From a virus, in IMG/VR virus record IMGVR_UViG_3300025678_000003, positions 1-53,473 of that record: a stretch of DNA of 53,473 nucleotides. One strand, written 5' to 3'. The notes beneath the pieces were generated by a model that had not been told where the DNA came from, made no database searches, and was given only the letters and a program-made list of their open reading frames with translations. Position 1 is the first letter of the stretch, and every line of letters starts with the position of its first letter. The position numbers were made by a program, and so were the translations under genes. Shown here piece by piece: positions 1 to 53,473 of this stretch.

Positions 1-127
1 AGCCCGAACAGCTTGACATCGCGCCAGCCAAAGGCAAAGCCCAAAGCCACCAGCAGCGCCACCGTCCACATGGTACGCACGGTGAACAGCGAGGCGATGG
101 GACCGAAAAACTCTTTGACACGATCCC
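1..127. repeat. Terminal direct repeat identical to 53347..53473 (circular-contig overlap)
   Basis: Read directly: agcccgaacagcttgacatcgcg...ctctttgacacgatccc occurs at both ends. Confidence 0.95.
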
Positions 128-203
128 GCACCTTATCGGGCAGCGATTGGGACGACGAAGCAGCAGCAGGAGCAGGCGCCGGGGCGCCGGGAACGTCAGA
201 CAT
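1..203 (-). CDS. Holin-like membrane protein, 5' part (gene crosses the circular junction and continues at 53346..53145; 134 aa in total)
   Basis: ATG at 203 preceded by GAAAGG. The reading frame MSDVPGAPAPAP...FTVRTMWTVALLVALGF continues seamlessly into the ORF at 53145..53426. It has 2-3 hydrophobic segments and lies immediately upstream of the endolysin. Confidence 0.7.
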   Translation of the reverse strand, partial: MSDVPGAPAPAPAAASSSQSLPDKVRDRVKEFFGPIASLFTVRTMWTVALLVALGFAFGWRDVKLFG

Positions 204-217
204 GGAGATGACCTTTC

Positions 218-781
218 TTAAACGGCAGTGACAGAGAGGGATAGCGAACCGACAGGGCTGCCATCAACATACGCAGTAATCGTGATGTCGGACACCGCGA
301 CACCGACGAACGAATCGTGATCACCGAAACGGAAGACATAACAAGAGCCACTCGGATCGCCGTACAGAATGGTGATGCCCGGCATTGCTTGGTAGAGCGC
401 CACCGATGGCGAAACACCAATATCGGTAACACCAGTCACAGCAACAGAATCCACCGACCATGTCACCAGCGAACCACCGGGCACGTTTTCCACGATCGCC
501 AGCGCCAGCGCTTCGCCATCCGCCAAGCCAAACCCATAAAAGAGCTGGTTTGACAAGATCGTTTCCCAGCCAGCACCATAGGGCGCCTGCAATGCCAGCG
601 GATCGGTGTTGGCCGGCGTCGCCGTGGCCACGTTGGCCCACACCAGCGAAGGCGAGGCCACAGCACCCGCCGACGCTGGCGCCGCAGCAGGGGCGCTCGG
701 CGCTACGGGCGTGAGCGTGATGCCTATGCCAACATCCGGCACGACGGGCAGGCCGGGAATGAAGTTGACGGGGTAGCGCAT
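218..781 (-). CDS. Hypothetical distal tail protein (187 aa)
   Basis: Track ORF 218..1216 trimmed to the ATG at 781, which overlaps the upstream stop (ATGA). It is the last gene of the tail module. Confidence 0.6.
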   Translation of the reverse strand: MRYPVNFIPGLPVVPDVGIGITLTPVAPSAPAAAPASAGAVASPSLVWANVATATPANTDPLALQAPYGAGWETILSNQLFYGFGLADGEALALAIVENVPGGSLVTWSVDSVAVTGVTDIGVSPSVALYQAMPGITILYGDPSGSCYVFRFGDHDSFVGVAVSDITITAYVDGSPVGSLSLSVTAV

Positions 782-2409
782 CAGAGCGTGACCGTCATCT
801 CGAACGGCTGATAACCTGGCGCCGAGACATAGAGCTTGTGCAACCCGGCAGACGCCTGGAACGACACCTTGCCTGCGCTGTCGGTGCGCTTGGGCGTAGC
901 GCCATCCAGCGAGACACTGGCGCCCACAATCAGCTTGCCCGTGGCATCGGTAATGGTGAAGGTTGCCGTGCCATTGCTGAATGCCGCCTCCACCGCCGCA
1001 AGCTGCGTGATGCCGCCAGCCACCGTGCGCGAGATCACGTCGTAACGCAGGCCAGTCAGCGGCTTGATCCACTCCGCCACCAGCTTGTAACGCTCGCCGA
1101 TGCGCTCGGCAGCGATCACCGTCACCGGCCACCAGCCAGCGGGCAGCCGCGGGCTGCTGATGGGGATAACGTCGCCCTGGCGCACCGGCCACGCGGCGGA
1201 CGTGGCACCGCTGCATTCGATCGTCAGCTCGTAAGCCTCGCCACTGGCGCGGGTGAGCACCCGCTTGCTGACGGCGAACGCTGGCGCCACGCCGCGCAAG
1301 TAGGGCGCCAGCAGCGTGCGCACCGGGCGCCCCTCGCCCAGCGATGGCTTGACTTGCACCTTGAGCGCCTGGCGGTGCTCGGCGGCGTAGCTCTGGTCAT
1401 CAAAGCGCAGATCCAACACATCAAAGCTGCCAGACGACTGCGCCACCATGGATTTGACCACCGCGCCCTCGAGCACGGGCTGCACATCGGCCGCCAGCGT
1501 GGCCAGCGCGGCCGGCGCCGGGTACAGCGTGAAGCACTCGCTTGACCACAGCCCACCAATGCTGCGCATGATGGCGTTGAGTGCTTCCCGCAGCGTGACC
1601 GGGAAAGAGACGCGCCCGGCGATGGTCAGCCCCTCCGCCGCACATTGCGCGCGCAGCGTGGCCAACGTTTCGCGCTGGCGCGTGCTGGTGGCGTAGTTGC
1701 TGCGCGATAGGATGGCAGCGATCACGTCGCCGGGGTTTTCGATCAGCTCGCCGGTGCGCGGGTCGCGCAGGCCAGTACCGCACGCGGTGAGCTTGGCGCC
1801 CGTGGGCAGCGCTGCCGCCAGCGTGATGCGGGTGTAGGTATGCCCCGAGGCATCGGCCGTCACATCCCAGTTGTACCCCTGAATCTCCTGCCCGTCGCTC
1901 TGCACCGCTGTTACGGCGGCGGGATGATCGGCCCACAGAAACTCGGTGTCCGATAGCTGCACCACCGCCTGCGGGCTTTCGCGCAGATCGCCCAACACCC
2001 ACGGCAGCGGCACGCTTTCGCGGTAGGCGTCGATCGCCTCACTGGTGCGCAGCGGAACGGCGGACGAGAGGCCCGCATCCTCCACCGTCAACTCGATCAC
2101 CGGCCCCACGCTGTAGCGCGTCACCTCGCCAGCCAGCACCACCTCGCCCGAGCGCAGGATTTCACAGCGGGCACCCAACGGGTACGCCATTGCCGCCTGC
2201 GCGAGCCCGCCGGCATTGCTAACCTCAATGGTGGCGCTGGGGGTTTCGCCCTGCTCGTAGCCGGCGATCTGGTCGCAGCAGGACCGCTCATACCAATCAG
2301 ACACCGATTGCAGCATGGGCAACACATCGGCATCCGGCGTATTGGGCGGCGCAAGGCGCACCACCTGGCCGCGATGCGTAAGCCGCACCTCGACGTAATC
2401 AAGATTCAT
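781..2409 (-). CDS. Tail protein (542 aa) with a C-terminal carboxypeptidase-regulatory-like beta-sandwich
   Basis: Long ORF in the tail module. The C-terminus (TITDATGKLIVGASVSLDG...YVSAPGYQPFEMTVTL) resembles CarboxypepD_reg-type domains. Confidence 0.6.
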   Translation of the reverse strand: MNLDYVEVRLTHRGQVVRLAPPNTPDADVLPMLQSVSDWYERSCCDQIAGYEQGETPSATIEVSNAGGLAQAAMAYPLGARCEILRSGEVVLAGEVTRYSVGPVIELTVEDAGLSSAVPLRTSEAIDAYRESVPLPWVLGDLRESPQAVVQLSDTEFLWADHPAAVTAVQSDGQEIQGYNWDVTADASGHTYTRITLAAALPTGAKLTACGTGLRDPRTGELIENPGDVIAAILSRSNYATSTRQRETLATLRAQCAAEGLTIAGRVSFPVTLREALNAIMRSIGGLWSSECFTLYPAPAALATLAADVQPVLEGAVVKSMVAQSSGSFDVLDLRFDDQSYAAEHRQALKVQVKPSLGEGRPVRTLLAPYLRGVAPAFAVSKRVLTRASGEAYELTIECSGATSAAWPVRQGDVIPISSPRLPAGWWPVTVIAAERIGERYKLVAEWIKPLTGLRYDVISRTVAGGITQLAAVEAAFSNGTATFTITDATGKLIVGASVSLDGATPKRTDSAGKVSFQASAGLHKLYVSAPGYQPFEMTVTL

Positions 2410-5400
2410 CAGGCGATCACCGCCGAGAGGCCAATACTTGCCTCAAAGAACCGATCCACCCCGGTCATCGGCTGGTAATCCATCAGCTCGCGCAGCTCGA
2501 CCTGGTCGCTATCGACGCGGGCCAACAGGCTTTCGGCCGGGCGACTGGTGGAGTAGAAGAACATCAGCGGCTCATCACCCTGGCTCTTGAGCCAATCCAG
2601 CATGGCGACCAGCGCGGTGAAATCACTTTCGACCAGCCCACCCTCCTGCCACTCAATGACACCACCGGAACCACTACCAACGTAGCGCGCCGCCGGGTTG
2701 ACGCCACCGCCGCGATCCATCACGTACTCACGACGCAGGCCGGTCAGGCTGGCAGCAAGCGTGGGCTGATAGGCGGCGCCCACATACACCCAGCCCAACG
2801 CGCCATCAGTGGCGCCCGTGAGCGTGATGCGCACGTAGCGGGCCGTGACCGCATTGGCCAGCAGCAGCGCCAGCGTGCCCGCGTGCCACGCGATCGGGGT
2901 GGCGGCGAGCACGTCAGCGGCGCCGCTGGACGTGCCCGCCTGAACATTGATTGTGGCCGTCGACGGCAGACGGTGCCGCGGCAGCGCGATGGAATCAAAC
3001 ACCTGGGCGCTGCCCAAGTCAATATCCAGCGTGGCCGTGGCACCCACCCAGCGCCACGCCATCTCGTTGGGGTTTTGCACATTGGCCGGCGCGTTGGGCT
3101 GCCGCACCGCAAAGCTGTAGCGGTCACCCGGTACAAAGCTGGGCGCCGCACCCGGCGTGATGGTGGCACTGACGCCATCGGAGAGCGCCACCGCGCCCGA
3201 ACCGATCGCGAGCGGCCCCACCCAGCCACCGCCGTTTTTGCGCCACTGCCAGTGACCACCCTCTGCCGAGAAAGCAAAGCGGTCGCCCTTGGCAAAGCGG
3301 ATGCCGCCCGCAGTGAGCGTGAAGCTCAGGCCGCCATCGCTGTAGCTGCCCGAGCCGGCCGTGGCGGTGAACACGGCAAAGGCGCCGTCGACCGTGCCGT
3401 TGACATGCCAAACCTGGTCAAGCGAGCCATTTTGCCCGCCCACGGTAACCAGCGGCGCCGCCGCCACGATAGGCAGCGTGAGCGTGTCACCCACCTGGTA
3501 AGTGGGCGCCCACGAGGCATTGCCGATACGCAGCGTGATGGTGTCATCCACCTTCAACTGATCGGGACACTTCACGTTGATCTGAAATGCAAACTCGCGG
3601 GTGGAGCCGATGACCCCACCGATATTGCGACAGGAGACGTAAGGGGTGTTGTTGAACGCAGGCATGTAGCCGCCCCCATTGGAGCCGACCACCGCCCAGT
3701 AATAGGCCTCAGTCTCAATATCCTGCCAGCAACCGTCGTCGCTTACGGTTGTGGCATCAGCTTTTCCCAGCGGTGAAATCCCCGCCGCAGCCAGAATGGC
3801 ATCGCGCGTTGCCTTGAAGCGATCGACCACCACATCGAACGGCTCAACCAGCGCCAGCTCGCGCGGGTCGACGTAGACGCGAACCGCATCAGCCGACAGG
3901 GCATCCGCAGAAAACCCGGCATCGTCCACATTACGAGCCACCAGAGCACCCGGCGTGGCGCTGTCAATGCTGTAGCTGGTGCCGATGGTTAAGCCCGTCA
4001 GCCCCGTCACCACACCATCAGCCGCGAAACTGACCGACGAACGGGCAACCGATGCACCGCTCGAAATGGCACCACTGGTGAAGCCATGACAAACGCCGCG
4101 ATGACCGCCGCCGCCACCACCGGAGATCGCATAGGCGGCTGCCTTGAACAGACGCGACCCAACAATCCTGACAAAGCTGTTGGCGGCGATGGTCTCAGCC
4201 GCGGTGACGTTGGTCGTTTTCGCGTCTGGCGGCTGAAAATGGGTTTGCGCATCGGCAAAGGCCGTGTCCCACATGGTCAGCGCACCGGAATCGGCAGCCA
4301 CCTGAATGGCCGTCTTCTCCAGCAGTGCAGCCACCTCGCGGGCCGCTGCAATGCGCTCCTGCTCGCTCATCGGCTCGCCGGCGATGGTTTTGCGCGAGAG
4401 GATGTTGTCTCCGCTGTAGCTCTTGACGTAGTCGCGGTACCACGCCCATAGCGAGGTCATCCTCGCGGTGATGGCGCCTGGATAGCTCACACTGTTTGCT
4501 CCTGGTGAGTTGGGGTTGCCGGGGCCAAACAAGCAATCGTTGGCCGTGAAATCGGGGACGGGAAGATCATCACAAAGGCATTCGGTCGACGGGCGCTTTG
4601 TGTAAACCAGCGTGACCATTTGATCGACGGCCGCCGGGCCGAGCGTGAGCCCGACCGGGCATACCTGCGGCGGCTGCGTGGTGCCACTACGCGGCAGACT
4701 GATTGACTCAACCGTGAAACTGCCGTGTGCGCCGGGGTAGCCATCCGGGAACACCTGCGGAACCACCACCGACCATTGACCGGCCGGGTCGGCAATGGTG
4801 TCGCCGGTGGCGAAGTTGCCAATATCACCCGACACCGACCCTTTCACCGCCCACAGTTCATGGCCGAGATGCGCGTTGGGCGACTGGTCGGGAGAGACTG
4901 CCCAGCAACGCAGCTCGATCACCTCGGTGGCCGCACCGGAATTGACCACGATGGACTGCAGCACGCCGCGCTGCGCGGTGGCACTGCCGTTACCGATCAC
5001 CGGCTGCGCGTGCGCGGCCGTGCTCAGCCGCAGCTCGCCAGCGGCCTGACCGCCCTGCCCGCGATCGTTGGCAATCACCCCCTCAACCCGCACAAAGGCA
5101 GACTCGGTATTGAGCTTGACCAGCAGGTCATACGCGGTTTTGATGCCGGCGAGCGTTTCTGTGGTTACGCCATCGGTCACCGTGACCGAGTAGGTGCCCG
5201 TCACCTCGCTGACGCGCTCGCCCACCGCGCAATAGCGCTGGATTTCCGGCTCAAAAACGTATTCCCACTTGTCGCCCATCCACTGCTTGGCCTGGCGATA
5301 GATATTTGCCTGATCATCGCCGAAGATGATGCGCTTGGCAGCCACCGGCATCAGGTTGTCGGCCGCCATCACGGCAGCATCGAAATCCAGACCGACCGCA

Positions 5401-5885
5401 TCGCTGCGGCGCGTATCTTTTGGCAGCGGCGCGATCAGGCTGAAATTGAGCGGCGTGAAGGTCAGCGATGGCAGCACATTGATGCTGATGCCATTGCCCG
5501 CCGCACCGGCCGCACGGGCCACGATCTTGCACCCGGCAAACGCGACCGATGCGCTCTTTTCTTCACTGCCAGCATCCACCAGCTCAAGCGTGAAACCCTG
5601 GGCAGATCCGGTGAACGCAATCGCCGACAGCGCACCATTGCCAACGCCGACAAACTGCGGTTTGCTGACGATCGGAGAGGAGACGATGGTATCGACAATC
5701 TCGACATCAAACGCGGCATCACTACTGCCGGTGAAGGCGCCGGCCAGATCAACCGCCGCCGAACCGTCACGCGCCGTGGCCAGACGGCGGATACTGTCAC
5801 TCGCGGGGCGCACGCTGCTGGCCGCAAGCGTGGCAGCGCGTGCCGCGTTGATGCCGTTGTGCAGGATGCGTTGAGTGCAAGTCAT
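2409..5885 (-). CDS. Large distal tail / host-specificity protein (1158 aa)
   Basis: Largest ORF downstream of the tape measure. The C-terminal region (DIDLGSAQVFDSIALPRHRL...ARYVRITLTGA) looks like a galactose-binding/discoidin-type domain. Confidence 0.6.
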   Translation of the reverse strand: MTCTQRILHNGINAARAATLAASSVRPASDSIRRLATARDGSAAVDLAGAFTGSSDAAFDVEIVDTIVSSPIVSKPQFVGVGNGALSAIAFTGSAQGFTLELVDAGSEEKSASVAFAGCKIVARAAGAAGNGISINVLPSLTFTPLNFSLIAPLPKDTRRSDAVGLDFDAAVMAADNLMPVAAKRIIFGDDQANIYRQAKQWMGDKWEYVFEPEIQRYCAVGERVSEVTGTYSVTVTDGVTTETLAGIKTAYDLLVKLNTESAFVRVEGVIANDRGQGGQAAGELRLSTAAHAQPVIGNGSATAQRGVLQSIVVNSGAATEVIELRCWAVSPDQSPNAHLGHELWAVKGSVSGDIGNFATGDTIADPAGQWSVVVPQVFPDGYPGAHGSFTVESISLPRSGTTQPPQVCPVGLTLGPAAVDQMVTLVYTKRPSTECLCDDLPVPDFTANDCLFGPGNPNSPGANSVSYPGAITARMTSLWAWYRDYVKSYSGDNILSRKTIAGEPMSEQERIAAAREVAALLEKTAIQVAADSGALTMWDTAFADAQTHFQPPDAKTTNVTAAETIAANSFVRIVGSRLFKAAAYAISGGGGGGHRGVCHGFTSGAISSGASVARSSVSFAADGVVTGLTGLTIGTSYSIDSATPGALVARNVDDAGFSADALSADAVRVYVDPRELALVEPFDVVVDRFKATRDAILAAAGISPLGKADATTVSDDGCWQDIETEAYYWAVVGSNGGGYMPAFNNTPYVSCRNIGGVIGSTREFAFQINVKCPDQLKVDDTITLRIGNASWAPTYQVGDTLTLPIVAAAPLVTVGGQNGSLDQVWHVNGTVDGAFAVFTATAGSGSYSDGGLSFTLTAGGIRFAKGDRFAFSAEGGHWQWRKNGGGWVGPLAIGSGAVALSDGVSATITPGAAPSFVPGDRYSFAVRQPNAPANVQNPNEMAWRWVGATATLDIDLGSAQVFDSIALPRHRLPSTATINVQAGTSSGAADVLAATPIAWHAGTLALLLANAVTARYVRITLTGATDGALGWVYVGAAYQPTLAASLTGLRREYVMDRGGGVNPAARYVGSGSGGVIEWQEGGLVESDFTALVAMLDWLKSQGDEPLMFFYSTSRPAESLLARVDSDQVELRELMDYQPMTGVDRFFEASIGLSAVIA

Positions 5886-5903
5886 GGGCGTGAGAAAACC
5901 GGG

Positions 5904-6116
5904 TTATCGACCAAAACAGCAGGATTGACGACGGGCCAGCGCAAGGTGCCTGGCTTCTGCAATTTGCAAGGGCGTGGGGTTGTGCACCATCGCTGCGCGG
6001 CCATTGACCACCAGATAGGACACATCGGCCGCAGAAAGCAACACACGGTCACCATCGCGATACTCGACATTGCCGATCGCGACCGAACCCACCAGCACGT
6101 AAAGCGACTCACTCAC
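5904..6116 (-). CDS. Hypothetical protein (70 aa, GTG start)
   Basis: Track ORF 5904..6305 split here. The GTG at 6116 overlaps the stop of the upstream small gene (GTGA). Confidence 0.4.
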   Translation of the reverse strand: MSESLYVLVGSVAIGNVEYRDGDRVLLSAADVSYLVVNGRAAMVHNPTPLQIAEARHLALARRQSCCFGR

Positions 6117-6283
6117 AGCCTGCCCCACAGCGCCCACACGGCAATACCCATGGCGGAAAAACCGAGCGCGAAGCCGACAGCAAATCCCATCATCAAAAAT
6201 CGGCCGTAACGGCAGGCCATGCAGGACGGCATGCCGTTGGCCAGCGTGAGCAGTTGCAGCTTGATCTGATCGCGGATTGACAT
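6113..6283 (-). CDS. Small membrane protein (56 aa)
   Basis: Not in the track (<60 aa). The ATG at 6283 lies 2 nt after the tape-measure stop. Product: MSIRDQIKLQLLTLANGMPSCMACRYGRFLMMGFAVGFALGFSAMGIAVWALWGRL, with one clear TM segment. Confidence 0.45.
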   Translation of the reverse strand: MSIRDQIKLQLLTLANGMPSCMACRYGRFLMMGFAVGFALGFSAMGIAVWALWGRL

Positions 6284-6285
6284 GG

Positions 6286-9200
6286 CTATTTGCGACGACG
6301 GGCAATGTTGTTCAACTCGTCCACCAGCCCGCGCGCCAACTGGCGCGCATCTGTAGTGCCCCCGGCGTTGATGGTGACCGAGACACCGCCAAAGTTGTTG
6401 GTGTTGTTGGTGCTGGCGTTGTTGGTGACCGCGCCGCCCATGTTGAAACGGGCAAGGCGATCAGTCATCGCAGCAATGCCGGGCGGCACCAATCCGCCAG
6501 CGTTAAAACGCATGGCGTTCAACGCCTCCAGCGTCGGCAAGCCAATGGCACGAACAGCAGCAGGGTTAAACACCAACTCACCGGGCGTCGTCATGGCCAA
6601 CATACCATGCGGCACACCACCACCAGACGCAAAACCGTCGAACCGATTACCCACCTTGAGACCAAGCAAATTGGCTATTGCGGTTTCCGCAGCTCCCACC
6701 ACCTGATTGGTAATAGCATCTGCGCCTGCCGTATCGCGCCGAGCCACCGCAGCGATATAGTCACGACTCATCGCCCGCTGAAAATCACGCCCTTTCTGAA
6801 CCGTATTGGTCTCAGCCGATGGATCAATCGCCGATGGCCCATACAGGGTGCGCGCCTTTTTGAGCCAACCAAGCTGCTGGTTGACCGTCTCATTCATTAG
6901 CGCATCCAGCAAGCCAGCTCGACCAAAAACAGCCGCCGCCTTGACTTGCGCGATGAGCTTGTCAACGCCGCCAGCAGACGCACCACCAACGTCACCCGCA
7001 CCGAGAATTCCGCCAGCATCCAGCGACCTATCACCGGGCAACGAGCGGCCACCGGGCAACGCTCGACCACCCGGCAATGATCGAGAGTTGGCCATCAACT
7101 GCTCGGCCGCCTTTTTCCTGAGCACATACGAGCCACTAAGCAGATAGGTCAGCACGCTATCGCTGTTGCCCGTGCCGGGCACCTGCCCAACCAAACCACC
7201 CGTCGCAAACCTTGGCAACGACGCCCCACCCACCAAGCCGCCGCGCGCAAAACCCGCGAGTGGACTGGGCGACGCCACTGGCGGGGTAGACACCGCCTTG
7301 CCGCCAGCATCCACATACGTCACAAGCACCGTATGCTTGCTCGTTGTTTCGATCTTGCTCAGGTCGCGAATCTGCTGGGAAATGTCGGCAACATTGCTTT
7401 TGACCGTGATGCTCTGGGTGGCGAAACCGTCTATGGCCTCTTTGACCTTTGCGAACGCTTCATCGACCGGTTTGGTGTCGACTTTGAGGCCAATCGCCGG
7501 CAGCGCGTCTGCTGCAGCCTTGAAGTCAATCGCTAGCTGTTTGGTAGCCGACTGAATCACCGCCTCGTTGGCACCATCCTCGATCAGCTTTTTGATTTCG
7601 GCAATATCGGCCTTGACACGGTCGATCGAGAGGCGAACCTTCTGGATGACCTCCTGCTCCTCAACCGCCTTGCGCAGCTTGAGGATTTCTTCGTCGATGA
7701 CCTTGGTATCGGCCGCAATGCGGAGCTTGACCTCTTTATCCTGCAGCGCAGTAATCTGGTCAAGTTGCGACTTGATGTCGGCAAACGCGGCAACTGCGGC
7801 TTCACGCTGCTTGGCAAATTGGGCAGCCGAGTTCTTAGCAGCCTCAGCCTCTTTATCGATTGACTCGTTGACAAGGTTACGGGCCGCGATGATGCGCTGC
7901 TGCGCTTCCTCGATCGCCTGTGCCTGGGTGACCTGCTTGCCATCGGCATCGGTGACGGCTTTCGCCGTTTCACCCGCGAGCGCAATGGCGCGCTTGGCAA
8001 AATCTTCAGCCTGTTTGGTCTGCCCCTTTTCCAGCGCCTCGCGGGCGGCATAGAGGTTCTGGTCAATCTCAAGCAGCCTGTCGGCACGCTGCTGATACTC
8101 ACTTAAACCACCACGGCCCAGCTCGCGGATTTTGGCGTCGGCATCAAGATTGAAATCGCGCCGCTTTTGCGAAAGCTCCTTGACCTTGTCAAGCAGCCGC
8201 TGCTCCTCGCCGATGAAGTAGTCGATATTCGACTTGTAGGCTTCACGCAGCGATTGCAGAACCTTGATTTTCTCATCACGGTTTTGCAGCTCAACCTTGG
8301 CAACATCTATACCCGACTTTTTGGCCAGCTCAAGGCGAGCCTGGTTTTCCTTGTCGACGATCGCTATTGCATCGACTGCGTAACGCTGCAACGCGGCAAT
8401 ACGCAACGCCCCGGCGTCGGAGTGGATTTTGGCAATGCGCTGTAGGCCAGCCGCTTCGGCAATTTCCTGCTTTGCGATGGCACGCTCAACTGCCGCTGCC
8501 TGCTGCGCTGCCGATTGCTCGATACCCGCAATCGCAACGTCAAACAGCAGCTTGTTTGAATCCGCCGCAGCCGCGAGACGCGACTGGTACTGCCGCACCT
8601 GCCCCTCGGCAGTGTTGATCGCCTTGGATACGCGGTTGAATGCTTCATCAACCGCCGCCGTGACCGGCTGCAGCGCTTCGCCATACTTGCCGAGCGAGTC
8701 GATGGCTGTGTTTTTTGCCTTGTCAAGCTGATCGTTCAGCTCGCGCTGCTTTTTGGTGAGGTCAGCAATAGCAAGACGCGACGAAGCGGTTACGCCATTG
8801 AACTCTCGCCATGTTTCGGCATTGGCAGCGATGGTGGCGCGCGCCTGCTCCTGCGCCTGGGCATTGCCCTCGATGGTCGCCTTGAGCAGACTGAAGCGGG
8901 CCGATACGTCGGTCACGCCGGCGGCAAGAAAGCCGCCCAGCAAATCACCAAACACCTTGACCTTGGGCGACCAGTCGGCAAGCGTTTGCCCCAACTGAAA
9001 ACCGCCGAAACCAGCCAACGCTGCAGCCGAAGCCCCCGCCGCAGTGGAGAGCCCACCAAAGCGGGCCGCCAACGCAGCCACGGCGGCGGTCAGCGCGCCA
9101 CCACCCAGCGTAGCCGCCAAAGCCAGCGCCTGCTTGTCCATCTCTGCCGCCTCTTTGGCGAGATCACGCAGCGCGTTGACACCCGTAATGACCCCTTTGA

Positions 9201-10752
9201 GCAAGCCATCACCGATAGCAACCTTCAATGCCTCAACCGACGCCATGAGCTTTTTGATTTGCTGCTCAGGCGTGTCTTTCAGCGCATCAAACGCCTTTTT
9301 GGCAGCCCCCGCAGAGTCACCTGCGGACTTGATCGCGTCGCTGTAGGTGTTGTAGTTCTGCGTGATTGCCGCGACCGCCCGAATGGCGCGAGCATCGGGG
9401 ATGATTTCACGCAGGAAACTCAGACTGAGATTCTTCTTGGCAACCTCATCGAGCGTTTTACCGAAATCGCCGACACTGATACCCGCCTCACGCAAGGCAG
9501 CAGCGGCCTCGGGCGCCGGCGCAGAGAGCGACTTGATGGCATTTTCAATGCCGGTCGCCGCCTCGGGCACCGACAAGCCAGATCGCGTGAGCGTGACCAT
9601 CGCAGCCGACACTTGGTCAAGCGATACACCCGCCTGCCGAGCAGCGGGCAACACCGCGCCAAGATCCTGCGCGAGCTGCGGGAAAGTGACAATACCGTCA
9701 CGCACTGTGACAAACAGCTTGTCGTACACGCTATCAAGCTGGCTGACCTGCAGACCGTAGCTATTGAGCACCGAAATGCCGACGCGAGCAGCGGTATCGA
9801 TGTCGGTAAACCCGGCAATAGCCGCTTTTGACGCTTTCTCAAATACGGTCAGCGCGTTCTGCTCTGGAATGCCCGCCGAGATGATTTCGTACAAAGCGCG
9901 CAATGCGGTGGGCGCCTCAATGCCGATCGCCTGGGTGATTTCGAGCACTTTGCGCTTGAGCGATTCAAGCTGCGATCGACTGAAATCCGAAATGGAGCCG
10001 ATACGGGCAAGCCCCTGCTCAAAGGCAATAGCCGAACTGGCCGCACTCTTGAGGCCAACCCCGATAGCACTCGCGGTTGCCGCCACTGCGATGGCCTGCT
10101 GGTTAAAGTTTGTTGCCGCCGAACCAGCACCGCGCAGAGATTCCTCAACTTCACGAATTTTGGCGTTGAGATTAGCCTTCGCAACGGCCAGCTCATTGGT
10201 GGTAGCCGTGCCGCTGGCGCGCAGCACGTCATACGCTTCGCGCAGCTTGGCGATTTGCGCGCGGGCTTCATCAGTGCTGACCACGCCGAGCGTTTGCCGG
10301 GCAGCCTGGGCCGCGATGGCGCGCTGCGACGCCTCCAGCGCCCTGGCGAGCGCAGCCTGCTCGGCAGCGAGGTTCTTGGTGTCAACCCCGGCGGCGCGCA
10401 GCTCGCCGTCGAGCAGGCGAATCTTGTCTGCGATGGCACCGGCGGCTTTTTCTGCCGCCTTGAGATCGCGCTCGGCAACCTTGACCTCTGCCGCGAGCTG
10501 CTTAAAGCCGACATCGCCCTTGCCGAGTTTGCCGAGCACTCTGGCCAGCTCATCGCTACGGTCTTTCAGCTTGACGAGGTTGGCGTTAGCGTCGGCCGCG
10601 TCCTTTTGCAGATCCTTGAGCACCTCGATCTTGGCGGTGCGGGATTGCAACTCCTGAAAGGAACGAATCACCCCCGCCCGGAACGACGCGAGCGAGGCGT
10701 CGGCCTTGCTGGTGTCGTAGTTGAGGACGATGTCGTATTGCTTGACAGTCAT
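6286..10752 (-). CDS. Tail tape measure protein (1488 aa)
   Basis: Very long, Ala/Leu/Lys/Glu-rich, coiled-coil-like ORF directly after the tube and chaperone genes. Confidence 0.9.
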   Translation of the reverse strand: MTVKQYDIVLNYDTSKADASLASFRAGVIRSFQELQSRTAKIEVLKDLQKDAADANANLVKLKDRSDELARVLGKLGKGDVGFKQLAAEVKVAERDLKAAEKAAGAIADKIRLLDGELRAAGVDTKNLAAEQAALARALEASQRAIAAQAARQTLGVVSTDEARAQIAKLREAYDVLRASGTATTNELAVAKANLNAKIREVEESLRGAGSAATNFNQQAIAVAATASAIGVGLKSAASSAIAFEQGLARIGSISDFSRSQLESLKRKVLEITQAIGIEAPTALRALYEIISAGIPEQNALTVFEKASKAAIAGFTDIDTAARVGISVLNSYGLQVSQLDSVYDKLFVTVRDGIVTFPQLAQDLGAVLPAARQAGVSLDQVSAAMVTLTRSGLSVPEAATGIENAIKSLSAPAPEAAAALREAGISVGDFGKTLDEVAKKNLSLSFLREIIPDARAIRAVAAITQNYNTYSDAIKSAGDSAGAAKKAFDALKDTPEQQIKKLMASVEALKVAIGDGLLKGVITGVNALRDLAKEAAEMDKQALALAATLGGGALTAAVAALAARFGGLSTAAGASAAALAGFGGFQLGQTLADWSPKVKVFGDLLGGFLAAGVTDVSARFSLLKATIEGNAQAQEQARATIAANAETWREFNGVTASSRLAIADLTKKQRELNDQLDKAKNTAIDSLGKYGEALQPVTAAVDEAFNRVSKAINTAEGQVRQYQSRLAAAADSNKLLFDVAIAGIEQSAAQQAAAVERAIAKQEIAEAAGLQRIAKIHSDAGALRIAALQRYAVDAIAIVDKENQARLELAKKSGIDVAKVELQNRDEKIKVLQSLREAYKSNIDYFIGEEQRLLDKVKELSQKRRDFNLDADAKIRELGRGGLSEYQQRADRLLEIDQNLYAAREALEKGQTKQAEDFAKRAIALAGETAKAVTDADGKQVTQAQAIEEAQQRIIAARNLVNESIDKEAEAAKNSAAQFAKQREAAVAAFADIKSQLDQITALQDKEVKLRIAADTKVIDEEILKLRKAVEEQEVIQKVRLSIDRVKADIAEIKKLIEDGANEAVIQSATKQLAIDFKAAADALPAIGLKVDTKPVDEAFAKVKEAIDGFATQSITVKSNVADISQQIRDLSKIETTSKHTVLVTYVDAGGKAVSTPPVASPSPLAGFARGGLVGGASLPRFATGGLVGQVPGTGNSDSVLTYLLSGSYVLRKKAAEQLMANSRSLPGGRALPGGRSLPGDRSLDAGGILGAGDVGGASAGGVDKLIAQVKAAAVFGRAGLLDALMNETVNQQLGWLKKARTLYGPSAIDPSAETNTVQKGRDFQRAMSRDYIAAVARRDTAGADAITNQVVGAAETAIANLLGLKVGNRFDGFASGGGVPHGMLAMTTPGELVFNPAAVRAIGLPTLEALNAMRFNAGGLVPPGIAAMTDRLARFNMGGAVTNNASTNNTNNFGGVSVTINAGGTTDARQLARGLVDELNNIARRRK
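7032..7085 (-). repeat. Three tandem 18-nt repeats inside the tape measure gene (peptide SLPGGR/ALPGGR/SLPGDR)
   Basis: Read directly: caccgggcaacgagcggc / caccgggcaacgctcgac / cacccggcaatgatcgag. Confidence 0.8.
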
Positions 10753-10784
10753 GGGTTGGCGCTACTTTTTGGGGATAGAGTCGG

Positions 10785-11231
10785 CTAGTTCTGCGATGGC
10801 GGACTGGAAAGTGGCGTAGGGGTAGGACCAAGCGTTGGCGTGGCCGTGGCGGATGAGGGTGGCGACGCTTCGCTCGAGCTGCTGGCGGGCGTCTGCCCAT
10901 CCCTTGCGCGCACCACGTTGCTGGCGAGGAGCGCGCGCATGTTCTCCGTCGCCTGGAAAAAACTGGGGTTGGCCCGCTTGATGGCAGCGACCAGCGCGCC
11001 CATTTGCGAGGGCAATGCCGCGTCGAGATCGCCGGGCGCGAGATCACTCATGGCGTAGATGAGCGGCAGCGCGCAGCCATCCACCTCGATCAGCGAATCA
11101 AACGCATCGGGCTGATGCCCCGCAACGGCTTTGAGCTCCTCTCCGCGCAGATAGGCGCGGATTTGCGCAAGGGTGAGCTCGTGGACGACGACCTGACGGT
11201 CGCCTACGGGGACGGTGATTTGTGTTTGCAT
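10785..11231 (-). CDS. Putative tail assembly chaperone (148 aa)
   Basis: Lies between the tail tube and tape measure genes. Track ORF trimmed to the ATG at 11231 (MQTQITVPVGDRQVVVHELTLAQIRAYL...). No convincing frameshift partner was seen. Confidence 0.5.
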   Translation of the reverse strand: MQTQITVPVGDRQVVVHELTLAQIRAYLRGEELKAVAGHQPDAFDSLIEVDGCALPLIYAMSDLAPGDLDAALPSQMGALVAAIKRANPSFFQATENMRALLASNVVRARDGQTPASSSSEASPPSSATATPTLGPTPTPLSSPPSQN

Positions 11232-11426
11232 GGGGAACGCGAAAAGAAGGGACGGGCCGACGCATCGGGCGTGGAGGGCACAGTGGCCCCCGCGTTCCAA
11301 ACGGGCACTGCGCCCACCACGCACGACGCGCGCAGCAGGAGGAGGAGAACGAGGCGCCGGGCGCCAGCGGGAGGTGCGGCCCGCTGACAACCCGGCAGAC
11401 GATGGGCGCGCGGCGCCCGAATCGGC

Positions 11427-12221
11427 TTACGCGGCGTTCGGGATGCCGAAGCCGCGGATGAAGCCCAATTGACCAAGCAGACCGCCGGCCGACTTGGAGC
11501 TGTCGATCATCATGGCGCCCGAGCAGTTGATGGTGGAGTGCTCCGTGGTGTAGATCGCAAACGAGCCGTCGAGCGCGAGCTTGACGTTGTAGGCGCAGAA
11601 CTGGCCCGCCACACCGCCATCGGCGTTGTAGCCATTCATCAACACCACGTAGTTTTTCTGCGCGGCATTGAACAGGGCGGTACCACGCGGGTTTTGGTAG
11701 TTGTAAGCCGTGGCAACAATCGGGCCGGTGATGTCGCGCAGCCAGCGGATGGAGCCAAACGTGGCGTTCAGCTCGTAGTCCGTGCCGGCTACCAGTGCCA
11801 CCGCGTTACCGGTGAGCGTGAGACCGGTGATGTTCATACGACCCAACTGGCTATAGTCGCCTACCGTGACGACCGCTGCACCCGTAGACGCATTGAGCGT
11901 CTGGTTGGTGATGGCAACCGGCGCACCGTCGGCGGCCATATCGGTGCCGTTCATCCACGCCCGCAGCGATTGCAGCGTGGCATCACTGAACGACGCTTTG
12001 ATGGACGAGGTGCGCTTCTTGACGCGACTGAACGCTAGCAACTCTTGCCCGGTGCAGCCGTTGTAGACCTCATGGACCTCCTGCGAGCTTTCGAGCTCAA
12101 GGGTTTCCTGACAGCCCGGATTGAAGGTTTTGCGCACTTGCGCAAAGACGTTGGTGGCGCTGGCGGCGAGCGAGAGATCAATTTCGCCGATCTGCAGATC
12201 GCCGTAGAAGGCGTATTTCAT
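11427..12221 (-). CDS. Major tail (tube) protein (264 aa)
   Basis: Position upstream of the chaperone and tape measure, strong SD (GGAAAGG), beta-rich composition. Confidence 0.65.
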   Translation of the reverse strand: MKYAFYGDLQIGEIDLSLAASATNVFAQVRKTFNPGCQETLELESSQEVHEVYNGCTGQELLAFSRVKKRTSSIKASFSDATLQSLRAWMNGTDMAADGAPVAITNQTLNASTGAAVVTVGDYSQLGRMNITGLTLTGNAVALVAGTDYELNATFGSIRWLRDITGPIVATAYNYQNPRGTALFNAAQKNYVVLMNGYNADGGVAGQFCAYNVKLALDGSFAIYTTEHSTINCSGAMMIDSSKSAGGLLGQLGFIRGFGIPNAA

Positions 12222-12316
12222 GATTTACCTTTCCGGTGGGTTGGCTAAAACCGAAGGGCACGGCGATCAGGCGAGCGCCGCGTGGAACGCGGAAAGTGGA
12301 GAGACAGGGTTAACGC

Positions 12317-12577
12317 CTAGGCAGCAGGCGGATCGTTGACCAGCGTGGCGCCGCAGCCGGCACAAGGCGAGGCGAGCAGGCGCTTGCGGGTGACCGGCTT
12401 GTCGCTGACCTCCCAAATGACGCCATGCTTTTTGAGGAAAGCGGCTTCCTCACAATTGAACTCAAGCACCTCACCGGCACGGTACTGAATGCTGTTGTCC
12501 TCATGGTCGCGCAGCAGCTCGTATTTGCCGCACTTGGGCAAGGCTTCGCCAGCCTCGGCGGAGGTTTGATCCGACAT
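12317..12577 (-). CDS. Hypothetical protein (86 aa)
   Basis: ORF preceded by CAAAGGAAATCACC-ATG, the same 17-mer initiation context as the decoration gene. Confidence 0.6.
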   Translation of the reverse strand: MSDQTSAEAGEALPKCGKYELLRDHEDNSIQYRAGEVLEFNCEEAAFLKKHGVIWEVSDKPVTRKRLLASPCAGCGATLVNDPPAA

Positions 12578-12626
12578 GGTGATTTCCTTTGGTTGAGCGC
12601 CCCACCGGGGCGAGAGAAACTAGGCG

Positions 12627-13052
12627 CTACTTGCGCTGGTCGACGTGATACGCCTTGAGCGGCACCGATTGCGGCGCCAGCGTGATGAGCAGTTGATAGG
12701 CGGTGGCGTCAGCCGTCGCCTCGCGGAACAGCACCTCGACCGGGCGCACGCGCATCACACCTGGCGTTGTCCACGGCGCCTCAAGCGCGGCACAGAGGGC
12801 AACAAAGTAGCCGTCAAGCTCGGTATCGGTGTTGCTGGTGATGCTGATGGTGACGGCGAAATCCTGCGGCCACTCGCGCACATCAGCACCATACTGATAG
12901 CGCAGCACACCGGGGCCAACCCGCGCCGCCGGACGCTGCTGCCGCTCCACCGCAAATTCATGCGATCGCCGCACACCGCCAGAACCCCAGCCGCCAAGCG
13001 CTGTAACGCGGGCCTGAACCTCGGAGATGAATTGGAAGTAGATGGAGGGCAT
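12627..13052 (-). CDS. Putative tail terminator / tail completion protein (141 aa)
   Basis: Size and position just upstream of the tube gene. The functional call is positional only. Confidence 0.4.
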   Translation of the reverse strand: MPSIYFQFISEVQARVTALGGWGSGGVRRSHEFAVERQQRPAARVGPGVLRYQYGADVREWPQDFAVTISITSNTDTELDGYFVALCAALEAPWTTPGVMRVRPVEVLFREATADATAYQLLITLAPQSVPLKAYHVDQRK

Positions 13053-13055
13053 GGA

Positions 13056-15467
13056 CTAAAGCAATGTCGGAATAAGCGCCGAGTTGCCCTTGATGGCCGC
13101 GATACCGGCGTTGTCCGGCGCAGGCAACGCCGCAATCGCCGCCTGTGTCGCCGCGTTATCCGCCTGCAGCGCGGTCACCGCACCCAGCAGATCAGCCACC
13201 GTCGCCGGGTCGAACGCGATCAGTGCGGCCTGCGCTGCCGCCTGCGTGGCGGCGCCATCAAGTGGCGCCACGTAGCTCGACGTCGGGAACCGCGTTGAAA
13301 CGGCGGCGTCAAGGTAGGCAAGGCGTGCATCGGTCGCGAGTACCGGGTTTGTTGGAATCGCCGACACGCTCGTCTGGCTCGCCCTGGTCGCAAGCGTGCC
13401 GCCGACGCGCTCAAGGTCAGAGCGGATCGCCGCGACGAGCGCAACTTGGTCAACATTCGTGTTGCCGATTGCGCCGACGATTGCGTTCAGGATCTGCTGC
13501 CCATCCCCTTCATTGAGGATACCAGCTTGAACCGCCGTAGAGATGGCGTCCCGTTCCCCACCGGTCAGGCTGTACCCGGTTTTGTCGGAAACCGTCGTTG
13601 CGATGGACTGCACCAACGCTCCGGTGAACGCAAGCTGGTCAGTCTTGGCCTTGATTGCTGCAATGCCCGCGTTATCCGGCGCGACATAACTCGCCGCCAG
13701 AAGCGGTGTCGTCGGGATTGCCGTGACACTGGCCTGGGTTGCCCGAGTGCTGACAGCCGCGTCCATGCGGCCAAGTTCCGGCGCCAACTCAGTCCGCACT
13801 GCGGTTGGTACTGCATCGACGTGGGCCTTTTTCGCCAATACAGTGCTGGCTTCGATTGCGGCAAGCGTCAACACGGCGGTTCCCGTGGTAGCGTCTACGG
13901 GCACGCCAAGGGCAACCGATCCGGCAGGGGGAACTTTCAACGTGCCCGTCTGCGCACCACTGTTGTAGGCGGTTCCATCGCGCACATTCGCGGGCGCCGG
14001 GTAGTCTGTCGGATTGGCGCCAAATGTCTTGAGCACACCAGCATTGCTCTCGCGCATCTTGATCTGGCCATTTGAGCCAGCACGCACGAAGGTGCGCCCG
14101 GAGCACGCGGGCCAACCGCCGCTGCCGTCATCACTGCTGTCGATGGTGATGAACCCGCCGAGCGCGGTTTGCATTGTTCCGAACTGCGGCCCGGTGTTGC
14201 CACCGTTGGGATAGTCGTTACTGACCGCTTTTGTGACAAAGGCTGTGCCAGTCGAGTTGTTGACAAATCCGCAGCATGTTTGACTGCTGTTAGTGGACAC
14301 GCCACCGCGAGCGATGCCGTTGAGATTGAATGTTCCGGTAGACCAATTGCTAGCACCATAGTAGCCGCTGACGTTGCCAGTGCTTCCTACGGCGCCGTTG
14401 GTTCCGCTAAGATTCAGATTGAGGGTTGCCGCTGCTGACAAATTCATCACGACAGCGGAGCCATTGCCTCCGCTTACCGTTCCCGCCAATGCGTCACGAG
14501 CGTTAACCGTGAGCGTGCACGCCTGACTTGACTGCATCTGGATGACGCCTACGTTGTTGGGAACCCCTACGCGATGACCGTAGATGTCTCGACAATTGAC
14601 CGTTGTACTGGTGCCTGCGCCAGCTCCAGAGCTGACAAGCACCATCTGCGTCGCGGTGGAAGGCCAATAGATGTCGCCATTTCCACCGTTGACATTCAGC
14701 ACCGCCGGCCCACTGGTCGCGGCTTGGGCGAAGTTGACGGCAACGCAAGTGCCGGTTGGGATGTCTCCTGCGGTATTGATGGTCACCGCGGAAAAGACGC
14801 CGCCGGCAATTGTCACGCAACATTGTGCGGTGGTGTACCCCGCGATAGTGTTGTCTATGTTGGCTACCGTTACCGTATGCCCTGCACCCGTCCCGCCCAC
14901 AATGTAAATTCCGTTCGGCCCGGCTGTTCCAAAAGAAAGCGTCTTGGCGCCAACGACGTTGAAGTTGATTCCGAAGCTGACTGCCGTTCCGGTGATCGTG
15001 CCAGTGTGCGAAAGATTCGACCCCGACGAACTGACGCCTATTGCATTCGAGTTGCCGCCACCAGTTCCAGACTGCCAGTTTCCGGTCAGATTGACTGTGG
15101 ACCCGTTAGAGCCAGACATGGTCAGCACATTGCCACCGTTGCCAGTATTGCCGCGCGTGCCGTTGCCAACGAGGTTCAGCGTTCCGCTGGTGGCGAACAA
15201 ATTGAGCAGGCTGGTGGTGCTGTTGCAGATGAAGTTGGCGGTGACGGTGCGCGTGCTTGCGATGGTCGTGATGTTGACCCGCCCACCGGCAGCGATCACC
15301 GGAGAGGCTAGCGAATCATTGCGAATGCTGACAGCAGTTACATCCTGATCCAACGTAACCGTGAAGCCGTTGCAGTACACGTCGTCCAATGAGGTCGGCA
15401 GCGTGCCGCCATTCCACGTTGCGGCGGCAGACCAGTCGCCGTTCGCGACAGCGTAGCGAGTAGCCAT
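13056..15467 (-). CDS. Fibre / beta-helix protein (803 aa) with a repeated C-terminal module
   Basis: N-terminus is MATRYAVANGDWSAAATWNGGTLP. The centre is Gly/Asn/Thr-rich and beta-helix-like. The C-terminus repeats the motifs DAAVSTR and APDNAGIAAIK twice. Confidence 0.65.
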   Translation of the reverse strand: MATRYAVANGDWSAAATWNGGTLPTSLDDVYCNGFTVTLDQDVTAVSIRNDSLASPVIAAGGRVNITTIASTRTVTANFICNSTTSLLNLFATSGTLNLVGNGTRGNTGNGGNVLTMSGSNGSTVNLTGNWQSGTGGGNSNAIGVSSSGSNLSHTGTITGTAVSFGINFNVVGAKTLSFGTAGPNGIYIVGGTGAGHTVTVANIDNTIAGYTTAQCCVTIAGGVFSAVTINTAGDIPTGTCVAVNFAQAATSGPAVLNVNGGNGDIYWPSTATQMVLVSSGAGAGTSTTVNCRDIYGHRVGVPNNVGVIQMQSSQACTLTVNARDALAGTVSGGNGSAVVMNLSAAATLNLNLSGTNGAVGSTGNVSGYYGASNWSTGTFNLNGIARGGVSTNSSQTCCGFVNNSTGTAFVTKAVSNDYPNGGNTGPQFGTMQTALGGFITIDSSDDGSGGWPACSGRTFVRAGSNGQIKMRESNAGVLKTFGANPTDYPAPANVRDGTAYNSGAQTGTLKVPPAGSVALGVPVDATTGTAVLTLAAIEASTVLAKKAHVDAVPTAVRTELAPELGRMDAAVSTRATQASVTAIPTTPLLAASYVAPDNAGIAAIKAKTDQLAFTGALVQSIATTVSDKTGYSLTGGERDAISTAVQAGILNEGDGQQILNAIVGAIGNTNVDQVALVAAIRSDLERVGGTLATRASQTSVSAIPTNPVLATDARLAYLDAAVSTRFPTSSYVAPLDGAATQAAAQAALIAFDPATVADLLGAVTALQADNAATQAAIAALPAPDNAGIAAIKGNSALIPTLL

Positions 15468-15838
15468 TACCCGGCCCCCTCAACCATTACAGTCTCGGTG
15501 ATCAGGAACTCCTGCAGCGCCGCGCCCATCATGGTCAACGCCTTGGCTAGTCGCGGGTTCTTGGCTGCATCTGTGTAGCCTTCCCCAAAAACGATGTTGC
15601 GGTCATGCGCGTCTGTCGGCGCCTCGATCGTGATGACTTGGCCGCCCTCCAGCTCGCTTTGCACGGTCTCAGTCGGGCGCACCACGCGGCCATCGCGCAC
15701 GTCATAGGGCTGGGCACGCAGCACGATCTGCGCCTCGACCCCGGCATCGCGAAACGCCGGCGACACGACCAGAGTCAGCGCGGCAAACCGGAATTCGCCC
15801 TGGTCGGTTTTGATCGGAATGGCGAAGCGGAAAGGCAT
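15467..15838 (-). CDS. Hypothetical structural protein (123 aa)
   Basis: ORF coupled to its neighbours within the connector module. Confidence 0.5.
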   Translation of the reverse strand: MPFRFAIPIKTDQGEFRFAALTLVVSPAFRDAGVEAQIVLRAQPYDVRDGRVVRPTETVQSELEGGQVITIEAPTDAHDRNIVFGEGYTDAAKNPRLAKALTMMGAALQEFLITETVMVEGAG

Positions 15839-15840
15839 GG

Positions 15841-16140
15841 CTACAGCTCCGTCTGCACAATTTCGTGCAGCGTCCCGTCTAAGTTGTACGAAAAGTCCTT
15901 GCGCGTGGTAGCGGCGCCGCGCACATAGTCGATGCGCTGCAAGCGGTACCCGTTGCCGGCGTCGTAGCTGAGCTGTTTGTAGCTACCGTCGTCATAGTCA
16001 ATGCGATCCAGTCGACCGCTTGCGTAACTCAGCAACGGCCCTATTGGAGCGGCTACAACACTTCCCGGATCAATCTGGTCGCCATCCGGGATGCGCTTTA
16101 CCTCGCCACCGTCAAGCACGAGCGGTTTGTGAAACGCCAC
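15841..16140 (-). CDS. Hypothetical protein with YD-repeat-like motif (99 aa)
   Basis: RLDRIDYDDGSYKQLSYDAGNGYRLQRIDY resembles YD/RHS repeat units. Confidence 0.45.
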   Translation of the reverse strand: MAFHKPLVLDGGEVKRIPDGDQIDPGSVVAAPIGPLLSYASGRLDRIDYDDGSYKQLSYDAGNGYRLQRIDYVRGAATTRKDFSYNLDGTLHEIVQTEL

Positions 16141-16148
16141 ATCAACCC

Positions 16149-16877
16149 CTAGCGGTGATAGACCGCGTCACCGATGGCAATGAAAATCTTGGTGGCCGTG
16201 ATGGCATGCCCAACCGACAGCGTAAACGCCGCCGCATCCAGCGGCGGCGTTTGCGTAAGCTGACCATCCACACCGCAAAACAGGCGATCTCCCGGCGTCC
16301 ACGCCCACCCATCGAATACGTGCTCGCCAGCCGATTGCACTACGACCGGCGACCCAATGGCGGCGGCAGCCTGGGCGATACCAATGACCTCGTCGCCATG
16401 AGTGCGCACCGCGTTGCTGGCATGCAGGCAACCGGCAGCACCCGACGAGACCACGAGACGATGCGCGGCGACCGCAGCAACAGCAACTTTGGTAAGCACA
16501 TCACCCCCCAAAACAGCGTCACCCGATGGCAGCGGCAACGGCGCTTTTGGATACGCCACCGCGACGCACTCAAGCGCGCATTGGCTATACCAGCCGGTGC
16601 TGCTGCGAAACGCTGGCTGGTTTCTGACGCGGTATTGCGCGCCGCCGTCGAGCACGGTGATGACGTCGTCTACCGCGAGGCCCGGCAGCGAGCCGGTTTC
16701 AAACTCGGCCTCGTAGTCGGTTTGCTGCGAGGCGCCGTCGAGATAGAGCTTGTCCGGCTGCCGGATGCCGATGTAGACGCCCGGATGCACCGTGCCATTG
16801 ATGGACACATCGCAGAGCGCGAGCATGCCCGCGCGAGCAAAGGCGTCCCAATGGGTGTCACGGGTCCAGCCGGGCAT
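16149..16877 (-). CDS. Putative head-tail joining / connector protein (242 aa)
   Basis: Position after the capsid gene. The N-terminal half resembles head-tail joining proteins. Functional call is weak. Confidence 0.4.
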   Translation of the reverse strand: MPGWTRDTHWDAFARAGMLALCDVSINGTVHPGVYIGIRQPDKLYLDGASQQTDYEAEFETGSLPGLAVDDVITVLDGGAQYRVRNQPAFRSSTGWYSQCALECVAVAYPKAPLPLPSGDAVLGGDVLTKVAVAAVAAHRLVVSSGAAGCLHASNAVRTHGDEVIGIAQAAAAIGSPVVVQSAGEHVFDGWAWTPGDRLFCGVDGQLTQTPPLDAAAFTLSVGHAITATKIFIAIGDAVYHR

Positions 16878-16890
16878 GGTGCCTCAGCGA

Positions 16891-17130
16891 CTACTCTGCG
16901 GTGGACGCCGGCAGCGCGGGGCGCGAGCCATCCTCGGCATTGAGCGGGAGCTTGGCGAGATCCTTGTCGTCGTCAGACTTGACATCAATCACGAAGCCGC
17001 GATCAACGAGACGATCAATCTCATCCTTCGGGAAATCTTTGGGCAGCTTTTCACCGGGATTGACAATGAAAAGGGGCTGACCGTTTTCGCCGGTACCACT
17101 GTGAATTGCAACGCGAGCCTGGAGTGCCAT
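16891..17130 (-). CDS. Hypothetical protein (79 aa)
   Basis: Track ORF trimmed to the ATG at 17130 (MALQARVAIHSG...), just downstream of the post-capsid terminator. Confidence 0.5.
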   Translation of the reverse strand: MALQARVAIHSGTGENGQPLFIVNPGEKLPKDFPKDEIDRLVDRGFVIDVKSDDDKDLAKLPLNAEDGSRPALPASTAE

Positions 17131-17143
17131 GTTGTGCAACCTT

Positions 17144-17172
17144 AAAAACAAAAAGCCGCCCGAAGGCGGCTT
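17144..17172 (-). terminator. Rho-independent terminator/attenuator after the major capsid gene
   Basis: The minus strand reads AAGCCGCC-TTCG-GGCGGCTT followed by TTTTGTTTTT. Confidence 0.7.
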
Positions 17173-17259
17173 GAGGAGAGACGGAGCCAGCCCCTTGCGG
17201 GGCCGGGGAGGCGGCCGGTGTGCGCGGCCAGAGCTACGCGGCGTTGCCGCCGCGTATCG

Positions 17260-18306
17260 TTAGCGGACGATGAGCGCTGCCGAGCAGTTGACCTTGCGCG
17301 CGGCGATCAGTGGCGCGCAGTGCGTGCCGATGTTGTGCGCCTCGCCGTCTTCACCCATCCACTCGTAGTGGTAGATGTCGGTTTGCGATTGGCCGTTGAG
17401 TTGTGCGGCCAAGTGCTGGATGCGCCCGTAGAGCTGGCGACCGCCCAAACCACTTTCACCGGGCGCCGACATCAGCACCGTGCCAACCGGCAGGTAACGC
17501 TGCTCGGTGCCGGAGTCATCCTCCCACGCGTCGTGGTAGACCTCGATCTCGAAACCGCCGATCATGCCCATGCGCTGCACTTTGGCAGCGGCCTGCGGCG
17601 TGATGTTGGGCAGCGGGCCACCAATGTCTTTGAAGAACTGAAATTTCTCCTTGACCTGGGTGCACTCGCGGAACAGCGCCCAATCTTCCGGCGTCATGGT
17701 GACCAGCGTGCCGGGCGCCTTGCCCTTGACGAAGATTTGCCGCGACAACGACTCGAAATCGGTGAGCGGCTGCGCGGTAGTGGGCGCCGTCCACAGACGA
17801 CCACCCGACAGCGCAACGGTGTTACCCGCATCGCGACCGAAATTGAGGTAGCGCGTGGGGTAGCGATCACCGCTGACGGTGTAGGCACCGAATTGCATGT
17901 ACTGCGAGCACATCCATTCGATGGTGCGCTCCACCGCCTCGTGATGCTGGCGCAGCGCGTTGGCGCGGCCCTGATTGAAGCGCTGCAGCGGCTCGGGGAT
18001 GCTGTTGATGGCCTCACCAAACGCACGATTGGTGAGATCGGCCGCCTGGATGCCATCGCGCAGCTTGATGTAAGCCGGCTGGTAGGTGTTGCTGCTGTAA
18101 CCGCTCTCGACGATCGGGCGACCATCGACATGCGGCATGACGAACGGCGCACGGATGCGCTTGTCGACCATCTCATCAAAGATGATGTTGTTGGTGGCCG
18201 AGAAGCGCTGCTGCGAGAACCAGCGTTGTTTGAAGTAGTTGGCGTCCGGCAGGGTGTAGCGAACAATCTCCTGCAGTTCGGCGTTGGTGTAGATGTCAAA
18301 TGCCAT
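17260..18306 (-). CDS. Major capsid protein, lambda gpE family (348 aa)
   Basis: MAFDIYTNAELQEIVRYTLPDANYFKQRWF...IIFDEMVDKRIRAPFVMP matches the Phage_cap_E pattern. Follows the decoration gene. Confidence 0.9.
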   Translation of the reverse strand: MAFDIYTNAELQEIVRYTLPDANYFKQRWFSQQRFSATNNIIFDEMVDKRIRAPFVMPHVDGRPIVESGYSSNTYQPAYIKLRDGIQAADLTNRAFGEAINSIPEPLQRFNQGRANALRQHHEAVERTIEWMCSQYMQFGAYTVSGDRYPTRYLNFGRDAGNTVALSGGRLWTAPTTAQPLTDFESLSRQIFVKGKAPGTLVTMTPEDWALFRECTQVKEKFQFFKDIGGPLPNITPQAAAKVQRMGMIGGFEIEVYHDAWEDDSGTEQRYLPVGTVLMSAPGESGLGGRQLYGRIQHLAAQLNGQSQTDIYHYEWMGEDGEAHNIGTHCAPLIAARKVNCSAALIVR

Positions 18307-18345
18307 GATGGAATGATCCTTTCGTTTGCGAGAGTGCGCGGTGCG

Positions 18346-18747
18346 TTAGTTGCGCACTTGCGGGTTGGAGAGGACGATGCCTGGCAGGGCAATGCCGCGA
18401 ATGGTGGCGGCGCTGTTGCCACCGACATACACAAGGCCGTTTTCGTTGAACTCGCCCGCGTACCAGCACATGACCTTGGGCGTGCGCAGGTTGGCGGCGG
18501 TGGCGTTGAGGTTGTCGGCGTCGTAACAGACGATCACGATTTTGTCGTCGGCAGCAGCGGCAGCGGCGTACTTGACCAAGTTACCGGCGGCATCGGTTTT
18601 GGCAACCTCGTACTTGGCAAACGAGGAGTTGGCCGGCAGGGTGAACTCCCGCGATTTGTGGTCGCCGCCGATCAGGACGGTATCGGGGACAAAGCTGTCC
18701 TTCGAGAAGCCTGCAGTCTGCGGATAGACCTGGTTGTAAGTGGTCAT
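18346..18747 (-). CDS. Head decoration protein, gpD-like (133 aa)
   Basis: Size, position between protease and capsid genes, strong SD, and gpD-like sequence features. Confidence 0.75.
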   Translation of the reverse strand: MTTYNQVYPQTAGFSKDSFVPDTVLIGGDHKSREFTLPANSSFAKYEVAKTDAAGNLVKYAAAAAADDKIVIVCYDADNLNATAANLRTPKVMCWYAGEFNENGLVYVGGNSAATIRGIALPGIVLSNPQVRN

Positions 18748-18792
18748 GGTGATTTCCTTTGGGTGCGATGAAGAAGAATCGCCTGCAGGCGA

Positions 18793-19233
18793 TTACTTGG
18801 CTGGAACGCCGCCAAATTGGGCTTTGATTGCGGCGAGATTGGCCGCGACTTTTTGATCCTCGCTGGGCTTGCCGTTAGTGCCCTTGAGCGAAGCGTCAGC
18901 ATCCACATCGGGGTTGCTGTTGCTGGCTTTACTCATGGCCGCCTTGAGCAGATCCTCTTTTGGCTTGAGCGGGTTTTCTGCCTCGACCTTGGGCGCGACG
19001 GCGAGGATGCCCTTGGCATCGTCAACGCTGGCGTTGGTTTTGAGCGCGATGTGCTGGGCCTGGGCTTCGCGGCCTTTGGCCTCGTCGAGCGCGAGAATGG
19101 CGCTGATGCGCTCACGCTCGGCGGTGGCGCCGGCTTTGATGCCATTGGCTTCACCGGCCTTGACGCCTTCGGCGTGGGCGGTGGCTTTTGCCGCGTCGAG
19201 ATCGGCGGCGCTGTGAACGAGATCACCAGACAT
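18793..19233 (-). CDS. Nested in-frame scaffolding protein (Nu3-like, 146 aa)
   Basis: Internal ATG at 19233 preceded by GAAAGGAAACACC. The product MSGDLVHSAADLDAAKA... is helical and charged. Confidence 0.6.
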   Translation of the reverse strand: MSGDLVHSAADLDAAKATAHAEGVKAGEANGIKAGATAERERISAILALDEAKGREAQAQHIALKTNASVDDAKGILAVAPKVEAENPLKPKEDLLKAAMSKASNSNPDVDADASLKGTNGKPSEDQKVAANLAAIKAQFGGVPAK

Positions 19234-20151
19234 GGTGTTTCCTTTCGTTGAGATGGAGATTGCCGATGCGGCAGGTTTGCCTTTGCTCACTTTGTGAGCG
19301 GACCCGCCACGGATGGCCTTCACCATCTGGGCGTGGAAATCAGAGACGGTGGCGACGGCGTCGACCAGCTTGAGCTTTTTGGCCTCGGCGGCCATGAACA
19401 TTTCGCCATCCATGGCGTCGACAGCGTCAACACTGATGCCGCGATTGGCGGCGACGGCAGCGAAGAAATCAGCCGAGTAGGCGTCGACCACTTCCTGCAT
19501 GCGCGCGATGGTGGCGGGGTCGATCGCCTCCATACCGCTACCGCGATATTTGCGGCCACCCGAGCGGATGATGTGAGCGGCTACACCCGCCTTTTCCATC
19601 GCCTTGGTGAGATCGCGCATGACGATCACCGTGCCGATGCTGCCGGCCATGCCATCGGGGACCACACCGACGCGATCGGCCGACGAGGCGATCCAGTACG
19701 CCGCGCTGGCGGCTTGGGCGTTGGCAATAGCCCAAATGGGCTTGCTGGCGCTGTTGATGACCTGCTGCACCGCCGCCAGCCCGGCAGCAGAACCGCCTGG
19801 ACTGTTGACCTCAAGCATGATGCCATTGACCGCGGCATCGGCCTGGGCAGCTTTGATCTGCGCAGCAATGCCCTCGTAGCTGGTAACGCCGGAGCTGGCG
19901 CCGACGTAGCTGCCGCGGTTGACCAGCTCGCCATCAATGCCGATCAGGGCGATACCATCGCTGACCGAATACGGCTTGCGCGCGCTGTCGATCACCGCCC
20001 GATCAAGCGGCTTGTCGAGCGCTTTGTAGTCACCGCCGGATTCGGCGGTGACGATGCGCTGCCAGAGGAACGCCTCAACGGCGTGCGCGGCGTCGTCGCT
20101 AATCAGCAGCGGCGTGTTGAAGAACTCGGCCGCGATTCGGGCGATGTGCAT
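18793..20151 (-). CDS. Prohead protease, S49 (SppA/ClpP-like, lambda gpC-like) (452 aa)
   Basis: IMLEVNSPGGSAAG and AASAAYWIASSAD motifs typical of peptidase S49. Position after the portal gene. Confidence 0.85.
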   Translation of the reverse strand: MHIARIAAEFFNTPLLISDDAAHAVEAFLWQRIVTAESGGDYKALDKPLDRAVIDSARKPYSVSDGIALIGIDGELVNRGSYVGASSGVTSYEGIAAQIKAAQADAAVNGIMLEVNSPGGSAAGLAAVQQVINSASKPIWAIANAQAASAAYWIASSADRVGVVPDGMAGSIGTVIVMRDLTKAMEKAGVAAHIIRSGGRKYRGSGMEAIDPATIARMQEVVDAYSADFFAAVAANRGISVDAVDAMDGEMFMAAEAKKLKLVDAVATVSDFHAQMVKAIRGGSAHKVSKGKPAASAISISTKGNTMSGDLVHSAADLDAAKATAHAEGVKAGEANGIKAGATAERERISAILALDEAKGREAQAQHIALKTNASVDDAKGILAVAPKVEAENPLKPKEDLLKAAMSKASNSNPDVDADASLKGTNGKPSEDQKVAANLAAIKAQFGGVPAK

Positions 20152-20153
20152 GG

Positions 20154-21788
20154 CTAACCCTGCTGCTTGTTTGGCGCCGGCTCATCGGCCGGCGGCTGGT
20201 TGGGATCAACCTGCGGCGCACCAGCGGCAGCCACGGCGACCGGGCCGCCGGGCTGACTGAGACCGGCAGCGGCGATGATCTTGGTCTCGGCGGCGCGCTG
20301 CTGGATGACATCCTCGAAATCCTCACCCAAGAGCATGGCGTGCTCCTCCTCATACGTGGTGAGGTTGTTTTCAAGGGCGAGCACCGAGGCGGTGATTTCT
20401 TTCACCCGGTCGGTGAAGCTGTAGCGCGCGCCGAGCCATTTGGCTTTGGCGTAGGCGGCGATGTTGTCGTAGAAGCCGGGCGCCTCGATGTCGCCACGGT
20501 TGACGGCCTCCTCAAGCACCAGCTCCCATGCCGGCTGGCAAAAGCCGGTGGCAAGCCAATAGCGTTTGCCAGTGAAGAAGCGCACCGCCTCGGCCAAGCC
20601 AGCGCGGATGCCGACGTAGCTGGATTTGCTGAAATCCTTGGTGAACAGCTCGTAGGGCAGGTTGGTCGCTGCGCACATTTCGCGCAGGTAGATCATGGCG
20701 AACTGCTCGAGCTGCGGGCCGGGGCGGTTGGGCGAGAAGGCGGTCGCTTTTTCACCCACCTTGAGCTGCATGACGTTGGCGCCGCCGTTGAAGGTGGGCG
20801 GTTTGCGCGCGTCGAGGTATTCGAGCGCTTTGCCGCGATCGGCAAATGCGCCCAGCAGATCCTCGGTGGGCGTTTCGATGACCAACGCGATCAGCGCGTT
20901 GAGCATCTGGTTTTTCATCTCGTAGTCGAGATACTGGTCGAGCTGCTTGGCTTGGGCGAGGATTTGCGCGAGCGCGCCGACGCCGCGCGTTTGCCCGAAC
21001 TCGCGCCGCTCGATCAGGTGAATGATGCGGCGACGGCCCCATGCCGTGGTGAACGGCACTTCGGTTGTCTCGTAGGCACCGTAGGCACCGAGCGCGAGCA
21101 GATCGGTGGGGTTGCGCTTGCTGATGTGGGCAGCGAGCGGACGGCCATTGGCGTCGAAGCGGATGCCGCCACGCAGCTCGTTGGTGTCGGCCACACCCTG
21201 CGGGTTACGCACGCGGGCAGGCTGGATGCCCATGAGGCGGGTGCGCCACTTGCGGCCCGGCGTGTCATCCCACATCGGCAGGGCGAACGCATCGCCATCA
21301 CTGAACGTGTTGTAGAAGTGGATGGTTTGCTGGTCGGCAAAGTCATGCAGACCGGCGATGTCGCACTCGCGCGGGTCATTGGCCCATGTGCGGAACAGCG
21401 CGGCGGCGCGGCGATTCCAGTCACGCGCCCATTCCTCTGTTTTGCCGAGGGCGATGTAATCAACCTTGGGCGAGAGGCGCAGCCCCATCGGGCCGATGAT
21501 GTTGTCGACCTGCGTTTGCCGCACGCCGGCAGCAAAGCCGTTGTTGCGCAGCAGATCGCCACTGCGACCGGCGAGGCGCTGCGCTTCGGGCAGGATGGCG
21601 GAATCAGCCGAGCGGGGCGTGGCATCCCACGATTGCAGGGTTTTCTCGCCAAACCCGGCGCCGCGATAGGCGAGCGCGGAGACCTGCGGCGCCTGCTCAA
21701 CGGATGCGGGCTCCACAGGCGCCGGCAGCGCACGCGCGCCACTGCCCCACGGGTTGGCCACCCGGATGTTGGAATGAGCCTGATACAT
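20154..21788 (-). CDS. Portal protein, lambda family (544 aa)
   Basis: Track ORF trimmed to the ATG at 21788, overlapping the gpW stop. Size and synteny fit: TerL-gpW-portal-protease. Confidence 0.85.
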   Translation of the reverse strand: MYQAHSNIRVANPWGSGARALPAPVEPASVEQAPQVSALAYRGAGFGEKTLQSWDATPRSADSAILPEAQRLAGRSGDLLRNNGFAAGVRQTQVDNIIGPMGLRLSPKVDYIALGKTEEWARDWNRRAAALFRTWANDPRECDIAGLHDFADQQTIHFYNTFSDGDAFALPMWDDTPGRKWRTRLMGIQPARVRNPQGVADTNELRGGIRFDANGRPLAAHISKRNPTDLLALGAYGAYETTEVPFTTAWGRRRIIHLIERREFGQTRGVGALAQILAQAKQLDQYLDYEMKNQMLNALIALVIETPTEDLLGAFADRGKALEYLDARKPPTFNGGANVMQLKVGEKATAFSPNRPGPQLEQFAMIYLREMCAATNLPYELFTKDFSKSSYVGIRAGLAEAVRFFTGKRYWLATGFCQPAWELVLEEAVNRGDIEAPGFYDNIAAYAKAKWLGARYSFTDRVKEITASVLALENNLTTYEEEHAMLLGEDFEDVIQQRAAETKIIAAAGLSQPGGPVAVAAAGAPQVDPNQPPADEPAPNKQQG

Positions 21789-22045
21789 CAGCAGCGACCA
21801 TCGCCCATGCTGGGCTGCGCAAAGCGGCTGGCGGGTGCGCCGACGACTTGCACGCCGCAATACACCTGCATCTGCGCGGCGATTTCGTTGCGCGCGGCGA
21901 GCAGTTGATTAGCCGACGCCATGGCGTAGGTGACGGTTTTGTCACCATAGGTGACCGTGACCTGGCGCTTGCCGGTGAGCAGATCCATGTACGCCTGATT
22001 CAGGGCGTCATAGTCGGCTTGCAGTTGCGTGCAATCCAGAGGCAT
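21788..22045 (-). CDS. Head-to-tail joining protein gpW-like (85 aa)
   Basis: Small ORF between TerL and portal, as in lambda. LQADYDALNQAYMDLLTGKRQVTVTYGDKTVTY fits the gpW family pattern. Confidence 0.75.
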   Translation of the reverse strand: MPLDCTQLQADYDALNQAYMDLLTGKRQVTVTYGDKTVTYAMASANQLLAARNEIAAQMQVYCGVQVVGAPASRFAQPSMGDGRC

Positions 22046-24024
22046 TAGAGGTCCGCGGTTGTGGTTTTGCGCTCGCCACCAAGCAGGGCGAGCATGGATT
22101 GATCGGCAGCGCCGAGCGGGTTGACCAGCACGGGGGCCGGCGCCCGGTCATCTGCCGGCGTGGTGGCGGCAGCGAGCAGGTCAAGCGTGCGGCCCTGCCC
22201 GTGCAGCGCCATGCGCGTATCCCAATCGGCGTCGCGCATCTTGTCCATACGAATATTCGGGTGATGGGCACCGGCGAAGCAGAGCACCATCAGATCGAGC
22301 GCCTCGTTACGCGAGCCCGGCGGCTTGTCATAGCGCTGTTTGTGCGGGTCAAACACCTCGATGCAGAGCTGTTTGAAAAAGTCGTCGCTCAGTTGCTCAG
22401 AGAAGCGGATGACCCGGTCGTCGGGGTTGTCGCGCTTGCCGTCGTTGCGCAGGTTGGCGTAGATCCAGTCTTTGGCGACATCGGTGCCGATTTCGTACTG
22501 ATCGGCGCCCCAGCGGTCGGGCTTTTCGTTGATCTTGACATCAACCTTGCGCGGCCTGCCGATCAGCGGGGCATTGCGGCGGCTGGCACCCTTGGTGCCA
22601 TACCAGCGATCGGCCTTGTGTGCTCGCGTGAACTGCAGCACGATGCTCTGCTGATAGCCGGAGTCGATTAGCGCGATGTCGGGCACGATGACAGTACCAA
22701 ACTCCGTTTCAACCGGGCGCTTGAGGTACGCCTCAATAGCCTGGTAGTCGGCGAGCACCGCCGTCTCGGCCATGATGATGCCGTGGTCGATGACGGTGGC
22801 TCGGCGATCGCGGCACCAGCCGACGATCAGGTACTCGAAACGGTCTTTCTGCACATCCACTGCGGCGGTGAACAGCAGGCAGCGCGAGGGGGCGCGGCGC
22901 AGCGGGTATTTCTCGGCCCGCTCTTTGACGCGCTCCCAATCGACCTTTTCGTCGTTGTCGACCCACGTTTCGCCAAGCCGGGTGTTGACAAACACCTTGA
23001 GCTTGGTTTTTTCGCCCTTGCAGTCGACAAACTCTTGCGCCAGCTCACCCCATTTCTTGCCGAGCCCAATAGTGCTGTACAGCGCAGAAATCTGGAATGA
23101 GCGGTGAAACAGCGAGCGCTCGGGGAACTTTGGCACCCACCTGGCCACGCCGTTGCGCAGCATCGTCTGCTTGTGGTGCTCCTCGATGATGCAGCCGGTT
23201 ACCTGGCAGATGTAATAGGCCGCTTTAGGGTTTTCATGAGGCCAATCAAGACCGTCCCACACCAAGCGCTGATACTCGCCGCAGTGCGGACATGGCACAT
23301 GGCGATAGCTTTGATCGCCCAGCAGAAACGCGCGATTGATGCGCGATAGCGCCTCGACCGTGGGCGAGCTTGCCTTGTAGCGCTTGGCTCGCGGCCCGTA
23401 CATCGTGGTGCGGGCATCAGCCAGCACCGTGGGGTCGCCCTCGCCTTCTACGTCCTGCGGGTAGCGATCGACCTCATCCTGCGCGACGATGCGGCAGGTG
23501 ACCGATGCGAGATCAGACGGCGACTCGGACGAGGCAAAGTAGAGCATGCCACCGTCAAACTCTTTGAGCTCGGCGGAGTTGGCATCCTTGCGCGACCGGG
23601 GCCGCAGCGCATCGCGCAGCACCGGCGTGGCCTCGGCGTTGCGGTCAAAGCGCTTGGACATGCGCTTGATCTGCTTGTGGTTGGGCACCACGAGCAGCAT
23701 GGAATCGGGGTCATGGTGAACGTGGTAGGCCAGCAGATTGATGAGCGAATCGCTCTTGCCGCTAGTCTGCGACGAACCCATGAAGGTGACATCAGTACAT
23801 GGATGTGACGGCGAGAGCGCATCCATGATTTCCGCAAGATGCGGCATGCGGTCGGTGACCCACTTGCCGGCAATCGGAGACATGCCGCCCGCGATGTAGC
23901 GGTACTCGTCCGCCCATTGCGTGATAGTCATGGCAGCGGGCATCTCGAGCCCTTCGCGCCACATGCGCGCAAGGTACTGCCCGCCTGACTCGCGGTCGGC
24001 GTCGGTTTTCTCGGGGCTGTACAC
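22045..24024 (-). CDS. terL: Terminase large subunit, lambda gpA family (659 aa, GTG start)
   Basis: ITQWADEYRY...KWVTDRMPHLAEIMDAL...FMGSSQTSGKSD (Walker A-like) and overall length match Terminase_GpA. Confidence 0.9.
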   Translation of the reverse strand: MYSPEKTDADRESGGQYLARMWREGLEMPAAMTITQWADEYRYIAGGMSPIAGKWVTDRMPHLAEIMDALSPSHPCTDVTFMGSSQTSGKSDSLINLLAYHVHHDPDSMLLVVPNHKQIKRMSKRFDRNAEATPVLRDALRPRSRKDANSAELKEFDGGMLYFASSESPSDLASVTCRIVAQDEVDRYPQDVEGEGDPTVLADARTTMYGPRAKRYKASSPTVEALSRINRAFLLGDQSYRHVPCPHCGEYQRLVWDGLDWPHENPKAAYYICQVTGCIIEEHHKQTMLRNGVARWVPKFPERSLFHRSFQISALYSTIGLGKKWGELAQEFVDCKGEKTKLKVFVNTRLGETWVDNDEKVDWERVKERAEKYPLRRAPSRCLLFTAAVDVQKDRFEYLIVGWCRDRRATVIDHGIIMAETAVLADYQAIEAYLKRPVETEFGTVIVPDIALIDSGYQQSIVLQFTRAHKADRWYGTKGASRRNAPLIGRPRKVDVKINEKPDRWGADQYEIGTDVAKDWIYANLRNDGKRDNPDDRVIRFSEQLSDDFFKQLCIEVFDPHKQRYDKPPGSRNEALDLMVLCFAGAHHPNIRMDKMRDADWDTRMALHGQGRTLDLLAAATTPADDRAPAPVLVNPLGAADQSMLALLGGERKTTTADL

Positions 24025-24027
24025 GGG

Positions 24028-24699
24028 CTAGTTCTTGACGGCGCTGCGCGCGTCATCCACCGCGTCGACCACCTTGCCCATGCGTTCTACCTCGTCTGCC
24101 ACCTGCTTGAGCGCGGTGCGGTGCGCCTCAGTGACCATTGAACGGAAGCCGTGCTCGATCAACTGGTAAACGTCGGGGTCGATCTTGCCGCCAACGTGCT
24201 GCTTGACGACGCCGATCAGCATGGACGGCAGCGTCGCCTGGACTTCGGTCAGCAGATTGCGCCACGCCTTGCCCGCAGCCTTGGCCATTGAGCCGGCCGC
24301 AGACCGCTCGACGTACTGCTCGCGCATCTTGGCGAGCTCGAATTCAGCCGTCTCGGCAAGCGCCTGTTCACGGCGAGCCCTGACATCGGCAAACTTGAGC
24401 ACCGGCGGCTTGTTCACATCCGGGACGCGAGGCAGGTTGGCCATGATGGCCGCCTCGTCCGGGTGCAGCGGTATCGACTGCTGCAAGGCAGGATTCAGCG
24501 GTTTGCCGTACCGCTCGGCATTGGCGCGGACCACACCCTCGCGCGATGGATCTGCGCGCGCATCGAGAATCGCATCGGCAACAGCCGGGTCGATCTTCTT
24601 GTTGCTGTCGACCGGTATCACGCCGGTGCTCACCAGACGATTGATGTACTGCTTCTTCACCCCCCGATGAGCAGCGTACTCAACCTGATTCATCGCCAT
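24028..24699 (-). CDS. terS: Terminase small subunit, Nu1-like HTH (223 aa)
   Basis: MAMNQVEYAAHRGVKKQYINRLVSTGVIP is an N-terminal HTH. The gene is directly upstream of TerL. Track TTG start trimmed to the ATG at 24699. Confidence 0.75.
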   Translation of the reverse strand: MAMNQVEYAAHRGVKKQYINRLVSTGVIPVDSNKKIDPAVADAILDARADPSREGVVRANAERYGKPLNPALQQSIPLHPDEAAIMANLPRVPDVNKPPVLKFADVRARREQALAETAEFELAKMREQYVERSAAGSMAKAAGKAWRNLLTEVQATLPSMLIGVVKQHVGGKIDPDVYQLIEHGFRSMVTEAHRTALKQVADEVERMGKVVDAVDDARSAVKN

Positions 24700-24826
24700 C
24701 GGTAAACCAGTCAACCTAAGCCGGTCAACTGAGTAAACCAGTAAACCAACTCTGAAAATTCACAAATGAACCCAAGCCCGCGGGTCGAATTACCCGCGAC
24801 GGGTGGGGGTGGGCGGTGAGGACCCG
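24700..24826. promoter_or_regulatory. Putative cos region (terminase binding repeats plus a GC-rich cosN-like segment)
   Basis: GTAAACCAG occurs three times (24702, 24733, 24741). A GC-rich quasi-palindrome (cccgcgggtcgaattacccgcgacggg) follows. GGGCGGTGAGGA at 24811-24822 matches the lambda cohesive end GGGCGGCGACCT at 8 of 12 positions. Confidence 0.45.
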
Positions 24827-25501
24827 TCAGTATTTGGCTAGGGCCTGGGCTAGATTGATCGGAAAGCGCGCATCGGCGGTTGTCATGCCGATCTGCTCCC
24901 ACTCGAACGCGGGTTTGTAGTTCGCGGAATCCTTGAAGGCGAATAAAAGATGTAAGGCGCGGCCGTCACGCTCATAGATGCCGGGCACCTTATCGGGTTG
25001 GCCTTTTGGCTGTCCGACGAAATAGCGGGCGCCGGCGCTTGGCTTGTCTATGTCGCGGATGATGCGCGTTAGCGTTGCACGCGGTACGTTGCCGTATTGG
25101 TCTAGCTGCAGCGCTGCCCTGGGCATTGCGTAAGCCGTGACCAATTGACCACGGATTCGGAATTCCATCGCCTTATAGCTGCGCCGGCCGCCGTCGATCT
25201 GCCATTGCAGATAGCGCGACTGTATCGGGCGCATGAACACGCGCGCCTGTGGCCTGGCCTTTGTTGCTGCTTCCGTACCGAAAGCCCGCAGCGTGAATGG
25301 TGTTGGACGGTCTAGCGAATCTTCTAGACCTTGCGACTCTGCGGCTTCAATATCTTTTGCCGTCGCAGTTAAAGCCGCGACTATGGCAAACGACGATTCG
25401 GCCCGCAGCTCGCCTATTAGGTCATCCAGCGCCCCAGCGGTGACCTGGTGCACGAATGCCACGATTGCCTCGGACGTGATGACCCGGACGCAATTCTGCA
25501 T
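24827..25501 (-). CDS. Hypothetical protein (224 aa), first gene of the minus-strand late transcription unit
   Basis: Clean ORF. No motif recognised. Confidence 0.6.
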   Translation of the reverse strand: MQNCVRVITSEAIVAFVHQVTAGALDDLIGELRAESSFAIVAALTATAKDIEAAESQGLEDSLDRPTPFTLRAFGTEAATKARPQARVFMRPIQSRYLQWQIDGGRRSYKAMEFRIRGQLVTAYAMPRAALQLDQYGNVPRATLTRIIRDIDKPSAGARYFVGQPKGQPDKVPGIYERDGRALHLLFAFKDSANYKPAFEWEQIGMTTADARFPINLAQALAKY

Positions 25502-25666
25502 GCTGTTCGGCGTGTTGCAATGCCTGGATTCGGCGTGCGCATCGCAAGCCCATGATTTAGCTAAAAAACTTTTTGCGCTACACCCTCAAAACTTGGCAGA
25601 AACCGGCGATTGTTCCGTTTTTTGATATTTCTGTCGATTTATAGGGTTTTCCAGCGCAAATACCGC

Positions 25667-25695
25667 TTGCAATTAATTCCGCAGCAGGCATAATT
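25667..25695 (+). promoter_or_regulatory. Sigma70-like promoter of the 25.7-28.9 kb accessory operon
   Basis: TTGCAA, 17-nt spacer, ATAATT, read directly in an AT-richer intergenic region. Confidence 0.6.
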
Positions 25696-25709
25696 AATAG
25701 CACCAACAC

Positions 25710-25723
25710 CGATATGCATATCG
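25710..25723. promoter_or_regulatory. Perfect 14-bp palindrome (operator candidate)
   Basis: CGATATGCATATCG lies just downstream of the predicted -10. Confidence 0.5.
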
Positions 25724-25763
25724 GCTTAATAGGCCCAATGGGCCGCCACACCAGGAGATAAAA

Positions 25764-26357
25764 ATGTCATCACGCAAAGTCACCCACCGTTTCGTCGAAG
25801 CCGCTCGCGAGGAGTTTCCCGACGCTCTCGCAGACGAGCAGCTCCGCCTGTACCGCGACCTGAACGAACGCGGGCTTGCGCACATCGCGACGCAATTCCG
25901 CGCAATCGCAAAAAGCGAAGACAAGTACCTCGATATTGATGCATGCGTCGAGTGGGCCGAGCGGCGGCTCGCCGAGCACGGCGGCGAGAGCACCGAGTAC
26001 TCGTTTTTCAAACGCGGCCCCTTCGCTAATCGCGTCACGTTCGATATTTCCGTCGACGAGGACAAACACTTCGCCTGGACAGCAGAGGCCGACGAATCGG
26101 CGCCGGAACAGGTGCATCATGCGCTCGCGCACCCGCTGCGCTTTGTGCGAGCACACAACGCCGCTGCAGCAGCAGAGGAGCGCGCCGCGAAGTTATCGGC
26201 TTTCGCGCTCGCGGCGGCTCGCGTCGCACGCGCCACCGAATACACCGGCACGGTCGCCGACTGGATGGCCGCGCCTTTCCACCCAGCGCCTGCGTGCGTC
26301 GTGGCCGCGAAGCGAGAATCCGGCCTGACGTGGTCGCAGTTTCAAGCGACGCGCTGA
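25764..26357 (+). CDS. Hypothetical protein (197 aa)
   Basis: ATG preceded by CAGGAGATAAAA. Confidence 0.65.
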   Translation: MSSRKVTHRFVEAAREEFPDALADEQLRLYRDLNERGLAHIATQFRAIAKSEDKYLDIDACVEWAERRLAEHGGESTEYSFFKRGPFANRVTFDISVDEDKHFAWTAEADESAPEQVHHALAHPLRFVRAHNAAAAAEERAAKLSAFALAAARVARATEYTGTVADWMAAPFHPAPACVVAAKRESGLTWSQFQATR

Positions 26358-26452
26358 GCAAGCCCCTCGCCACTCTGCGCCTGGTCAACCGGGCGCAGCA
26401 GGCGGGCGACTTGCCCGATTTTTGGCCCGCCGGGCCGCCGGAAGGAAACAAC

Positions 26453-27058
26453 ATGGACCCGAGAAAACTTACCCCCGATGAACTGCACACCGCGCGCCGC
26501 GCTCAAGGCGACAGCCTGATGCAACTCAAGAACTGCGATGCCGTGGTGTACCTTAACCGCAACGCAGCAGGCAAGCCAACTGCTCGCGGTTTTGTTGGCA
26601 AATCACTTAAACCGTCGTTCTATTACAGCTTCCGAGACATTCCGCAGATGATGAAACACATCGCGGAATTTCAATCCCACCAAGCCGAGATCGTCGCCAG
26701 CAAGGCAGCTCGCGCGAACGAACGAAAAGCCTTTCGCCACCGCCTGCAGGTAGGTGACGTGCTGGTGTGCTCGTGGGGATACGATCAGACAAACATTGAC
26801 TACTACCAAGTGACCGAGCTCCACGGCGCGCACTTTGTCAGCGTTCGCGAAATCAGCGCCGATCTATCGGGATCGGGAGACATGACCGGCACCAGCACGC
26901 CGCGCGTGAACGATTTTTTGCCCGGCGTGATGCGCTGCCGCGTCAACGCCCAGAACTCAATAAAGATCAAGTCATACGCCTACGCGCGGCCATTGCCGTA
27001 CACCGTGATTGACGGCGAGCGAGTCTACCAACGAAGCAACTGGACAGCATACGCCTAG
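26453..27058 (+). CDS. Hypothetical protein (201 aa)
   Basis: Track ORF trimmed to the ATG at 26453, preceded by GGAAGGAAACAAC. Confidence 0.6.
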   Translation: MDPRKLTPDELHTARRAQGDSLMQLKNCDAVVYLNRNAAGKPTARGFVGKSLKPSFYYSFRDIPQMMKHIAEFQSHQAEIVASKAARANERKAFRHRLQVGDVLVCSWGYDQTNIDYYQVTELHGAHFVSVREISADLSGSGDMTGTSTPRVNDFLPGVMRCRVNAQNSIKIKSYAYARPLPYTVIDGERVYQRSNWTAYA

Positions 27059-27135
27059 CGGCCCTCGAAACCCGGCCACCGGCCGGGCCTACTGATGCGC
27101 CCTCACATGGAGGGCGCAGCCGTAGGAATAACACC

Positions 27136-27681
27136 ATGACCACCGAATTTAACCGCCAGCAAGCCGCCGCGTTGCGCGCGGCGCTCGGCTTGAGCGTTAG
27201 CCAAATGGCCGACGCTGTCGGCCTGGCTGGCACGCCTGACAACCGCGCCGACTACTGGCGCCAGATCGAGAACGGCGCACGCAACATATCCGGGCCGCTG
27301 GCGCGCGTGCTGCGCTATCTCTCGCAGGGTGCGGCGGTGCACGATGACCCGACGCTGTCGGACGGCTTGGCAGCCATGCTGCCGACCTACCTTGAGTGCA
27401 GCGACCTGGAAGCGCCGGACGACGAACCCGGCCGCACAATCATCATGCGCACGGCCTGGCCGCGCTTTTTCGCGGTTGAGTTTGAACCCGACGAACTGCC
27501 GCCCGATGCACCAGCGATGCTGCGGGCGAACGGCTCGCCCTGCCTAGAGCTGCCGGCCGAAATCGGCTGCGGCTGGCTTGTTGTTTTGTGGATCGACACC
27601 CCAGCCAGCGACCCGACCATGCACGTTACGCGAGCAGCACAACTGATGATTGACCGCATCCGCCGCGACCTGGCACCCTAA
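27136..27681 (+). CDS. HTH (XRE-like) domain protein (181 aa)
   Basis: N-terminus QQAAALRAALGLSVSQMADAVGL...YWRQIENG looks like an HTH. Confidence 0.55.
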   Translation: MTTEFNRQQAAALRAALGLSVSQMADAVGLAGTPDNRADYWRQIENGARNISGPLARVLRYLSQGAAVHDDPTLSDGLAAMLPTYLECSDLEAPDDEPGRTIIMRTAWPRFFAVEFEPDELPPDAPAMLRANGSPCLELPAEIGCGWLVVLWIDTPASDPTMHVTRAAQLMIDRIRRDLAP

Positions 27682-27724
27682 ACCGAAAACAGCCACAACA
27701 TCGCCACCCCCGAAAGAGCAAACC

Positions 27725-27862
27725 ATGTGGATAATTTTTGATCGACTGAACGGCTACGCAGCTATTGGCGAGCCAGCATCCCTCCTCGTCATCAATGAGC
27801 GCTGCCAGCAAATGAATCGCGAGATTGGCAGCGCACGCTATGGCATCGCGCGCGCATCATGA
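27725..27862 (+). CDS. Small hypothetical protein (45 aa)
   Basis: ATG at 27725. Its stop overlaps the ligase start (ATGA). Confidence 0.35.
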   Translation: MWIIFDRLNGYAAIGEPASLLVINERCQQMNREIGSARYGIARAS

Positions 27863-28635
27863 CCATCACCTACACCCCCGGTTTCCGCGAGCACGATGCC
27901 GGCGCTTACCTGGCGAGCGAAAAGCTGGACGGGTACCGCGCGCGCTGGAATCGTGGGCGGCTTTGGCTTCGATCTGGTGCCAGCGTGGAGCCACCTGCCG
28001 AGTGGCTTGCCCAACTCCCGCCCGTCTCGCTCGACGGCGAGCTGTGGATCGGGCGCGGGCAGTTCAACGCGCTGGCCAGCGCCGTGCGCAAAAAATCCTG
28101 TAGCCTTGGCTGGTCGCGGGTGCGCTTCATGGCATTCGACATGCCCGATGAGCCCGGCCCGTTTCATCGCCGCGCGGCAGCCCTGGCGGTGCTGGCCAAG
28201 CGCCATCGCAACGCCGTTTTTGATGTCGTGCCGCAAGTCCGCCTGCAGGACATCGTTCAGACAAAAACCATCTTCCGGGGCATCGTCGCCGAAGGCGGTG
28301 AAGGGCTCATGCTGCACCGCGCCGACGCCCTGCAGCCCGACCGACCCGGCGCCCTGGTCAAGATGAAGCCCGAGCACGATGCCGAGGGCACCGTCATCGA
28401 GCAGATCCAAGGCGCCGGCAAACACGCGGGCCGCCTGGGCGCACTCACCGTGCTGCTACCCAACGGCAAGACGTTCAAGCTCGGCACCGGTTTTAGCGAT
28501 AGTGACCGGCTGTATCCGCCCCGTCTTGGCAGCGTGGTCACGTTCACCTACAACGAACTTACCCCCGCCGGCATTCCACGCTTCGCCAAGTTTCTGCGCG
28601 AGCGCCCGGCCTGCACCCTGCCCACCGCCGCATGA
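27859..28635 (+). CDS. Minimal ATP-dependent DNA ligase (Lig E-like, 258 aa, no signal peptide)
   Basis: Adenylation motif I SEKLDGYRA, LDGELW, FMAFDMP, EGLMLHR, LVKMKP, and an OB-fold tail ending GIPRFAKFLRER. The order and spacing resemble the small Haemophilus/Neisseria-type ligases. Confidence 0.85.
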   Translation: MTITYTPGFREHDAGAYLASEKLDGYRARWNRGRLWLRSGASVEPPAEWLAQLPPVSLDGELWIGRGQFNALASAVRKKSCSLGWSRVRFMAFDMPDEPGPFHRRAAALAVLAKRHRNAVFDVVPQVRLQDIVQTKTIFRGIVAEGGEGLMLHRADALQPDRPGALVKMKPEHDAEGTVIEQIQGAGKHAGRLGALTVLLPNGKTFKLGTGFSDSDRLYPPRLGSVVTFTYNELTPAGIPRFAKFLRERPACTLPTAA

Positions 28636-28889
28636 CCACAATAATCGACCTGGACGGCTATCAAACCGTCACCAGCGCCGCCCAGCGCACGGGCAAGGGC
28701 GAGCGCTGGATTCGCACGCTATGTCAGCAGGGGCGCGTGCCTGGCGCGCACCTGTTCGACGGCACCATCTGGATGGTGCCCATCGCCTGGGCACCCACCG
28801 CACCCGTAGGCAGGCCGCCACGCGCGCCGATCGAGCCCGAGGCGGCGCCCCCGCGCATCGCCGCGCAGGACATCGCGAAAATCCTGTAG
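28632..28889 (+). CDS. HTH DNA-binding protein (excisionase/MerR-like fold, 85 aa)
   Basis: YQTVTSAAQRTGKGERWIRTLCQQGRVPGA. Last gene of the operon. Confidence 0.55.
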   Translation: MTTIIDLDGYQTVTSAAQRTGKGERWIRTLCQQGRVPGAHLFDGTIWMVPIAWAPTAPVGRPPRAPIEPEAAPPRIAAQDIAKIL

Positions 28890-28899
28890 ACCTAGCCGG

Positions 28900-29280
28900 C
28901 TATCCGGTCACCACAATGCGCTCCACAGCGCGCGCCACCGCCCGTTTGCGCGCGCCCCGCTCGGTCAGCTCGCGCTGCATCGGCGTCAGCAGACGGCGAT
29001 AGCGATAGAGTTTGATCGCACCGCGCTGCCCGTAACAGACCTTTTCCAGAAAAGCCATCTTCTCGGTCAAGTGGTTCAACGCATCAAGCACCGTATCCCG
29101 GCTAATCGGCACACCGCACGCCTCCACGTGCTGGCGCACCTCGCCCACGCGAAACCACGTCGACGGGAACCGCGCAAACAGGTCGATCATCTGCCCGCCG
29201 CCCTTGTAGTCGAAGCGTTGCGCATTGGGCGGCAGATCCGCCGCGCGCACGGCTGCGGCGAGATAGTCACCGCGGCTCAC
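28900..29280 (-). CDS. Hypothetical winged-helix-like protein (126 aa, GTG start)
   Basis: The GTG at 29280 overlaps the upstream stop (GTGA). An ATG start at MIDLFARF is the alternative. Confidence 0.45.
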   Translation of the reverse strand: MSRGDYLAAAVRAADLPPNAQRFDYKGGGQMIDLFARFPSTWFRVGEVRQHVEACGVPISRDTVLDALNHLTEKMAFLEKVCYGQRGAIKLYRYRRLLTPMQRELTERGARKRAVARAVERIVVTG

Positions 29281-29852
29281 TTCGCAACCTCTGCAAAATG
29301 CTGCGCCACCCACTCAGGACTGTTCACCTTCGGGCGCGGCAGCGGCTTGCGGTACTCCTCGATCGTCGCCATCGGCACCGGGCGGTTAATCTTGGCCGCC
29401 GCATCGGCCATCGCCTTGCTGATGTTGATGTCGCCCACCTCGCGGGCAAACACCCGCAGCAGATCATCGGCATCGCGGCGGCGAAAATCCTTCGCCACAG
29501 GCACCGCACGCAGCGTACCGGGGCGGCTTCCGCCCTCCCAACCAATTTCCCGTCGCACCAAATCCGGGTCACGCCGCATTGAAGCAATCAGCCCCTTGCG
29601 CGCCCCAAAGCACATCGCCGCGATCACCCGAGCCTGGGACCGGTTGTGCGCCAACCAGCGGCGATAGATCGCATCCACCGCCGCGCCGATCAGCGGGTCC
29701 GGGTCCATGCGCGGCTCGTTGCGGTCCACCTCGCGCTTCCAGTCAACCGGCACCACGCCCTTGCCCGCGTGGCACCACGCCACCCACTGGTCCAGCCGGT
29801 CGATCACATGCCCGGCAAAGGCAAACCGCTCGTTTTTGTACTCCGCGCTCAC
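29277..29852 (-). CDS. Hypothetical protein (191 aa), weakly resembling QuuD-type antiterminators
   Basis: LDQWVAWC...DPLIGAAVDAIYRRWL is loosely reminiscent of the Phage_antitermQ layout. Not firm. Confidence 0.3.
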   Translation of the reverse strand: MSAEYKNERFAFAGHVIDRLDQWVAWCHAGKGVVPVDWKREVDRNEPRMDPDPLIGAAVDAIYRRWLAHNRSQARVIAAMCFGARKGLIASMRRDPDLVRREIGWEGGSRPGTLRAVPVAKDFRRRDADDLLRVFAREVGDINISKAMADAAAKINRPVPMATIEEYRKPLPRPKVNSPEWVAQHFAEVAK

Positions 29853-30478
29853 GCTGCCACCTTACCATCTGGCACGCGCTTTAGCACCGCCCTCGCGCCA
29901 GCCAGCAGGCGCGCAATCGCCTCCGGGTCAGGCGTGCTTGCCCCCGGCGCGGGCAGCGCCAACACCACCGCTGGCACTGGCGGACAATCACCCGCCAGCC
30001 GCGCCGCCAACAAGCGCCGCCAACGCGACTCACTGCGCTGCCATGCGCCGTTGAACAAATCAAACGTGCCCATGTCCGCCGCAGCCCAAAACACCGCCGG
30101 ATGACTCCACACATCGCCACCATCGGCGTGCCGGCGGCGCATCTGCTGTTGCGCTTCGTGCCACGCCGCCTCGGCATCCACCGTCGCCACGCAGAGCTTC
30201 AAAAACTCCGGCAGCGATGGCGGCCAATCCATGCGCATGCGACACAGCCGCAACCCCTGCGCCACCCCCTCCAGCGTCACCCCCTCATCGGCAAAAGCAA
30301 GCGCCCATGCCTCGCGCCAATTGGCCACCGCCGCCTCGCTGGCAAACGCCGCGCGCCAGCGGTTCGGGTACATGCCGTCGAGGCGGTTGAATAGCGCATC
30401 CATGGCCGACAGGCCGCCGCCGCGCGGCTCAAGCCACGCGCTCAGGGTGGATGATTTTTTCGTGTCGGGCAGGGTCAT
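29849..30478 (-). CDS. Replication protein P-like (helicase loader) (209 aa)
   Basis: NWREAWALAFADEGVTLEGVAQGLRLCRMRMDWPPSLPEFLKLC parallels lambda P RRQWVLAFRENGITTMEQVNAGMRVARRQNRPFLPSPGQFVAWC. Start trimmed to the ATG at 30478, preceded by AAGGAC. Confidence 0.7.
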   Translation of the reverse strand: MTLPDTKKSSTLSAWLEPRGGGLSAMDALFNRLDGMYPNRWRAAFASEAAVANWREAWALAFADEGVTLEGVAQGLRLCRMRMDWPPSLPEFLKLCVATVDAEAAWHEAQQQMRRRHADGGDVWSHPAVFWAAADMGTFDLFNGAWQRSESRWRRLLAARLAGDCPPVPAVVLALPAPGASTPDPEAIARLLAGARAVLKRVPDGKVAA

Positions 30479-31277
30479 TTTTTTGTCCTTGGTTGACGTA
30501 GGCGACAGGGTCAAAACGGGCAGCAGGACCACCCCGCGCAGGCGGCGCTCCGCCGCGCGAAACCTCGCCGCGCACCCACTCCGCCTCAAAGCCAACCCAG
30601 CCCCGATCAATGCTCTTGCGAAAGGCGTCCGCCAGCGTCCAGCCGAGCTTTTCTGCCTCCCGCCGAAAGCTGTCCACCACCCCCTGCGAAACGGCACTGC
30701 GCTTGGCTTTGCGATGCGCTCGCCACTCCTCCCACAACGCTGGCGACACATCCTCCGGGCACGCCGCTTTTTTCGCCGCAGCGCGGTTATTTTCTATTCC
30801 GTCAGGAATAGAAATAGGTGATGGTGAAGGGCATTCCTCATGCAATGCTTGTGCAATGCTTGGAGCATGCTTCAAGCATGCTTCGGGCATGCTTGAAGCA
30901 TCCGATTCTGAGCCGCCTGCACCGCCTTGGTCCGTCTTTTTCCAGCGCGCCTCGGCCGCTGTTTTGGCCCGACCACTGGCCTTGGATGATCGATGTGCGG
31001 CGTCTGCCAGCTCGCGCTCCATGCGCTTGCTGATCCACACACCATCATCCACCAAAAAAAACTCCGCCAACACCGGGCGCAGCTTTTTCCACTCGGACGG
31101 CGTCGCCTTCACAATGTTGGCAAGGCGCTTGTCATCGTCAGGCAGCGGCCCGCCTGATCGCCAATAGGCAAACAACAGCAACAGATACCCACCATGCTCA
31201 TCGCGCGACAGGTGAGCCGTATCAGCCATGTAGTCACCAATCCACAGCGGCAACCACGCATCAGTCTTTTTGCTCAT
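30429..31277 (-). CDS. Replication initiation protein, DUF1376 (YdaU-like) family (282 aa)
   Basis: MSKKTDAWLPLWIGDYMADTAHLSRDEHGGYLLLLFAYW is the DUF1376 signature. Sits upstream of the P-like loader and contains iterons. Confidence 0.75.
   Translation of the reverse strand: MSKKTDAWLPLWIGDYMADTAHLSRDEHGGYLLLLFAYWRSGGPLPDDDKRLANIVKATPSEWKKLRPVLAEFFLVDDGVWISKRMERELADAAHRSSKASGRAKTAAEARWKKTDQGGAGGSESDASSMPEACLKHAPSIAQALHEECPSPSPISIPDGIENNRAAAKKAACPEDVSPALWEEWRAHRKAKRSAVSQGVVDSFRREAEKLGWTLADAFRKSIDRGWVGFEAEWVRGEVSRGGAPPARGGPAARFDPVAYVNQGQKNDPARHEKIIHPERVA
30842..30903. repeat. Six 11-bp phased iterons (putative ori) inside the initiator gene
   Basis: GCAATGCTT x2, then GCATGCTT x3, then GCATCC, starting every 11 bp (30842, 30853, 30864, 30875, 30886, 30897). 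An adjacent perfect inverted repeat reads TTTCTATTCC-gtca-GGAATAGAAA at 30791-30814. Confidence 0.65.
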
Positions 31278-31936
31278 CAGGCGCCAGCCCTCCGCGAAGT
31301 CGGCTCACGGCGCTTGGGCACCAGCGGCGCAATCCAACCCGCCACCGGCATCGCCGCCGCCATCGCATCAATACGGTCATTCTCCCGACGCATGCGCGCC
31401 CTGGCGCTTGCCGCTGCCGCCGCCTCCCGCATCGGCTCAGAGATCAACTGCTTCGCGCGGCGATCAGCCTCAGCCTCCACCAGCGCATCAAACCCCGGCA
31501 GCGCCGGCAACAGCGCGCGCCATCGGTGCGGATACACCGACCGGTCGCAAGCCGCCTTGCCCTTGCGCTCCCATGCCAGCAAGCGAGACGCCGTCACCGA
31601 CATCGCACAACCGGCGTCAAACTCTGCGTGCAACGTGGGCGAAGTCGTGCCCGCCTCACCAAACGCCGCCACCCGCCGGCTCTTGGTATCGTCATAGGGC
31701 GGAATCGGCACCTTTCCCACCCGCAGCAAACGCCCCCCGGCGAATGACGAAGTCGAGCCCGGCACCTCTACCAGATAACCACACGCAACCATCGCATGCA
31801 GGCGGGCATACGTGGTCGACGGCTTGCCATTGGGGAACAGGGCCGCCAGCGCGCGAGACCGCATCTCACCCGCCGCCTGCACCGCATTGAACATACGCAC
31901 ATAAGCCGCGTGCGTTTGCGGCGAGAGGAGCATCAT
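31277..31936 (-). CDS. Hypothetical protein (219 aa)
   Basis: Start trimmed to the ATG at 31936, overlapping the upstream stop (ATGA). Confidence 0.55.
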   Translation of the reverse strand: MMLLSPQTHAAYVRMFNAVQAAGEMRSRALAALFPNGKPSTTYARLHAMVACGYLVEVPGSTSSFAGGRLLRVGKVPIPPYDDTKSRRVAAFGEAGTTSPTLHAEFDAGCAMSVTASRLLAWERKGKAACDRSVYPHRWRALLPALPGFDALVEAEADRRAKQLISEPMREAAAAASARARMRRENDRIDAMAAAMPVAGWIAPLVPKRREPTSRRAGA

Positions 31937-32322
31937 GCCGCCACCCGATCCACCGCAGGCGGTGGCACCCACGCCATCGGCCCATCACCGGGCGGCCGGA
32001 TGACCAAGGCATCAGTCACCGCGCGATCAAAGCCCGCCACCGCCGGCGCCTTGGCCACGTAGAACTCCATGCGCCGCTCAGTCCCTGAGCCCACCTCGCG
32101 CTTCACAATCACGCCGCCGGCACGCTCGATGTCCGGCAACCGCGGGTGAATCTCCACGATGTGCAACTCCACCGCCGCGCGAAGCTGGCTCACCCACTCC
32201 GCCTGGTAGCTGCCATCGGGCAAGCGGTGGCCCGGAGAATTAAAACCCATCGCATGCCGCGCCAATCGGTGCGCATGCCCACCTTTCGCCAGCTTGTAAC
32301 CATCATCCGTCTCAGGCATCAC
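31933..32322 (-). CDS. Hypothetical protein (129 aa)
   Basis: ORF within the coupled operon. Confidence 0.55.
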   Translation of the reverse strand: MMPETDDGYKLAKGGHAHRLARHAMGFNSPGHRLPDGSYQAEWVSQLRAAVELHIVEIHPRLPDIERAGGVIVKREVGSGTERRMEFYVAKAPAVAGFDRAVTDALVIRPPGDGPMAWVPPPAVDRVAA

Positions 32323-32328
32323 CCCACC

Positions 32329-32742
32329 TCACACCAGATCGCGCAGCCAGCTCGCCATACGGGCGCGCTCTGCTGCCGTGAAATTTGGCTCCATCAGCCC
32401 GGCAACCGCCAGATCGGGCGCGTTTTTCGCCTTTCGGCGACCACTGATCGCGGGCGACAGCGGCGCCGTCGCGCCCACCGCCACCCACGCCCCATCACCC
32501 CGCGTGCCCAGCTTCACGCCAGCGGGCACTTTTGACCAGCGCACCATGCGCTGCCGAATGGCCTCCACGGTGCGCACATCCTTGGTGGCCTCTTTCAACG
32601 CCGCTGGCGTGCAACCACGAACGCCGCAGCGCAGCAGGTGCGCGTACAAGCGTTCATCCGCCGCACGCCGCTGGGCAGGGTCCATCGTGTACCACGGCGA
32701 ATCCTTCACTCGCGGCCCGCGTGACCCCACCGCCGTGCTCAC
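32329..32742 (-). CDS. Hypothetical protein (137 aa)
   Basis: ORF within the coupled operon. Confidence 0.55.
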   Translation of the reverse strand: MSTAVGSRGPRVKDSPWYTMDPAQRRAADERLYAHLLRCGVRGCTPAALKEATKDVRTVEAIRQRMVRWSKVPAGVKLGTRGDGAWVAVGATAPLSPAISGRRKAKNAPDLAVAGLMEPNFTAAERARMASWLRDLV

Positions 32743-33272
32743 GCCGCCACCTCAATGGTCGGCGGCTCTATGCCCATCTGGTCAAGCCGCTTGTGCACCG
32801 CATAAGCCATGTGCAGCACCGCGTTTTGCATGCTCGCCACCAGATCCGGCTCCGCCATGAACGGGCTGGGCCACTCAAGCGAGCGCGGCGTCGTGCGCGG
32901 CTGCTCCACAGGCCACGCCCCCACCAGCCAGCGGGCAGGCCCGGCCCCGCGCAGCACGGCGGGCACCACCGGCGCCTGGCGCAGCGTCACCACCCACATA
33001 ATCGCCTGCAGCATCGCGGCCAGCGCATCGCAGGCGTGCTGCACATAAGCCGTATCATCCAGCGCCACCACCGAGCTGCGGCACTCCATCCACAGCCGCT
33101 CACTCTCGTCGAGCAGCGCGTGCACGCCCTTGTTGCGGTCGACCGCGCGCTGCAACCAGCGCGCTCGCTCATAGGGGTTGTTGCCATCCACCTCGACAGC
33201 CCGCCGAATCACCACCGCCAGCACCCCAACAAACGGGCGCTGCAGCGGCTTGCGTTTGCTGGCGGCGCTCAT
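32739..33272 (-). CDS. Hypothetical protein (177 aa)
   Basis: Track ORF 32739..33536 trimmed to the ATG at 33272, which overlaps the stop of the 65-aa ORF (ATGA). Confidence 0.5.
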   Translation of the reverse strand: MSAASKRKPLQRPFVGVLAVVIRRAVEVDGNNPYERARWLQRAVDRNKGVHALLDESERLWMECRSSVVALDDTAYVQHACDALAAMLQAIMWVVTLRQAPVVPAVLRGAGPARWLVGAWPVEQPRTTPRSLEWPSPFMAEPDLVASMQNAVLHMAYAVHKRLDQMGIEPPTIEVAA

Positions 33273-33466
33273 GGCTGGCCGTCCGTCAACCCGCCAACCG
33301 CAGACGCCAGAGCCCGCCGCTCCTGCGCCCACGCCAGCGAGATCGCATGGCCGATCAACAGCCGCGCACGCGCCGCCGATGTGGGCGCCACGTAGCCAAA
33401 CACCCCAAACGGCACCGAGCGAAAGAACAGCGCACAGGGAATCGAAGTCATGCCTGGCAGCGTCAT
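33269..33466 (-). CDS. Hypothetical protein (65 aa)
   Basis: Starts by overlapping the DUF4406 stop and ends by overlapping the next ATG. Confidence 0.4.
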   Translation of the reverse strand: MTLPGMTSIPCALFFRSVPFGVFGYVAPTSAARARLLIGHAISLAWAQERRALASAVGGLTDGQP

Positions 33467-33915
33467 ACACCGGCCTCCACGTTGTCGAAATGCTCAAACT
33501 TGGTCGCGCCGCTCCATTCGCCATAGCGAATGCCACGCAGCAACGTCACCGGCGGAAACGGAATATCACCCCACAGCTCGCGAGGCAGCACATCCTCCAG
33601 CATCACGATCTGCAGGCCGCAATCGCGCGCCGTCGATAGCTCCGAATGCGCGCCATCGCTGTACTGCCAGCCCGGCAACAGCACAATCACGTCGCAATAG
33701 GTCAGCTCGCGCGTATCAACACGAATGCACTCATGCCAATAGGCACGCACCTCTCGCGGCGAAGCACCGGGGCACGGGCGAGTACCGCCTGGGTTTAATT
33801 CCGCCGGGTTCACCACCTCAATGCCACGCAGTCGCAGCGCCGCTGCAACCGCCATGAACGCCGGAAAGTTCTCGTCCGGCAGACCACTCATCGGCCCCGA
33901 GATATACGCCCTCAT
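33463..33915 (-). CDS. DUF4406 (nucleoside 2-deoxyribosyltransferase-like) protein (150 aa)
   Basis: MRAYISGPMSGLPDENFPAF...NPAEL...CDVIVLLPGWQYSDGAHSEL is the characteristic DUF4406 pattern. Confidence 0.7.
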   Translation of the reverse strand: MRAYISGPMSGLPDENFPAFMAVAAALRLRGIEVVNPAELNPGGTRPCPGASPREVRAYWHECIRVDTRELTYCDVIVLLPGWQYSDGAHSELSTARDCGLQIVMLEDVLPRELWGDIPFPPVTLLRGIRYGEWSGATKFEHFDNVEAGV

Positions 33916-34325
33916 AGCGCACCCCCACGCACCGCGCCAGCCTGGGCGGCCAACTGGTTGATGTCCACACCCTGGGCTTTCAGCGTAGAGACCAGCCGCA
34001 CGATCGTCTGCATCGCCTGTGCACCCTCGGCAATCGCACGCTGCGCCAGATCCTCCTGCGTCAGCGGCACGGGCGCGGTGTAACCCAACGTCTGCGCCAC
34101 ATAGTTCGCGTAGTAGTGCACCCCCTTCTCGCGGCCAATGCGCACCAGTTGAATCACCTGCTCCGGGTTCAACCGCTCATCCTTGTTCGGGTTCAGGCAG
34201 TTGCGCAGCCACGTCGCCGCCGCATCGGGCTCCTTGTCGCCGCGCAGGGCCGCCCCCACCGCCTTGTAACCACCGATCGCCTGGACAGTGGCCACCAGCA
34301 CCTCGTCCACCGTCTCGTAAAACAT
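33912..34325 (-). CDS. Hypothetical protein (137 aa from the ATG; the track start at 34370 is TTG)
   Basis: ATG at 34325 (MFYETVDEVL...). First gene after the leader terminator. Confidence 0.5.
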   Translation of the reverse strand: MFYETVDEVLVATVQAIGGYKAVGAALRGDKEPDAAATWLRNCLNPNKDERLNPEQVIQLVRIGREKGVHYYANYVAQTLGYTAPVPLTQEDLAQRAIAEGAQAMQTIVRLVSTLKAQGVDINQLAAQAGAVRGGAL

Positions 34326-34478
34326 CGCCTGTTGCTGCACCTTGCACCTCTCGCTGTTAGCGGCCGGCAACGCCGTTCCCCGCCGTTCCCCAAATCAGAG
34401 AACCGCAAGGAGTGACATCACCCAGCCCGAAAAACAAAATGGCCACATGAGCACACACCCATGCAGCCACACCACCAA

Positions 34479-34512
34479 TAAAAAAAGCCCCACGCAGGCC
34501 ATGCGTCAGGGC
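34479..34512 (-). terminator. Rho-independent terminator within the early-left leader
   Basis: The minus strand reads GCCCTGACGCA-TGGCC-TGCGTGGGGC followed by TTTTTTTATT. Confidence 0.6.
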
Positions 34513-34789
34513 ACAGGTCAGCGCGCTGCGTTGCAGTGGAACAGCGCGCTGAATGACAAATCGAAGCCCGGCCGAGCGCTTGGTGCGGTGCCGGGCGCAA
34601 CCGCTGTTGAAGGAGGCGCTACGCATTCCCGTAGACCTAACCGGGGGCAGAATCGCAGCAGGGCTCACGCGCAGCACAACGCTCTGACTTTGTGCGCGGG
34701 AGTAATGGCCACCCACTGCCGGGCGGCGGCCAATGACGGGGCGAGCGTTCCTACAATGGGGACTCCACTCACCCACCATAGGAACGCTC

Positions 34790-34969
34790 ATGGAAAACGA
34801 AGCACCAATCGACGCCCCAAAGATTGTCTTAGCGCTTTTCGGCGCGCTATTGCGACAACCATCAATCAATGCCGAAGCGCTCGGCGAAGACTTCTTCTCA
34901 TCGCTCGCAAGGCACAGCCCCGCGCTTGCGGAAGAGATACAAGCACTACTCACCGATCACCCTCATTAA
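34790..34969 (+). CDS. Small hypothetical protein (59 aa), antisense to the early-left leader
   Basis: AGGAAC, 5 nt, then the ATG at 34790. The product MENEAPIDAPKIVLALFGALLRQPSINAEALGEDFFSSLARHSPALAEEIQALLTDHPH looks protein-like. Its 3' end overlaps the convergent 60-aa gene by 20 nt. Confidence 0.4.
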   Translation: MENEAPIDAPKIVLALFGALLRQPSINAEALGEDFFSSLARHSPALAEEIQALLTDHPH

Positions 34970-35132
34970 GGGCGCTAGACCGAGGCAGAAACACACCTGC
35001 CTCCTTCAACTCATTCACCAGCGCGCGCGCCAGCCGCCTACTTTCCTCAGCATCAAACGGCGGCGGCTTCATCGCCTCCGCGATCACCGGCCGGAGCAAA
35101 CGTGCAGCACAACGAATCAGCCAGCGCTTCAT
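34950..35132 (-). CDS. Small hypothetical protein (60 aa)
   Basis: The ATG at 35132 overlaps the cro-like stop (ATGA). Confidence 0.5.
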   Translation of the reverse strand: MKRWLIRCAARLLRPVIAEAMKPPPFDAEESRRLARALVNELKEAGVFLPRSSALNEGDR

Positions 35133-35413
35133 GCGGCCTCCTTCATCGGCGCCGCATCGCTCGCCGCCGCAGCCAAAGGCTCCGCCGCCGGGCGCGACCA
35201 ATCAATGTCAGGGCGTAAATCCTCGCAGCGCACCTTGCCGTTGGTGGCACGCTCAACCTGCAGGCAGCGCTCCAACGGCAACGGTCTCGCCTGCGGCCCA
35301 TCCGTCTTGAGAAACGCATGAATCGCGGTCACACTCACACCGAGAATTTCGGCGGATTTCGCCGGGCCGCCCATAAGGTCGACGGCCCGCTGCAATGCGG
35401 TCTTTTGGCTCAT
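35129..35413 (-). CDS. Cro/YdaS-like HTH regulator (94 aa)
   Basis: AVDLMGGPAKSAEILGVSVTAIHAFL...LQVERATNGKVRCEDLRPDI fits the YdaS/Cro-type HTH pattern. Divergent from the CI-like gene. Confidence 0.7.
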   Translation of the reverse strand: MSQKTALQRAVDLMGGPAKSAEILGVSVTAIHAFLKTDGPQARPLPLERCLQVERATNGKVRCEDLRPDIDWSRPAAEPLAAAASDAAPMKEAA

Positions 35414-35420
35414 GGCGAGC

Positions 35421-35449
35421 ATAGTACAGCATTGCTTACATGTAATCAA
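35421..35449 (-). promoter_or_regulatory. Early-left promoter (drives the cro-like gene, probably as a leaderless mRNA)
   Basis: The minus strand reads TTGATT, 17-nt spacer, TACTAT, then 7 nt, then the ATG at 35413. Confidence 0.6.
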
Positions 35450-35488
35450 GCATTGATTGAACGGGTTGGCGGGGCAAACAATGGCGGC

Positions 35489-35929
35489 ATGGAATCCGAC
35501 GCATCACAACTCGCCGCCATCCTTGCCGCCGATCTCAGCAAAGGCAGCGGCATTGATCGCGCCGCACTTGCCCAAGAATGCGGCATCAGCAATCAGGCCA
35601 TCTCTAACTGGATCAAGACCGGGCGCATCAAGAAGCGCTACCTGCCCGTCGTCGCCAAACACACCGGAAAGCCGCTTTCGCGCTACCTCCTGGACAGCGC
35701 GCAACCCTACCCACTCAATCCGCCCAGCCAACACGCGGCACAACAAGACCCTGCGCCACACTATGAAAGCCAGTCACGGGAGGGGCGCGCTCGTCAGCGG
35801 ACACTGAAAGCGATAGAGGAGCTCGACATTGAAGAACTTGAACTGTTGGCAGAAGACATTGAACGCGACGCGGCCAGACATCGACGCTTGCGCCTGCGTC
35901 GCACCGACCGGCCCACCATCAAGGCTTAA
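35489..35929 (+). CDS. CI-like HTH repressor candidate without a peptidase domain (146 aa)
   Basis: Track ORF trimmed to the ATG at 35489. HTH: DRAALAQECGISNQAISNWIKTGRI. Divergent from cro. Confidence 0.6.
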   Translation: MESDASQLAAILAADLSKGSGIDRAALAQECGISNQAISNWIKTGRIKKRYLPVVAKHTGKPLSRYLLDSAQPYPLNPPSQHAAQQDPAPHYESQSREGRARQRTLKAIEELDIEELELLAEDIERDAARHRRLRLRRTDRPTIKA

Positions 35930-36452
35930 AGCCATTCTTGGCGCAATAGCGATTGCGATTGCGTCACATGCCCCAGCGCAAACGATTCAAAAGTGCGTCG
36001 ACAGCACCGGCAAGGTGACATTCAGCGACAGCGACTGCGGCGGACAAAAAACCTCAATCAATCTGCGCAGCAGCAGCATCGGCGACGGCGGCGCAACGGC
36101 CGCGCGGCAATCTACCGAAACCGCCAAGGCAGCCAACACCAAAGAGCTGGCGATTCGCCGCTACAAAGAAGCCGACGACTTGGTGAAAAAACTTCGCACC
36201 GAGCTTGCCAACAACGAACCCAACCGCGTCGCGGAAACAACGGAAATACTCAAAGAGATCGAGCGATGCCGCTTTCACCGCATCCCTACCCGGCGCTGCA
36301 CCGAGCTGGAAACCATGCAGCAATCGGACATTGACAACAAATGGTCTGCCGAGTGGTGGCGCGTCAACAGAGCACTCACCGATGCCCGCGAAGAACACAG
36401 CAAGGCGACTCGCGCCCTTACGGAGCTAAAAATACCCATTCCCAACAACTGA
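35829..36452 (+). CDS. DUF4124-like secreted protein (up to 207 aa; start uncertain)
   Basis: A hydrophobic signal-like stretch (LKAILGAIAIAIASHAPA) is followed by IQKCVDSTGKVTFSDSDC, the DUF4124 signature. The ATG at 35829 overlaps the repressor gene by 101 nt. Confidence 0.5.
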   Translation: MKNLNCWQKTLNATRPDIDACACVAPTGPPSRLKAILGAIAIAIASHAPAQTIQKCVDSTGKVTFSDSDCGGQKTSINLRSSSIGDGGATAARQSTETAKAANTKELAIRRYKEADDLVKKLRTELANNEPNRVAETTEILKEIERCRFHRIPTRRCTELETMQQSDIDNKWSAEWWRVNRALTDAREEHSKATRALTELKIPIPNN

Positions 36453-36489
36453 ATAGGTATACAGCATACAAAATAAAATACAGCATTGC

Positions 36490-36518
36490 TTGACATTCAG
36501 TTAAGCAATGATTACATT
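36490..36518 (+). promoter_or_regulatory. Early-right promoter
   Basis: TTGACA, 17-nt spacer, TACATT, flanked by and overlapping copies of the operator motif. Confidence 0.6.
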
Positions 36519-36559
36519 GCACTCCATCCCGCCACCCCGGCGGCTCATGGAGTGCAAAC

Positions 36560-37138
36560 ATGCCACAGTTCCGCGTTCTCGAATCCTCGGGCGGCATCAC
36601 GGTTGACGCGCTGGTCACCGTCGACGCCAACAGCCACCAGTTCTCCCCTGCCGAGCAGGCGCACATCAGCCAACTGCACGACCCGCGCTCGACCGCAGGC
36701 AGCGCCGCGCGCGACACCGTTCGCGAGTGCCTAATCGCTCTTTGCGACAACATCGACGAGGAAATCTCGCACGTCGACTTCACGACGACACAAAGCCTGG
36801 AGGACACGCAGAAAATCCGCGTTCGACTCGCCGCCGACGACGCCCGAAACGAAACCAAGGCAGCACTTGAGGAACAGATCGAGGCAAACAAGGCCGCCGC
36901 CGAGCAAGCCATCGCTACCGCCAAAGCCGAAGGAGCCGCCAGCCGCGACGACGAAGTCACCAAACTGAGCCAAACCGTACTGGCCCTGCAGAAAGAGCTG
37001 CGCCAGATCAAGGCCGACAACGAGTTTCAGCAAGCCGCCGACGAAGCGCGCCGCGTAGCGCAGAACCAAGCCCGGCGGGCGCGTCGCGCCAAGGCTGCCG
37101 CCGCAGCCAAAGCCAAGCCCACCAGCAAGCGCAAATAA
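36560..37138 (+). CDS. Hypothetical coiled-coil protein (192 aa)
   Basis: ORF with GGAG 7 nt upstream of the ATG. Confidence 0.6.
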   Translation: MPQFRVLESSGGITVDALVTVDANSHQFSPAEQAHISQLHDPRSTAGSAARDTVRECLIALCDNIDEEISHVDFTTTQSLEDTQKIRVRLAADDARNETKAALEEQIEANKAAAEQAIATAKAEGAASRDDEVTKLSQTVLALQKELRQIKADNEFQQAADEARRVAQNQARRARRAKAAAAAKAKPTSKRK

Positions 37139-37149
37139 GGCGCCGCACC

Positions 37150-37653
37150 ATGAGCAGCGCCACCGTGGCCGCCGGCAACACCGGCGCCGCCTCCTCATGC
37201 CGGCCGATCAAGCCGATCGACGACCAGCGCGACGTGCAATGGGCCATCGCGCAGTTTCTCGAACGGCAACGCCTGCGCGCCGACGTGCACCTGGACGCCT
37301 ACCGCCAGATGACCAACCGCCAAGGCGCGCTGGCCCGTTGCGGCATTTTCAGCCCCGCGCTGCTGCACCGCTGCGCCGAGCGCGCACGCGATCGCGGCAA
37401 CGCCATGCTTGACCGCGCCATTGCGCTGGCCAAGGTTGTTCGCGACGCCGACACACGCCGTCGCGCCACCGCCATCTCGATGCAGTACGCACCGCAAATC
37501 AGCATCAGCGTGCACGATCAAACCGACTACGCACGCGCCGCCGACGCCATGTTGGGCGCGCTCGCCACCCTGCGCGGCACCAGCCGTGAGCCCGGCATCG
37601 TCTGGCCCGAACTGATCGAAGTCATGCCCCGCAGCGAAAGGAAAGCCGCATGA
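37150..37653 (+). CDS. Hypothetical protein (167 aa)
   Basis: ORF. Confidence 0.55.
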   Translation: MSSATVAAGNTGAASSCRPIKPIDDQRDVQWAIAQFLERQRLRADVHLDAYRQMTNRQGALARCGIFSPALLHRCAERARDRGNAMLDRAIALAKVVRDADTRRRATAISMQYAPQISISVHDQTDYARAADAMLGALATLRGTSREPGIVWPELIEVMPRSERKAA

Positions 37654-38075
37654 ACCCCCTCTACGCCCTGCGCCAGTGGGCCGAGCAGCAGCGCAAGCTC
37701 GCCGCACTGCCCTACGTCACCGGCCTCAACCACGACGCCGTCATCGCACGCGCTGATCGCAAAAAGGCCAAGGCCCAGCGCGCCCAGCGCTATGCCAGCC
37801 GGCTCACCCGTGCCGGCGCCTGGCTGCGCGATCACCGCCGCCAGATCGGCGAGCGCATTGCCATCGCCATCGGCAGCGCCGCTATCACCTGGCTGGTTTG
37901 TGCGCAGCCCGCGATTGACGAGCGCGACCACCGCAATGCCAGCCTGGCAGAGCAGAACGAGCAACTGCGCGCCACCGCCATGCGCATGGCCACCGGGCAG
38001 CTCACCATCAACCTCACCGGCCGCAGCAACGACGTGCAAAAGCACGTCCGCGCGATTGCCGAGCTGGAAAAGTAA
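37650..38075 (+). CDS. Hypothetical protein with one TM segment (141 aa)
   Basis: ATGA coupling with the upstream gene. IAIAIGSAAITWLVC is hydrophobic. Confidence 0.55.
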   Translation: MNPLYALRQWAEQQRKLAALPYVTGLNHDAVIARADRKKAKAQRAQRYASRLTRAGAWLRDHRRQIGERIAIAIGSAAITWLVCAQPAIDERDHRNASLAEQNEQLRATAMRMATGQLTINLTGRSNDVQKHVRAIAELEK

Positions 38076-38194
38076 TGATGCTCACCGAAGCCATCGCCAG
38101 CGCTCAAACCGCCGCCATCATCGTGGCGTCGGCGTTCATGGTCGGGCTTGCCATCGGCATTCTCGGCACCCTCGAATTCATGCGCAACAAGTAG
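38075..38194 (+). CDS. Small membrane protein (39 aa)
   Basis: Not in the track. Product: MMLTEAIASAQTAAIIVASAFMVGLAIGILGTLEFMRNK. Confidence 0.3.
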   Translation: MMLTEAIASAQTAAIIVASAFMVGLAIGILGTLEFMRNK

Positions 38195-38236
38195 CTACTC
38201 GTAGCGCAGATCCACCCACCCCAACCCGGAGCCATC

Positions 38237-38746
38237 ATGCCCAAAACATTCGCCCAAGTGGTCGCCGATCAGCGCCGCGGGCATTTCAGCGATCAAGCCG
38301 GCGAAGCGTTTGCCGGCCTTGTCAAACAGGTTGCCGAAACCGGCAAAAAGGGCCGCTTTGTCGTCGTGCTCGACCTGGTGCCCAACCCCAATACCGGGCA
38401 CCTCGTCATTCAGGATGAGATCAAGGTCACGCCGCCCAAGATCGACCGCGCAGCCGACGCCATGTTTGCCACCGAAGACGGCACCCTGCAGCGCAGCGAC
38501 CCAAAACAGCCGGACCTGCCTGGCATTCGCGCCGTTGATACCCCCAAACCGGAGGTCATCTACGTGCCGGTTGACCGCGTCACCGGCGAAGTCATCGGCG
38601 ACAAGCCGGCCGCACCAGTCGCCACCGTCGCGCAACCCACACTCGAATCAGTCGCCATCGCCCTGCAAACCCCGCAGGCCGCGCCGGTGAACCTGGCCCC
38701 ATCGCAAGGCCAGCAGATCCCGCCAGCGAACGAGGCAGCCGCGTAA
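38237..38746 (+). CDS. Hypothetical protein (169 aa)
   Basis: ORF. Confidence 0.55.
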   Translation: MPKTFAQVVADQRRGHFSDQAGEAFAGLVKQVAETGKKGRFVVVLDLVPNPNTGHLVIQDEIKVTPPKIDRAADAMFATEDGTLQRSDPKQPDLPGIRAVDTPKPEVIYVPVDRVTGEVIGDKPAAPVATVAQPTLESVAIALQTPQAAPVNLAPSQGQQIPPANEAAA

Positions 38747-38787
38747 GCGGCACCCCGACCATCAGCCACCCACCCCGAAAGCAACCC

Positions 38788-39681
38788 ATGAACGAACCCG
38801 ATCACAACACCCCGCTGGGCAGCATACCCACCCTGCAACTCACCGCCGCCGATCTGCGCCCGGTGGATTTCAACCAGCCGCGCATGCTCACCGACGAGAG
38901 CGACATGCCCACGCTGCCTTTCATCCTGCTGAAAGATGACAGCGGCAACGAAAGCGTGCGCGCCCTGGAACACCTATACCCAGAGCCCCGCCGCATGCGC
39001 GGCCAAGTGGCGTTGCAAGCCCCGCTGGATTTCATCGCCTACGTGGCGCGCTACATCACCGGCGGCACGCAACTATTCTTCACCAGCAACACCGCTGGCG
39101 CGCAATTTATCGCCGTCATGAACGGGCAGCAAGATCAAGACAACTGCGGCTGGCACGATCACATCGTCACCTACGCCACCGACACCTCGCGCCAGTGGAA
39201 AACCTGGCGTGACAACAACGGCAAGCAGATGACACAGGCCGCGTTCGCCGAATTCATCGAAGCCAACCGCCTCGACTTCACCAGCCCGGAAGCCGCCGAC
39301 CTGCTCAAGATCGCCGAGACGATGGACGCCACGCAAACCGCCGCCTTCAAGGGCATGGTGCGACAGGCCAATGGCGACACCAAGCTCGCCTTTGAAAGCA
39401 CCAGCAAGGCCACCGCCGGCGAGCGCGGCGAGCTGACCGTGCCCGACAAATTCGCCATTGCCATCCCCGTGTTTGTGGATGACAAACCCTACGCGATTGA
39501 GGCGCACTTCCGCTACCGCATCAACACCGAGACCGGCCGCCTCACCATCAGCTACCAGCTCATCAACCCGGAATACACCTTCGAGTTTGTCACCGACAAG
39601 CTGGTCGAGACCATCCGCACCGGCATCGGCCAGCCGATCTACCGCGGCAAGCCAATCACCAACATCAACGCGATCAGCTAA
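38788..39681 (+). CDS. DUF2303 (YfdQ-like) protein (297 aa)
   Basis: Length and motifs (WKTWRDNNGKQMTQAAFAEFIEANRLDF) fit the prophage YfdQ/DUF2303 family. Confidence 0.65.
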   Translation: MNEPDHNTPLGSIPTLQLTAADLRPVDFNQPRMLTDESDMPTLPFILLKDDSGNESVRALEHLYPEPRRMRGQVALQAPLDFIAYVARYITGGTQLFFTSNTAGAQFIAVMNGQQDQDNCGWHDHIVTYATDTSRQWKTWRDNNGKQMTQAAFAEFIEANRLDFTSPEAADLLKIAETMDATQTAAFKGMVRQANGDTKLAFESTSKATAGERGELTVPDKFAIAIPVFVDDKPYAIEAHFRYRINTETGRLTISYQLINPEYTFEFVTDKLVETIRTGIGQPIYRGKPITNINAIS

Positions 39682-39689
39682 CACCACTC

Positions 39690-39711
39690 GGGCTCACCCG
39701 AGCCCGTTTTG
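39690..39711 (+). terminator. Rho-independent terminator after the DUF2303 gene
   Basis: CGGGCTC-ACCC-GAGCCCG followed by TTTT. Confidence 0.6.
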
Positions 39712-39763
39712 GCGAGGGCGCGTTTACCCCCGGCGCGCTCTCACCAAAACACGCGGAGAAAGC

Positions 39764-39940
39764 ATGAAAAGTTACCTGTGGCTAGTAGTCATCATCGTTG
39801 GCATGAGCGCCGTAGTACACGCATGGCGCCTCATCAACCAAACCACCATCATTGAGAAAAAGCCGTGGGAGCATTTCTTCGACTTCCTCTTTGCCGCCTA
39901 CATCACCGGCGGCGGCATTTACCACCTGGCGCAGATGTGA
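39764..39940 (+). CDS. Small membrane protein (58 aa)
   Basis: GGAG, 5 nt, then ATG. Product begins MKSYLWLVVIIVGMSAVVHAW... Confidence 0.5.
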   Translation: MKSYLWLVVIIVGMSAVVHAWRLINQTTIIEKKPWEHFFDFLFAAYITGGGIYHLAQM

Positions 39941-39941
39941 C

Positions 39942-40193
39942 ATGAGCGAAGACGACACCACACCATCGAGCACCCAGCTATGGGCCGTCCACCTCCTGCC
40001 GCACGACGAACACCACGCCGCGCCCACCAAGGAGGAGGCCGATGCCGCCTGCGTGCTCATCAATGCCGCCGCCTCGCGCCAAGCCGAGCCCGGCATGCCA
40101 CCCCCGATAACCGCCACCGCATGCCCCTGGCCCTACAGCGCAGCGAGCTACACCGGCACCGTGAGCGACTTCTACACCCTGTTCTTGAGGTAA
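39942..40193 (+). CDS. Hypothetical protein (83 aa)
   Basis: ATG 1 nt after the previous stop. Confidence 0.45.
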   Translation: MSEDDTTPSSTQLWAVHLLPHDEHHAAPTKEEADAACVLINAAASRQAEPGMPPPITATACPWPYSAASYTGTVSDFYTLFLR

Positions 40194-40196
40194 GCA

Positions 40197-40706
40197 ATGA
40201 ACCGAGCAGAACGCCGCGCCGCCCAGCATCGCAGCCCAGCGCAACACCTGCGCTACAGCGCGCGCACGGTCGAACTGAGCGCGCCGCGCATCGTTGTCAT
40301 GGCCAATGCCTCGTTCGCGCCGATGGCAGCGCTCAAGGCATGGATTGACACCTACGACGACCCCACCGCCCCGGCGATGACCGAGCAAATGCTGGTCGAA
40401 CTCTCGGGCCTATGGCTTGGCCTTACCCGCGGTCTCTACCTCAACGGCACCCCGTTCCCGCGCGACGACGAACGCGCAGGCAACAACCGGCTCGCCAGCC
40501 TGTTCGCCGGCGCCGCACCCACCAAGGCCGATCTGCAACAACTGCACACCCTCGCGGCCCGGCTTATCAACCAAGCCATCAAGGTCAAAGGCTGGGACAC
40601 ATGGAAAGAAGCCGCCACCGACCTCAGCATCAAGAACGAAATCGCCAAACGCCAGAGCGACAGCTATTGGCTGGGCGGATGGAAGCACACAGGAGCGGCA
40701 GCGTGA
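40197..40706 (+). CDS. Hypothetical protein (169 aa)
   Basis: ORF. Confidence 0.55.
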   Translation: MNRAERRAAQHRSPAQHLRYSARTVELSAPRIVVMANASFAPMAALKAWIDTYDDPTAPAMTEQMLVELSGLWLGLTRGLYLNGTPFPRDDERAGNNRLASLFAGAAPTKADLQQLHTLAARLINQAIKVKGWDTWKEAATDLSIKNEIAKRQSDSYWLGGWKHTGAAA

Positions 40707-41038
40707 ACAGCAAAGAATTTCGCGACGAACTGGTCAACATCATGCCTGGCTACCTGTGGACAGTTCACAGGACGAAAAACTCAAAAGCACTGCAAGCCAC
40801 AGGCACTCAATCCAGCGGATCAAACCGTCTATCGACGCTCGTTGTATCGCGAAAAGGAGAGATGGAACCAATCCTGTATGAGGCCACGTACTACGGCCAC
40901 GGGACGAGATCACGCCCAATGGCTTGCGCACACGAAAAAACATTGGCTCGCACCCTGCGGAAACTTCAGGATTACCTCGAAGATGTAGCGAACTCTCATC
41001 GTCAAGCAGCAGATACCTTGGAAGCAGCTCGCCAATAG
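40703..41038 (+). CDS. Hypothetical protein (111 aa, GTG start), visibly lower GC
   Basis: GTGA coupling with the upstream stop. Composition is atypical for this genome. Confidence 0.45.
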   Translation: MNSKEFRDELVNIMPGYLWTVHRTKNSKALQATGTQSSGSNRLSTLVVSRKGEMEPILYEATYYGHGTRSRPMACAHEKTLARTLRKLQDYLEDVANSHRQAADTLEAARQ

Positions 41039-41060
41039 ATAACCTGTTTGCAGGCCAGAA

Positions 41061-41414
41061 ATGAAGCTCAACCCCACCCCCACCCCACCCCGCATTCGCG
41101 TGCTCGAATTTCTCGAAAAGAACCCCGGCCATTTCGCCCACGGCGAAGGCGCCGCCACGCTGCATTGCCTGCAACTCGGCTGGGCCGACTACGCACGCAA
41201 CGACCGCGACGACATCATCGGCCAACACCTCACCGACCAAGGCCGCGCCATCCTCAGCACCCACCGCCTGGCACAGATCGCAAAGCCGAATCCAATCATC
41301 TGCCACCACGATTGTTTTCTTGGCTGCAAGATGCCGCAAGACTGCAAGGCAACGAACAGCAACTCCGTAGCCTCGATGCAGCGCAGCGGAATCGAGGGAG
41401 CCATCCATGCTTGA
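41061..41414 (+). CDS. Hypothetical protein (117 aa); 3' end runs through REP-like copy A
   Basis: ORF. The C-terminal ...VASMQRSGIEGAIHA is encoded by the repeat. Confidence 0.5.
   Translation: MKLNPTPTPPRIRVLEFLEKNPGHFAHGEGAATLHCLQLGWADYARNDRDDIIGQHLTDQGRAILSTHRLAQIAKPNPIICHHDCFLGCKMPQDCKATNSNSVASMQRSGIEGAIHA
41366..41398 (+). repeat. REP-like GTAG-hairpin element, copy A
   Basis: CGTAGCCTCGATGCAGCGCAGCGGAATCGAGGG. Confidence 0.85.
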
Positions 41415-41631
41415 CGCCGACCCCGCCAGCATCACCAAACTGGGCAAAGTCACCATTCACGGCAACCCCAAGCCCGGCCAAAACCGCATCGTCGTGCGCG
41501 GCTTTTCAGGCAACGGCACCACCTGCCGCGACATCAGCGCCCTCGCGCTCGTATGGGCCATCGGCGAGCTGCAACGCGAACTGATGGAAACCCTCAAAGC
41601 GCCCGGCGGCGGCGACGTGGGGGTTGACTAA
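41407..41631 (+). CDS. Hypothetical protein (74 aa)
   Basis: The SD (GGGAG) is supplied by the 3' arm of copy A. Confidence 0.5.
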   Translation: MLDADPASITKLGKVTIHGNPKPGQNRIVVRGFSGNGTTCRDISALALVWAIGELQRELMETLKAPGGGDVGVD

Positions 41632-41633
41632 TC

Positions 41634-41903
41634 ATGGGTGAAGCCAAAACCCGAGGCACCCGCGAGCAGCGCATCGCGCAAGCGATCGAGCGGGACGAAC
41701 GCAAAGCCGCCGTGCGTCGCGCCGAGCGCGCACGCCAGCGCGAGGAAGAACTACGCCGCTACGAAGAAGCCCGCGCCCAAGCCGAGCAAGCCGGCAAAGC
41801 GCCGCCACCCCATCCGGCAGACCTGCGTAGCGAAAGGCTCAAAGCAAGAGCGTTGCTCGCTGGCGCTTTCGGTGCACTCGCATCAATGAACCACTACCGC
41901 TAA
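41634..41903 (+). CDS. Hypothetical charged/helical protein (89 aa)
   Basis: ORF. Confidence 0.5.
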   Translation: MGEAKTRGTREQRIAQAIERDERKAAVRRAERARQREEELRRYEEARAQAEQAGKAPPPHPADLRSERLKARALLAGAFGALASMNHYR

Positions 41904-41917
41904 TACCAAGGACCACC

Positions 41918-42292
41918 ATGAAAAAGCCAGCATCGCCAGCCACCAAACTGAATCCCGCAATCTTGGCCAAACACAAGTCATTGTCTGCCGCCCACGAAGC
42001 GGCAGGCGAAAAACTGTGGGCCTACGAAAAAGAGCAACGCGAAGCGCTCCGCAAAACTCACCCCATCACCGCCGGCAGCATCCTGGTGCGCCAGCGCCCG
42101 GAGTACACCGACACCTACTACCGCGTTGAGGAAGTTTGCCCCACATTCCACGGCAACGGAGAAATCCAGTACCGCATTTCACGCTGCAACAAACGCGGCG
42201 AACGCACCGGCGTCTCACCCAGCTACAACCGCGTCAGCGCCGGAAACGACAAATACAAAGTCTTCAAGCTGGCACCGCGCACGAAGGACTAA
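41918..42292 (+). CDS. Hypothetical protein (124 aa)
   Basis: ORF preceded by AAGGACCACC. Confidence 0.55.
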   Translation: MKKPASPATKLNPAILAKHKSLSAAHEAAGEKLWAYEKEQREALRKTHPITAGSILVRQRPEYTDTYYRVEEVCPTFHGNGEIQYRISRCNKRGERTGVSPSYNRVSAGNDKYKVFKLAPRTKD

Positions 42293-42298
42293 CCAGCA

Positions 42299-42330
42299 CG
42301 TAGCCGTGATTAGCGAAGCGTAATCGAGGG
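42299..42330 (+). repeat. REP-like GTAG-hairpin element, copy B
   Basis: CGTAGCCGTGATTAGCGAAGCGTAATCGAGGG. Confidence 0.85.
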
Positions 42331-42336
42331 AACACC

Positions 42337-42564
42337 ATGCCCATCAACTGGACCACCACCCCCATCGCGCCGGAAGACACGGCGGTACCGATCGCCAAGA
42401 TCATGGCCGAGCTGGGCATCAAGGCGCGCAGCACCGTCTACGAGCGCAGCAAGGCCGGCAACCTGCCGCCGCTGTACAACGACGGCCGCTGCACGTTCTG
42501 CTGGCGCAGCCACCTCGACCTTTACAAGAACAACCTGAAACCGATCTACGGGAAAGCGGCATGA
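42337..42564 (+). CDS. AlpA/excisionase-like HTH protein (75 aa)
   Basis: IAKIMAELGIKARSTVYERSKAGNLPPL. Near the integrase. The SD (GAGGGAA) comes from copy B. Confidence 0.45.
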   Translation: MPINWTTTPIAPEDTAVPIAKIMAELGIKARSTVYERSKAGNLPPLYNDGRCTFCWRSHLDLYKNNLKPIYGKAA

Positions 42565-42827
42565 GCACATATCCAATCACCATCACCGGAACACCGGAAG
42601 AAATCGGCCACAAGATATTTCAGCAGTTCTGCATCCCCGCCATCCGCGAGACCAGCAAACACCACGACGCGCAAAAGTTGGCCAACCTCTATATCGGCTT
42701 TGTCGTGTCAGCCTTTGGAGCGATGGCCGCCGATTTCGGATACGACAACGCACTGGTAGGCGCAGAAAAAATGCTGCAACACTTTCGCGACGCAAAAGCC
42801 GATTGCAGCGAGCCCACCATCAACTAA
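42561..42827 (+). CDS. Hypothetical protein (88 aa), lower GC
   Basis: ORF. Its 3' end overlaps the integrase 3' end by 4 nt. Confidence 0.5.
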   Translation: MSTYPITITGTPEEIGHKIFQQFCIPAIRETSKHHDAQKLANLYIGFVVSAFGAMAADFGYDNALVGAEKMLQHFRDAKADCSEPTIN

Positions 42828-44047
42828 CCAACCCTCAACCCCTCCAAATGATCCGCCCAAGCCTGCATCATCGCGCGCCGCTCCGGCAGGTATTTGGCAT
42901 GGTTGTACGCCGCTCGCACGCGGTCGGGGTCGATGTGCGCAAGCTGCGCCTCGATCACATCATGCCGCCAGCCCATCTCATTGAGCGCCGTGCTCGCGAT
43001 CGAGCGAAAGCCGTGCCCGGTCATCCGCTCCTTGTAGCCCATCGTCTCAATAGCCTTGAGCACCGTGTTATCACTCATCGGGCGCGTCGGGTCACTGCGG
43101 TTGGGGAACAGCACCGTGGCCGGCCCCGTGCGCTGTATGCGGCCATGCACGCGGGCATGCTCGATCAACAGCCCGAACTGCGCCACCGCCTGGCGAGCCA
43201 GCGGCACCACATGGGGCCGCCGCGCCTTCATGCGGGCAGCGGGTATCTGCCACAGCGCATTGGGCAAGTCGAGCTCGCCCAGCCGCACCTCGATCAGCTC
43301 GCTGGTGCGCACAAAGGTCAACGCCAGCAATTGCAGCGCCACGCGCGAGAGCATGGCGCCGGGGTAGGCATCCATCGCGCGCAGCAGGCCGGGCAGCTCA
43401 TCCAGCGGCACAAAGGCATGATGTCGCTCGGTGCGGCTGGCGAACACATCCACCGGCGCCACATCGGCGCACACGTTGCGCACGTCGTCATGCTCCGCTG
43501 CCGCGTAGCGCATCACGCGGCCGCAGCACTCAAATACACGCCGCGCCACCTCGCCGTAACCCTGCGCCTCGATCGCCTTCACACAGCGCACGAAGTCAGC
43601 CGCCCGCAGCGCGCCCACATCACGCGCCCCGAGATCCGGGAACACGTAAAGCTCCAATCGGGCGAGCACCTGGTCGGCATACTTGATCGACCGGCTGCCG
43701 CGCCAGCCCGCATGCCAGCGCCGGGCGATCGCCTCGAACTGCCGCGCCGGGCGCACCGCCTGGGCCACGCCGGCCGCGCGTTCAGCCTGCTGCCGGTGCG
43801 CTGGGTCAACACCCTGCCGCAGCGCCAAGCGCGCCGCATCGCGCGCCACGCGGGCAGCCGCCAAACCCACCTCGGGGTAACGCCCCAGTGTCAGCCGCTT
43901 CTCAACACCCGCAACGCGGTACTTCCACCGCCAAGCCTTGGTGCCAGCGGCAGACACCTCGAGGTAAAGCCCACCCGAGTCAGCAAAACGCGAGTAGGCG
44001 CGATCGGCAGCGCACACAGCGCGCCGGCAAGCAGCATCAGTCAACAT
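42824..44047 (-). CDS. int: Tyrosine integrase, P4-type (407 aa from the ATG)
   Basis: N-terminal arm-binding pattern LTDAACRRA...GGLYLEVSAAGTKAWRWKYR. C-terminal HGFRSIASTALNE...AQLAH...AYNHAKYL catalytic region. Confidence 0.9.
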   Translation of the reverse strand: MLTDAACRRAVCAADRAYSRFADSGGLYLEVSAAGTKAWRWKYRVAGVEKRLTLGRYPEVGLAAARVARDAARLALRQGVDPAHRQQAERAAGVAQAVRPARQFEAIARRWHAGWRGSRSIKYADQVLARLELYVFPDLGARDVGALRAADFVRCVKAIEAQGYGEVARRVFECCGRVMRYAAAEHDDVRNVCADVAPVDVFASRTERHHAFVPLDELPGLLRAMDAYPGAMLSRVALQLLALTFVRTSELIEVRLGELDLPNALWQIPAARMKARRPHVVPLARQAVAQFGLLIEHARVHGRIQRTGPATVLFPNRSDPTRPMSDNTVLKAIETMGYKERMTGHGFRSIASTALNEMGWRHDVIEAQLAHIDPDRVRAAYNHAKYLPERRAMMQAWADHLEGLRVG

Positions 44048-44310
44048 GGGGGCAAAACCCAAGGGAACGCGGACGATGCCCCCAATTCTGCCCCCATCAC
44101 GCGCCAGTCACAACCGAACAGCAACAAACACTAACGGACACCAATCAGGAGCCAGCACTATGGAAACAACGGAAAATCAAACACCAGCGAACGCCAGCGA
44201 ACAGGGCGATGGCGGAGGGACGGACAGCCACGAATCTGGCCGCCACCCGCATATCACCGATGCTTTCGTCAAGCCGGCATCTAGTCATGCCCCCAATTTT
44301 GCCCCCATCA
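44045..44310. promoter_or_regulatory. attP-like region with arm-type repeats
   Basis: ATGCCCCCAATTCTGCCCCCATCA (44076-44099) and ATGCCCCCAATTTTGCCCCCATCA (44287-44310) are 23/24 identical. An inverted half-copy, catgggggcaaaa, lies at 44045-44057 and overlaps the int start. Confidence 0.5.
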
Positions 44311-44336
44311 TCAACGCACCGGAACCGTTTCTCGGC

Positions 44337-44792
44337 ATGGTTGATTCGGGTGAAACAGTATTACTCGAAGGCAATGATGCTGTCGGCCTGTTTTTCTGTA
44401 TCGACACAGGCGACATGGCGTACTGCGCCAGCACACTTCAAACGGTATGCCACAACCTCGCCCACCGTGCCGGCTGGTGGACCGACTGGGCAAGTCTTGA
44501 GCACGCCAGCATCACGCAAAACCCCTACTGTTTCAGCAACAAGCTGATGCTCATTGTCAGCGAGCTGTCCGAGGCGATGGAGGGCGATCGCAAGGGCATC
44601 AAGGACGACAAGCTGCCCCACCGCGACATGCGCGAGGTAGAGCTCGCCGACGCCGTTATCCGCATCTTTGACCTGGCCGGCGCCTACGACATGGACCTTG
44701 CCGGCGCCATCGTCGAAAAACTCGCCTACAACCAGCAGCGCGCCGATCACAAGCCAGAGAACCGCGCGCAGGCTGGCGGAAAGGCGTACTGA
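44337..44792 (+). CDS. MazG-like nucleotide pyrophosphohydrolase (151 aa)
   Basis: KLMLIVSELSEAMEGDRKG...EVELADAVIRIFDLAGAYDMDLAGAIVEKLAYNQQR is the all-alpha NTP-PPase pattern. The N-terminal extension in the track was rejected. Confidence 0.7.
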   Translation: MVDSGETVLLEGNDAVGLFFCIDTGDMAYCASTLQTVCHNLAHRAGWWTDWASLEHASITQNPYCFSNKLMLIVSELSEAMEGDRKGIKDDKLPHRDMREVELADAVIRIFDLAGAYDMDLAGAIVEKLAYNQQRADHKPENRAQAGGKAY

Positions 44793-44968
44793 TGAAAGCC
44801 CTGTTCGCCAGCAGCGCGATCTGCTTCATCGCGTTTGTTGTTCTCGCGTTCATTGACGAAGCAGTATACGGGCGTCGCTCATCACCACTTACGCCGATCA
44901 GCTTCTTGCTAATCGTCGCCACAATCGCCACACTTATCAGCGGCATTGCCGTGTGGGGGTTTGCGTAA
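44792..44968 (+). CDS. Small membrane protein (58 aa)
   Basis: Not in the track. Product begins MKALFASSAICFIAFVVLAFIDE and contains LLIVATIATLISGIAVWGFA. Stop-start overlaps on both sides. Confidence 0.45.
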   Translation: MKALFASSAICFIAFVVLAFIDEAVYGRRSSPLTPISFLLIVATIATLISGIAVWGFA

Positions 44969-45186
44969 TGCCCCGCACCGTATCAGTCGGCACCATGATC
45001 GAACAGATCGACGGCCTGCGCGGCAGCACCGACATGCTGCGCAAAGAGCCCGACCTGACGGAATGGGAGGAGGGTTTTGTCAACAGCGTGGTCGCCAAAT
45101 ACAAAGCGGCCAGCAAAGACAGCACCACCCTCTCAGACAAACAAGTCGCCATCGTTGAGCGCATCTGGCGAAAGCATTTCGCATGA
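44968..45186 (+). CDS. Hypothetical protein (72 aa)
   Basis: ATG at 44968, coupled to its neighbours. Confidence 0.5.
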   Translation: MPRTVSVGTMIEQIDGLRGSTDMLRKEPDLTEWEEGFVNSVVAKYKAASKDSTTLSDKQVAIVERIWRKHFA

Positions 45187-45683
45187 GCCGCACTCTAAGC
45201 CTCAGCGGCCATCAGTCGGCACGCATGAAAAACGACGAATGGCTAACCCCTCCCGAGATCCTAAAAGCACTCGGCAATTTTGATCTTGACCCATGCTCGC
45301 CATTGAATCGCCCGTGGCCGACCGCGGGAACACATTTCACCATTGCTGATGACGGCTTGAAACACGAGTGGTTCGGACGCGTATGGATGAACCCGCCATT
45401 TGGAGCCGCCGCAGCAGCATGGATGCGCAAATTGGCGTGGCACGGCAACGGTATCGCGTTGATCCCGGCGCGCACCGAAACGCGCATGTTCTTCGAGTCG
45501 GTTTGGGGAGTCGCCCAAGCGATTCTGTTTTTGCGTGGTCGACCGCACTTTCACTACGTCACCGGCGAGCGCGCCGCATTCAACAGCGGCGCACCGATCT
45601 GCCTGGTGGCTTACGGCACCAGCAACGTCTACGCACTGCAGAACAGCAGACTTGGCCAAACCCTATTGATTGACGCCGCATGA
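45183..45683 (+). CDS. dam: Phage-type DNA N6-adenine methyltransferase (166 aa)
   Basis: NDEWLTPPEILKALGNFDLDPC plus the catalytic VWMNPPFG motif. Typical small phage Dam layout. Confidence 0.8.
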   Translation: MSRTLSLSGHQSARMKNDEWLTPPEILKALGNFDLDPCSPLNRPWPTAGTHFTIADDGLKHEWFGRVWMNPPFGAAAAAWMRKLAWHGNGIALIPARTETRMFFESVWGVAQAILFLRGRPHFHYVTGERAAFNSGAPICLVAYGTSNVYALQNSRLGQTLLIDAA

Positions 45684-46465
45684 CCACCAAACAACACGGC
45701 CTGCTATTCACCGAGGCAATGATCCGCGCGTTTCTGCGCACGCAGCACCCGAAGCGGCAGACGCGGCGATTGCCTACGGCCGCGAATTCACTGGTGGACG
45801 GGTACGGCGTCAGCGCCAAGCGCTGGGCGGAGATGAAGCTCGACTGGTCAACAGCATATGTTGACGGCGGACCAAGCCCCGCCGGCAACCCCGGCCCGTA
45901 TCTACACGTCAAGCGCGGCGACTCAACCGATGGCGAGTTATGGGCACGCATCTACCCGCGCATCCAACCGGGCGCCCTGCTCTATGCCCGCGAGGGCACA
46001 TGGGAGCGCCCCGAACGCAGCGAGCGCGACATGCGCGAAGGCGCCGATACGTGGGAGCCTTTCGCCTACGACGCCGACTGCATTTTCGACGACGACAAAC
46101 CCACCCTCAAGGCGCAGGGCTGGAAGCACCGCAACAGCATCCACATGCCCCGCCGCGCCGCGCGCATCGTCCGCACCGTGGCCAGCGTGCGCGCCGAACG
46201 ATTGCAAGTCATCAGCGACCTCGACGCCATGCAGGAGGGACTGACCCAGCTATCAAAGGACGGCGGCCAGACGTGGAAATGGGGCATCCCCGACCGCGAC
46301 GGCTGGCCCGGCAATGACGACATCGGTTGGCCATGGCAACTGTGGGAACAAAGCCCATACGAAGCCTACAGGGCGCTCTGGATGGGCCTGCACGGTGTCG
46401 CGTCGTGGCAAACCAACCCGATCGTATGGGTCTACGACCTGGCGCCGGTGAGCGAGGCGGCATGA
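45680..46465 (+). CDS. ASCH-like domain protein (261 aa)
   Basis: The N-terminal LLFTEAMIRAFLRTQHPKRQTRRL motif (K-x-QTRR) is common in phage ASCH-like proteins next to methyltransferases. The call is tentative. Confidence 0.4.
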   Translation: MTTKQHGLLFTEAMIRAFLRTQHPKRQTRRLPTAANSLVDGYGVSAKRWAEMKLDWSTAYVDGGPSPAGNPGPYLHVKRGDSTDGELWARIYPRIQPGALLYAREGTWERPERSERDMREGADTWEPFAYDADCIFDDDKPTLKAQGWKHRNSIHMPRRAARIVRTVASVRAERLQVISDLDAMQEGLTQLSKDGGQTWKWGIPDRDGWPGNDDIGWPWQLWEQSPYEAYRALWMGLHGVASWQTNPIVWVYDLAPVSEAA

Positions 46466-46698
46466 GCCAATACGGAGACCCACGCCGCATCGGCGGAACC
46501 CTGTTCATGCCGCTACTTGATACCGAGCCATTCTGCACACCAAGGCGCAACGACAAGATCATGCGCGTCATCGCAGTGCACGCGCCTTACGATAACGCAC
46601 CGCAGCAGCCGACCACCGAAGACAAAGCCACCGCCAACCAAATGGTCGGGCGCAACTACGGCGACTGGCTGACGATACCAACGAGCGAGGCGGCATAG
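46462..46698 (+). CDS. Hypothetical protein (78 aa)
   Basis: ATGA coupling at 46462. Confidence 0.45.
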   Translation: MSQYGDPRRIGGTLFMPLLDTEPFCTPRRNDKIMRVIAVHAPYDNAPQQPTTEDKATANQMVGRNYGDWLTIPTSEAA

Positions 46699-46700
46699 CA

Positions 46701-48248
46701 ATGCGCTTCCTCTCCGTCTGCTCCGGCATCGAAGCCGCCTCCGTCGCCTGGGCACCGCTCGGCTGGAAGGCTTGGGCCTTCAGCGAGATCGAGCCCTTTC
46801 CGTGCTCACTGCTCGCGCATCATTACCCCAACGTGCCGAACCTCGGCGACATGACCAAATTTCAGGATTGGCCCTTACCCGATGAACCAATTGACCTTCT
46901 TTGCGGAGGCACCCCCTGCCAGTCATTCAGCGTCGCCGGACTCCGAAAGGGACTGGCTGACCCGCGTGGCAACCTCATGCTCACCTATCTTGCCATTGCT
47001 GACAAATATCGGCCCCGCTGGCTGGTTTGGGAGAACGTCCCCGGTGTCCTGTCATCAAACGACGGACGAGATTTTGGCACCTTCCTCGGCGGGCTGGGGC
47101 AACTCGGGTATGGGTTCGCCTACCGCGTTCTTGACGCTCAATACTTCGGAGTGGCCCAGCGACGCCGCCGTGTGTTTGTTGTCGGACATCTTGGAGACTG
47201 GCGCCGTGCCGCCGCGGTACTTTTTGAGCGCCACAGCCTGCAGGGGCGTCCTGCGCCGCGCCGAGAAACGGGGCAAGGCGTTGCCGGCACCCTTAGCGAA
47301 CGCACTCAAGGCGGTGGCGGACTCGGCACCGATTTCGAGCTCGGCGGCGGATTGATACCGCAGATCGTCGGCCAAGCCATGAGCGCCAAATGGGCCAAGG
47401 GCACCGCAGGGCCCGCAGGGCCCGCAGGGGATGAGCACCACAACCTGATCGCGGTTCCCGACGTCAGCAGCACACTACTCGCGCAAGGCAACAACACCGG
47501 CGGAGACCGACCGCCGGGCACCCCCGTTGATACGTGCGATCAGCTCATTCCTTACGTCACCCACGCCCTGCGCGGCGAAGGCTTCGACGCCAGCGAGGAC
47601 GGCACCGGGCGCGGCACGCCGTTGGTGCCGATTGCCTTCAGCGCCAAGGACCACGGCGCCGATGCCATGAGCAATCTTGCGCCCACGCTGCGCGCCGGCG
47701 GCCATGCCGACAGCCACGCCAACGCAGGCGTCATGCCGGCCATCGCCTTCGACCCGACGCAGGTCACCAGCGCCACCAATCGCAGCAACCCGCAACCGGG
47801 CGACCCATGCCACACACTGACCAAAGGCGCGCACGCGCCCGCCATCGCCATCCAAGGCGCCGCCACCCGCGAAAACCCCGCCAGCGGACCAGACGGCATC
47901 GGCGTGCGCACCGACAACGCCGCCTACACGCTTGAGGCGCGCAGCGAAGTGCAAGCCGTGCAAACCGGAATGCAAGTGCGCCGACTCACCCCGCGCGAAT
48001 GCGAGCGGTTGCAGGGGTTCCCCGACGACTACACACGAGTGCCGCACGGCAAAAGCAAGGCCACCGCCGATGACGTCATCGCCATTGAAGACGACAACGG
48101 CGTTTGGCACTACTACAAACCCGCCGCCGACGGCCCGCGCTACAAAGCCCTCGGCAACTCCTGGGCAGTGCCGTGCGCGCGCTGGATCGGCGAGCGCATT
48201 GCTGCCGCTGACAACATCCCAATCACCATCGAAAGCAAAGCAGCATGA
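46701..48248 (+). CDS. dcm: DNA (cytosine-5)-methyltransferase with a long variable region (515 aa)
   Basis: Motifs in order: SVCSGIEA (I), GGTPCQSFS (IV), WENVPG (VI), QRRRRVFVVG (VIII), RECERLQGFPDDYT (IX), LGNSWAVP (X). Confidence 0.9.
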   Translation: MRFLSVCSGIEAASVAWAPLGWKAWAFSEIEPFPCSLLAHHYPNVPNLGDMTKFQDWPLPDEPIDLLCGGTPCQSFSVAGLRKGLADPRGNLMLTYLAIADKYRPRWLVWENVPGVLSSNDGRDFGTFLGGLGQLGYGFAYRVLDAQYFGVAQRRRRVFVVGHLGDWRRAAAVLFERHSLQGRPAPRRETGQGVAGTLSERTQGGGGLGTDFELGGGLIPQIVGQAMSAKWAKGTAGPAGPAGDEHHNLIAVPDVSSTLLAQGNNTGGDRPPGTPVDTCDQLIPYVTHALRGEGFDASEDGTGRGTPLVPIAFSAKDHGADAMSNLAPTLRAGGHADSHANAGVMPAIAFDPTQVTSATNRSNPQPGDPCHTLTKGAHAPAIAIQGAATRENPASGPDGIGVRTDNAAYTLEARSEVQAVQTGMQVRRLTPRECERLQGFPDDYTRVPHGKSKATADDVIAIEDDNGVWHYYKPAADGPRYKALGNSWAVPCARWIGERIAAADNIPITIESKAA

Positions 48249-48838
48249 ACACCGACCACTCACAACCAACCCACCCCGTAGCCGCGATGCAGCGCAGCGG
48301 AATCGAGGACGCCTACCCGCCCAACGATATGGCGAAATCATTTACAGCCGATATGTTGCCCATCACCCTTGAGCAGCGCGTCGAGAACCTGGAGCGACAG
48401 GTAGCCAGCATCGTGCGCGCTGGCGCCGCCAACATCATGGCCGCTCGCGGGGCGGACAAGGCACCGGGCGCCGCGCTACCGCCACCCGAGAAGCCCGTCG
48501 ACCCGCTGGCCGGCATCCCGGATGCCGCAACGGCGCCGAAGGTGCGGCGCGTAGTGTGTGCGGCCATCCTGAAATTGCCGCATGGCTATCAGGTGATCGG
48601 CCCACGTCACCACGATTTAGTCATGCAGACGCAAGATAAGTGGGCCGTGGAAGCCGGCGAATATACGGAAAACTCAATATTTCCAGACCGGGAGAACCAA
48701 GGCTTCATCGACCAATACGGCGTTTTCATGACCCGCACCGAAGCCTGGCAGGTGGCGCTTGCGGCCGGGCAGATCCGATACCGCTGCGGCGGCGACACCG
48801 CCAACGGCGGCACCCTTTACTCAGAGAACTTGTACTAA
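48245..48838 (+). CDS. Hypothetical protein (197 aa; start may instead be the ATG at 48329)
   Basis: ATGA coupling to the dcm stop. The N-terminal ...VAAMQRSGIEDA is encoded by copy C. The C-terminal QGFIDQYGVFMTRTEAWQVALAAGQI...LYSENLY is a recurring phage motif of unknown function. Confidence 0.5.
   Translation: MNTDHSQPTHPVAAMQRSGIEDAYPPNDMAKSFTADMLPITLEQRVENLERQVASIVRAGAANIMAARGADKAPGAALPPPEKPVDPLAGIPDAATAPKVRRVVCAAILKLPHGYQVIGPRHHDLVMQTQDKWAVEAGEYTENSIFPDRENQGFIDQYGVFMTRTEAWQVALAAGQIRYRCGGDTANGGTLYSENLY
48277..48308 (+). repeat. REP-like GTAG-hairpin element, copy C
   Basis: CGTAGCCGCGATGCAGCGCAGCGGAATCGAGG. Confidence 0.85.
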
Positions 48839-48841
48839 ATC

Positions 48842-49087
48842 ATGAGCAGCAACACCATCCAAGCCAAATACCGCAAAACGCAGCGCGGTGAAGCGCTTGT
48901 CCTGCAAGGCGAGCAGAGCAACAACATCCTCCAAGCCAAATGCCGCAAACCGGAGTGCGCCCACGTCTGGACGGTCGCCCATCTGCCGATGGACCTACTT
49001 GATGTTGCGACATGCGCCAAGCGAGCCACCTGCCCCAAGTGTGCCGACACAAAACCCCTGGTCAACCCAACCTCCAAAAAATCATGA
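48842..49087 (+). CDS. Zinc-ribbon-like small protein (81 aa)
   Basis: CRKPEC...CPKC cysteine pairs. Confidence 0.5.
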   Translation: MSSNTIQAKYRKTQRGEALVLQGEQSNNILQAKCRKPECAHVWTVAHLPMDLLDVATCAKRATCPKCADTKPLVNPTSKKS

Positions 49088-50067
49088 GCACCGAAACCGG
49101 AATTGGCTGGACCGACAGCACCTTTAACCCGTGGATGGGCTGCACCAAGGTCAGCCCGGCCTGCGATCACTGCTACGCGCAAACGCTGGTCGAGGGGCGA
49201 TTCAAGCGCGCGGAGTGGGGGCCGGGCAAGCCGCGCGTGCGCACCAGCGCGGCGAACTGGAAGCTTCCGCTGCAGTGGGAGCGCGAACACGAGGCGTTCT
49301 ACCGCAAGCACGGCCGCAACCGGCGGGTGTTCTGCGCGTCGCTGGCGGACGTGTTTGACAACGAGGTTGATCCCACATGGCGGGACGATCTGTTCCGCCT
49401 GATCGCCGCCACGCCGCACTTGACCTGGCAACTGCTGACCAAGCGCATCGGCAACGTCGAAAACATGCTAGCGTTTGCGTTGATGTCGCAACCCGCTCCA
49501 ATCAATCCTCGCGCCGCATGGCCGTGGCCAAACGTCTGGCTCGGCATCACCATCTGCAACCAGCAGGAGGCGGACCGAGACATCCCGAAACTGCTGGCAG
49601 TACCGGCGGCGAAGCGGTTTCTCTCGATTGAGCCGATGCTGGGGGCGATTGATCTGCGATCTTGCTACCTGCATCGCATGACACTCTGCGGCGAATGCCC
49701 GTCGTCAGACGAAGGCACACCGATTGATTGTCCATGTGCCGATGAGCGGATTGACTGGGTCATCGCCGGCGGCGAAAGCGGACCGCACGCGCGGCCGTCG
49801 CATCCCGATTGGTTCCGCTCGCTGGCCGCGCAATGCCGCGCCGCTGGCGTCGCGTTCTTTTTCAAGCAGTGGGGGGAGTGGTGCGACGCGGACAACGGCC
49901 CCGACAACGACAACCACACCGATGAATGCTGGGTACACATGGACGGCACCGTTCATCGCGGTGAAAACGGCGTTGATTTTTTCCAGACGTATCCGGTATA
50001 TCGCTGGGGGACCAAGACTACCGGCAACCTTCTCGACGGCGTCAAGCACGAAGCATTCCCCGATTAA
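49084..50067 (+). CDS. Phage Gp37/Gp68 family (DUF5131) protein (327 aa)
   Basis: GIGWTDSTFNPWMGCTKVSPACDHCYA ... FLSIEPMLG ... IDWVIAGGESG ... FFFKQWGEW is the family signature. Confidence 0.8.
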   Translation: MSTETGIGWTDSTFNPWMGCTKVSPACDHCYAQTLVEGRFKRAEWGPGKPRVRTSAANWKLPLQWEREHEAFYRKHGRNRRVFCASLADVFDNEVDPTWRDDLFRLIAATPHLTWQLLTKRIGNVENMLAFALMSQPAPINPRAAWPWPNVWLGITICNQQEADRDIPKLLAVPAAKRFLSIEPMLGAIDLRSCYLHRMTLCGECPSSDEGTPIDCPCADERIDWVIAGGESGPHARPSHPDWFRSLAAQCRAAGVAFFFKQWGEWCDADNGPDNDNHTDECWVHMDGTVHRGENGVDFFQTYPVYRWGTKTTGNLLDGVKHEAFPD

Positions 50068-50073
50068 CCCTTT

Positions 50074-50105
50074 CCCTCGATTACGCTTCGCTAATCGAGG
50101 CTACG
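50074..50105 (-). repeat. REP-like GTAG-hairpin element, copy D (inverted)
   Basis: The reverse complement is CGTAGCCTCGATTAGCGAAGCGTAATCGAGGG, 30/32 identical to copy B. Confidence 0.85.
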
Positions 50106-50130
50106 GAGCCACGGGACTACAGGAGCCACC

Positions 50131-50307
50131 ATGATTATCAACACCAACCACGCGGCAAGTTTGCCCGCACCACAACAGGCAGGAGACCGACAGCTACCTG
50201 TTCCAGCCGAGATCATTGAAGCCGCCGAGATGATTACCGAATACTTCAACCGGCACAACATCAAGACGTTTGCCGTTGGCGGCATACAGAACCGCGTCGA
50301 CGCATGA
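50131..50307 (+). CDS. Small hypothetical protein (58 aa)
   Basis: AGGAG, 5 nt, then ATG. Not in the track. Confidence 0.45.
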   Translation: MIINTNHAASLPAPQQAGDRQLPVPAEIIEAAEMITEYFNRHNIKTFAVGGIQNRVDA

Positions 50308-50657
50308 ACCACCGCACCCGCCTGAAACGGCAGGCCGCAACGATGTATCGGCGGCACAGCAAGCACTACCTTAGCGCCGATCGGTCGCGAGCATGGTATC
50401 GGGCGATCGCATCGCTGCACGCCTATCACGCGGCGAGCCAAGCGCTTACGGTTTCTGCTACGAACGCAGCAGCGGCCGGCCAGCGCCTCGTTGAGCAAAT
50501 GCGACTGATTCAGCTTTACTCGCTACCCGACCAACACAACCTGTCGCACCTGGTCAGCAACGCCATGAACGCTTTTGTACGGGAGCGCATGGGACCCGGT
50601 TATGCCGGACCACGCCGCACCCCAGCGATGCACACCCCCGCTACGCCGGGAACTTGA
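50304..50657 (+). CDS. Hypothetical protein (117 aa)
   Basis: ATGA coupling. Its 3' end overlaps the convergent gene by 17 nt. Confidence 0.5.
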   Translation: MNHRTRLKRQAATMYRRHSKHYLSADRSRAWYRAIASLHAYHAASQALTVSATNAAAAGQRLVEQMRLIQLYSLPDQHNLSHLVSNAMNAFVRERMGPGYAGPRRTPAMHTPATPGT

Positions 50658-50886
50658 CGATGCCGAACTTGAGCGCTAGGAAGCCCACCAGCAGCATCAC
50701 GCCCCACCATAGGCGTTTGAGGATACCCTTACCGGTCTCCTTCGCGAGCTGATCGAACACCTCTTTGACGGTGGCTTTCGCCACCGCCTCGGCTAGCCGC
50801 TTGAGCTCATCCTCACTCATGCGGCGGCGACGATCAAGTATTTCGTTGCCGTAGTCGTCGGTGACATGATCCCCCTCCTCAGCCAT
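50641..50886 (-). CDS. Tail-anchored small membrane protein (81 aa)
   Basis: Charged N-terminus and a single C-terminal TM (LWWGVMLLVGFLALKFGIV). Confidence 0.55.
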   Translation of the reverse strand: MAEEGDHVTDDYGNEILDRRRRMSEDELKRLAEAVAKATVKEVFDQLAKETGKGILKRLWWGVMLLVGFLALKFGIVKFPA

Positions 50887-50888
50887 GG

Positions 50889-51848
50889 CTACTTGCCCGC
50901 CGTGCAGTTGCTGGTGGCCTGGATACTGAGCGGGCCGCCCGATGCGCCGGGGCCGCCTGCGCCACCCGCGCCAGCACTGCCCGAGGCGCCACCCAGCGCG
51001 CCAGCGCCGCTGCCGCCGTTGCCGCCCGAGGCTGCATTACCACCCGCCCCGGCCATGCCGCCGCTGCCGCCGTTGCCCGCCGTGCCGCCCACCGTCTGCG
51101 GGCATTGCACGGTGTTGGTTCGCACCGCGTTGCCACCCAAGGCAACGTTACTGTCATCGCCCGTGATGTTGATGGTGGGCTTGCTGCCAACCGTCGTCAA
51201 GCCGTCGATCGCATGACCGCCCAAGTCGCGCAGCGCGCCAGCCGTGTCGGCATTGACACCCCGGAACATCGCATACATGGCCTGCGTGGTGGCCGCATTG
51301 TCACGGCTTTGCGCCTTTTGCACACCAGCCTGCACCACGCCCAACGTGATTTGCCCGATGGTTGGGATCAGCGGCGAATTGAGCACCGCCTTGCCGAGAT
51401 CGGCCATCACCTCGCCGGTGGACTTGAGCGGCTGCAGCACCGGCGGCGCGATCGGCGCCGGCGCGGCGATCAGTTTGGACTCATCGGCCGCCTTGCCGCC
51501 ACCGTTCGCCCCTTCCATCGCCAGCGCCATGCCGATAGCCGCCTTGCCACCGGCATCGGCCTGCACGGCAATGGTCATCATGGCGCCATACTTCACACGC
51601 TTGGCTTCGGCTTCGGCAGTGAGGCGCTTTTCCTGCAGGGCGAGCAGATCCTTGTTGGCCTGCACCGTGCGATCGGCTTGCTTGTCGTTGTGGGCAAGCG
51701 TTTCCCGGTACATATCCAGCGTCAGCTTGTTCTGCGCGGCGATCTGCGTGGCGCTGGCGCCGCAGCCAGCAACAGCAATGGCCACCAACCCGCACAGCAC
51801 AATGGCTGCAAGGCGTTTTCCGATAGAGTCGAGTTTTTGCAAAATCAT
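50889..51848 (-). CDS. Lipoprotein with a Gly-rich C-terminal tail (319 aa)
   Basis: Signal peptide plus lipobox (AAIVLCGLVAIAVAGC). The C-terminus reads GGTAGNGGSGGMAGAGGNAASGGNGGSGAGALGGASGSAGAGGAGGPGASGG. Confidence 0.65.
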   Translation of the reverse strand: MILQKLDSIGKRLAAIVLCGLVAIAVAGCGASATQIAAQNKLTLDMYRETLAHNDKQADRTVQANKDLLALQEKRLTAEAEAKRVKYGAMMTIAVQADAGGKAAIGMALAMEGANGGGKAADESKLIAAPAPIAPPVLQPLKSTGEVMADLGKAVLNSPLIPTIGQITLGVVQAGVQKAQSRDNAATTQAMYAMFRGVNADTAGALRDLGGHAIDGLTTVGSKPTINITGDDSNVALGGNAVRTNTVQCPQTVGGTAGNGGSGGMAGAGGNAASGGNGGSGAGALGGASGSAGAGGAGGPGASGGPLSIQATSNCTAGK

Positions 51849-51892
51849 TGGGTAGCCCTTGTGGGTGTTGGCTTAGACGGGGAAAGGTATTG

Positions 51893-51925
51893 CGTAGCCT
51901 CGATGAAACGCAGTGAAATCGAGGG
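51893..51925 (+). repeat. REP-like GTAG-hairpin element, copy E
   Basis: CGTAGCCTCGATGAAACGCAGTGAAATCGAGGG. Confidence 0.85.
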
Positions 51926-51936
51926 CAACCGTGCGC

Positions 51937-51968
51937 CCCTCGATTCCGCTTTGCTAATCGCGGCTACG
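51937..51968 (-). repeat. REP-like GTAG-hairpin element, copy F (inverted; forms a doublet with E)
   Basis: The reverse complement is CGTAGCCGCGATTAGCAAAGCGGAATCGAGGG. It is 11 nt from copy E. Confidence 0.85.
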
Positions 51969-51981
51969 GCGGATGCGGCGG

Positions 51982-52260
51982 CTATCGAAGCCTGGCGGTT
52001 TCGGCTTCGCGTCGCACGTCGTCGATCAGGTCGGCGCAGCGGTGATGGCGTTGCGCGTTTTCTACGTGCAGCGGCGCCTCGATCGCGCGGCGGCAGGCTT
52101 CGGCATCTTCCGCACAGGTCAGCCACTCGGGCGGCAGTTGCCGGGGCCGCTCACAGCGGTCCAGCCGTTCGACGAGATCGTCACTCAGCGCCGCGAAGTG
52201 CGTGGTTGAGCAGGCGGTAATACTCAGCGCGAGCAGCGCTATCAAAGCGAGCGTTTTCAC
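51982..52260 (-). CDS. o-spanin (outer-membrane lipoprotein, 92 aa, GTG start)
   Basis: VKTLALIALLALSITAC gives a signal peptide plus lipobox. AAGGA lies 8 nt upstream. Overlaps the i-spanin 3' end by 80 nt in another frame. Confidence 0.65.
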   Translation of the reverse strand: MKTLALIALLALSITACSTTHFAALSDDLVERLDRCERPRQLPPEWLTCAEDAEACRRAIEAPLHVENAQRHHRCADLIDDVRREAETARLR

Positions 52261-52522
52261 GGGCGAGATCCTTGGCAAGTGCATCGGCCTGCTGGCGGGT
52301 GGCGGTGGCCAGCGCATCGGTTTCGGCATCACGGGCGCGGGCCTTGGCGTTGTTCACCTTGGCCTGGGCGGCAATCGCGGCATCACCACGACGAATCGCC
52401 TTGAGCTCCGTCTTGGCCGAGAAAAAGGTGGACAGCCACCACAGCAGCAACCCCACCAGCACCAGCGCCACCAGCGTGAGCGTGAGCTTGACGGCGGCGG
52501 AGAGATCGGCGAGCGGGTTCAC
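52181..52522 (-). CDS. i-spanin (113 aa, GTG start)
   Basis: GTGA overlap with the endolysin stop. N-terminal TM (VKLTLTLVALVLVGLLLWWL) followed by a coiled coil. Confidence 0.65.
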   Translation of the reverse strand: MNPLADLSAAVKLTLTLVALVLVGLLLWWLSTFFSAKTELKAIRRGDAAIAAQAKVNNAKARARDAETDALATATRQQADALAKDLARENARFDSAARAEYYRLLNHALRGAE

Positions 52523-53142
52523 AGCTTGCCCCGATACTTCCCCGCCCGCGCCACCACGTCGGGCGCGTATTTGCGGCTGATCTGGCAGGCGGTCAGGCGG
52601 GTGCCGGGGATGACGGCTTTGCCGCCGGCGCAAGCCTGCTCGACATGGCCCGCCCAGCGGTCAGCGTTGCAGCCCTTGGTGACCTGGCACAAACGGCGAT
52701 CAGCGCGGATGCCGCCGACGCCGCGGTTGTATGCCGTGAGCACCGGGTAGAGCGGGTCATCGAACAGCGGCGACAAGGCGCGGTGATTGTCGCGATTCTT
52801 GAGCACCAGCGCACGGAGCTGGTAGGTGGAGTCACCCACGTTCTCCCACGACCAGCCGGCCAGTTCAGCGCGGTGCGCCGCCCGCATCTCGGCCAATGCG
52901 TCGAAGCGGCCGAACACGCGGGTAATTTGCCCGAGGCCGGCCCCTTGCTCGCGCGACGTGCGGAACTCCACGCGGGGGTTCCAGCACTTTCTCGGGAGTG
53001 GACAGGCGGTTTCGTGGTCGACCTGGCCCGCCAGAATAAAGGCAGGGACCGGGGACCGCAGGCGCGAAGCCTCCCGCGCCAGTACAGGCAAGTGCGGCGC
53101 CGATTGCGGCGGCAAAGCAGGCGGCAAGGCGGCGAGTGGCAC
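52519..53142 (-). CDS. Endolysin, SLT-type lytic transglycosylase (about 207 aa; start uncertain)
   Basis: VDHETAC...REQGAGLGQIT...LTAYNRGVGGI resembles the E-S/T, GLMQ and AYNxG motifs of SLT domains. Lies between holin and spanins. The GTG at 53142 follows the holin stop. Confidence 0.65.
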   Translation of the reverse strand: MPLAALPPALPPQSAPHLPVLAREASRLRSPVPAFILAGQVDHETACPLPRKCWNPRVEFRTSREQGAGLGQITRVFGRFDALAEMRAAHRAELAGWSWENVGDSTYQLRALVLKNRDNHRALSPLFDDPLYPVLTAYNRGVGGIRADRRLCQVTKGCNADRWAGHVEQACAGGKAVIPGTRLTACQISRKYAPDVVARAGKYRGKL

Positions 53143-53144
53143 GG

Positions 53145-53473
53145 CTAGACACCACGCGACAGCGCCGTGACGGCGACCACAAAGATGCACGCCACCTCGA
53201 CCAGCGCGATCCGCAGCGTGACAATAGCCGCCGCCACGTTGCCAGCCTTGGCCAGCTCGTAGAACTCCTTGCCCTTTACCTCGGGCACAAGGAACTTGCG
53301 CGCGTTGTAGGCGATCGCCACGCCGACCACCGACCACACCGCCGAGAGCCCGAACAGCTTGACATCGCGCCAGCCAAAGGCAAAGCCCAAAGCCACCAGC
53401 AGCGCCACCGTCCACATGGTACGCACGGTGAACAGCGAGGCGATGGGACCGAAAAACTCTTTGACACGATCCC
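53145..53473 (-). CDS. Holin-like membrane protein, 3' part (joins to 203..128 across the circular junction)
   Basis: Same frame as the 1..203 segment via the 127-bp overlap. Hydrophobic segments MWTVALLVALGFAFGW, LFGLSAVWSVVGVAIAY and VAAAIVTLRIALVEVACIFVVAV. Confidence 0.7.
   Translation of the reverse strand, partial: DRVKEFFGPIASLFTVRTMWTVALLVALGFAFGWRDVKLFGLSAVWSVVGVAIAYNARKFLVPEVKGKEFYELAKAGNVAAAIVTLRIALVEVACIFVVAVTALSRGV
53347..53473. repeat. Terminal direct repeat identical to 1..127
   Basis: Read directly. Confidence 0.95.

Follow-up and report, generated by a model that had tools for sequence, protein, structure and literature searches.

The interval between the cro module and the next gene to the left in this viral DNA is occupied by a 198-codon open frame, here called orfX, which seems to be kept open by selection while the amino acid sequence it encodes apparently is not. 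We refer to the whole stretch analysed, all 53,473 nt of it, as the window. Two predicted intrinsic terminators lie in tandem within the frame, and a convergent promoter motif stands close to the start of a CII-like regulator gene. Our preferred reading, held tentatively, is that the interval forms a tR1-like barrier ahead of CII that is read through by ribosomes coupled to RNA polymerase on orfX, combined with a promoter of the pRE/pE kind.

Genes flanking the interval

The immunity region of the window has a lambdoid-style layout. A repressor-like HTH gene (35489-35929, plus strand) is divergent from cro (35413-35129, minus strand; Pfam YdaS_toxin/P22_Cro). Downstream of cro lies a 60-aa gene (34950-35132, minus strand), with a homologue in contig L004 (42% identity, E 7e-8); its stop is at 34950, as originally reported, and its TGA overlaps the GTG of orfX. 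The lower GC content attributed to the interval is modest, at 0.575-0.65 in most 200-nt bins of 34326-34949 against roughly 0.62-0.73 in the coding sequence leftward. A tRNA/tmRNA scan of the region found none, and the region has no DNA match among GenBank phages.

The gene beyond the interval (33912-34340, minus strand) starts either at GTG 34340, which has the ribosome-binding site GAGAGG, or at ATG 34325. The original prediction took it for a replication gene. We classify it as a CII-type regulator instead, because it matches PHROG 101 'CII-like transcriptional activator' (E 3e-9) and because the eight best specific PDB matches of its AlphaFold model (pLDDT 93.6) are all entries for the transcriptional regulator of phage 186 (6VLI, 6VPE and 6VMH), weak as these matches are (E 0.04-0.3, TM 0.4-0.63). 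Searches of Pfam, NCBIfam and PDB sequences with the protein gave no match, and the sole match among GenBank phage proteins, also weak, was gp19 of Xylella phage Xfas53. In the relatives, DUF1376 and lambda-P-like replication genes are found 3-4 kb beyond the CII-like gene. The gene that directly follows it in the window (33463-33915) is DUF4406/nucleoside 2-deoxyribosyltransferase-like (Pfam E 5e-22) and overlaps the CII-like stop by 4 nt; the same pairing occurs in the W-lineage relatives L003, L014 and L015.

Relatives of the interval

Relatives were gathered with the CII-like protein as anchor, followed by inspection of the genomic contexts of its homologues; these contexts cover part of the CII homologues, roughly 60 further ones lying outside the sample. 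The region is carried by ten distinct sequences in six lineages: W (the window, L003, L014 and the partial L012), L001/L016, L004/L017-19, L020, L021 and L023. All the relatives are metagenomic contigs, their sources being an activated-sludge metagenome (ENA), JGI metagenomes and Logan read assemblies. One further contig, L015 (ENA ERZ27257446 k141_497938), is 100% identical to the window over a 6.6-kb stretch. A DNA-motif scan of metagenomes added only L012, and a peptide-pattern scan of a genome collection with CII returned nothing. The sole match to the stem A motif (see below) in the genome collection, L013 (3150-3260), lies in a Chloroflexota MAG contig and was rejected as fortuitous; it adjoins long C and G homopolymer runs, which are apparently an assembly artefact.

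One CII relative, L024 (2400-2500), is without the spacer: the cro stop leads directly into the promoter motif, whose -35 adjoins two direct repeats (TCGGACA), and then CII. Since L024 passes from cro directly to CII, the block of orfX, hairpins and terminators has the look of an insertion into a minimal module, or else L024 has that of a deletion. The contigs L017 and L018 have identical CII genes, with zero nucleotide differences, and differ at 23 positions in orfX, which suggests that the spacer evolves faster than its CII neighbour or is exchanged by recombination. The spacer of the L001 lineage contains in its 5' part (L001:2440-2500 and L016:40-105) a tRNA-like T-arm and acceptor fragment (GGTGGGTTCGAGTCCCGCCCTCGGTGCCC), to which the window aligns loosely (GGTGGGTGAGTGGAGTCCCC). 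ARAGORN found no tRNA at this fragment, which may be what remains of a site of insertion or integration.

A reading frame kept open

The interval was originally described as having no credible minus-strand ORF. This description does not hold: orfX (34357-34953, minus strand) covers the entire gap. Its GTG at 34953 overlaps the TGA of the 60-aa gene in the sequence GTGA (34953-34950), and the frame ends 16 nt before the GTG of the CII-like gene. It is called as a gene in public assemblies (P0005-P0007). The alternative start codons, ATGs at 34791 and 34779, lack a Shine-Dalgarno sequence and lie at or in a hairpin of -33 kcal/mol, so that translation must be assumed to enter at the GTGA (34953), antisense to the small plus-strand gene ORF59 described below.

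The homologous frames contain no in-frame stop over 97-199 codons in any of the six lineages, against 1-8 stops in nearly all the other phases of the same stretches, and the phase of orfX is constant along the nucleotide alignment of the lineages. Where a sense gene lies directly upstream, the start of the frame overlaps its stop or is within 26 nt of it, the junctions being GTGA, ATGA, TTGA or a start 9 nt after the stop. The exceptions are L003, whose frame begins about 300 nt past cro and antisense to a small gene, and L016, where the contig ends. The stop of the frame falls between -23 and +60 nt relative to the CII start. All seven within-lineage indels are multiples of three (3, 30, 9, 3, 6, 3 and 3), and the between-lineage indels are of 3, 12, 3, 6, 3 and 9 nt, plus one compensated +1/+2 pair. 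An unbroken frame, indels in threes and coupling of both ends to the adjacent genes are the marks of a translated ORF. In addition, A is depleted at the third codon position in every lineage (0.06-0.11).

In dinucleotide shuffles, the probability that any frame would be open is 0.08-0.48 per lineage. Assuming independent lineages, the joint probability is about 1e-5 or lower; the assumption is only approximate because there are six or seven lineages, all of them metagenomic. The antisense frame that shares these codon boundaries is likewise open in all lineages.

An amino acid sequence without apparent constraint

In six close pairs of sequences, differences in orfX are distributed over the three codon positions as 89/95/106 (p 0.46), whereas the CII gene of the same pairs, used as a control, gives 101/73/199 (p 5e-16). 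Of 209 changed codons in orfX, 49 (23%) are synonymous and 160 non-synonymous. The BLOSUM score per codon is 1.1 in-frame against 0.6-0.9 out-of-frame, which we judge to be no better in-frame; the corresponding values for the CII control are 3.3 and 2.5 in-frame against 0.6-1.9 out-of-frame. By these measures CII clearly behaves as a protein-coding gene under purifying selection, and orfX does not.

L004 reads the most conserved nucleotide block, CCGYACCAAGCG, in another frame. The conserved residues of orfX (FFI, HAAIVFF and SVIxG) fall exactly on the U-runs, promoter motif and repeats described below, so that a function at the nucleotide level accounts for them. The frame belongs to no Pfam, PHROG or other family, and no homologue outside the W lineage was found among 5.8 billion proteins. 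A hydrophobic C-terminal stretch of 45 residues is found in all lineages. Taken together, the alignments suggest that the frame of orfX is under selection and that its product apparently is not. An ORF conserved in relatives, which the original prediction had named as evidence against itself, is borne out for the open frame, present in all lineages, but not for the amino acid sequence.

Two predicted terminators inside the frame

The hairpin with its A7/T7 run that had been noted at 34479-34512 is present. This element, T1, is a GC-rich hairpin of -15.2 kcal/mol (z -2.9) followed by U7 on the minus strand. A second hairpin, T2 (34428-34470, minus strand), which the original prediction had missed, is the stronger of the two: 14 bp, rich in G.U pairs, -20.6 kcal/mol (z -6.1), and followed by UUUUGUUUUU. 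Both have the G+C-rich hairpin and the U-run on the transcribed strand that characterize Rho-independent terminators, and are predicted to end transcripts.

The pairs of hairpin and U-run of T1 and T2 are found in all ten sequences that bear the insert, with stem sequences that differ between lineages. T2 keeps 10 pairs across nine sequences, with some compensated changes and many G.U pairs, the latter indicating that it works on the cro-sense RNA. The suggestion of a tR1-like intrinsic terminator between the cro module and the downstream genes is thus upheld in every relative that carries the region, which implies that expression of the downstream genes would need read-through. T1 and T2 sit in the last third of orfX. 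Just as the leader ORF extends through the terminator hairpin in attenuators of the pyrBI type, orfX reads through T1 (..LRGAFFIGG..) and T2 in all lineages.

Hairpins upstream of the terminators

Three further hairpins precede the terminators on the minus strand. Stem B (34519-34551), whose 10-bp arms CAGCGCGCTG are at 34519-28 and 34542-51 as described earlier, is a hairpin of 10-12 bp with an energy of -22 kcal/mol (z -4.9); its changes in L014 and L010 are all G.U pairs on the minus strand. Stem A (34566-34596; -19.7 kcal/mol, z -2.6) is the 7-bp stem GCCCGGC/GCCGGGC, with arms at 34566-72 and 34590-96 in agreement with the earlier description, and closes the conserved loop CCGCACCAAGCG. 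In this stem G-C is replaced by A-U in L004, and in L020 the stem is wholly different around a similar loop. Helix 4 (34655-34702) shows compensating stem changes between lineages around the conserved loop GUCAGAGCGUUG, kept as GUCAGnnCG; its energy is indistinguishable from that of shuffled sequences (z -0.14).

The region had been called highly structured. This is right for local hairpins, which beat shuffles, but not for the 326-nt core as a whole, the minimum free energy of which does not differ significantly from shuffles (z -1.05 on the minus strand and +0.30 on the plus strand). In RNAalifold, 95% of the cells of the core are paired, and the consensus energy is -77, against -35 for a CII coding control and -51 for the antisense strand. 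The number of compensated pairs is modestly higher than in the coding control (18 against 14). This covariation looked striking and was set aside as structural proof, the control having nearly as many such pairs; for that reason we claim local hairpins and a higher consensus energy, and no global fold. Comparative folding, which had been proposed as a check on the original prediction, thus identifies several conserved cro-sense hairpins, with compensated pairs modestly above the control.

The covariance scan proposed alongside it matched no Rfam family, either in permissive scans of the region and of L001 or in a scan of the whole window at gathering thresholds. A sub-threshold match to NsiR1 (17.8 bits against 39) was discarded, as it merely reflects the shape of a terminator.

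A putative convergent promoter and its repeats

A sigma-70-like promoter motif lies on the plus strand at 34412-34449, convergent to the transcripts from the cro promoter. It consists of the -35 hexamer GTGACA (34412-17), a 17-nt spacer and the -10 hexamer CAAAAT (34435-40), followed by a G+C-rich discriminator and a conserved ATG at the predicted +1 (34447). No other promoter-like site was found between 33500 and 36000. The same order of -35 hexamer, 17 nt, yAnAnT, G+C-rich hexamer and ATG is common to the plus strand of 11 sequences. The yAnAnT motif is found in all 11, including L024, which is without T2; a GACA/TACA-type -35 stands exactly 17 nt from it in 10 of the 11, and the ATG comes exactly 6 nt after it in every case.

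Two tandem 10-bp repeats and one inverted copy are arranged around AAATCA at 34372-34405, about -42 to -76 of the promoter. The tandem pair is the gccgttcccc doublet reported previously and occupies 34372-34391. The relatives have the same layout, a 7-9-nt motif around AATCA present twice in tandem and once inverted. Its sequence varies from one CII lineage to another and is identical in the window and L003, whose CII proteins are 96% identical and whose repressors differ; the repeats thus track the CII lineage and not the repressor. No second copy of the repeat pair, such as a pI- or paQ-like site would provide, was found elsewhere in the window. The repeats are candidate binding sites for the CII-like protein. 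In these 11 sequences, geometry and motifs are those of a CII-dependent establishment promoter such as lambda pRE or 186 pE, and the convergent promoter is likely the counterpart of one of these; by analogy, the CII-like protein would bind the repeats and the promoter would be active when it does.

A small gene opposite the start of the frame

The first 160 nt of the gap are also occupied on the plus strand by ORF59 (34790-34969), a further ORF overlooked in the original description. This small gene of 59 aa has the ribosome-binding site AGGAA 5 nt before its ATG, and it is convergent with the 60-aa gene and overlaps the 3' end of the latter. In a phmmer search of the local ORF set, it matched only positional equivalents in the same orientation, in L017, L004 and L005 (E 3e-4 to 3e-3); BLASTP did not recover these matches. 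ORF59 has no Pfam or PHROG family and no match among GenBank phages.

A 47-nt inverted repeat (34744-34790; -33.3 kcal/mol, z -7.5) with 11-bp outer arms GAGCGTTCCTA/TAGGAACGCTC, identical in L003, covers the ribosome-binding site of ORF59 on the plus strand and ATG 34779 on the minus strand. The repeat, with a stem of 18 bp, extends over a CATG in which the ATG of ORF59 (34790) and the minus-strand ATG (34791) stand back to back. L003 has the same repeat, ribosome-binding site and ATGGAAA, followed by an unrelated ORF of 82 aa. In this comparison, the inverted repeat with its ribosome-binding site behaves like a portable regulatory cassette for a small gene in antisense orientation. Some relatives have two such antisense-oriented genes between cro and CII: two copies of the ORF59 family in L005:2704-3316, and in L017:1065-1833 one member of the family (1065-1277) and an 80-aa gene outside it. 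This suggests that the cro-CII interval is a hot spot for small moron-like genes.

Interpretation and alternative explanations

On the reading that we favour, drawn by computation from a handful of metagenomic lineages, the region would be a temperate phage's regulatory spacer between cro and CII. Early transcription from the cro promoter would proceed leftward through cro and the 60-aa gene and then through orfX, which would be coupled translationally to the 60-aa gene and stops just before the CII-like gene. T1 and T2 in tandem would be positional analogues of lambda tR1. With a ribosome close behind RNA polymerase, neither hairpin would be able to form, and transcription would continue into CII and the early and replication genes beyond it; transcripts that are uncoupled or untranslated would end at T1 or T2. 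Because the frame stays open while the amino acids drift neutrally, the selected property is likely to be the traffic of ribosomes and not the product. In an E. coli reporter study, translating ribosomes repress intrinsic terminators located late in a coding region (PMC4824070), which makes coupling across orfX the most economical reading. The convergent promoter, just beyond T2, would send transcripts back through the spacer and ORF59 toward the repressor gene, and T1 and T2 might also shield it from oncoming polymerases. Ribosome-dependent read-through is what we infer from this arrangement; the terminators could instead be simply leaky and constitutive. The conserved hairpins and loops of stem A and helix 4 count against coupling, since they are left unexplained if ribosomes cross the region. 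The two ATGs without a Shine-Dalgarno sequence, the modest covariation, the small set of lineages and the open antisense frame also weigh against it.

Several other explanations have to be weighed against this one. orfX might be a real small protein, very fast-evolving or diversifying, with a basic N-terminal and a hydrophobic C-terminal part, in which case T1 and T2 would be merely leaky terminators or RNA-stability elements inside a coding sequence. The maintained frame, the operon-style coupling, the depletion of A at third positions, the calls by gene finders and the hydrophobic 45-residue C-terminus found everywhere all agree with such a protein; yet the six close pairs show no excess of third-position or synonymous changes, in-frame similarity does not exceed out-of-frame similarity, the conserved residues sit on U-runs, promoter motif and repeats, the block CCGYACCAAGCG is in another frame in L004, and neither a family nor a distant homologue was found. 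We therefore regard a protein as unlikely. An ORF read on the other strand is far harder to accept: the conserved ATG at the predicted +1 (34447), exactly 6 nt past the -10 in 11 of 11 sequences, could start a leaderless plus-strand ORF of which the minus-strand frame is the shadow, and the antisense frame with the same codon boundaries is indeed open from this ATG in all lineages. Such a frame would run for at least 288 codons in the window and L014, crossing ORF59 in a different frame and cro in antisense, and would have no consistent end, whereas the minus-strand frame has consistent operon-like boundaries; it is also without conservation at the protein level, and we give this explanation very little credence. 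We give still less to a plain non-coding spacer in which the open frame and hairpins arose by chance in G+C-rich sequence. Long spurious ORFs are common at 61-65% GC, the energy of the whole region is unexceptional (z -1.05) and compensated pairs occur in the coding control too, but chance does not readily produce a homologous phase open in six lineages (joint shuffle probability about 1e-5 or lower), indels that keep the frame, or terminator hairpins that recur with unrelated stems.

The original prediction favoured a cis-acting RNA antiterminator of the put type or a discrete non-coding RNA. In phage HK022, putR is located after cro and ahead of the first terminator on the pR transcript; put elements are about 70 nt long, form two stem-loops and bind the zinc-binding domain of the RNA polymerase beta' subunit (PMC9378689). 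Upstream hairpins that bind RNA polymerase and make it terminator-resistant in this way would agree in position with putR (PMC9378689) and would explain the cro-sense hairpins with conserved loops and compensating stem changes, with two strong terminators to pass and neither an N-like protein nor a boxA recognized. On the minus strand of the region there is no boxA match with one mismatch or fewer, and overall matches are below chance. Against an element of this kind, Rfam, which may not include a put model, gives no match; the structure extends over about 230 nt in 4-5 hairpins, where a compact element would have two stems in 70 nt; in the distant L021 only about 100 nt precede the terminators, and no counterpart of stem A or helix 4 was recognized there; and an element acting as RNA only would leave the conservation of the frame unexplained and would be unfolded by ribosomes. 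We consider it improbable; nothing indicative of a put-like or discrete RNA was found, and the 3' 100 nt of the region fits a convergent promoter with activator sites better. Translational coupling across orfX accounts for more of the observations than a put-like RNA, a fast-evolving protein or a leaderless ORF.

Comparison with known systems

The arrangement is closest to that of cro-tR1-cII-pRE in lambda. In both, a terminator stands on the early lytic transcript between cro and a CII-type regulator, CII and the replication genes need read-through, and a convergent promoter, here putatively CII-dependent, adjoins the start of CII. The lambda terminator tR1 depends on Rho, and N acting at nutR overcomes it. 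Here, in contrast, there would be two tandem intrinsic terminators, enclosed in an open frame that is conserved while its amino acids are unconstrained, and no N was recognized in a non-exhaustive search.

The likeness to attenuators of the E. coli pyrBI type, seen so far at the level of sequence, is that a leader ORF passes through the terminator and that translation, not the product, would decide termination. The terminators are late in the ORF, a position at which ribosomes repressed them in the reporter study (PMC4824070). Compared with the pyrBI type, the frame is longer (97-199 codons against a few tens) and contains two terminators; neither regulatory codons nor a pause site were identified, and the system is phage-borne and would gate a lysogeny regulator.

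With HK022 putR the region shares its place downstream of cro on the pR transcript and ahead of terminators, and putR likewise acts without a dedicated antitermination protein (PMC9378689). It differs from putR in that neither our own inspection nor Rfam recognized a compact two-stem element of about 70 nt, and in the conserved reading frame that spans it.

A pR promoter convergent with pRE or pE is a known arrangement in lambda and 186 (PMC6593788). Like these, the promoter described here is convergent, lies at the upstream edge of the CII gene, points toward the repressor and has repeated sites upstream (PMC6593788). It is about 1 kb from the lytic promoter, compared with 340 bp in 186, and differs from pRE and pE in having two tandem sites and one inverted site, centred near -45 to -72, and a recognizable GACA -35.

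Biological significance

For annotation, the region calls for caution: gene callers report a hypothetical protein that is without protein-level constraint, and a reader working from the sequence alone called the same region non-coding.

A more specific proposal, of which we are more doubtful than of coupling as such, is that this 'sequence-free' ORF of 100-200 codons acts as a sensor, ribosome-polymerase coupling over two terminators setting the level of the CII-type regulator. Were this so, the lysis-lysogeny decision would be tied to the translational state of the host without an antitermination protein, and a single sequence would be put to triple use as an ORF, as conserved RNA hairpins and as a convergent establishment promoter.

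If ribosome-coupled read-through does operate here, environmental temperate phages would make the expression of CII and the replication genes conditional without an N-type protein or a put-type RNA. The spacer would then offer an unusually clear example from nature of selection acting on translation itself and not on its product, and would provide a testable link between the translational capacity of the host and the lysogeny decision.

Follow-up and report, generated by a model that had tools for sequence, protein, structure and literature searches.

The window analyzed here, a 53,473-nt stretch (IMG/VR record IMGVR_UViG_3300025678_000003), is the complete circular genome of a temperate siphovirus with lambda-like late genes and an integrase. 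The non-structural arm carries six copies (A to F) of a short GTAG-plus-hairpin element with the pattern GTAGCC-NN-GAT-N11/12-AATCGAGG, and the window is otherwise free of this pattern (Table 1). The positions and strands given for all six in the initial annotation were correct. The copies lie at five sites on both sides of the integrase gene, and the genes beside them are typical of phages (methylases, DUF5131, Y16D-like, and spanin genes). The phage genome was recovered in several independent metagenome assemblies and carries its five sites stably.

Table 1. REP copies, the inverted doublet, and the integrase gene in the phage genome
Feature	Coordinates	Strand	Pattern start	Description
REP copy A	41366..41398	+	41367	31-nt core 41367-41397 = GTAGCCTCGATGCAGCGCAGCGGAATCGAGG; perfect family consensus; 38.3 bits, E 6e-11
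REP copy B	42299..42330	+	42300	30-nt core 42300-42329; most degenerate, two stem mismatches; 19.5 bits
Tyrosine integrase	42824..44062	-		Phage_integrase (2e-24), Arm-DNA-bind_3, Phage_int_M
REP copy C	48277..48309	+	48278	31-nt core 48278-48308; one stem mismatch
REP copy D	50074..50105	-	50104	30-nt core 50075-50104; perfect 9-bp stem; GCGAAGC loop
E/F doublet	51893..51968	.		Two inverted REPs, GTAG outward, 13-nt spacer; one long hairpin
REP copy E	51893..51925	+	51894	31-nt core 51894-51924; left half of inverted doublet; 35.8 bits
REP copy F	51937..51968	-	51967	30-nt core 51938-51967; right half of inverted doublet

An exact search for CCTCGAT-N5-25-ATCGAGG returned 3 matches in the window against 0.01 expected, and all 7 exact occurrences of AATCGAGG fall within the six copies. 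A profile built from 89 bacterial copies recovered exactly these six (E values, 6e-11 to 5e-5; next best, 0.44) and none outside positions 41366 to 51968 of the window, in agreement with the earlier statement that the structural arm has no copy. The elements had been described as 32 to 33 bp long with a shared stem; all six do have GTAGCC and a stem of 7 to 9 bp, but the cores measure 31 nt in A, C, and E and 30 nt in B, D, and F, and the stem is perfect only in A, D, and E. At stem position 3, a G replaces the T in B, C, and F with the partner A unchanged, so this change is uncompensated. The copies fit the definition of GTAG-type REPs, which are imperfect palindromes of 20 to 40 nt with a conserved GTAG at one end. 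Similarity among them ends abruptly, 5′ at C-GTAGCC and 3′ at AATCGAGG(G), indicating that each is a short, dispersed element rather than a leftover of one duplicated segment, the origin that the initial annotation had named as fatal to a REP reading. Their clustering in 10.6 kb has a probability of about 0.2 to 0.8% under simple uniform placement and could reflect selection for function rather than mere tolerance.

The copies differ in how they sit among the genes. Copy A overlaps the final 16 codons of the open reading frame (ORF) at 41061-41414, and GAGGGAG in its 3′ arm is the Shine-Dalgarno sequence of the ORF at 41407-41631. Copy B occupies a 44-bp gap between ORF 41918-42292, whose stop codon is 7 nt upstream, and ORF 42337-42564, to which it gives the Shine-Dalgarno sequence GAGGGA; in both A and B this motif sits at -9 to -13 relative to the ATG, a spacing also found in other genes of this phage. 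Copy C is translated in frame (PVAAMQRSGIE) in the 5′ part of a T4_Y16D-like gene (48245-48838). Copy D is reversed between the DUF5131 gene (stop at 50067) and ORF 50131-50307, and copy F is 13 nt downstream of the stop of a minus-strand spanin-like gene (51982-52332), so that B, D, and F begin 7 to 13 nt past stop codons. The E/F doublet separates two minus-strand genes, the last lysis gene and one for a 319-aa lipoprotein (50889-51848).

DNA folding recovered the hairpin in A, C, D, E, and F (copy D, -8.7 kcal/mol, z = -2.4) and gave no stable hairpin in B (z = -0.11); single-copy folds of A, B, and C were no better than those of shuffled sequences. As RNA, E/F folds at -40.4 kcal/mol (z = -4.65), and with two inverted REPs, a short spacer, and one long hairpin it has the structure of a REPIN. 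Its spacer, GCAACCGTG, is common to chromosomal doublets in bacterial loci L094 and L132, and the entire doublet aligns at 76 to 79% with chromosomal doublets in five others (L083, L112, L038, L140, and L099). Searches of 50,697 phage and 72,556 plasmid records turned up no near-identical match to E/F.

The same 31-mer family, with some members identical to the phage copies, is present in at least 60 bacterial loci (at least 117 profile matches). The matches listed include Methylococcales, Methylophilaceae, Burkholderiales/Casimicrobium, and Rhodopseudomonas, and among them Crenothrix has at least 5 loci and the MAG JPNA_metabat.25 at least 4. Cores identical to those of copies A and C occur in Methylomicrobium, Casimicrobium, Burkholderiales-type MAGs, and an Alcaligenaceae MAG, and the 31-mer of copy A is repeated exactly in L057, L112, L117, and L120. 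Bacterial copies are often inverted doublets and reach a density of 7 to 8 per 8 kb in L072 and L079. As a separate observation, the family breaks metagenome assemblies. Using this pattern, we found the family in none of 2.9 million IMG/VR contigs, and it was also absent from 1.5 Mb of viral loci.

Covariation across the family supports conservation of the hairpin. Two inner stem pairs covary, 15-21 (GC in 37 copies, AU in 19) and 16-20 (CG in 45, UA in 12); 43 cells were changed on both sides compared with 18.3 in shuffles, and 0 of 500 shuffles reached the observed score. The outer stem was set by the search pattern and is uninformative here. In five bacterial loci (L129, L097, L071, L072, and L106), a RAYT gene has family copies no more than 60 bp away, mostly on both sides and in inverted orientation, the arrangement known as a REPtron. 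RAYT candidates match NCBIfam NF047646 (REP_Tyr_transpos, “REP-associated tyrosine transposase”) at 187 and 170 bits (cut-off, 80), and the RAYTs beside the family match Pfam Y1_Tnp. The 31-mer is almost invariant across Alpha-, Beta-, and Gammaproteobacteria, although their RAYTs are just 49 to 68% identical. Absence from every plausible host genome, with conservation only at syntenic positions in related phages, had been set as evidence against a host origin; instead, the family occupies many proteobacterial chromosomes and flanks RAYT genes there, and together with the inverted doublets this supports the original view of a REP-like, RAYT-mobilized, normally chromosomal element. The phage itself has no RAYT, as first claimed: none was found in the 53-kb genome by Pfam searches of 30 ORFs or by tblastn with two RAYTs (best E value, 0.02).

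Relatives of the phage at 89 to 95% identity retain A, C, D, and E/F in place, and these copies are present in all relatives found; they are thus old enough to be common to this group, and the comparison records no recent transposition. Copy B is polymorphic, with the REP in the window and L324 and a 94-aa ORF in L323, a relative that has copy A at the same site. We did not find a clean filled-versus-empty site among the relatives, since site B in L323 is a different 292-bp segment and not a precise absence. Copy C, with a perfect stem, is kept in the homologues P0121-P0124 and in L320-L322, which carry other genes upstream, and copy D is identical in L325 and L326, both of which lack the DUF5131 gene. 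In L325, the counterpart of copy F is a canonical 31-mer, and the stem of copy E has decayed without compensation. Comparison of the window with L325 shows changes at 4 of 92 REP bases, against 5.1% divergence in the surrounding 3.4 kb. Gene gain and loss are seen beside B and D in this mosaic arm.

Chromosomal GTAG-type REPs, their REPIN doublets, and the associated RAYTs (Nunvar 2010, PMC2817692; Bertels & Rainey 2011, PMC3116915; Di Nocera 2013, PMC3733652) share with the phage elements a 5′ GTAG, an imperfect palindrome of 30 to 31 nt, inverted doublets that form a long hairpin, family members that flank a RAYT gene in bacteria, and placement just past stop codons with occasional in-frame intragenic copies. 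REPs just after stop codons, as seen for B, D, and F, and intragenic REPs have been described (Di Nocera et al. 2013, PMC3733652). The present copies differ in that they are in a complete, packaged phage genome that lacks a RAYT, and the E/F spacer is 13 nt compared with ∼19 to 25 nt in the chromosomal doublets of this family. Mobile elements and prophages have been called “REP deserts” (Loper 2012, PMC3390384), REPINs are considered almost exclusively vertically inherited (Bertels & Rainey, PMC3116915), and RAYTs have been reported to be absent from horizontally mobile agents. As in intragenic REPs (Di Nocera 2013) and Rickettsia RPE, copies C and A contribute codons to ORFs: C adds 11 in-frame residues to an N-terminal stretch of low conservation, and A encodes the C-terminal end of its ORF. 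The difference is that the gene holding copy C belongs to phages and is passed among their mosaic genomes, REP included.

Two other classes of short element offer partial parallels. IS200/IS605 elements and their non-autonomous derivatives undergo hairpin-guided single-stranded DNA transposition by Y1 HUH enzymes. They resemble the present family in having a subterminal hairpin recognized in trans by a Y1 transposase, the domain found in the adjacent RAYTs; unlike them, the REP unit (a single 31-mer or a doublet) has no transposase gene, defined left and right ends, or target tetranucleotide. Start-associated sequences (SAS/ESAS) of cluster K mycobacteriophages are phage-specific short repeats with a ribosome-binding site, always beside starts and in one orientation. 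Copies A and B similarly provide a ribosome-binding site directly upstream of a start, but the present family is bacterial and includes the reversed copies D and F and the intragenic copy C.

Based on these observations, we conclude with roughly 80% confidence that the six elements belong to a bacterial GTAG-type REP family whose RAYT is chromosomal, that a host RAYT inserted them in trans during lysogeny, and that they were then inherited by the phage lineage. Family membership, the RAYT linkage in bacteria, the lack of a RAYT in the phage, its temperate lifestyle, and the conservation or polymorphism of copies among relatives are directly supported by the data, whereas insertion in trans during lysogeny, the identity of the host, and any regulatory effect are inferred. 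The integrase indicates a temperate phage that spends time in a host chromosome, within reach of a host RAYT; lacking a RAYT of its own, the phage must depend on a host enzyme for its REP copies. In the proposed sequence of events, the phage would have integrated in a wastewater bacterium carrying both RAYT and REPs, probably a Burkholderiales-type betaproteobacterium, whose enzyme would then have copied REP or REPIN units in trans into insertion-tolerant sites of the non-structural arm: the poorly constrained ends of two ORFs, the lysis operon's end, and short gaps just past stop codons. Thereafter, the copies would have become ordinary heritable parts of the phage lineage, drifting at about the background rate. 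As side effects, every copy probably appears as a hairpin in an operon transcript, A and B now supply the downstream gene's ribosome-binding site from the hairpin 3′ arm, and copy C is translated as 11 extra residues.

The elements may in addition have been exapted, that is, derived from the host and kept for useful work. We regard this as a possible but minority view, and it complements insertion by a host RAYT rather than excluding it. REP hairpins affect mRNA stability and translation in E. coli. Possible roles here include protection of upstream mRNA 3′ ends, attenuation of read-through between modules, and coupling or damping of translation via the Shine-Dalgarno sequences embedded in the A and B hairpins. 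Consistent with such roles, A, C, D, and E/F are retained in the relatives even where neighboring genes differ, the Shine-Dalgarno motifs of A and B have the usual phage spacing, B, D, and F start shortly after stops, and the E/F RNA hairpin is very stable. However, the REPs accumulate substitutions about as fast as their surroundings, stem decay goes uncompensated (in E of L325 and in B, C, and F of the window), B is replaceable by an ORF, and A, B, and C fold singly no better than shuffles. Furthermore, no copy is followed by a T-run, so none is an intrinsic terminator, and all 27 terminator-like sites lie outside the copies.

Capture of host DNA pieces by illegitimate or homologous recombination (aberrant excision or moron capture) could also have brought in the copies, and their position on either side of the integrase gene, in a mosaic arm with gene gain and loss beside B and D, would suit such a route. 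We consider it improbable, because similarity to bacterial loci, like that among the copies, ends exactly at the REP borders with no shared host flank, the flanking genes are typical of phages, and six separate captures of a bare 31-mer are unlikely. The initial annotation also raised phage-specific RNA operators or processing sites and nut-like sites with a boxA-like flank and a boxB-like hairpin. More generally, the copies might be phage-specific regulatory sites that merely resemble REPs (nut-like boxA/boxB, repressor operators, or translational operators): they combine a hairpin with a conserved 5′ flank, as lambda nut sites do, and lie in early and accessory operons of a lambda-like temperate phage, with E/F intergenic. 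This reading is very hard to sustain given the identical 31-mers adjoining RAYT genes in phage-free bacterial contexts, the occurrence of both orientations relative to transcription, the copy inside a coding sequence, the uncompensated stem decay, and the absence of the family from distant phage relatives (L237 and 80 DUF5131-bearing IMG/VR loci). A lambda-type nut site specifically was rejected because the boxA consensus is absent, as many as six copies occur, D and F have the opposite orientation, and C is within a coding sequence. No promoter-like sites were found in the copy region, and Rfam gave 0 matches at the gathering score across the whole window.

A complete phage genome with five REP sites, including a REPIN-like doublet, a translated copy, and two that provide ribosome-binding sites, contrasts with the view of these elements as chromosomal and vertically inherited. 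It is conceivable, though we think it rather unlikely, that this temperate phage is a natural vehicle that carries REP/REPIN units between bacterial lineages. Because the 31-mer is near-invariant despite the divergence of the RAYTs, phage-delivered REPs could be recognized by the resident RAYT of a new host. If so, they could seed or refresh a REPIN population there, which would amount to horizontal transfer of “genomic symbionts” now regarded as strictly vertical. Transport by phages could then partly account for the presence of the 31-mer family in several bacterial classes. In practical terms, the family is usable as a host-linkage marker for uncultured phages. More broadly, this phage offers a concrete system for studying whether REPINs can travel horizontally, how long they survive without their transposase, and how REP hairpins affect neighboring genes.

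Each of the six GTAG-plus-hairpin repeats reported in the initial annotation was found again at its position and is real (copies A to F; see the table). A sequence profile built from 89 bacterial copies recovered all six from the 53 kb at E values of 6e-11 to 5e-5, the next best match having E = 0.44. A stem-only pattern gave 3 exact matches in the window against 0.01 expected, and a looser pattern for the whole element returned no convincing extra copy. General repeat searching identified these elements as the sole convincing repeat family of the phage genome. When the copies were aligned with 25-nt flanks, the shared sequence spanned only C-GTAGCC to AATCGAGG(G). Because similarity between copies stops at these borders, we exclude their origin as remnants of one duplicated segment, an alternative that had been raised earlier. 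The 3' arm (AATCGAGG) is identical in all six copies. The 5' arm has T in A, D, and E and G in B, C, and F, and since this G faces an unchanged A, the latter three carry an uncompensated stem mismatch.

Repeat copies and selected genes of the phage genome
Feature	Position	Strand	Sequence or content
Copy A core	41367-41397	+	GTAGCCTCGATGCAGCGCAGCGGAATCGAGG
Copy B core	42300-42329	+	As D except at two stem positions
Copy C core	48278-48308	+	As A except G at stem position 3
Copy D core	50075-50104	-	GTAGCCTCGATTAGCGAAGCGTAATCGAGG
Copy E core	51894-51924	+	GTAGCCTCGATGAAACGCAGTGAAATCGAGG
Copy F core	51938-51967	-	
Tyrosine integrase	42824-44062	-	
319-aa lipoprotein gene	50889-51848	-	Lipobox VAGC; past the E/F doublet; no family match
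Lysis-type cassette	51982-52332, 52181-52633, 53145-53426	-	TM-helix proteins and spanin-like lipobox ORF (LALSITAC)
Lambda-like late operon		-	Small and large terminase, gpW, portal, S49 protease, major head, major tail, tape measure, tail proteins

We scanned 185,579 species, with one representative genome each, for the pattern GTAGCC-NN-GAT-N8-18-AATCGAGG and obtained at least 120 loci. Among the matches listed, about half were chance occurrences with arbitrary loops, and the other half formed a tight 31-nt family with the consensus GTAGCCTCGATG-n-AGCG-n-AGCG-n-AATCGAGG; the profile found at least 117 copies in at least 60 bacterial loci. Isolate carriers include Methylomonas defluvii, M. 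methanica, Rhodopseudomonas palustris 2.1.18, Methylomicrobium lacus (complete genome), and Ca. Methylobacter favarea, and the family is also present in numerous MAGs of Methylococcales, Methylotenera/Methylophilaceae, Burkholderiales, Casimicrobium/Usitatibacteraceae, and Alcaligenaceae. Bacterial loci L057, L112, L117, and L120 hold copies identical to the core of A, and L094 holds one identical to the core of C. Many chromosomal copies form inverted doublets with GTAG outward and a spacer of ~19 to 25 nt. The inverted, REPIN-like E/F doublet of the phage aligns with these over its full length (76 to 79% over ~80 nt), and its spacer start, GCAACCGTG, is shared with L094 and L132. Beyond the repeats, the window and the bacterial loci have nothing in common.

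The 31-mer is almost invariant across Alpha-, Beta-, and Gammaproteobacteria with G+C contents of 37% to 67%, a near-invariance biased upward by the search pattern, and the adjacent transposases are 49 to 68% identical. Even given this bias, such breadth across proteobacterial classes is unusual, REP families being usually lineage-specific. Tandem arrays of the family occur in bacteria as well: a proteobacterial MAG has one with a period of 47 bp (L032, 3006-3177), R. palustris 2.1.18 has 133-bp REPIN units adjoining its RAYT gene (L072, 846-1218), and L079 (2640-6068) has four repeats of inverted pairs spaced 289 bp apart.

The hairpin itself is supported by covariation. In 61 distinct 31-mers, two inner pairs were left unconstrained by the search pattern: positions 15 and 21 pair as G-C in 37 sequences and as A-T in 19, and positions 16 and 20 pair as C-G in 45 and as T-A in 12. 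The observed covariation was not reached in any of 500 shuffles, and slid registers collapsed. The outer stem is uninformative here because the pattern fixed it. DNA folding recovered the hairpin in A, C, D, E, and F and not in the degenerate B, with D and E the only folds clearly above shuffles. The E/F doublet folds as one long hairpin (RNA, -40.4 kcal/mol, z -4.65; DNA, -18.7 kcal/mol).

The initial annotation had likened the elements to bacterial REPs, which are mobilized by RAYTs (REP-associated tyrosine transposases). This reading is supported: the family consists of bacterial REP/REPIN members, doublets included, and lies beside RAYT genes in five bacterial loci. Screening of all retrieved loci, first for sequence motifs and then by tblastn, identified five RAYT-like genes of ~175 aa (L129, L097, L071, L072, and L106; mutual identity, 49 to 68%), carried by a Methylomonas, a Methylobacter, a Methylotenera, R. 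palustris, and an unclassified proteobacterial MAG. Every one of them has family copies no more than 60 bp away, and in L071, L097, L072, and L129, inverted copies lie on both sides of the gene. Two of the genes were scored, and both matched Pfam Y1_Tnp and the NCBIfam equivalog "REP-associated tyrosine transposase" (187 and 170 bits; cutoff, 80). In L129, the RAYT stop codon is the TAG of the downstream GTAG, a feature reported for GTAG REPs (Di Nocera et al., PMC3733652). The evidence supports the assignment of the phage elements to a bacterial REP/REPIN family dependent on a chromosomal RAYT. As previously claimed, the phage itself lacks a RAYT: no Y1/RAYT transposase was found among the window ORFs, and tblastn of the window with two RAYTs gave a best E value of 0.02.

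Copy A covers the final codons of an ORF at 41061-41414 and ends 9 nt before an ATG at 41407, and copy B occupies the 44-bp gap between a stop at 42292 and an ATG at 42337; the ORFs that follow A and B encode 74 and 75 aa. Copy C lies within the T4_Y16D-like gene (48245-48838), copy D is 7 nt past the DUF5131 stop in reverse orientation, and the E/F doublet is 13 nt past the final lysis-gene stop, upstream of the same-strand 319-aa lipoprotein gene. REPs have been described just past stop codons, between genes oriented the same way, and sometimes within genes (PMC3733652), and the phage placements agree with that description. In both A and B, GAGGGAG/GAGGGA in the 3' arm lies 9 to 13 nt upstream of the ATG, the spacing of GGAG-type sites at other phage genes. 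It is plausible that A and B have a secondary use as candidate hairpin-embedded ribosome-binding sites, and candidate 3'-end protection or attenuation is likewise plausible at B, D, and E/F. Strong selection on the repeats is argued against by the decay of stems and by the replaceability of copy B. The proposal that the copies are nut-like sites or phage operators was rejected, given their occurrence in both orientations, the position of C inside coding sequence, and the identical 31-mers in bacterial chromosomes. A promoter scan found no sigma-70-like promoter near the copies. A terminator function is ruled out, as the terminator scan found no T-run after any copy.

No close relative of the phage was found in INPHARED, where the sole match was a methylase (78 to 80%). 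Relatives reached through the DUF5131 protein in IMG/VR (≤56% identity) and through the integrase in metagenomes (≤60% identity) had no REP in 80 loci each, and L237, a distant syntenic relative without REPs, is too divergent for an empty-site comparison. Homologues of the Y16D-like protein at 63 to 86% identity all contain a REP-encoded PVA[SA]MQRS[GE]IE segment, which copy C encodes in frame as PVAAMQRSGIE in the N-terminal part of the protein. In the DNA of three contigs of relatives (L320 to L322), the ATG and the REP are kept with a perfect stem, the upstream genes differ (Dcm, Dam-like MethyltransfD12, and DUF5131), and indels around copy C come in multiples of three, from which we conclude that copy C is translated and moves with its gene.

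Contig L323 (89 to 90% identical) has copy A and, at the site of copy B, a 94-aa ORF (window 42293-42336 versus L323 926-1225), and L324 (95%) has copy B. L325 and L326 (both 95%) keep D and E/F and are missing the DUF5131 gene, with a junction (window 48991-50059 versus L325 ~11785) that shows 5-nt microhomology 10 nt from copy D. Because gene gain or loss adjoins copies B and D, the REPs lie at boundaries of mosaic modules. In L325 and L326, F is the canonical 31-mer and E has a 3'-arm mismatch. By our own count, 4 of 92 REP bases differ from the window, versus 5.1% in the surrounding 3.4 kb, so that this comparison gives no sign of strong constraint or homogenization. Edges of metagenome contigs from this phage and a relative also fall inside REP copies (L233 starts at 41378, L236 ends at 48279, and L323 starts at base 2 of A). 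This suggests that assembly graphs break because the repeat is abundant in those samples, an indirect hint at a REP-rich host.

Bases 1-127 overlap exactly with 53347-53473 (127 nt), and the independent contig L234 joins the window ends; the window is thus a complete circular assembly of 53,346 bp. Assemblies of several samples from JGI, ENA, and Logan contain the same phage at >99.8% identity, with all six copies; the samples holding it include JGI 3300009710, 3300025597, and 3300009768 and ENA ERZ764804 and ERZ724020. The late operon crosses the window origin into the lysis cassette, which has a holin-like gene and a spanin-like lipoprotein ORF. A pipeline-called 78-aa plus-strand ORF (51973-52209), which would have placed E/F in a divergent promoter region, is probably spurious and was dropped for the minus-strand spanin-like ORF. 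The 319-aa lipoprotein gene may be a moron. Since the genome encodes a tyrosine integrase, the phage is temperate. This integrase is P4-like, so that its attB is probably a tRNA 3' end. The REP-holding arm contains DNA methyltransferases of both types (Dam-type, 45183-45683; 515-aa Dcm-type, 46701-48248), DUF5131, the T4_Y16D-like gene, and small ORFs. One of these ORFs (48842-49087), upstream of the DUF5131 gene, contains a 44-nt direct repeat (48844-48887/48916-48959; 84% identical, 72 nt apart). Elsewhere, 27859-28635 encodes a small ATP-dependent DNA-ligase-like protein (OB domain, E = 2e-24). No tRNA genes or Rfam matches were found in the window. Tetranucleotide usage is nearest to that of betaproteobacterial/Burkholderiales MAGs (best, L050; r = 0.90), which weakly suggests a betaproteobacterial host, and L050 is also the only locus, among the matches listed, with the 30-mer variant of B, D, and F. 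The closest integrase relative is from activated sludge, and one NCBI MAG has a terminase 64% identical to that of the phage.

In the simplest history, the REPs would have been inserted in trans during a prophage stage, at tolerant sites in the mosaic arm around the integrase, and would afterwards have been inherited vertically within the phage lineage. All copies fall within 10.6 kb of the 53.3-kb circle (p ~0.2 to 0.8% under uniform placement, by our own arithmetic), and the most likely reason for this clustering is that insertions are tolerated outside the tightly packed late genes.

Among 2.9 million IMG/VR contigs, the pattern scan yielded no family member; its 25 matches were all due to chance, without the family loop or a profile match. 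No near-identical copy of the E/F doublet turned up among 50,697 phage and 72,556 plasmid records, in a search where, at its length, the E-value passes such copies only. As a control, a classical E. coli REP returned only short fragments, mislabelled bacterial contigs, and one complete P2-like phage. Our literature search returned no publication on phage-borne REPs and, for the element sequence, an unrelated primer only. Mobile elements including prophages were reported to lie in "REP deserts" (Loper et al., PMC3390384). RAYTs have been described as absent from horizontally mobile agents and REPINs as almost exclusively vertically inherited, with horizontal REPIN establishment said to need a compatible resident RAYT (Bertels and co-workers). 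The elements are of the known REP/REPIN kind and a phage genome is an unusual place for them; a REP-bearing phage bears on the question of whether REPINs can move horizontally.
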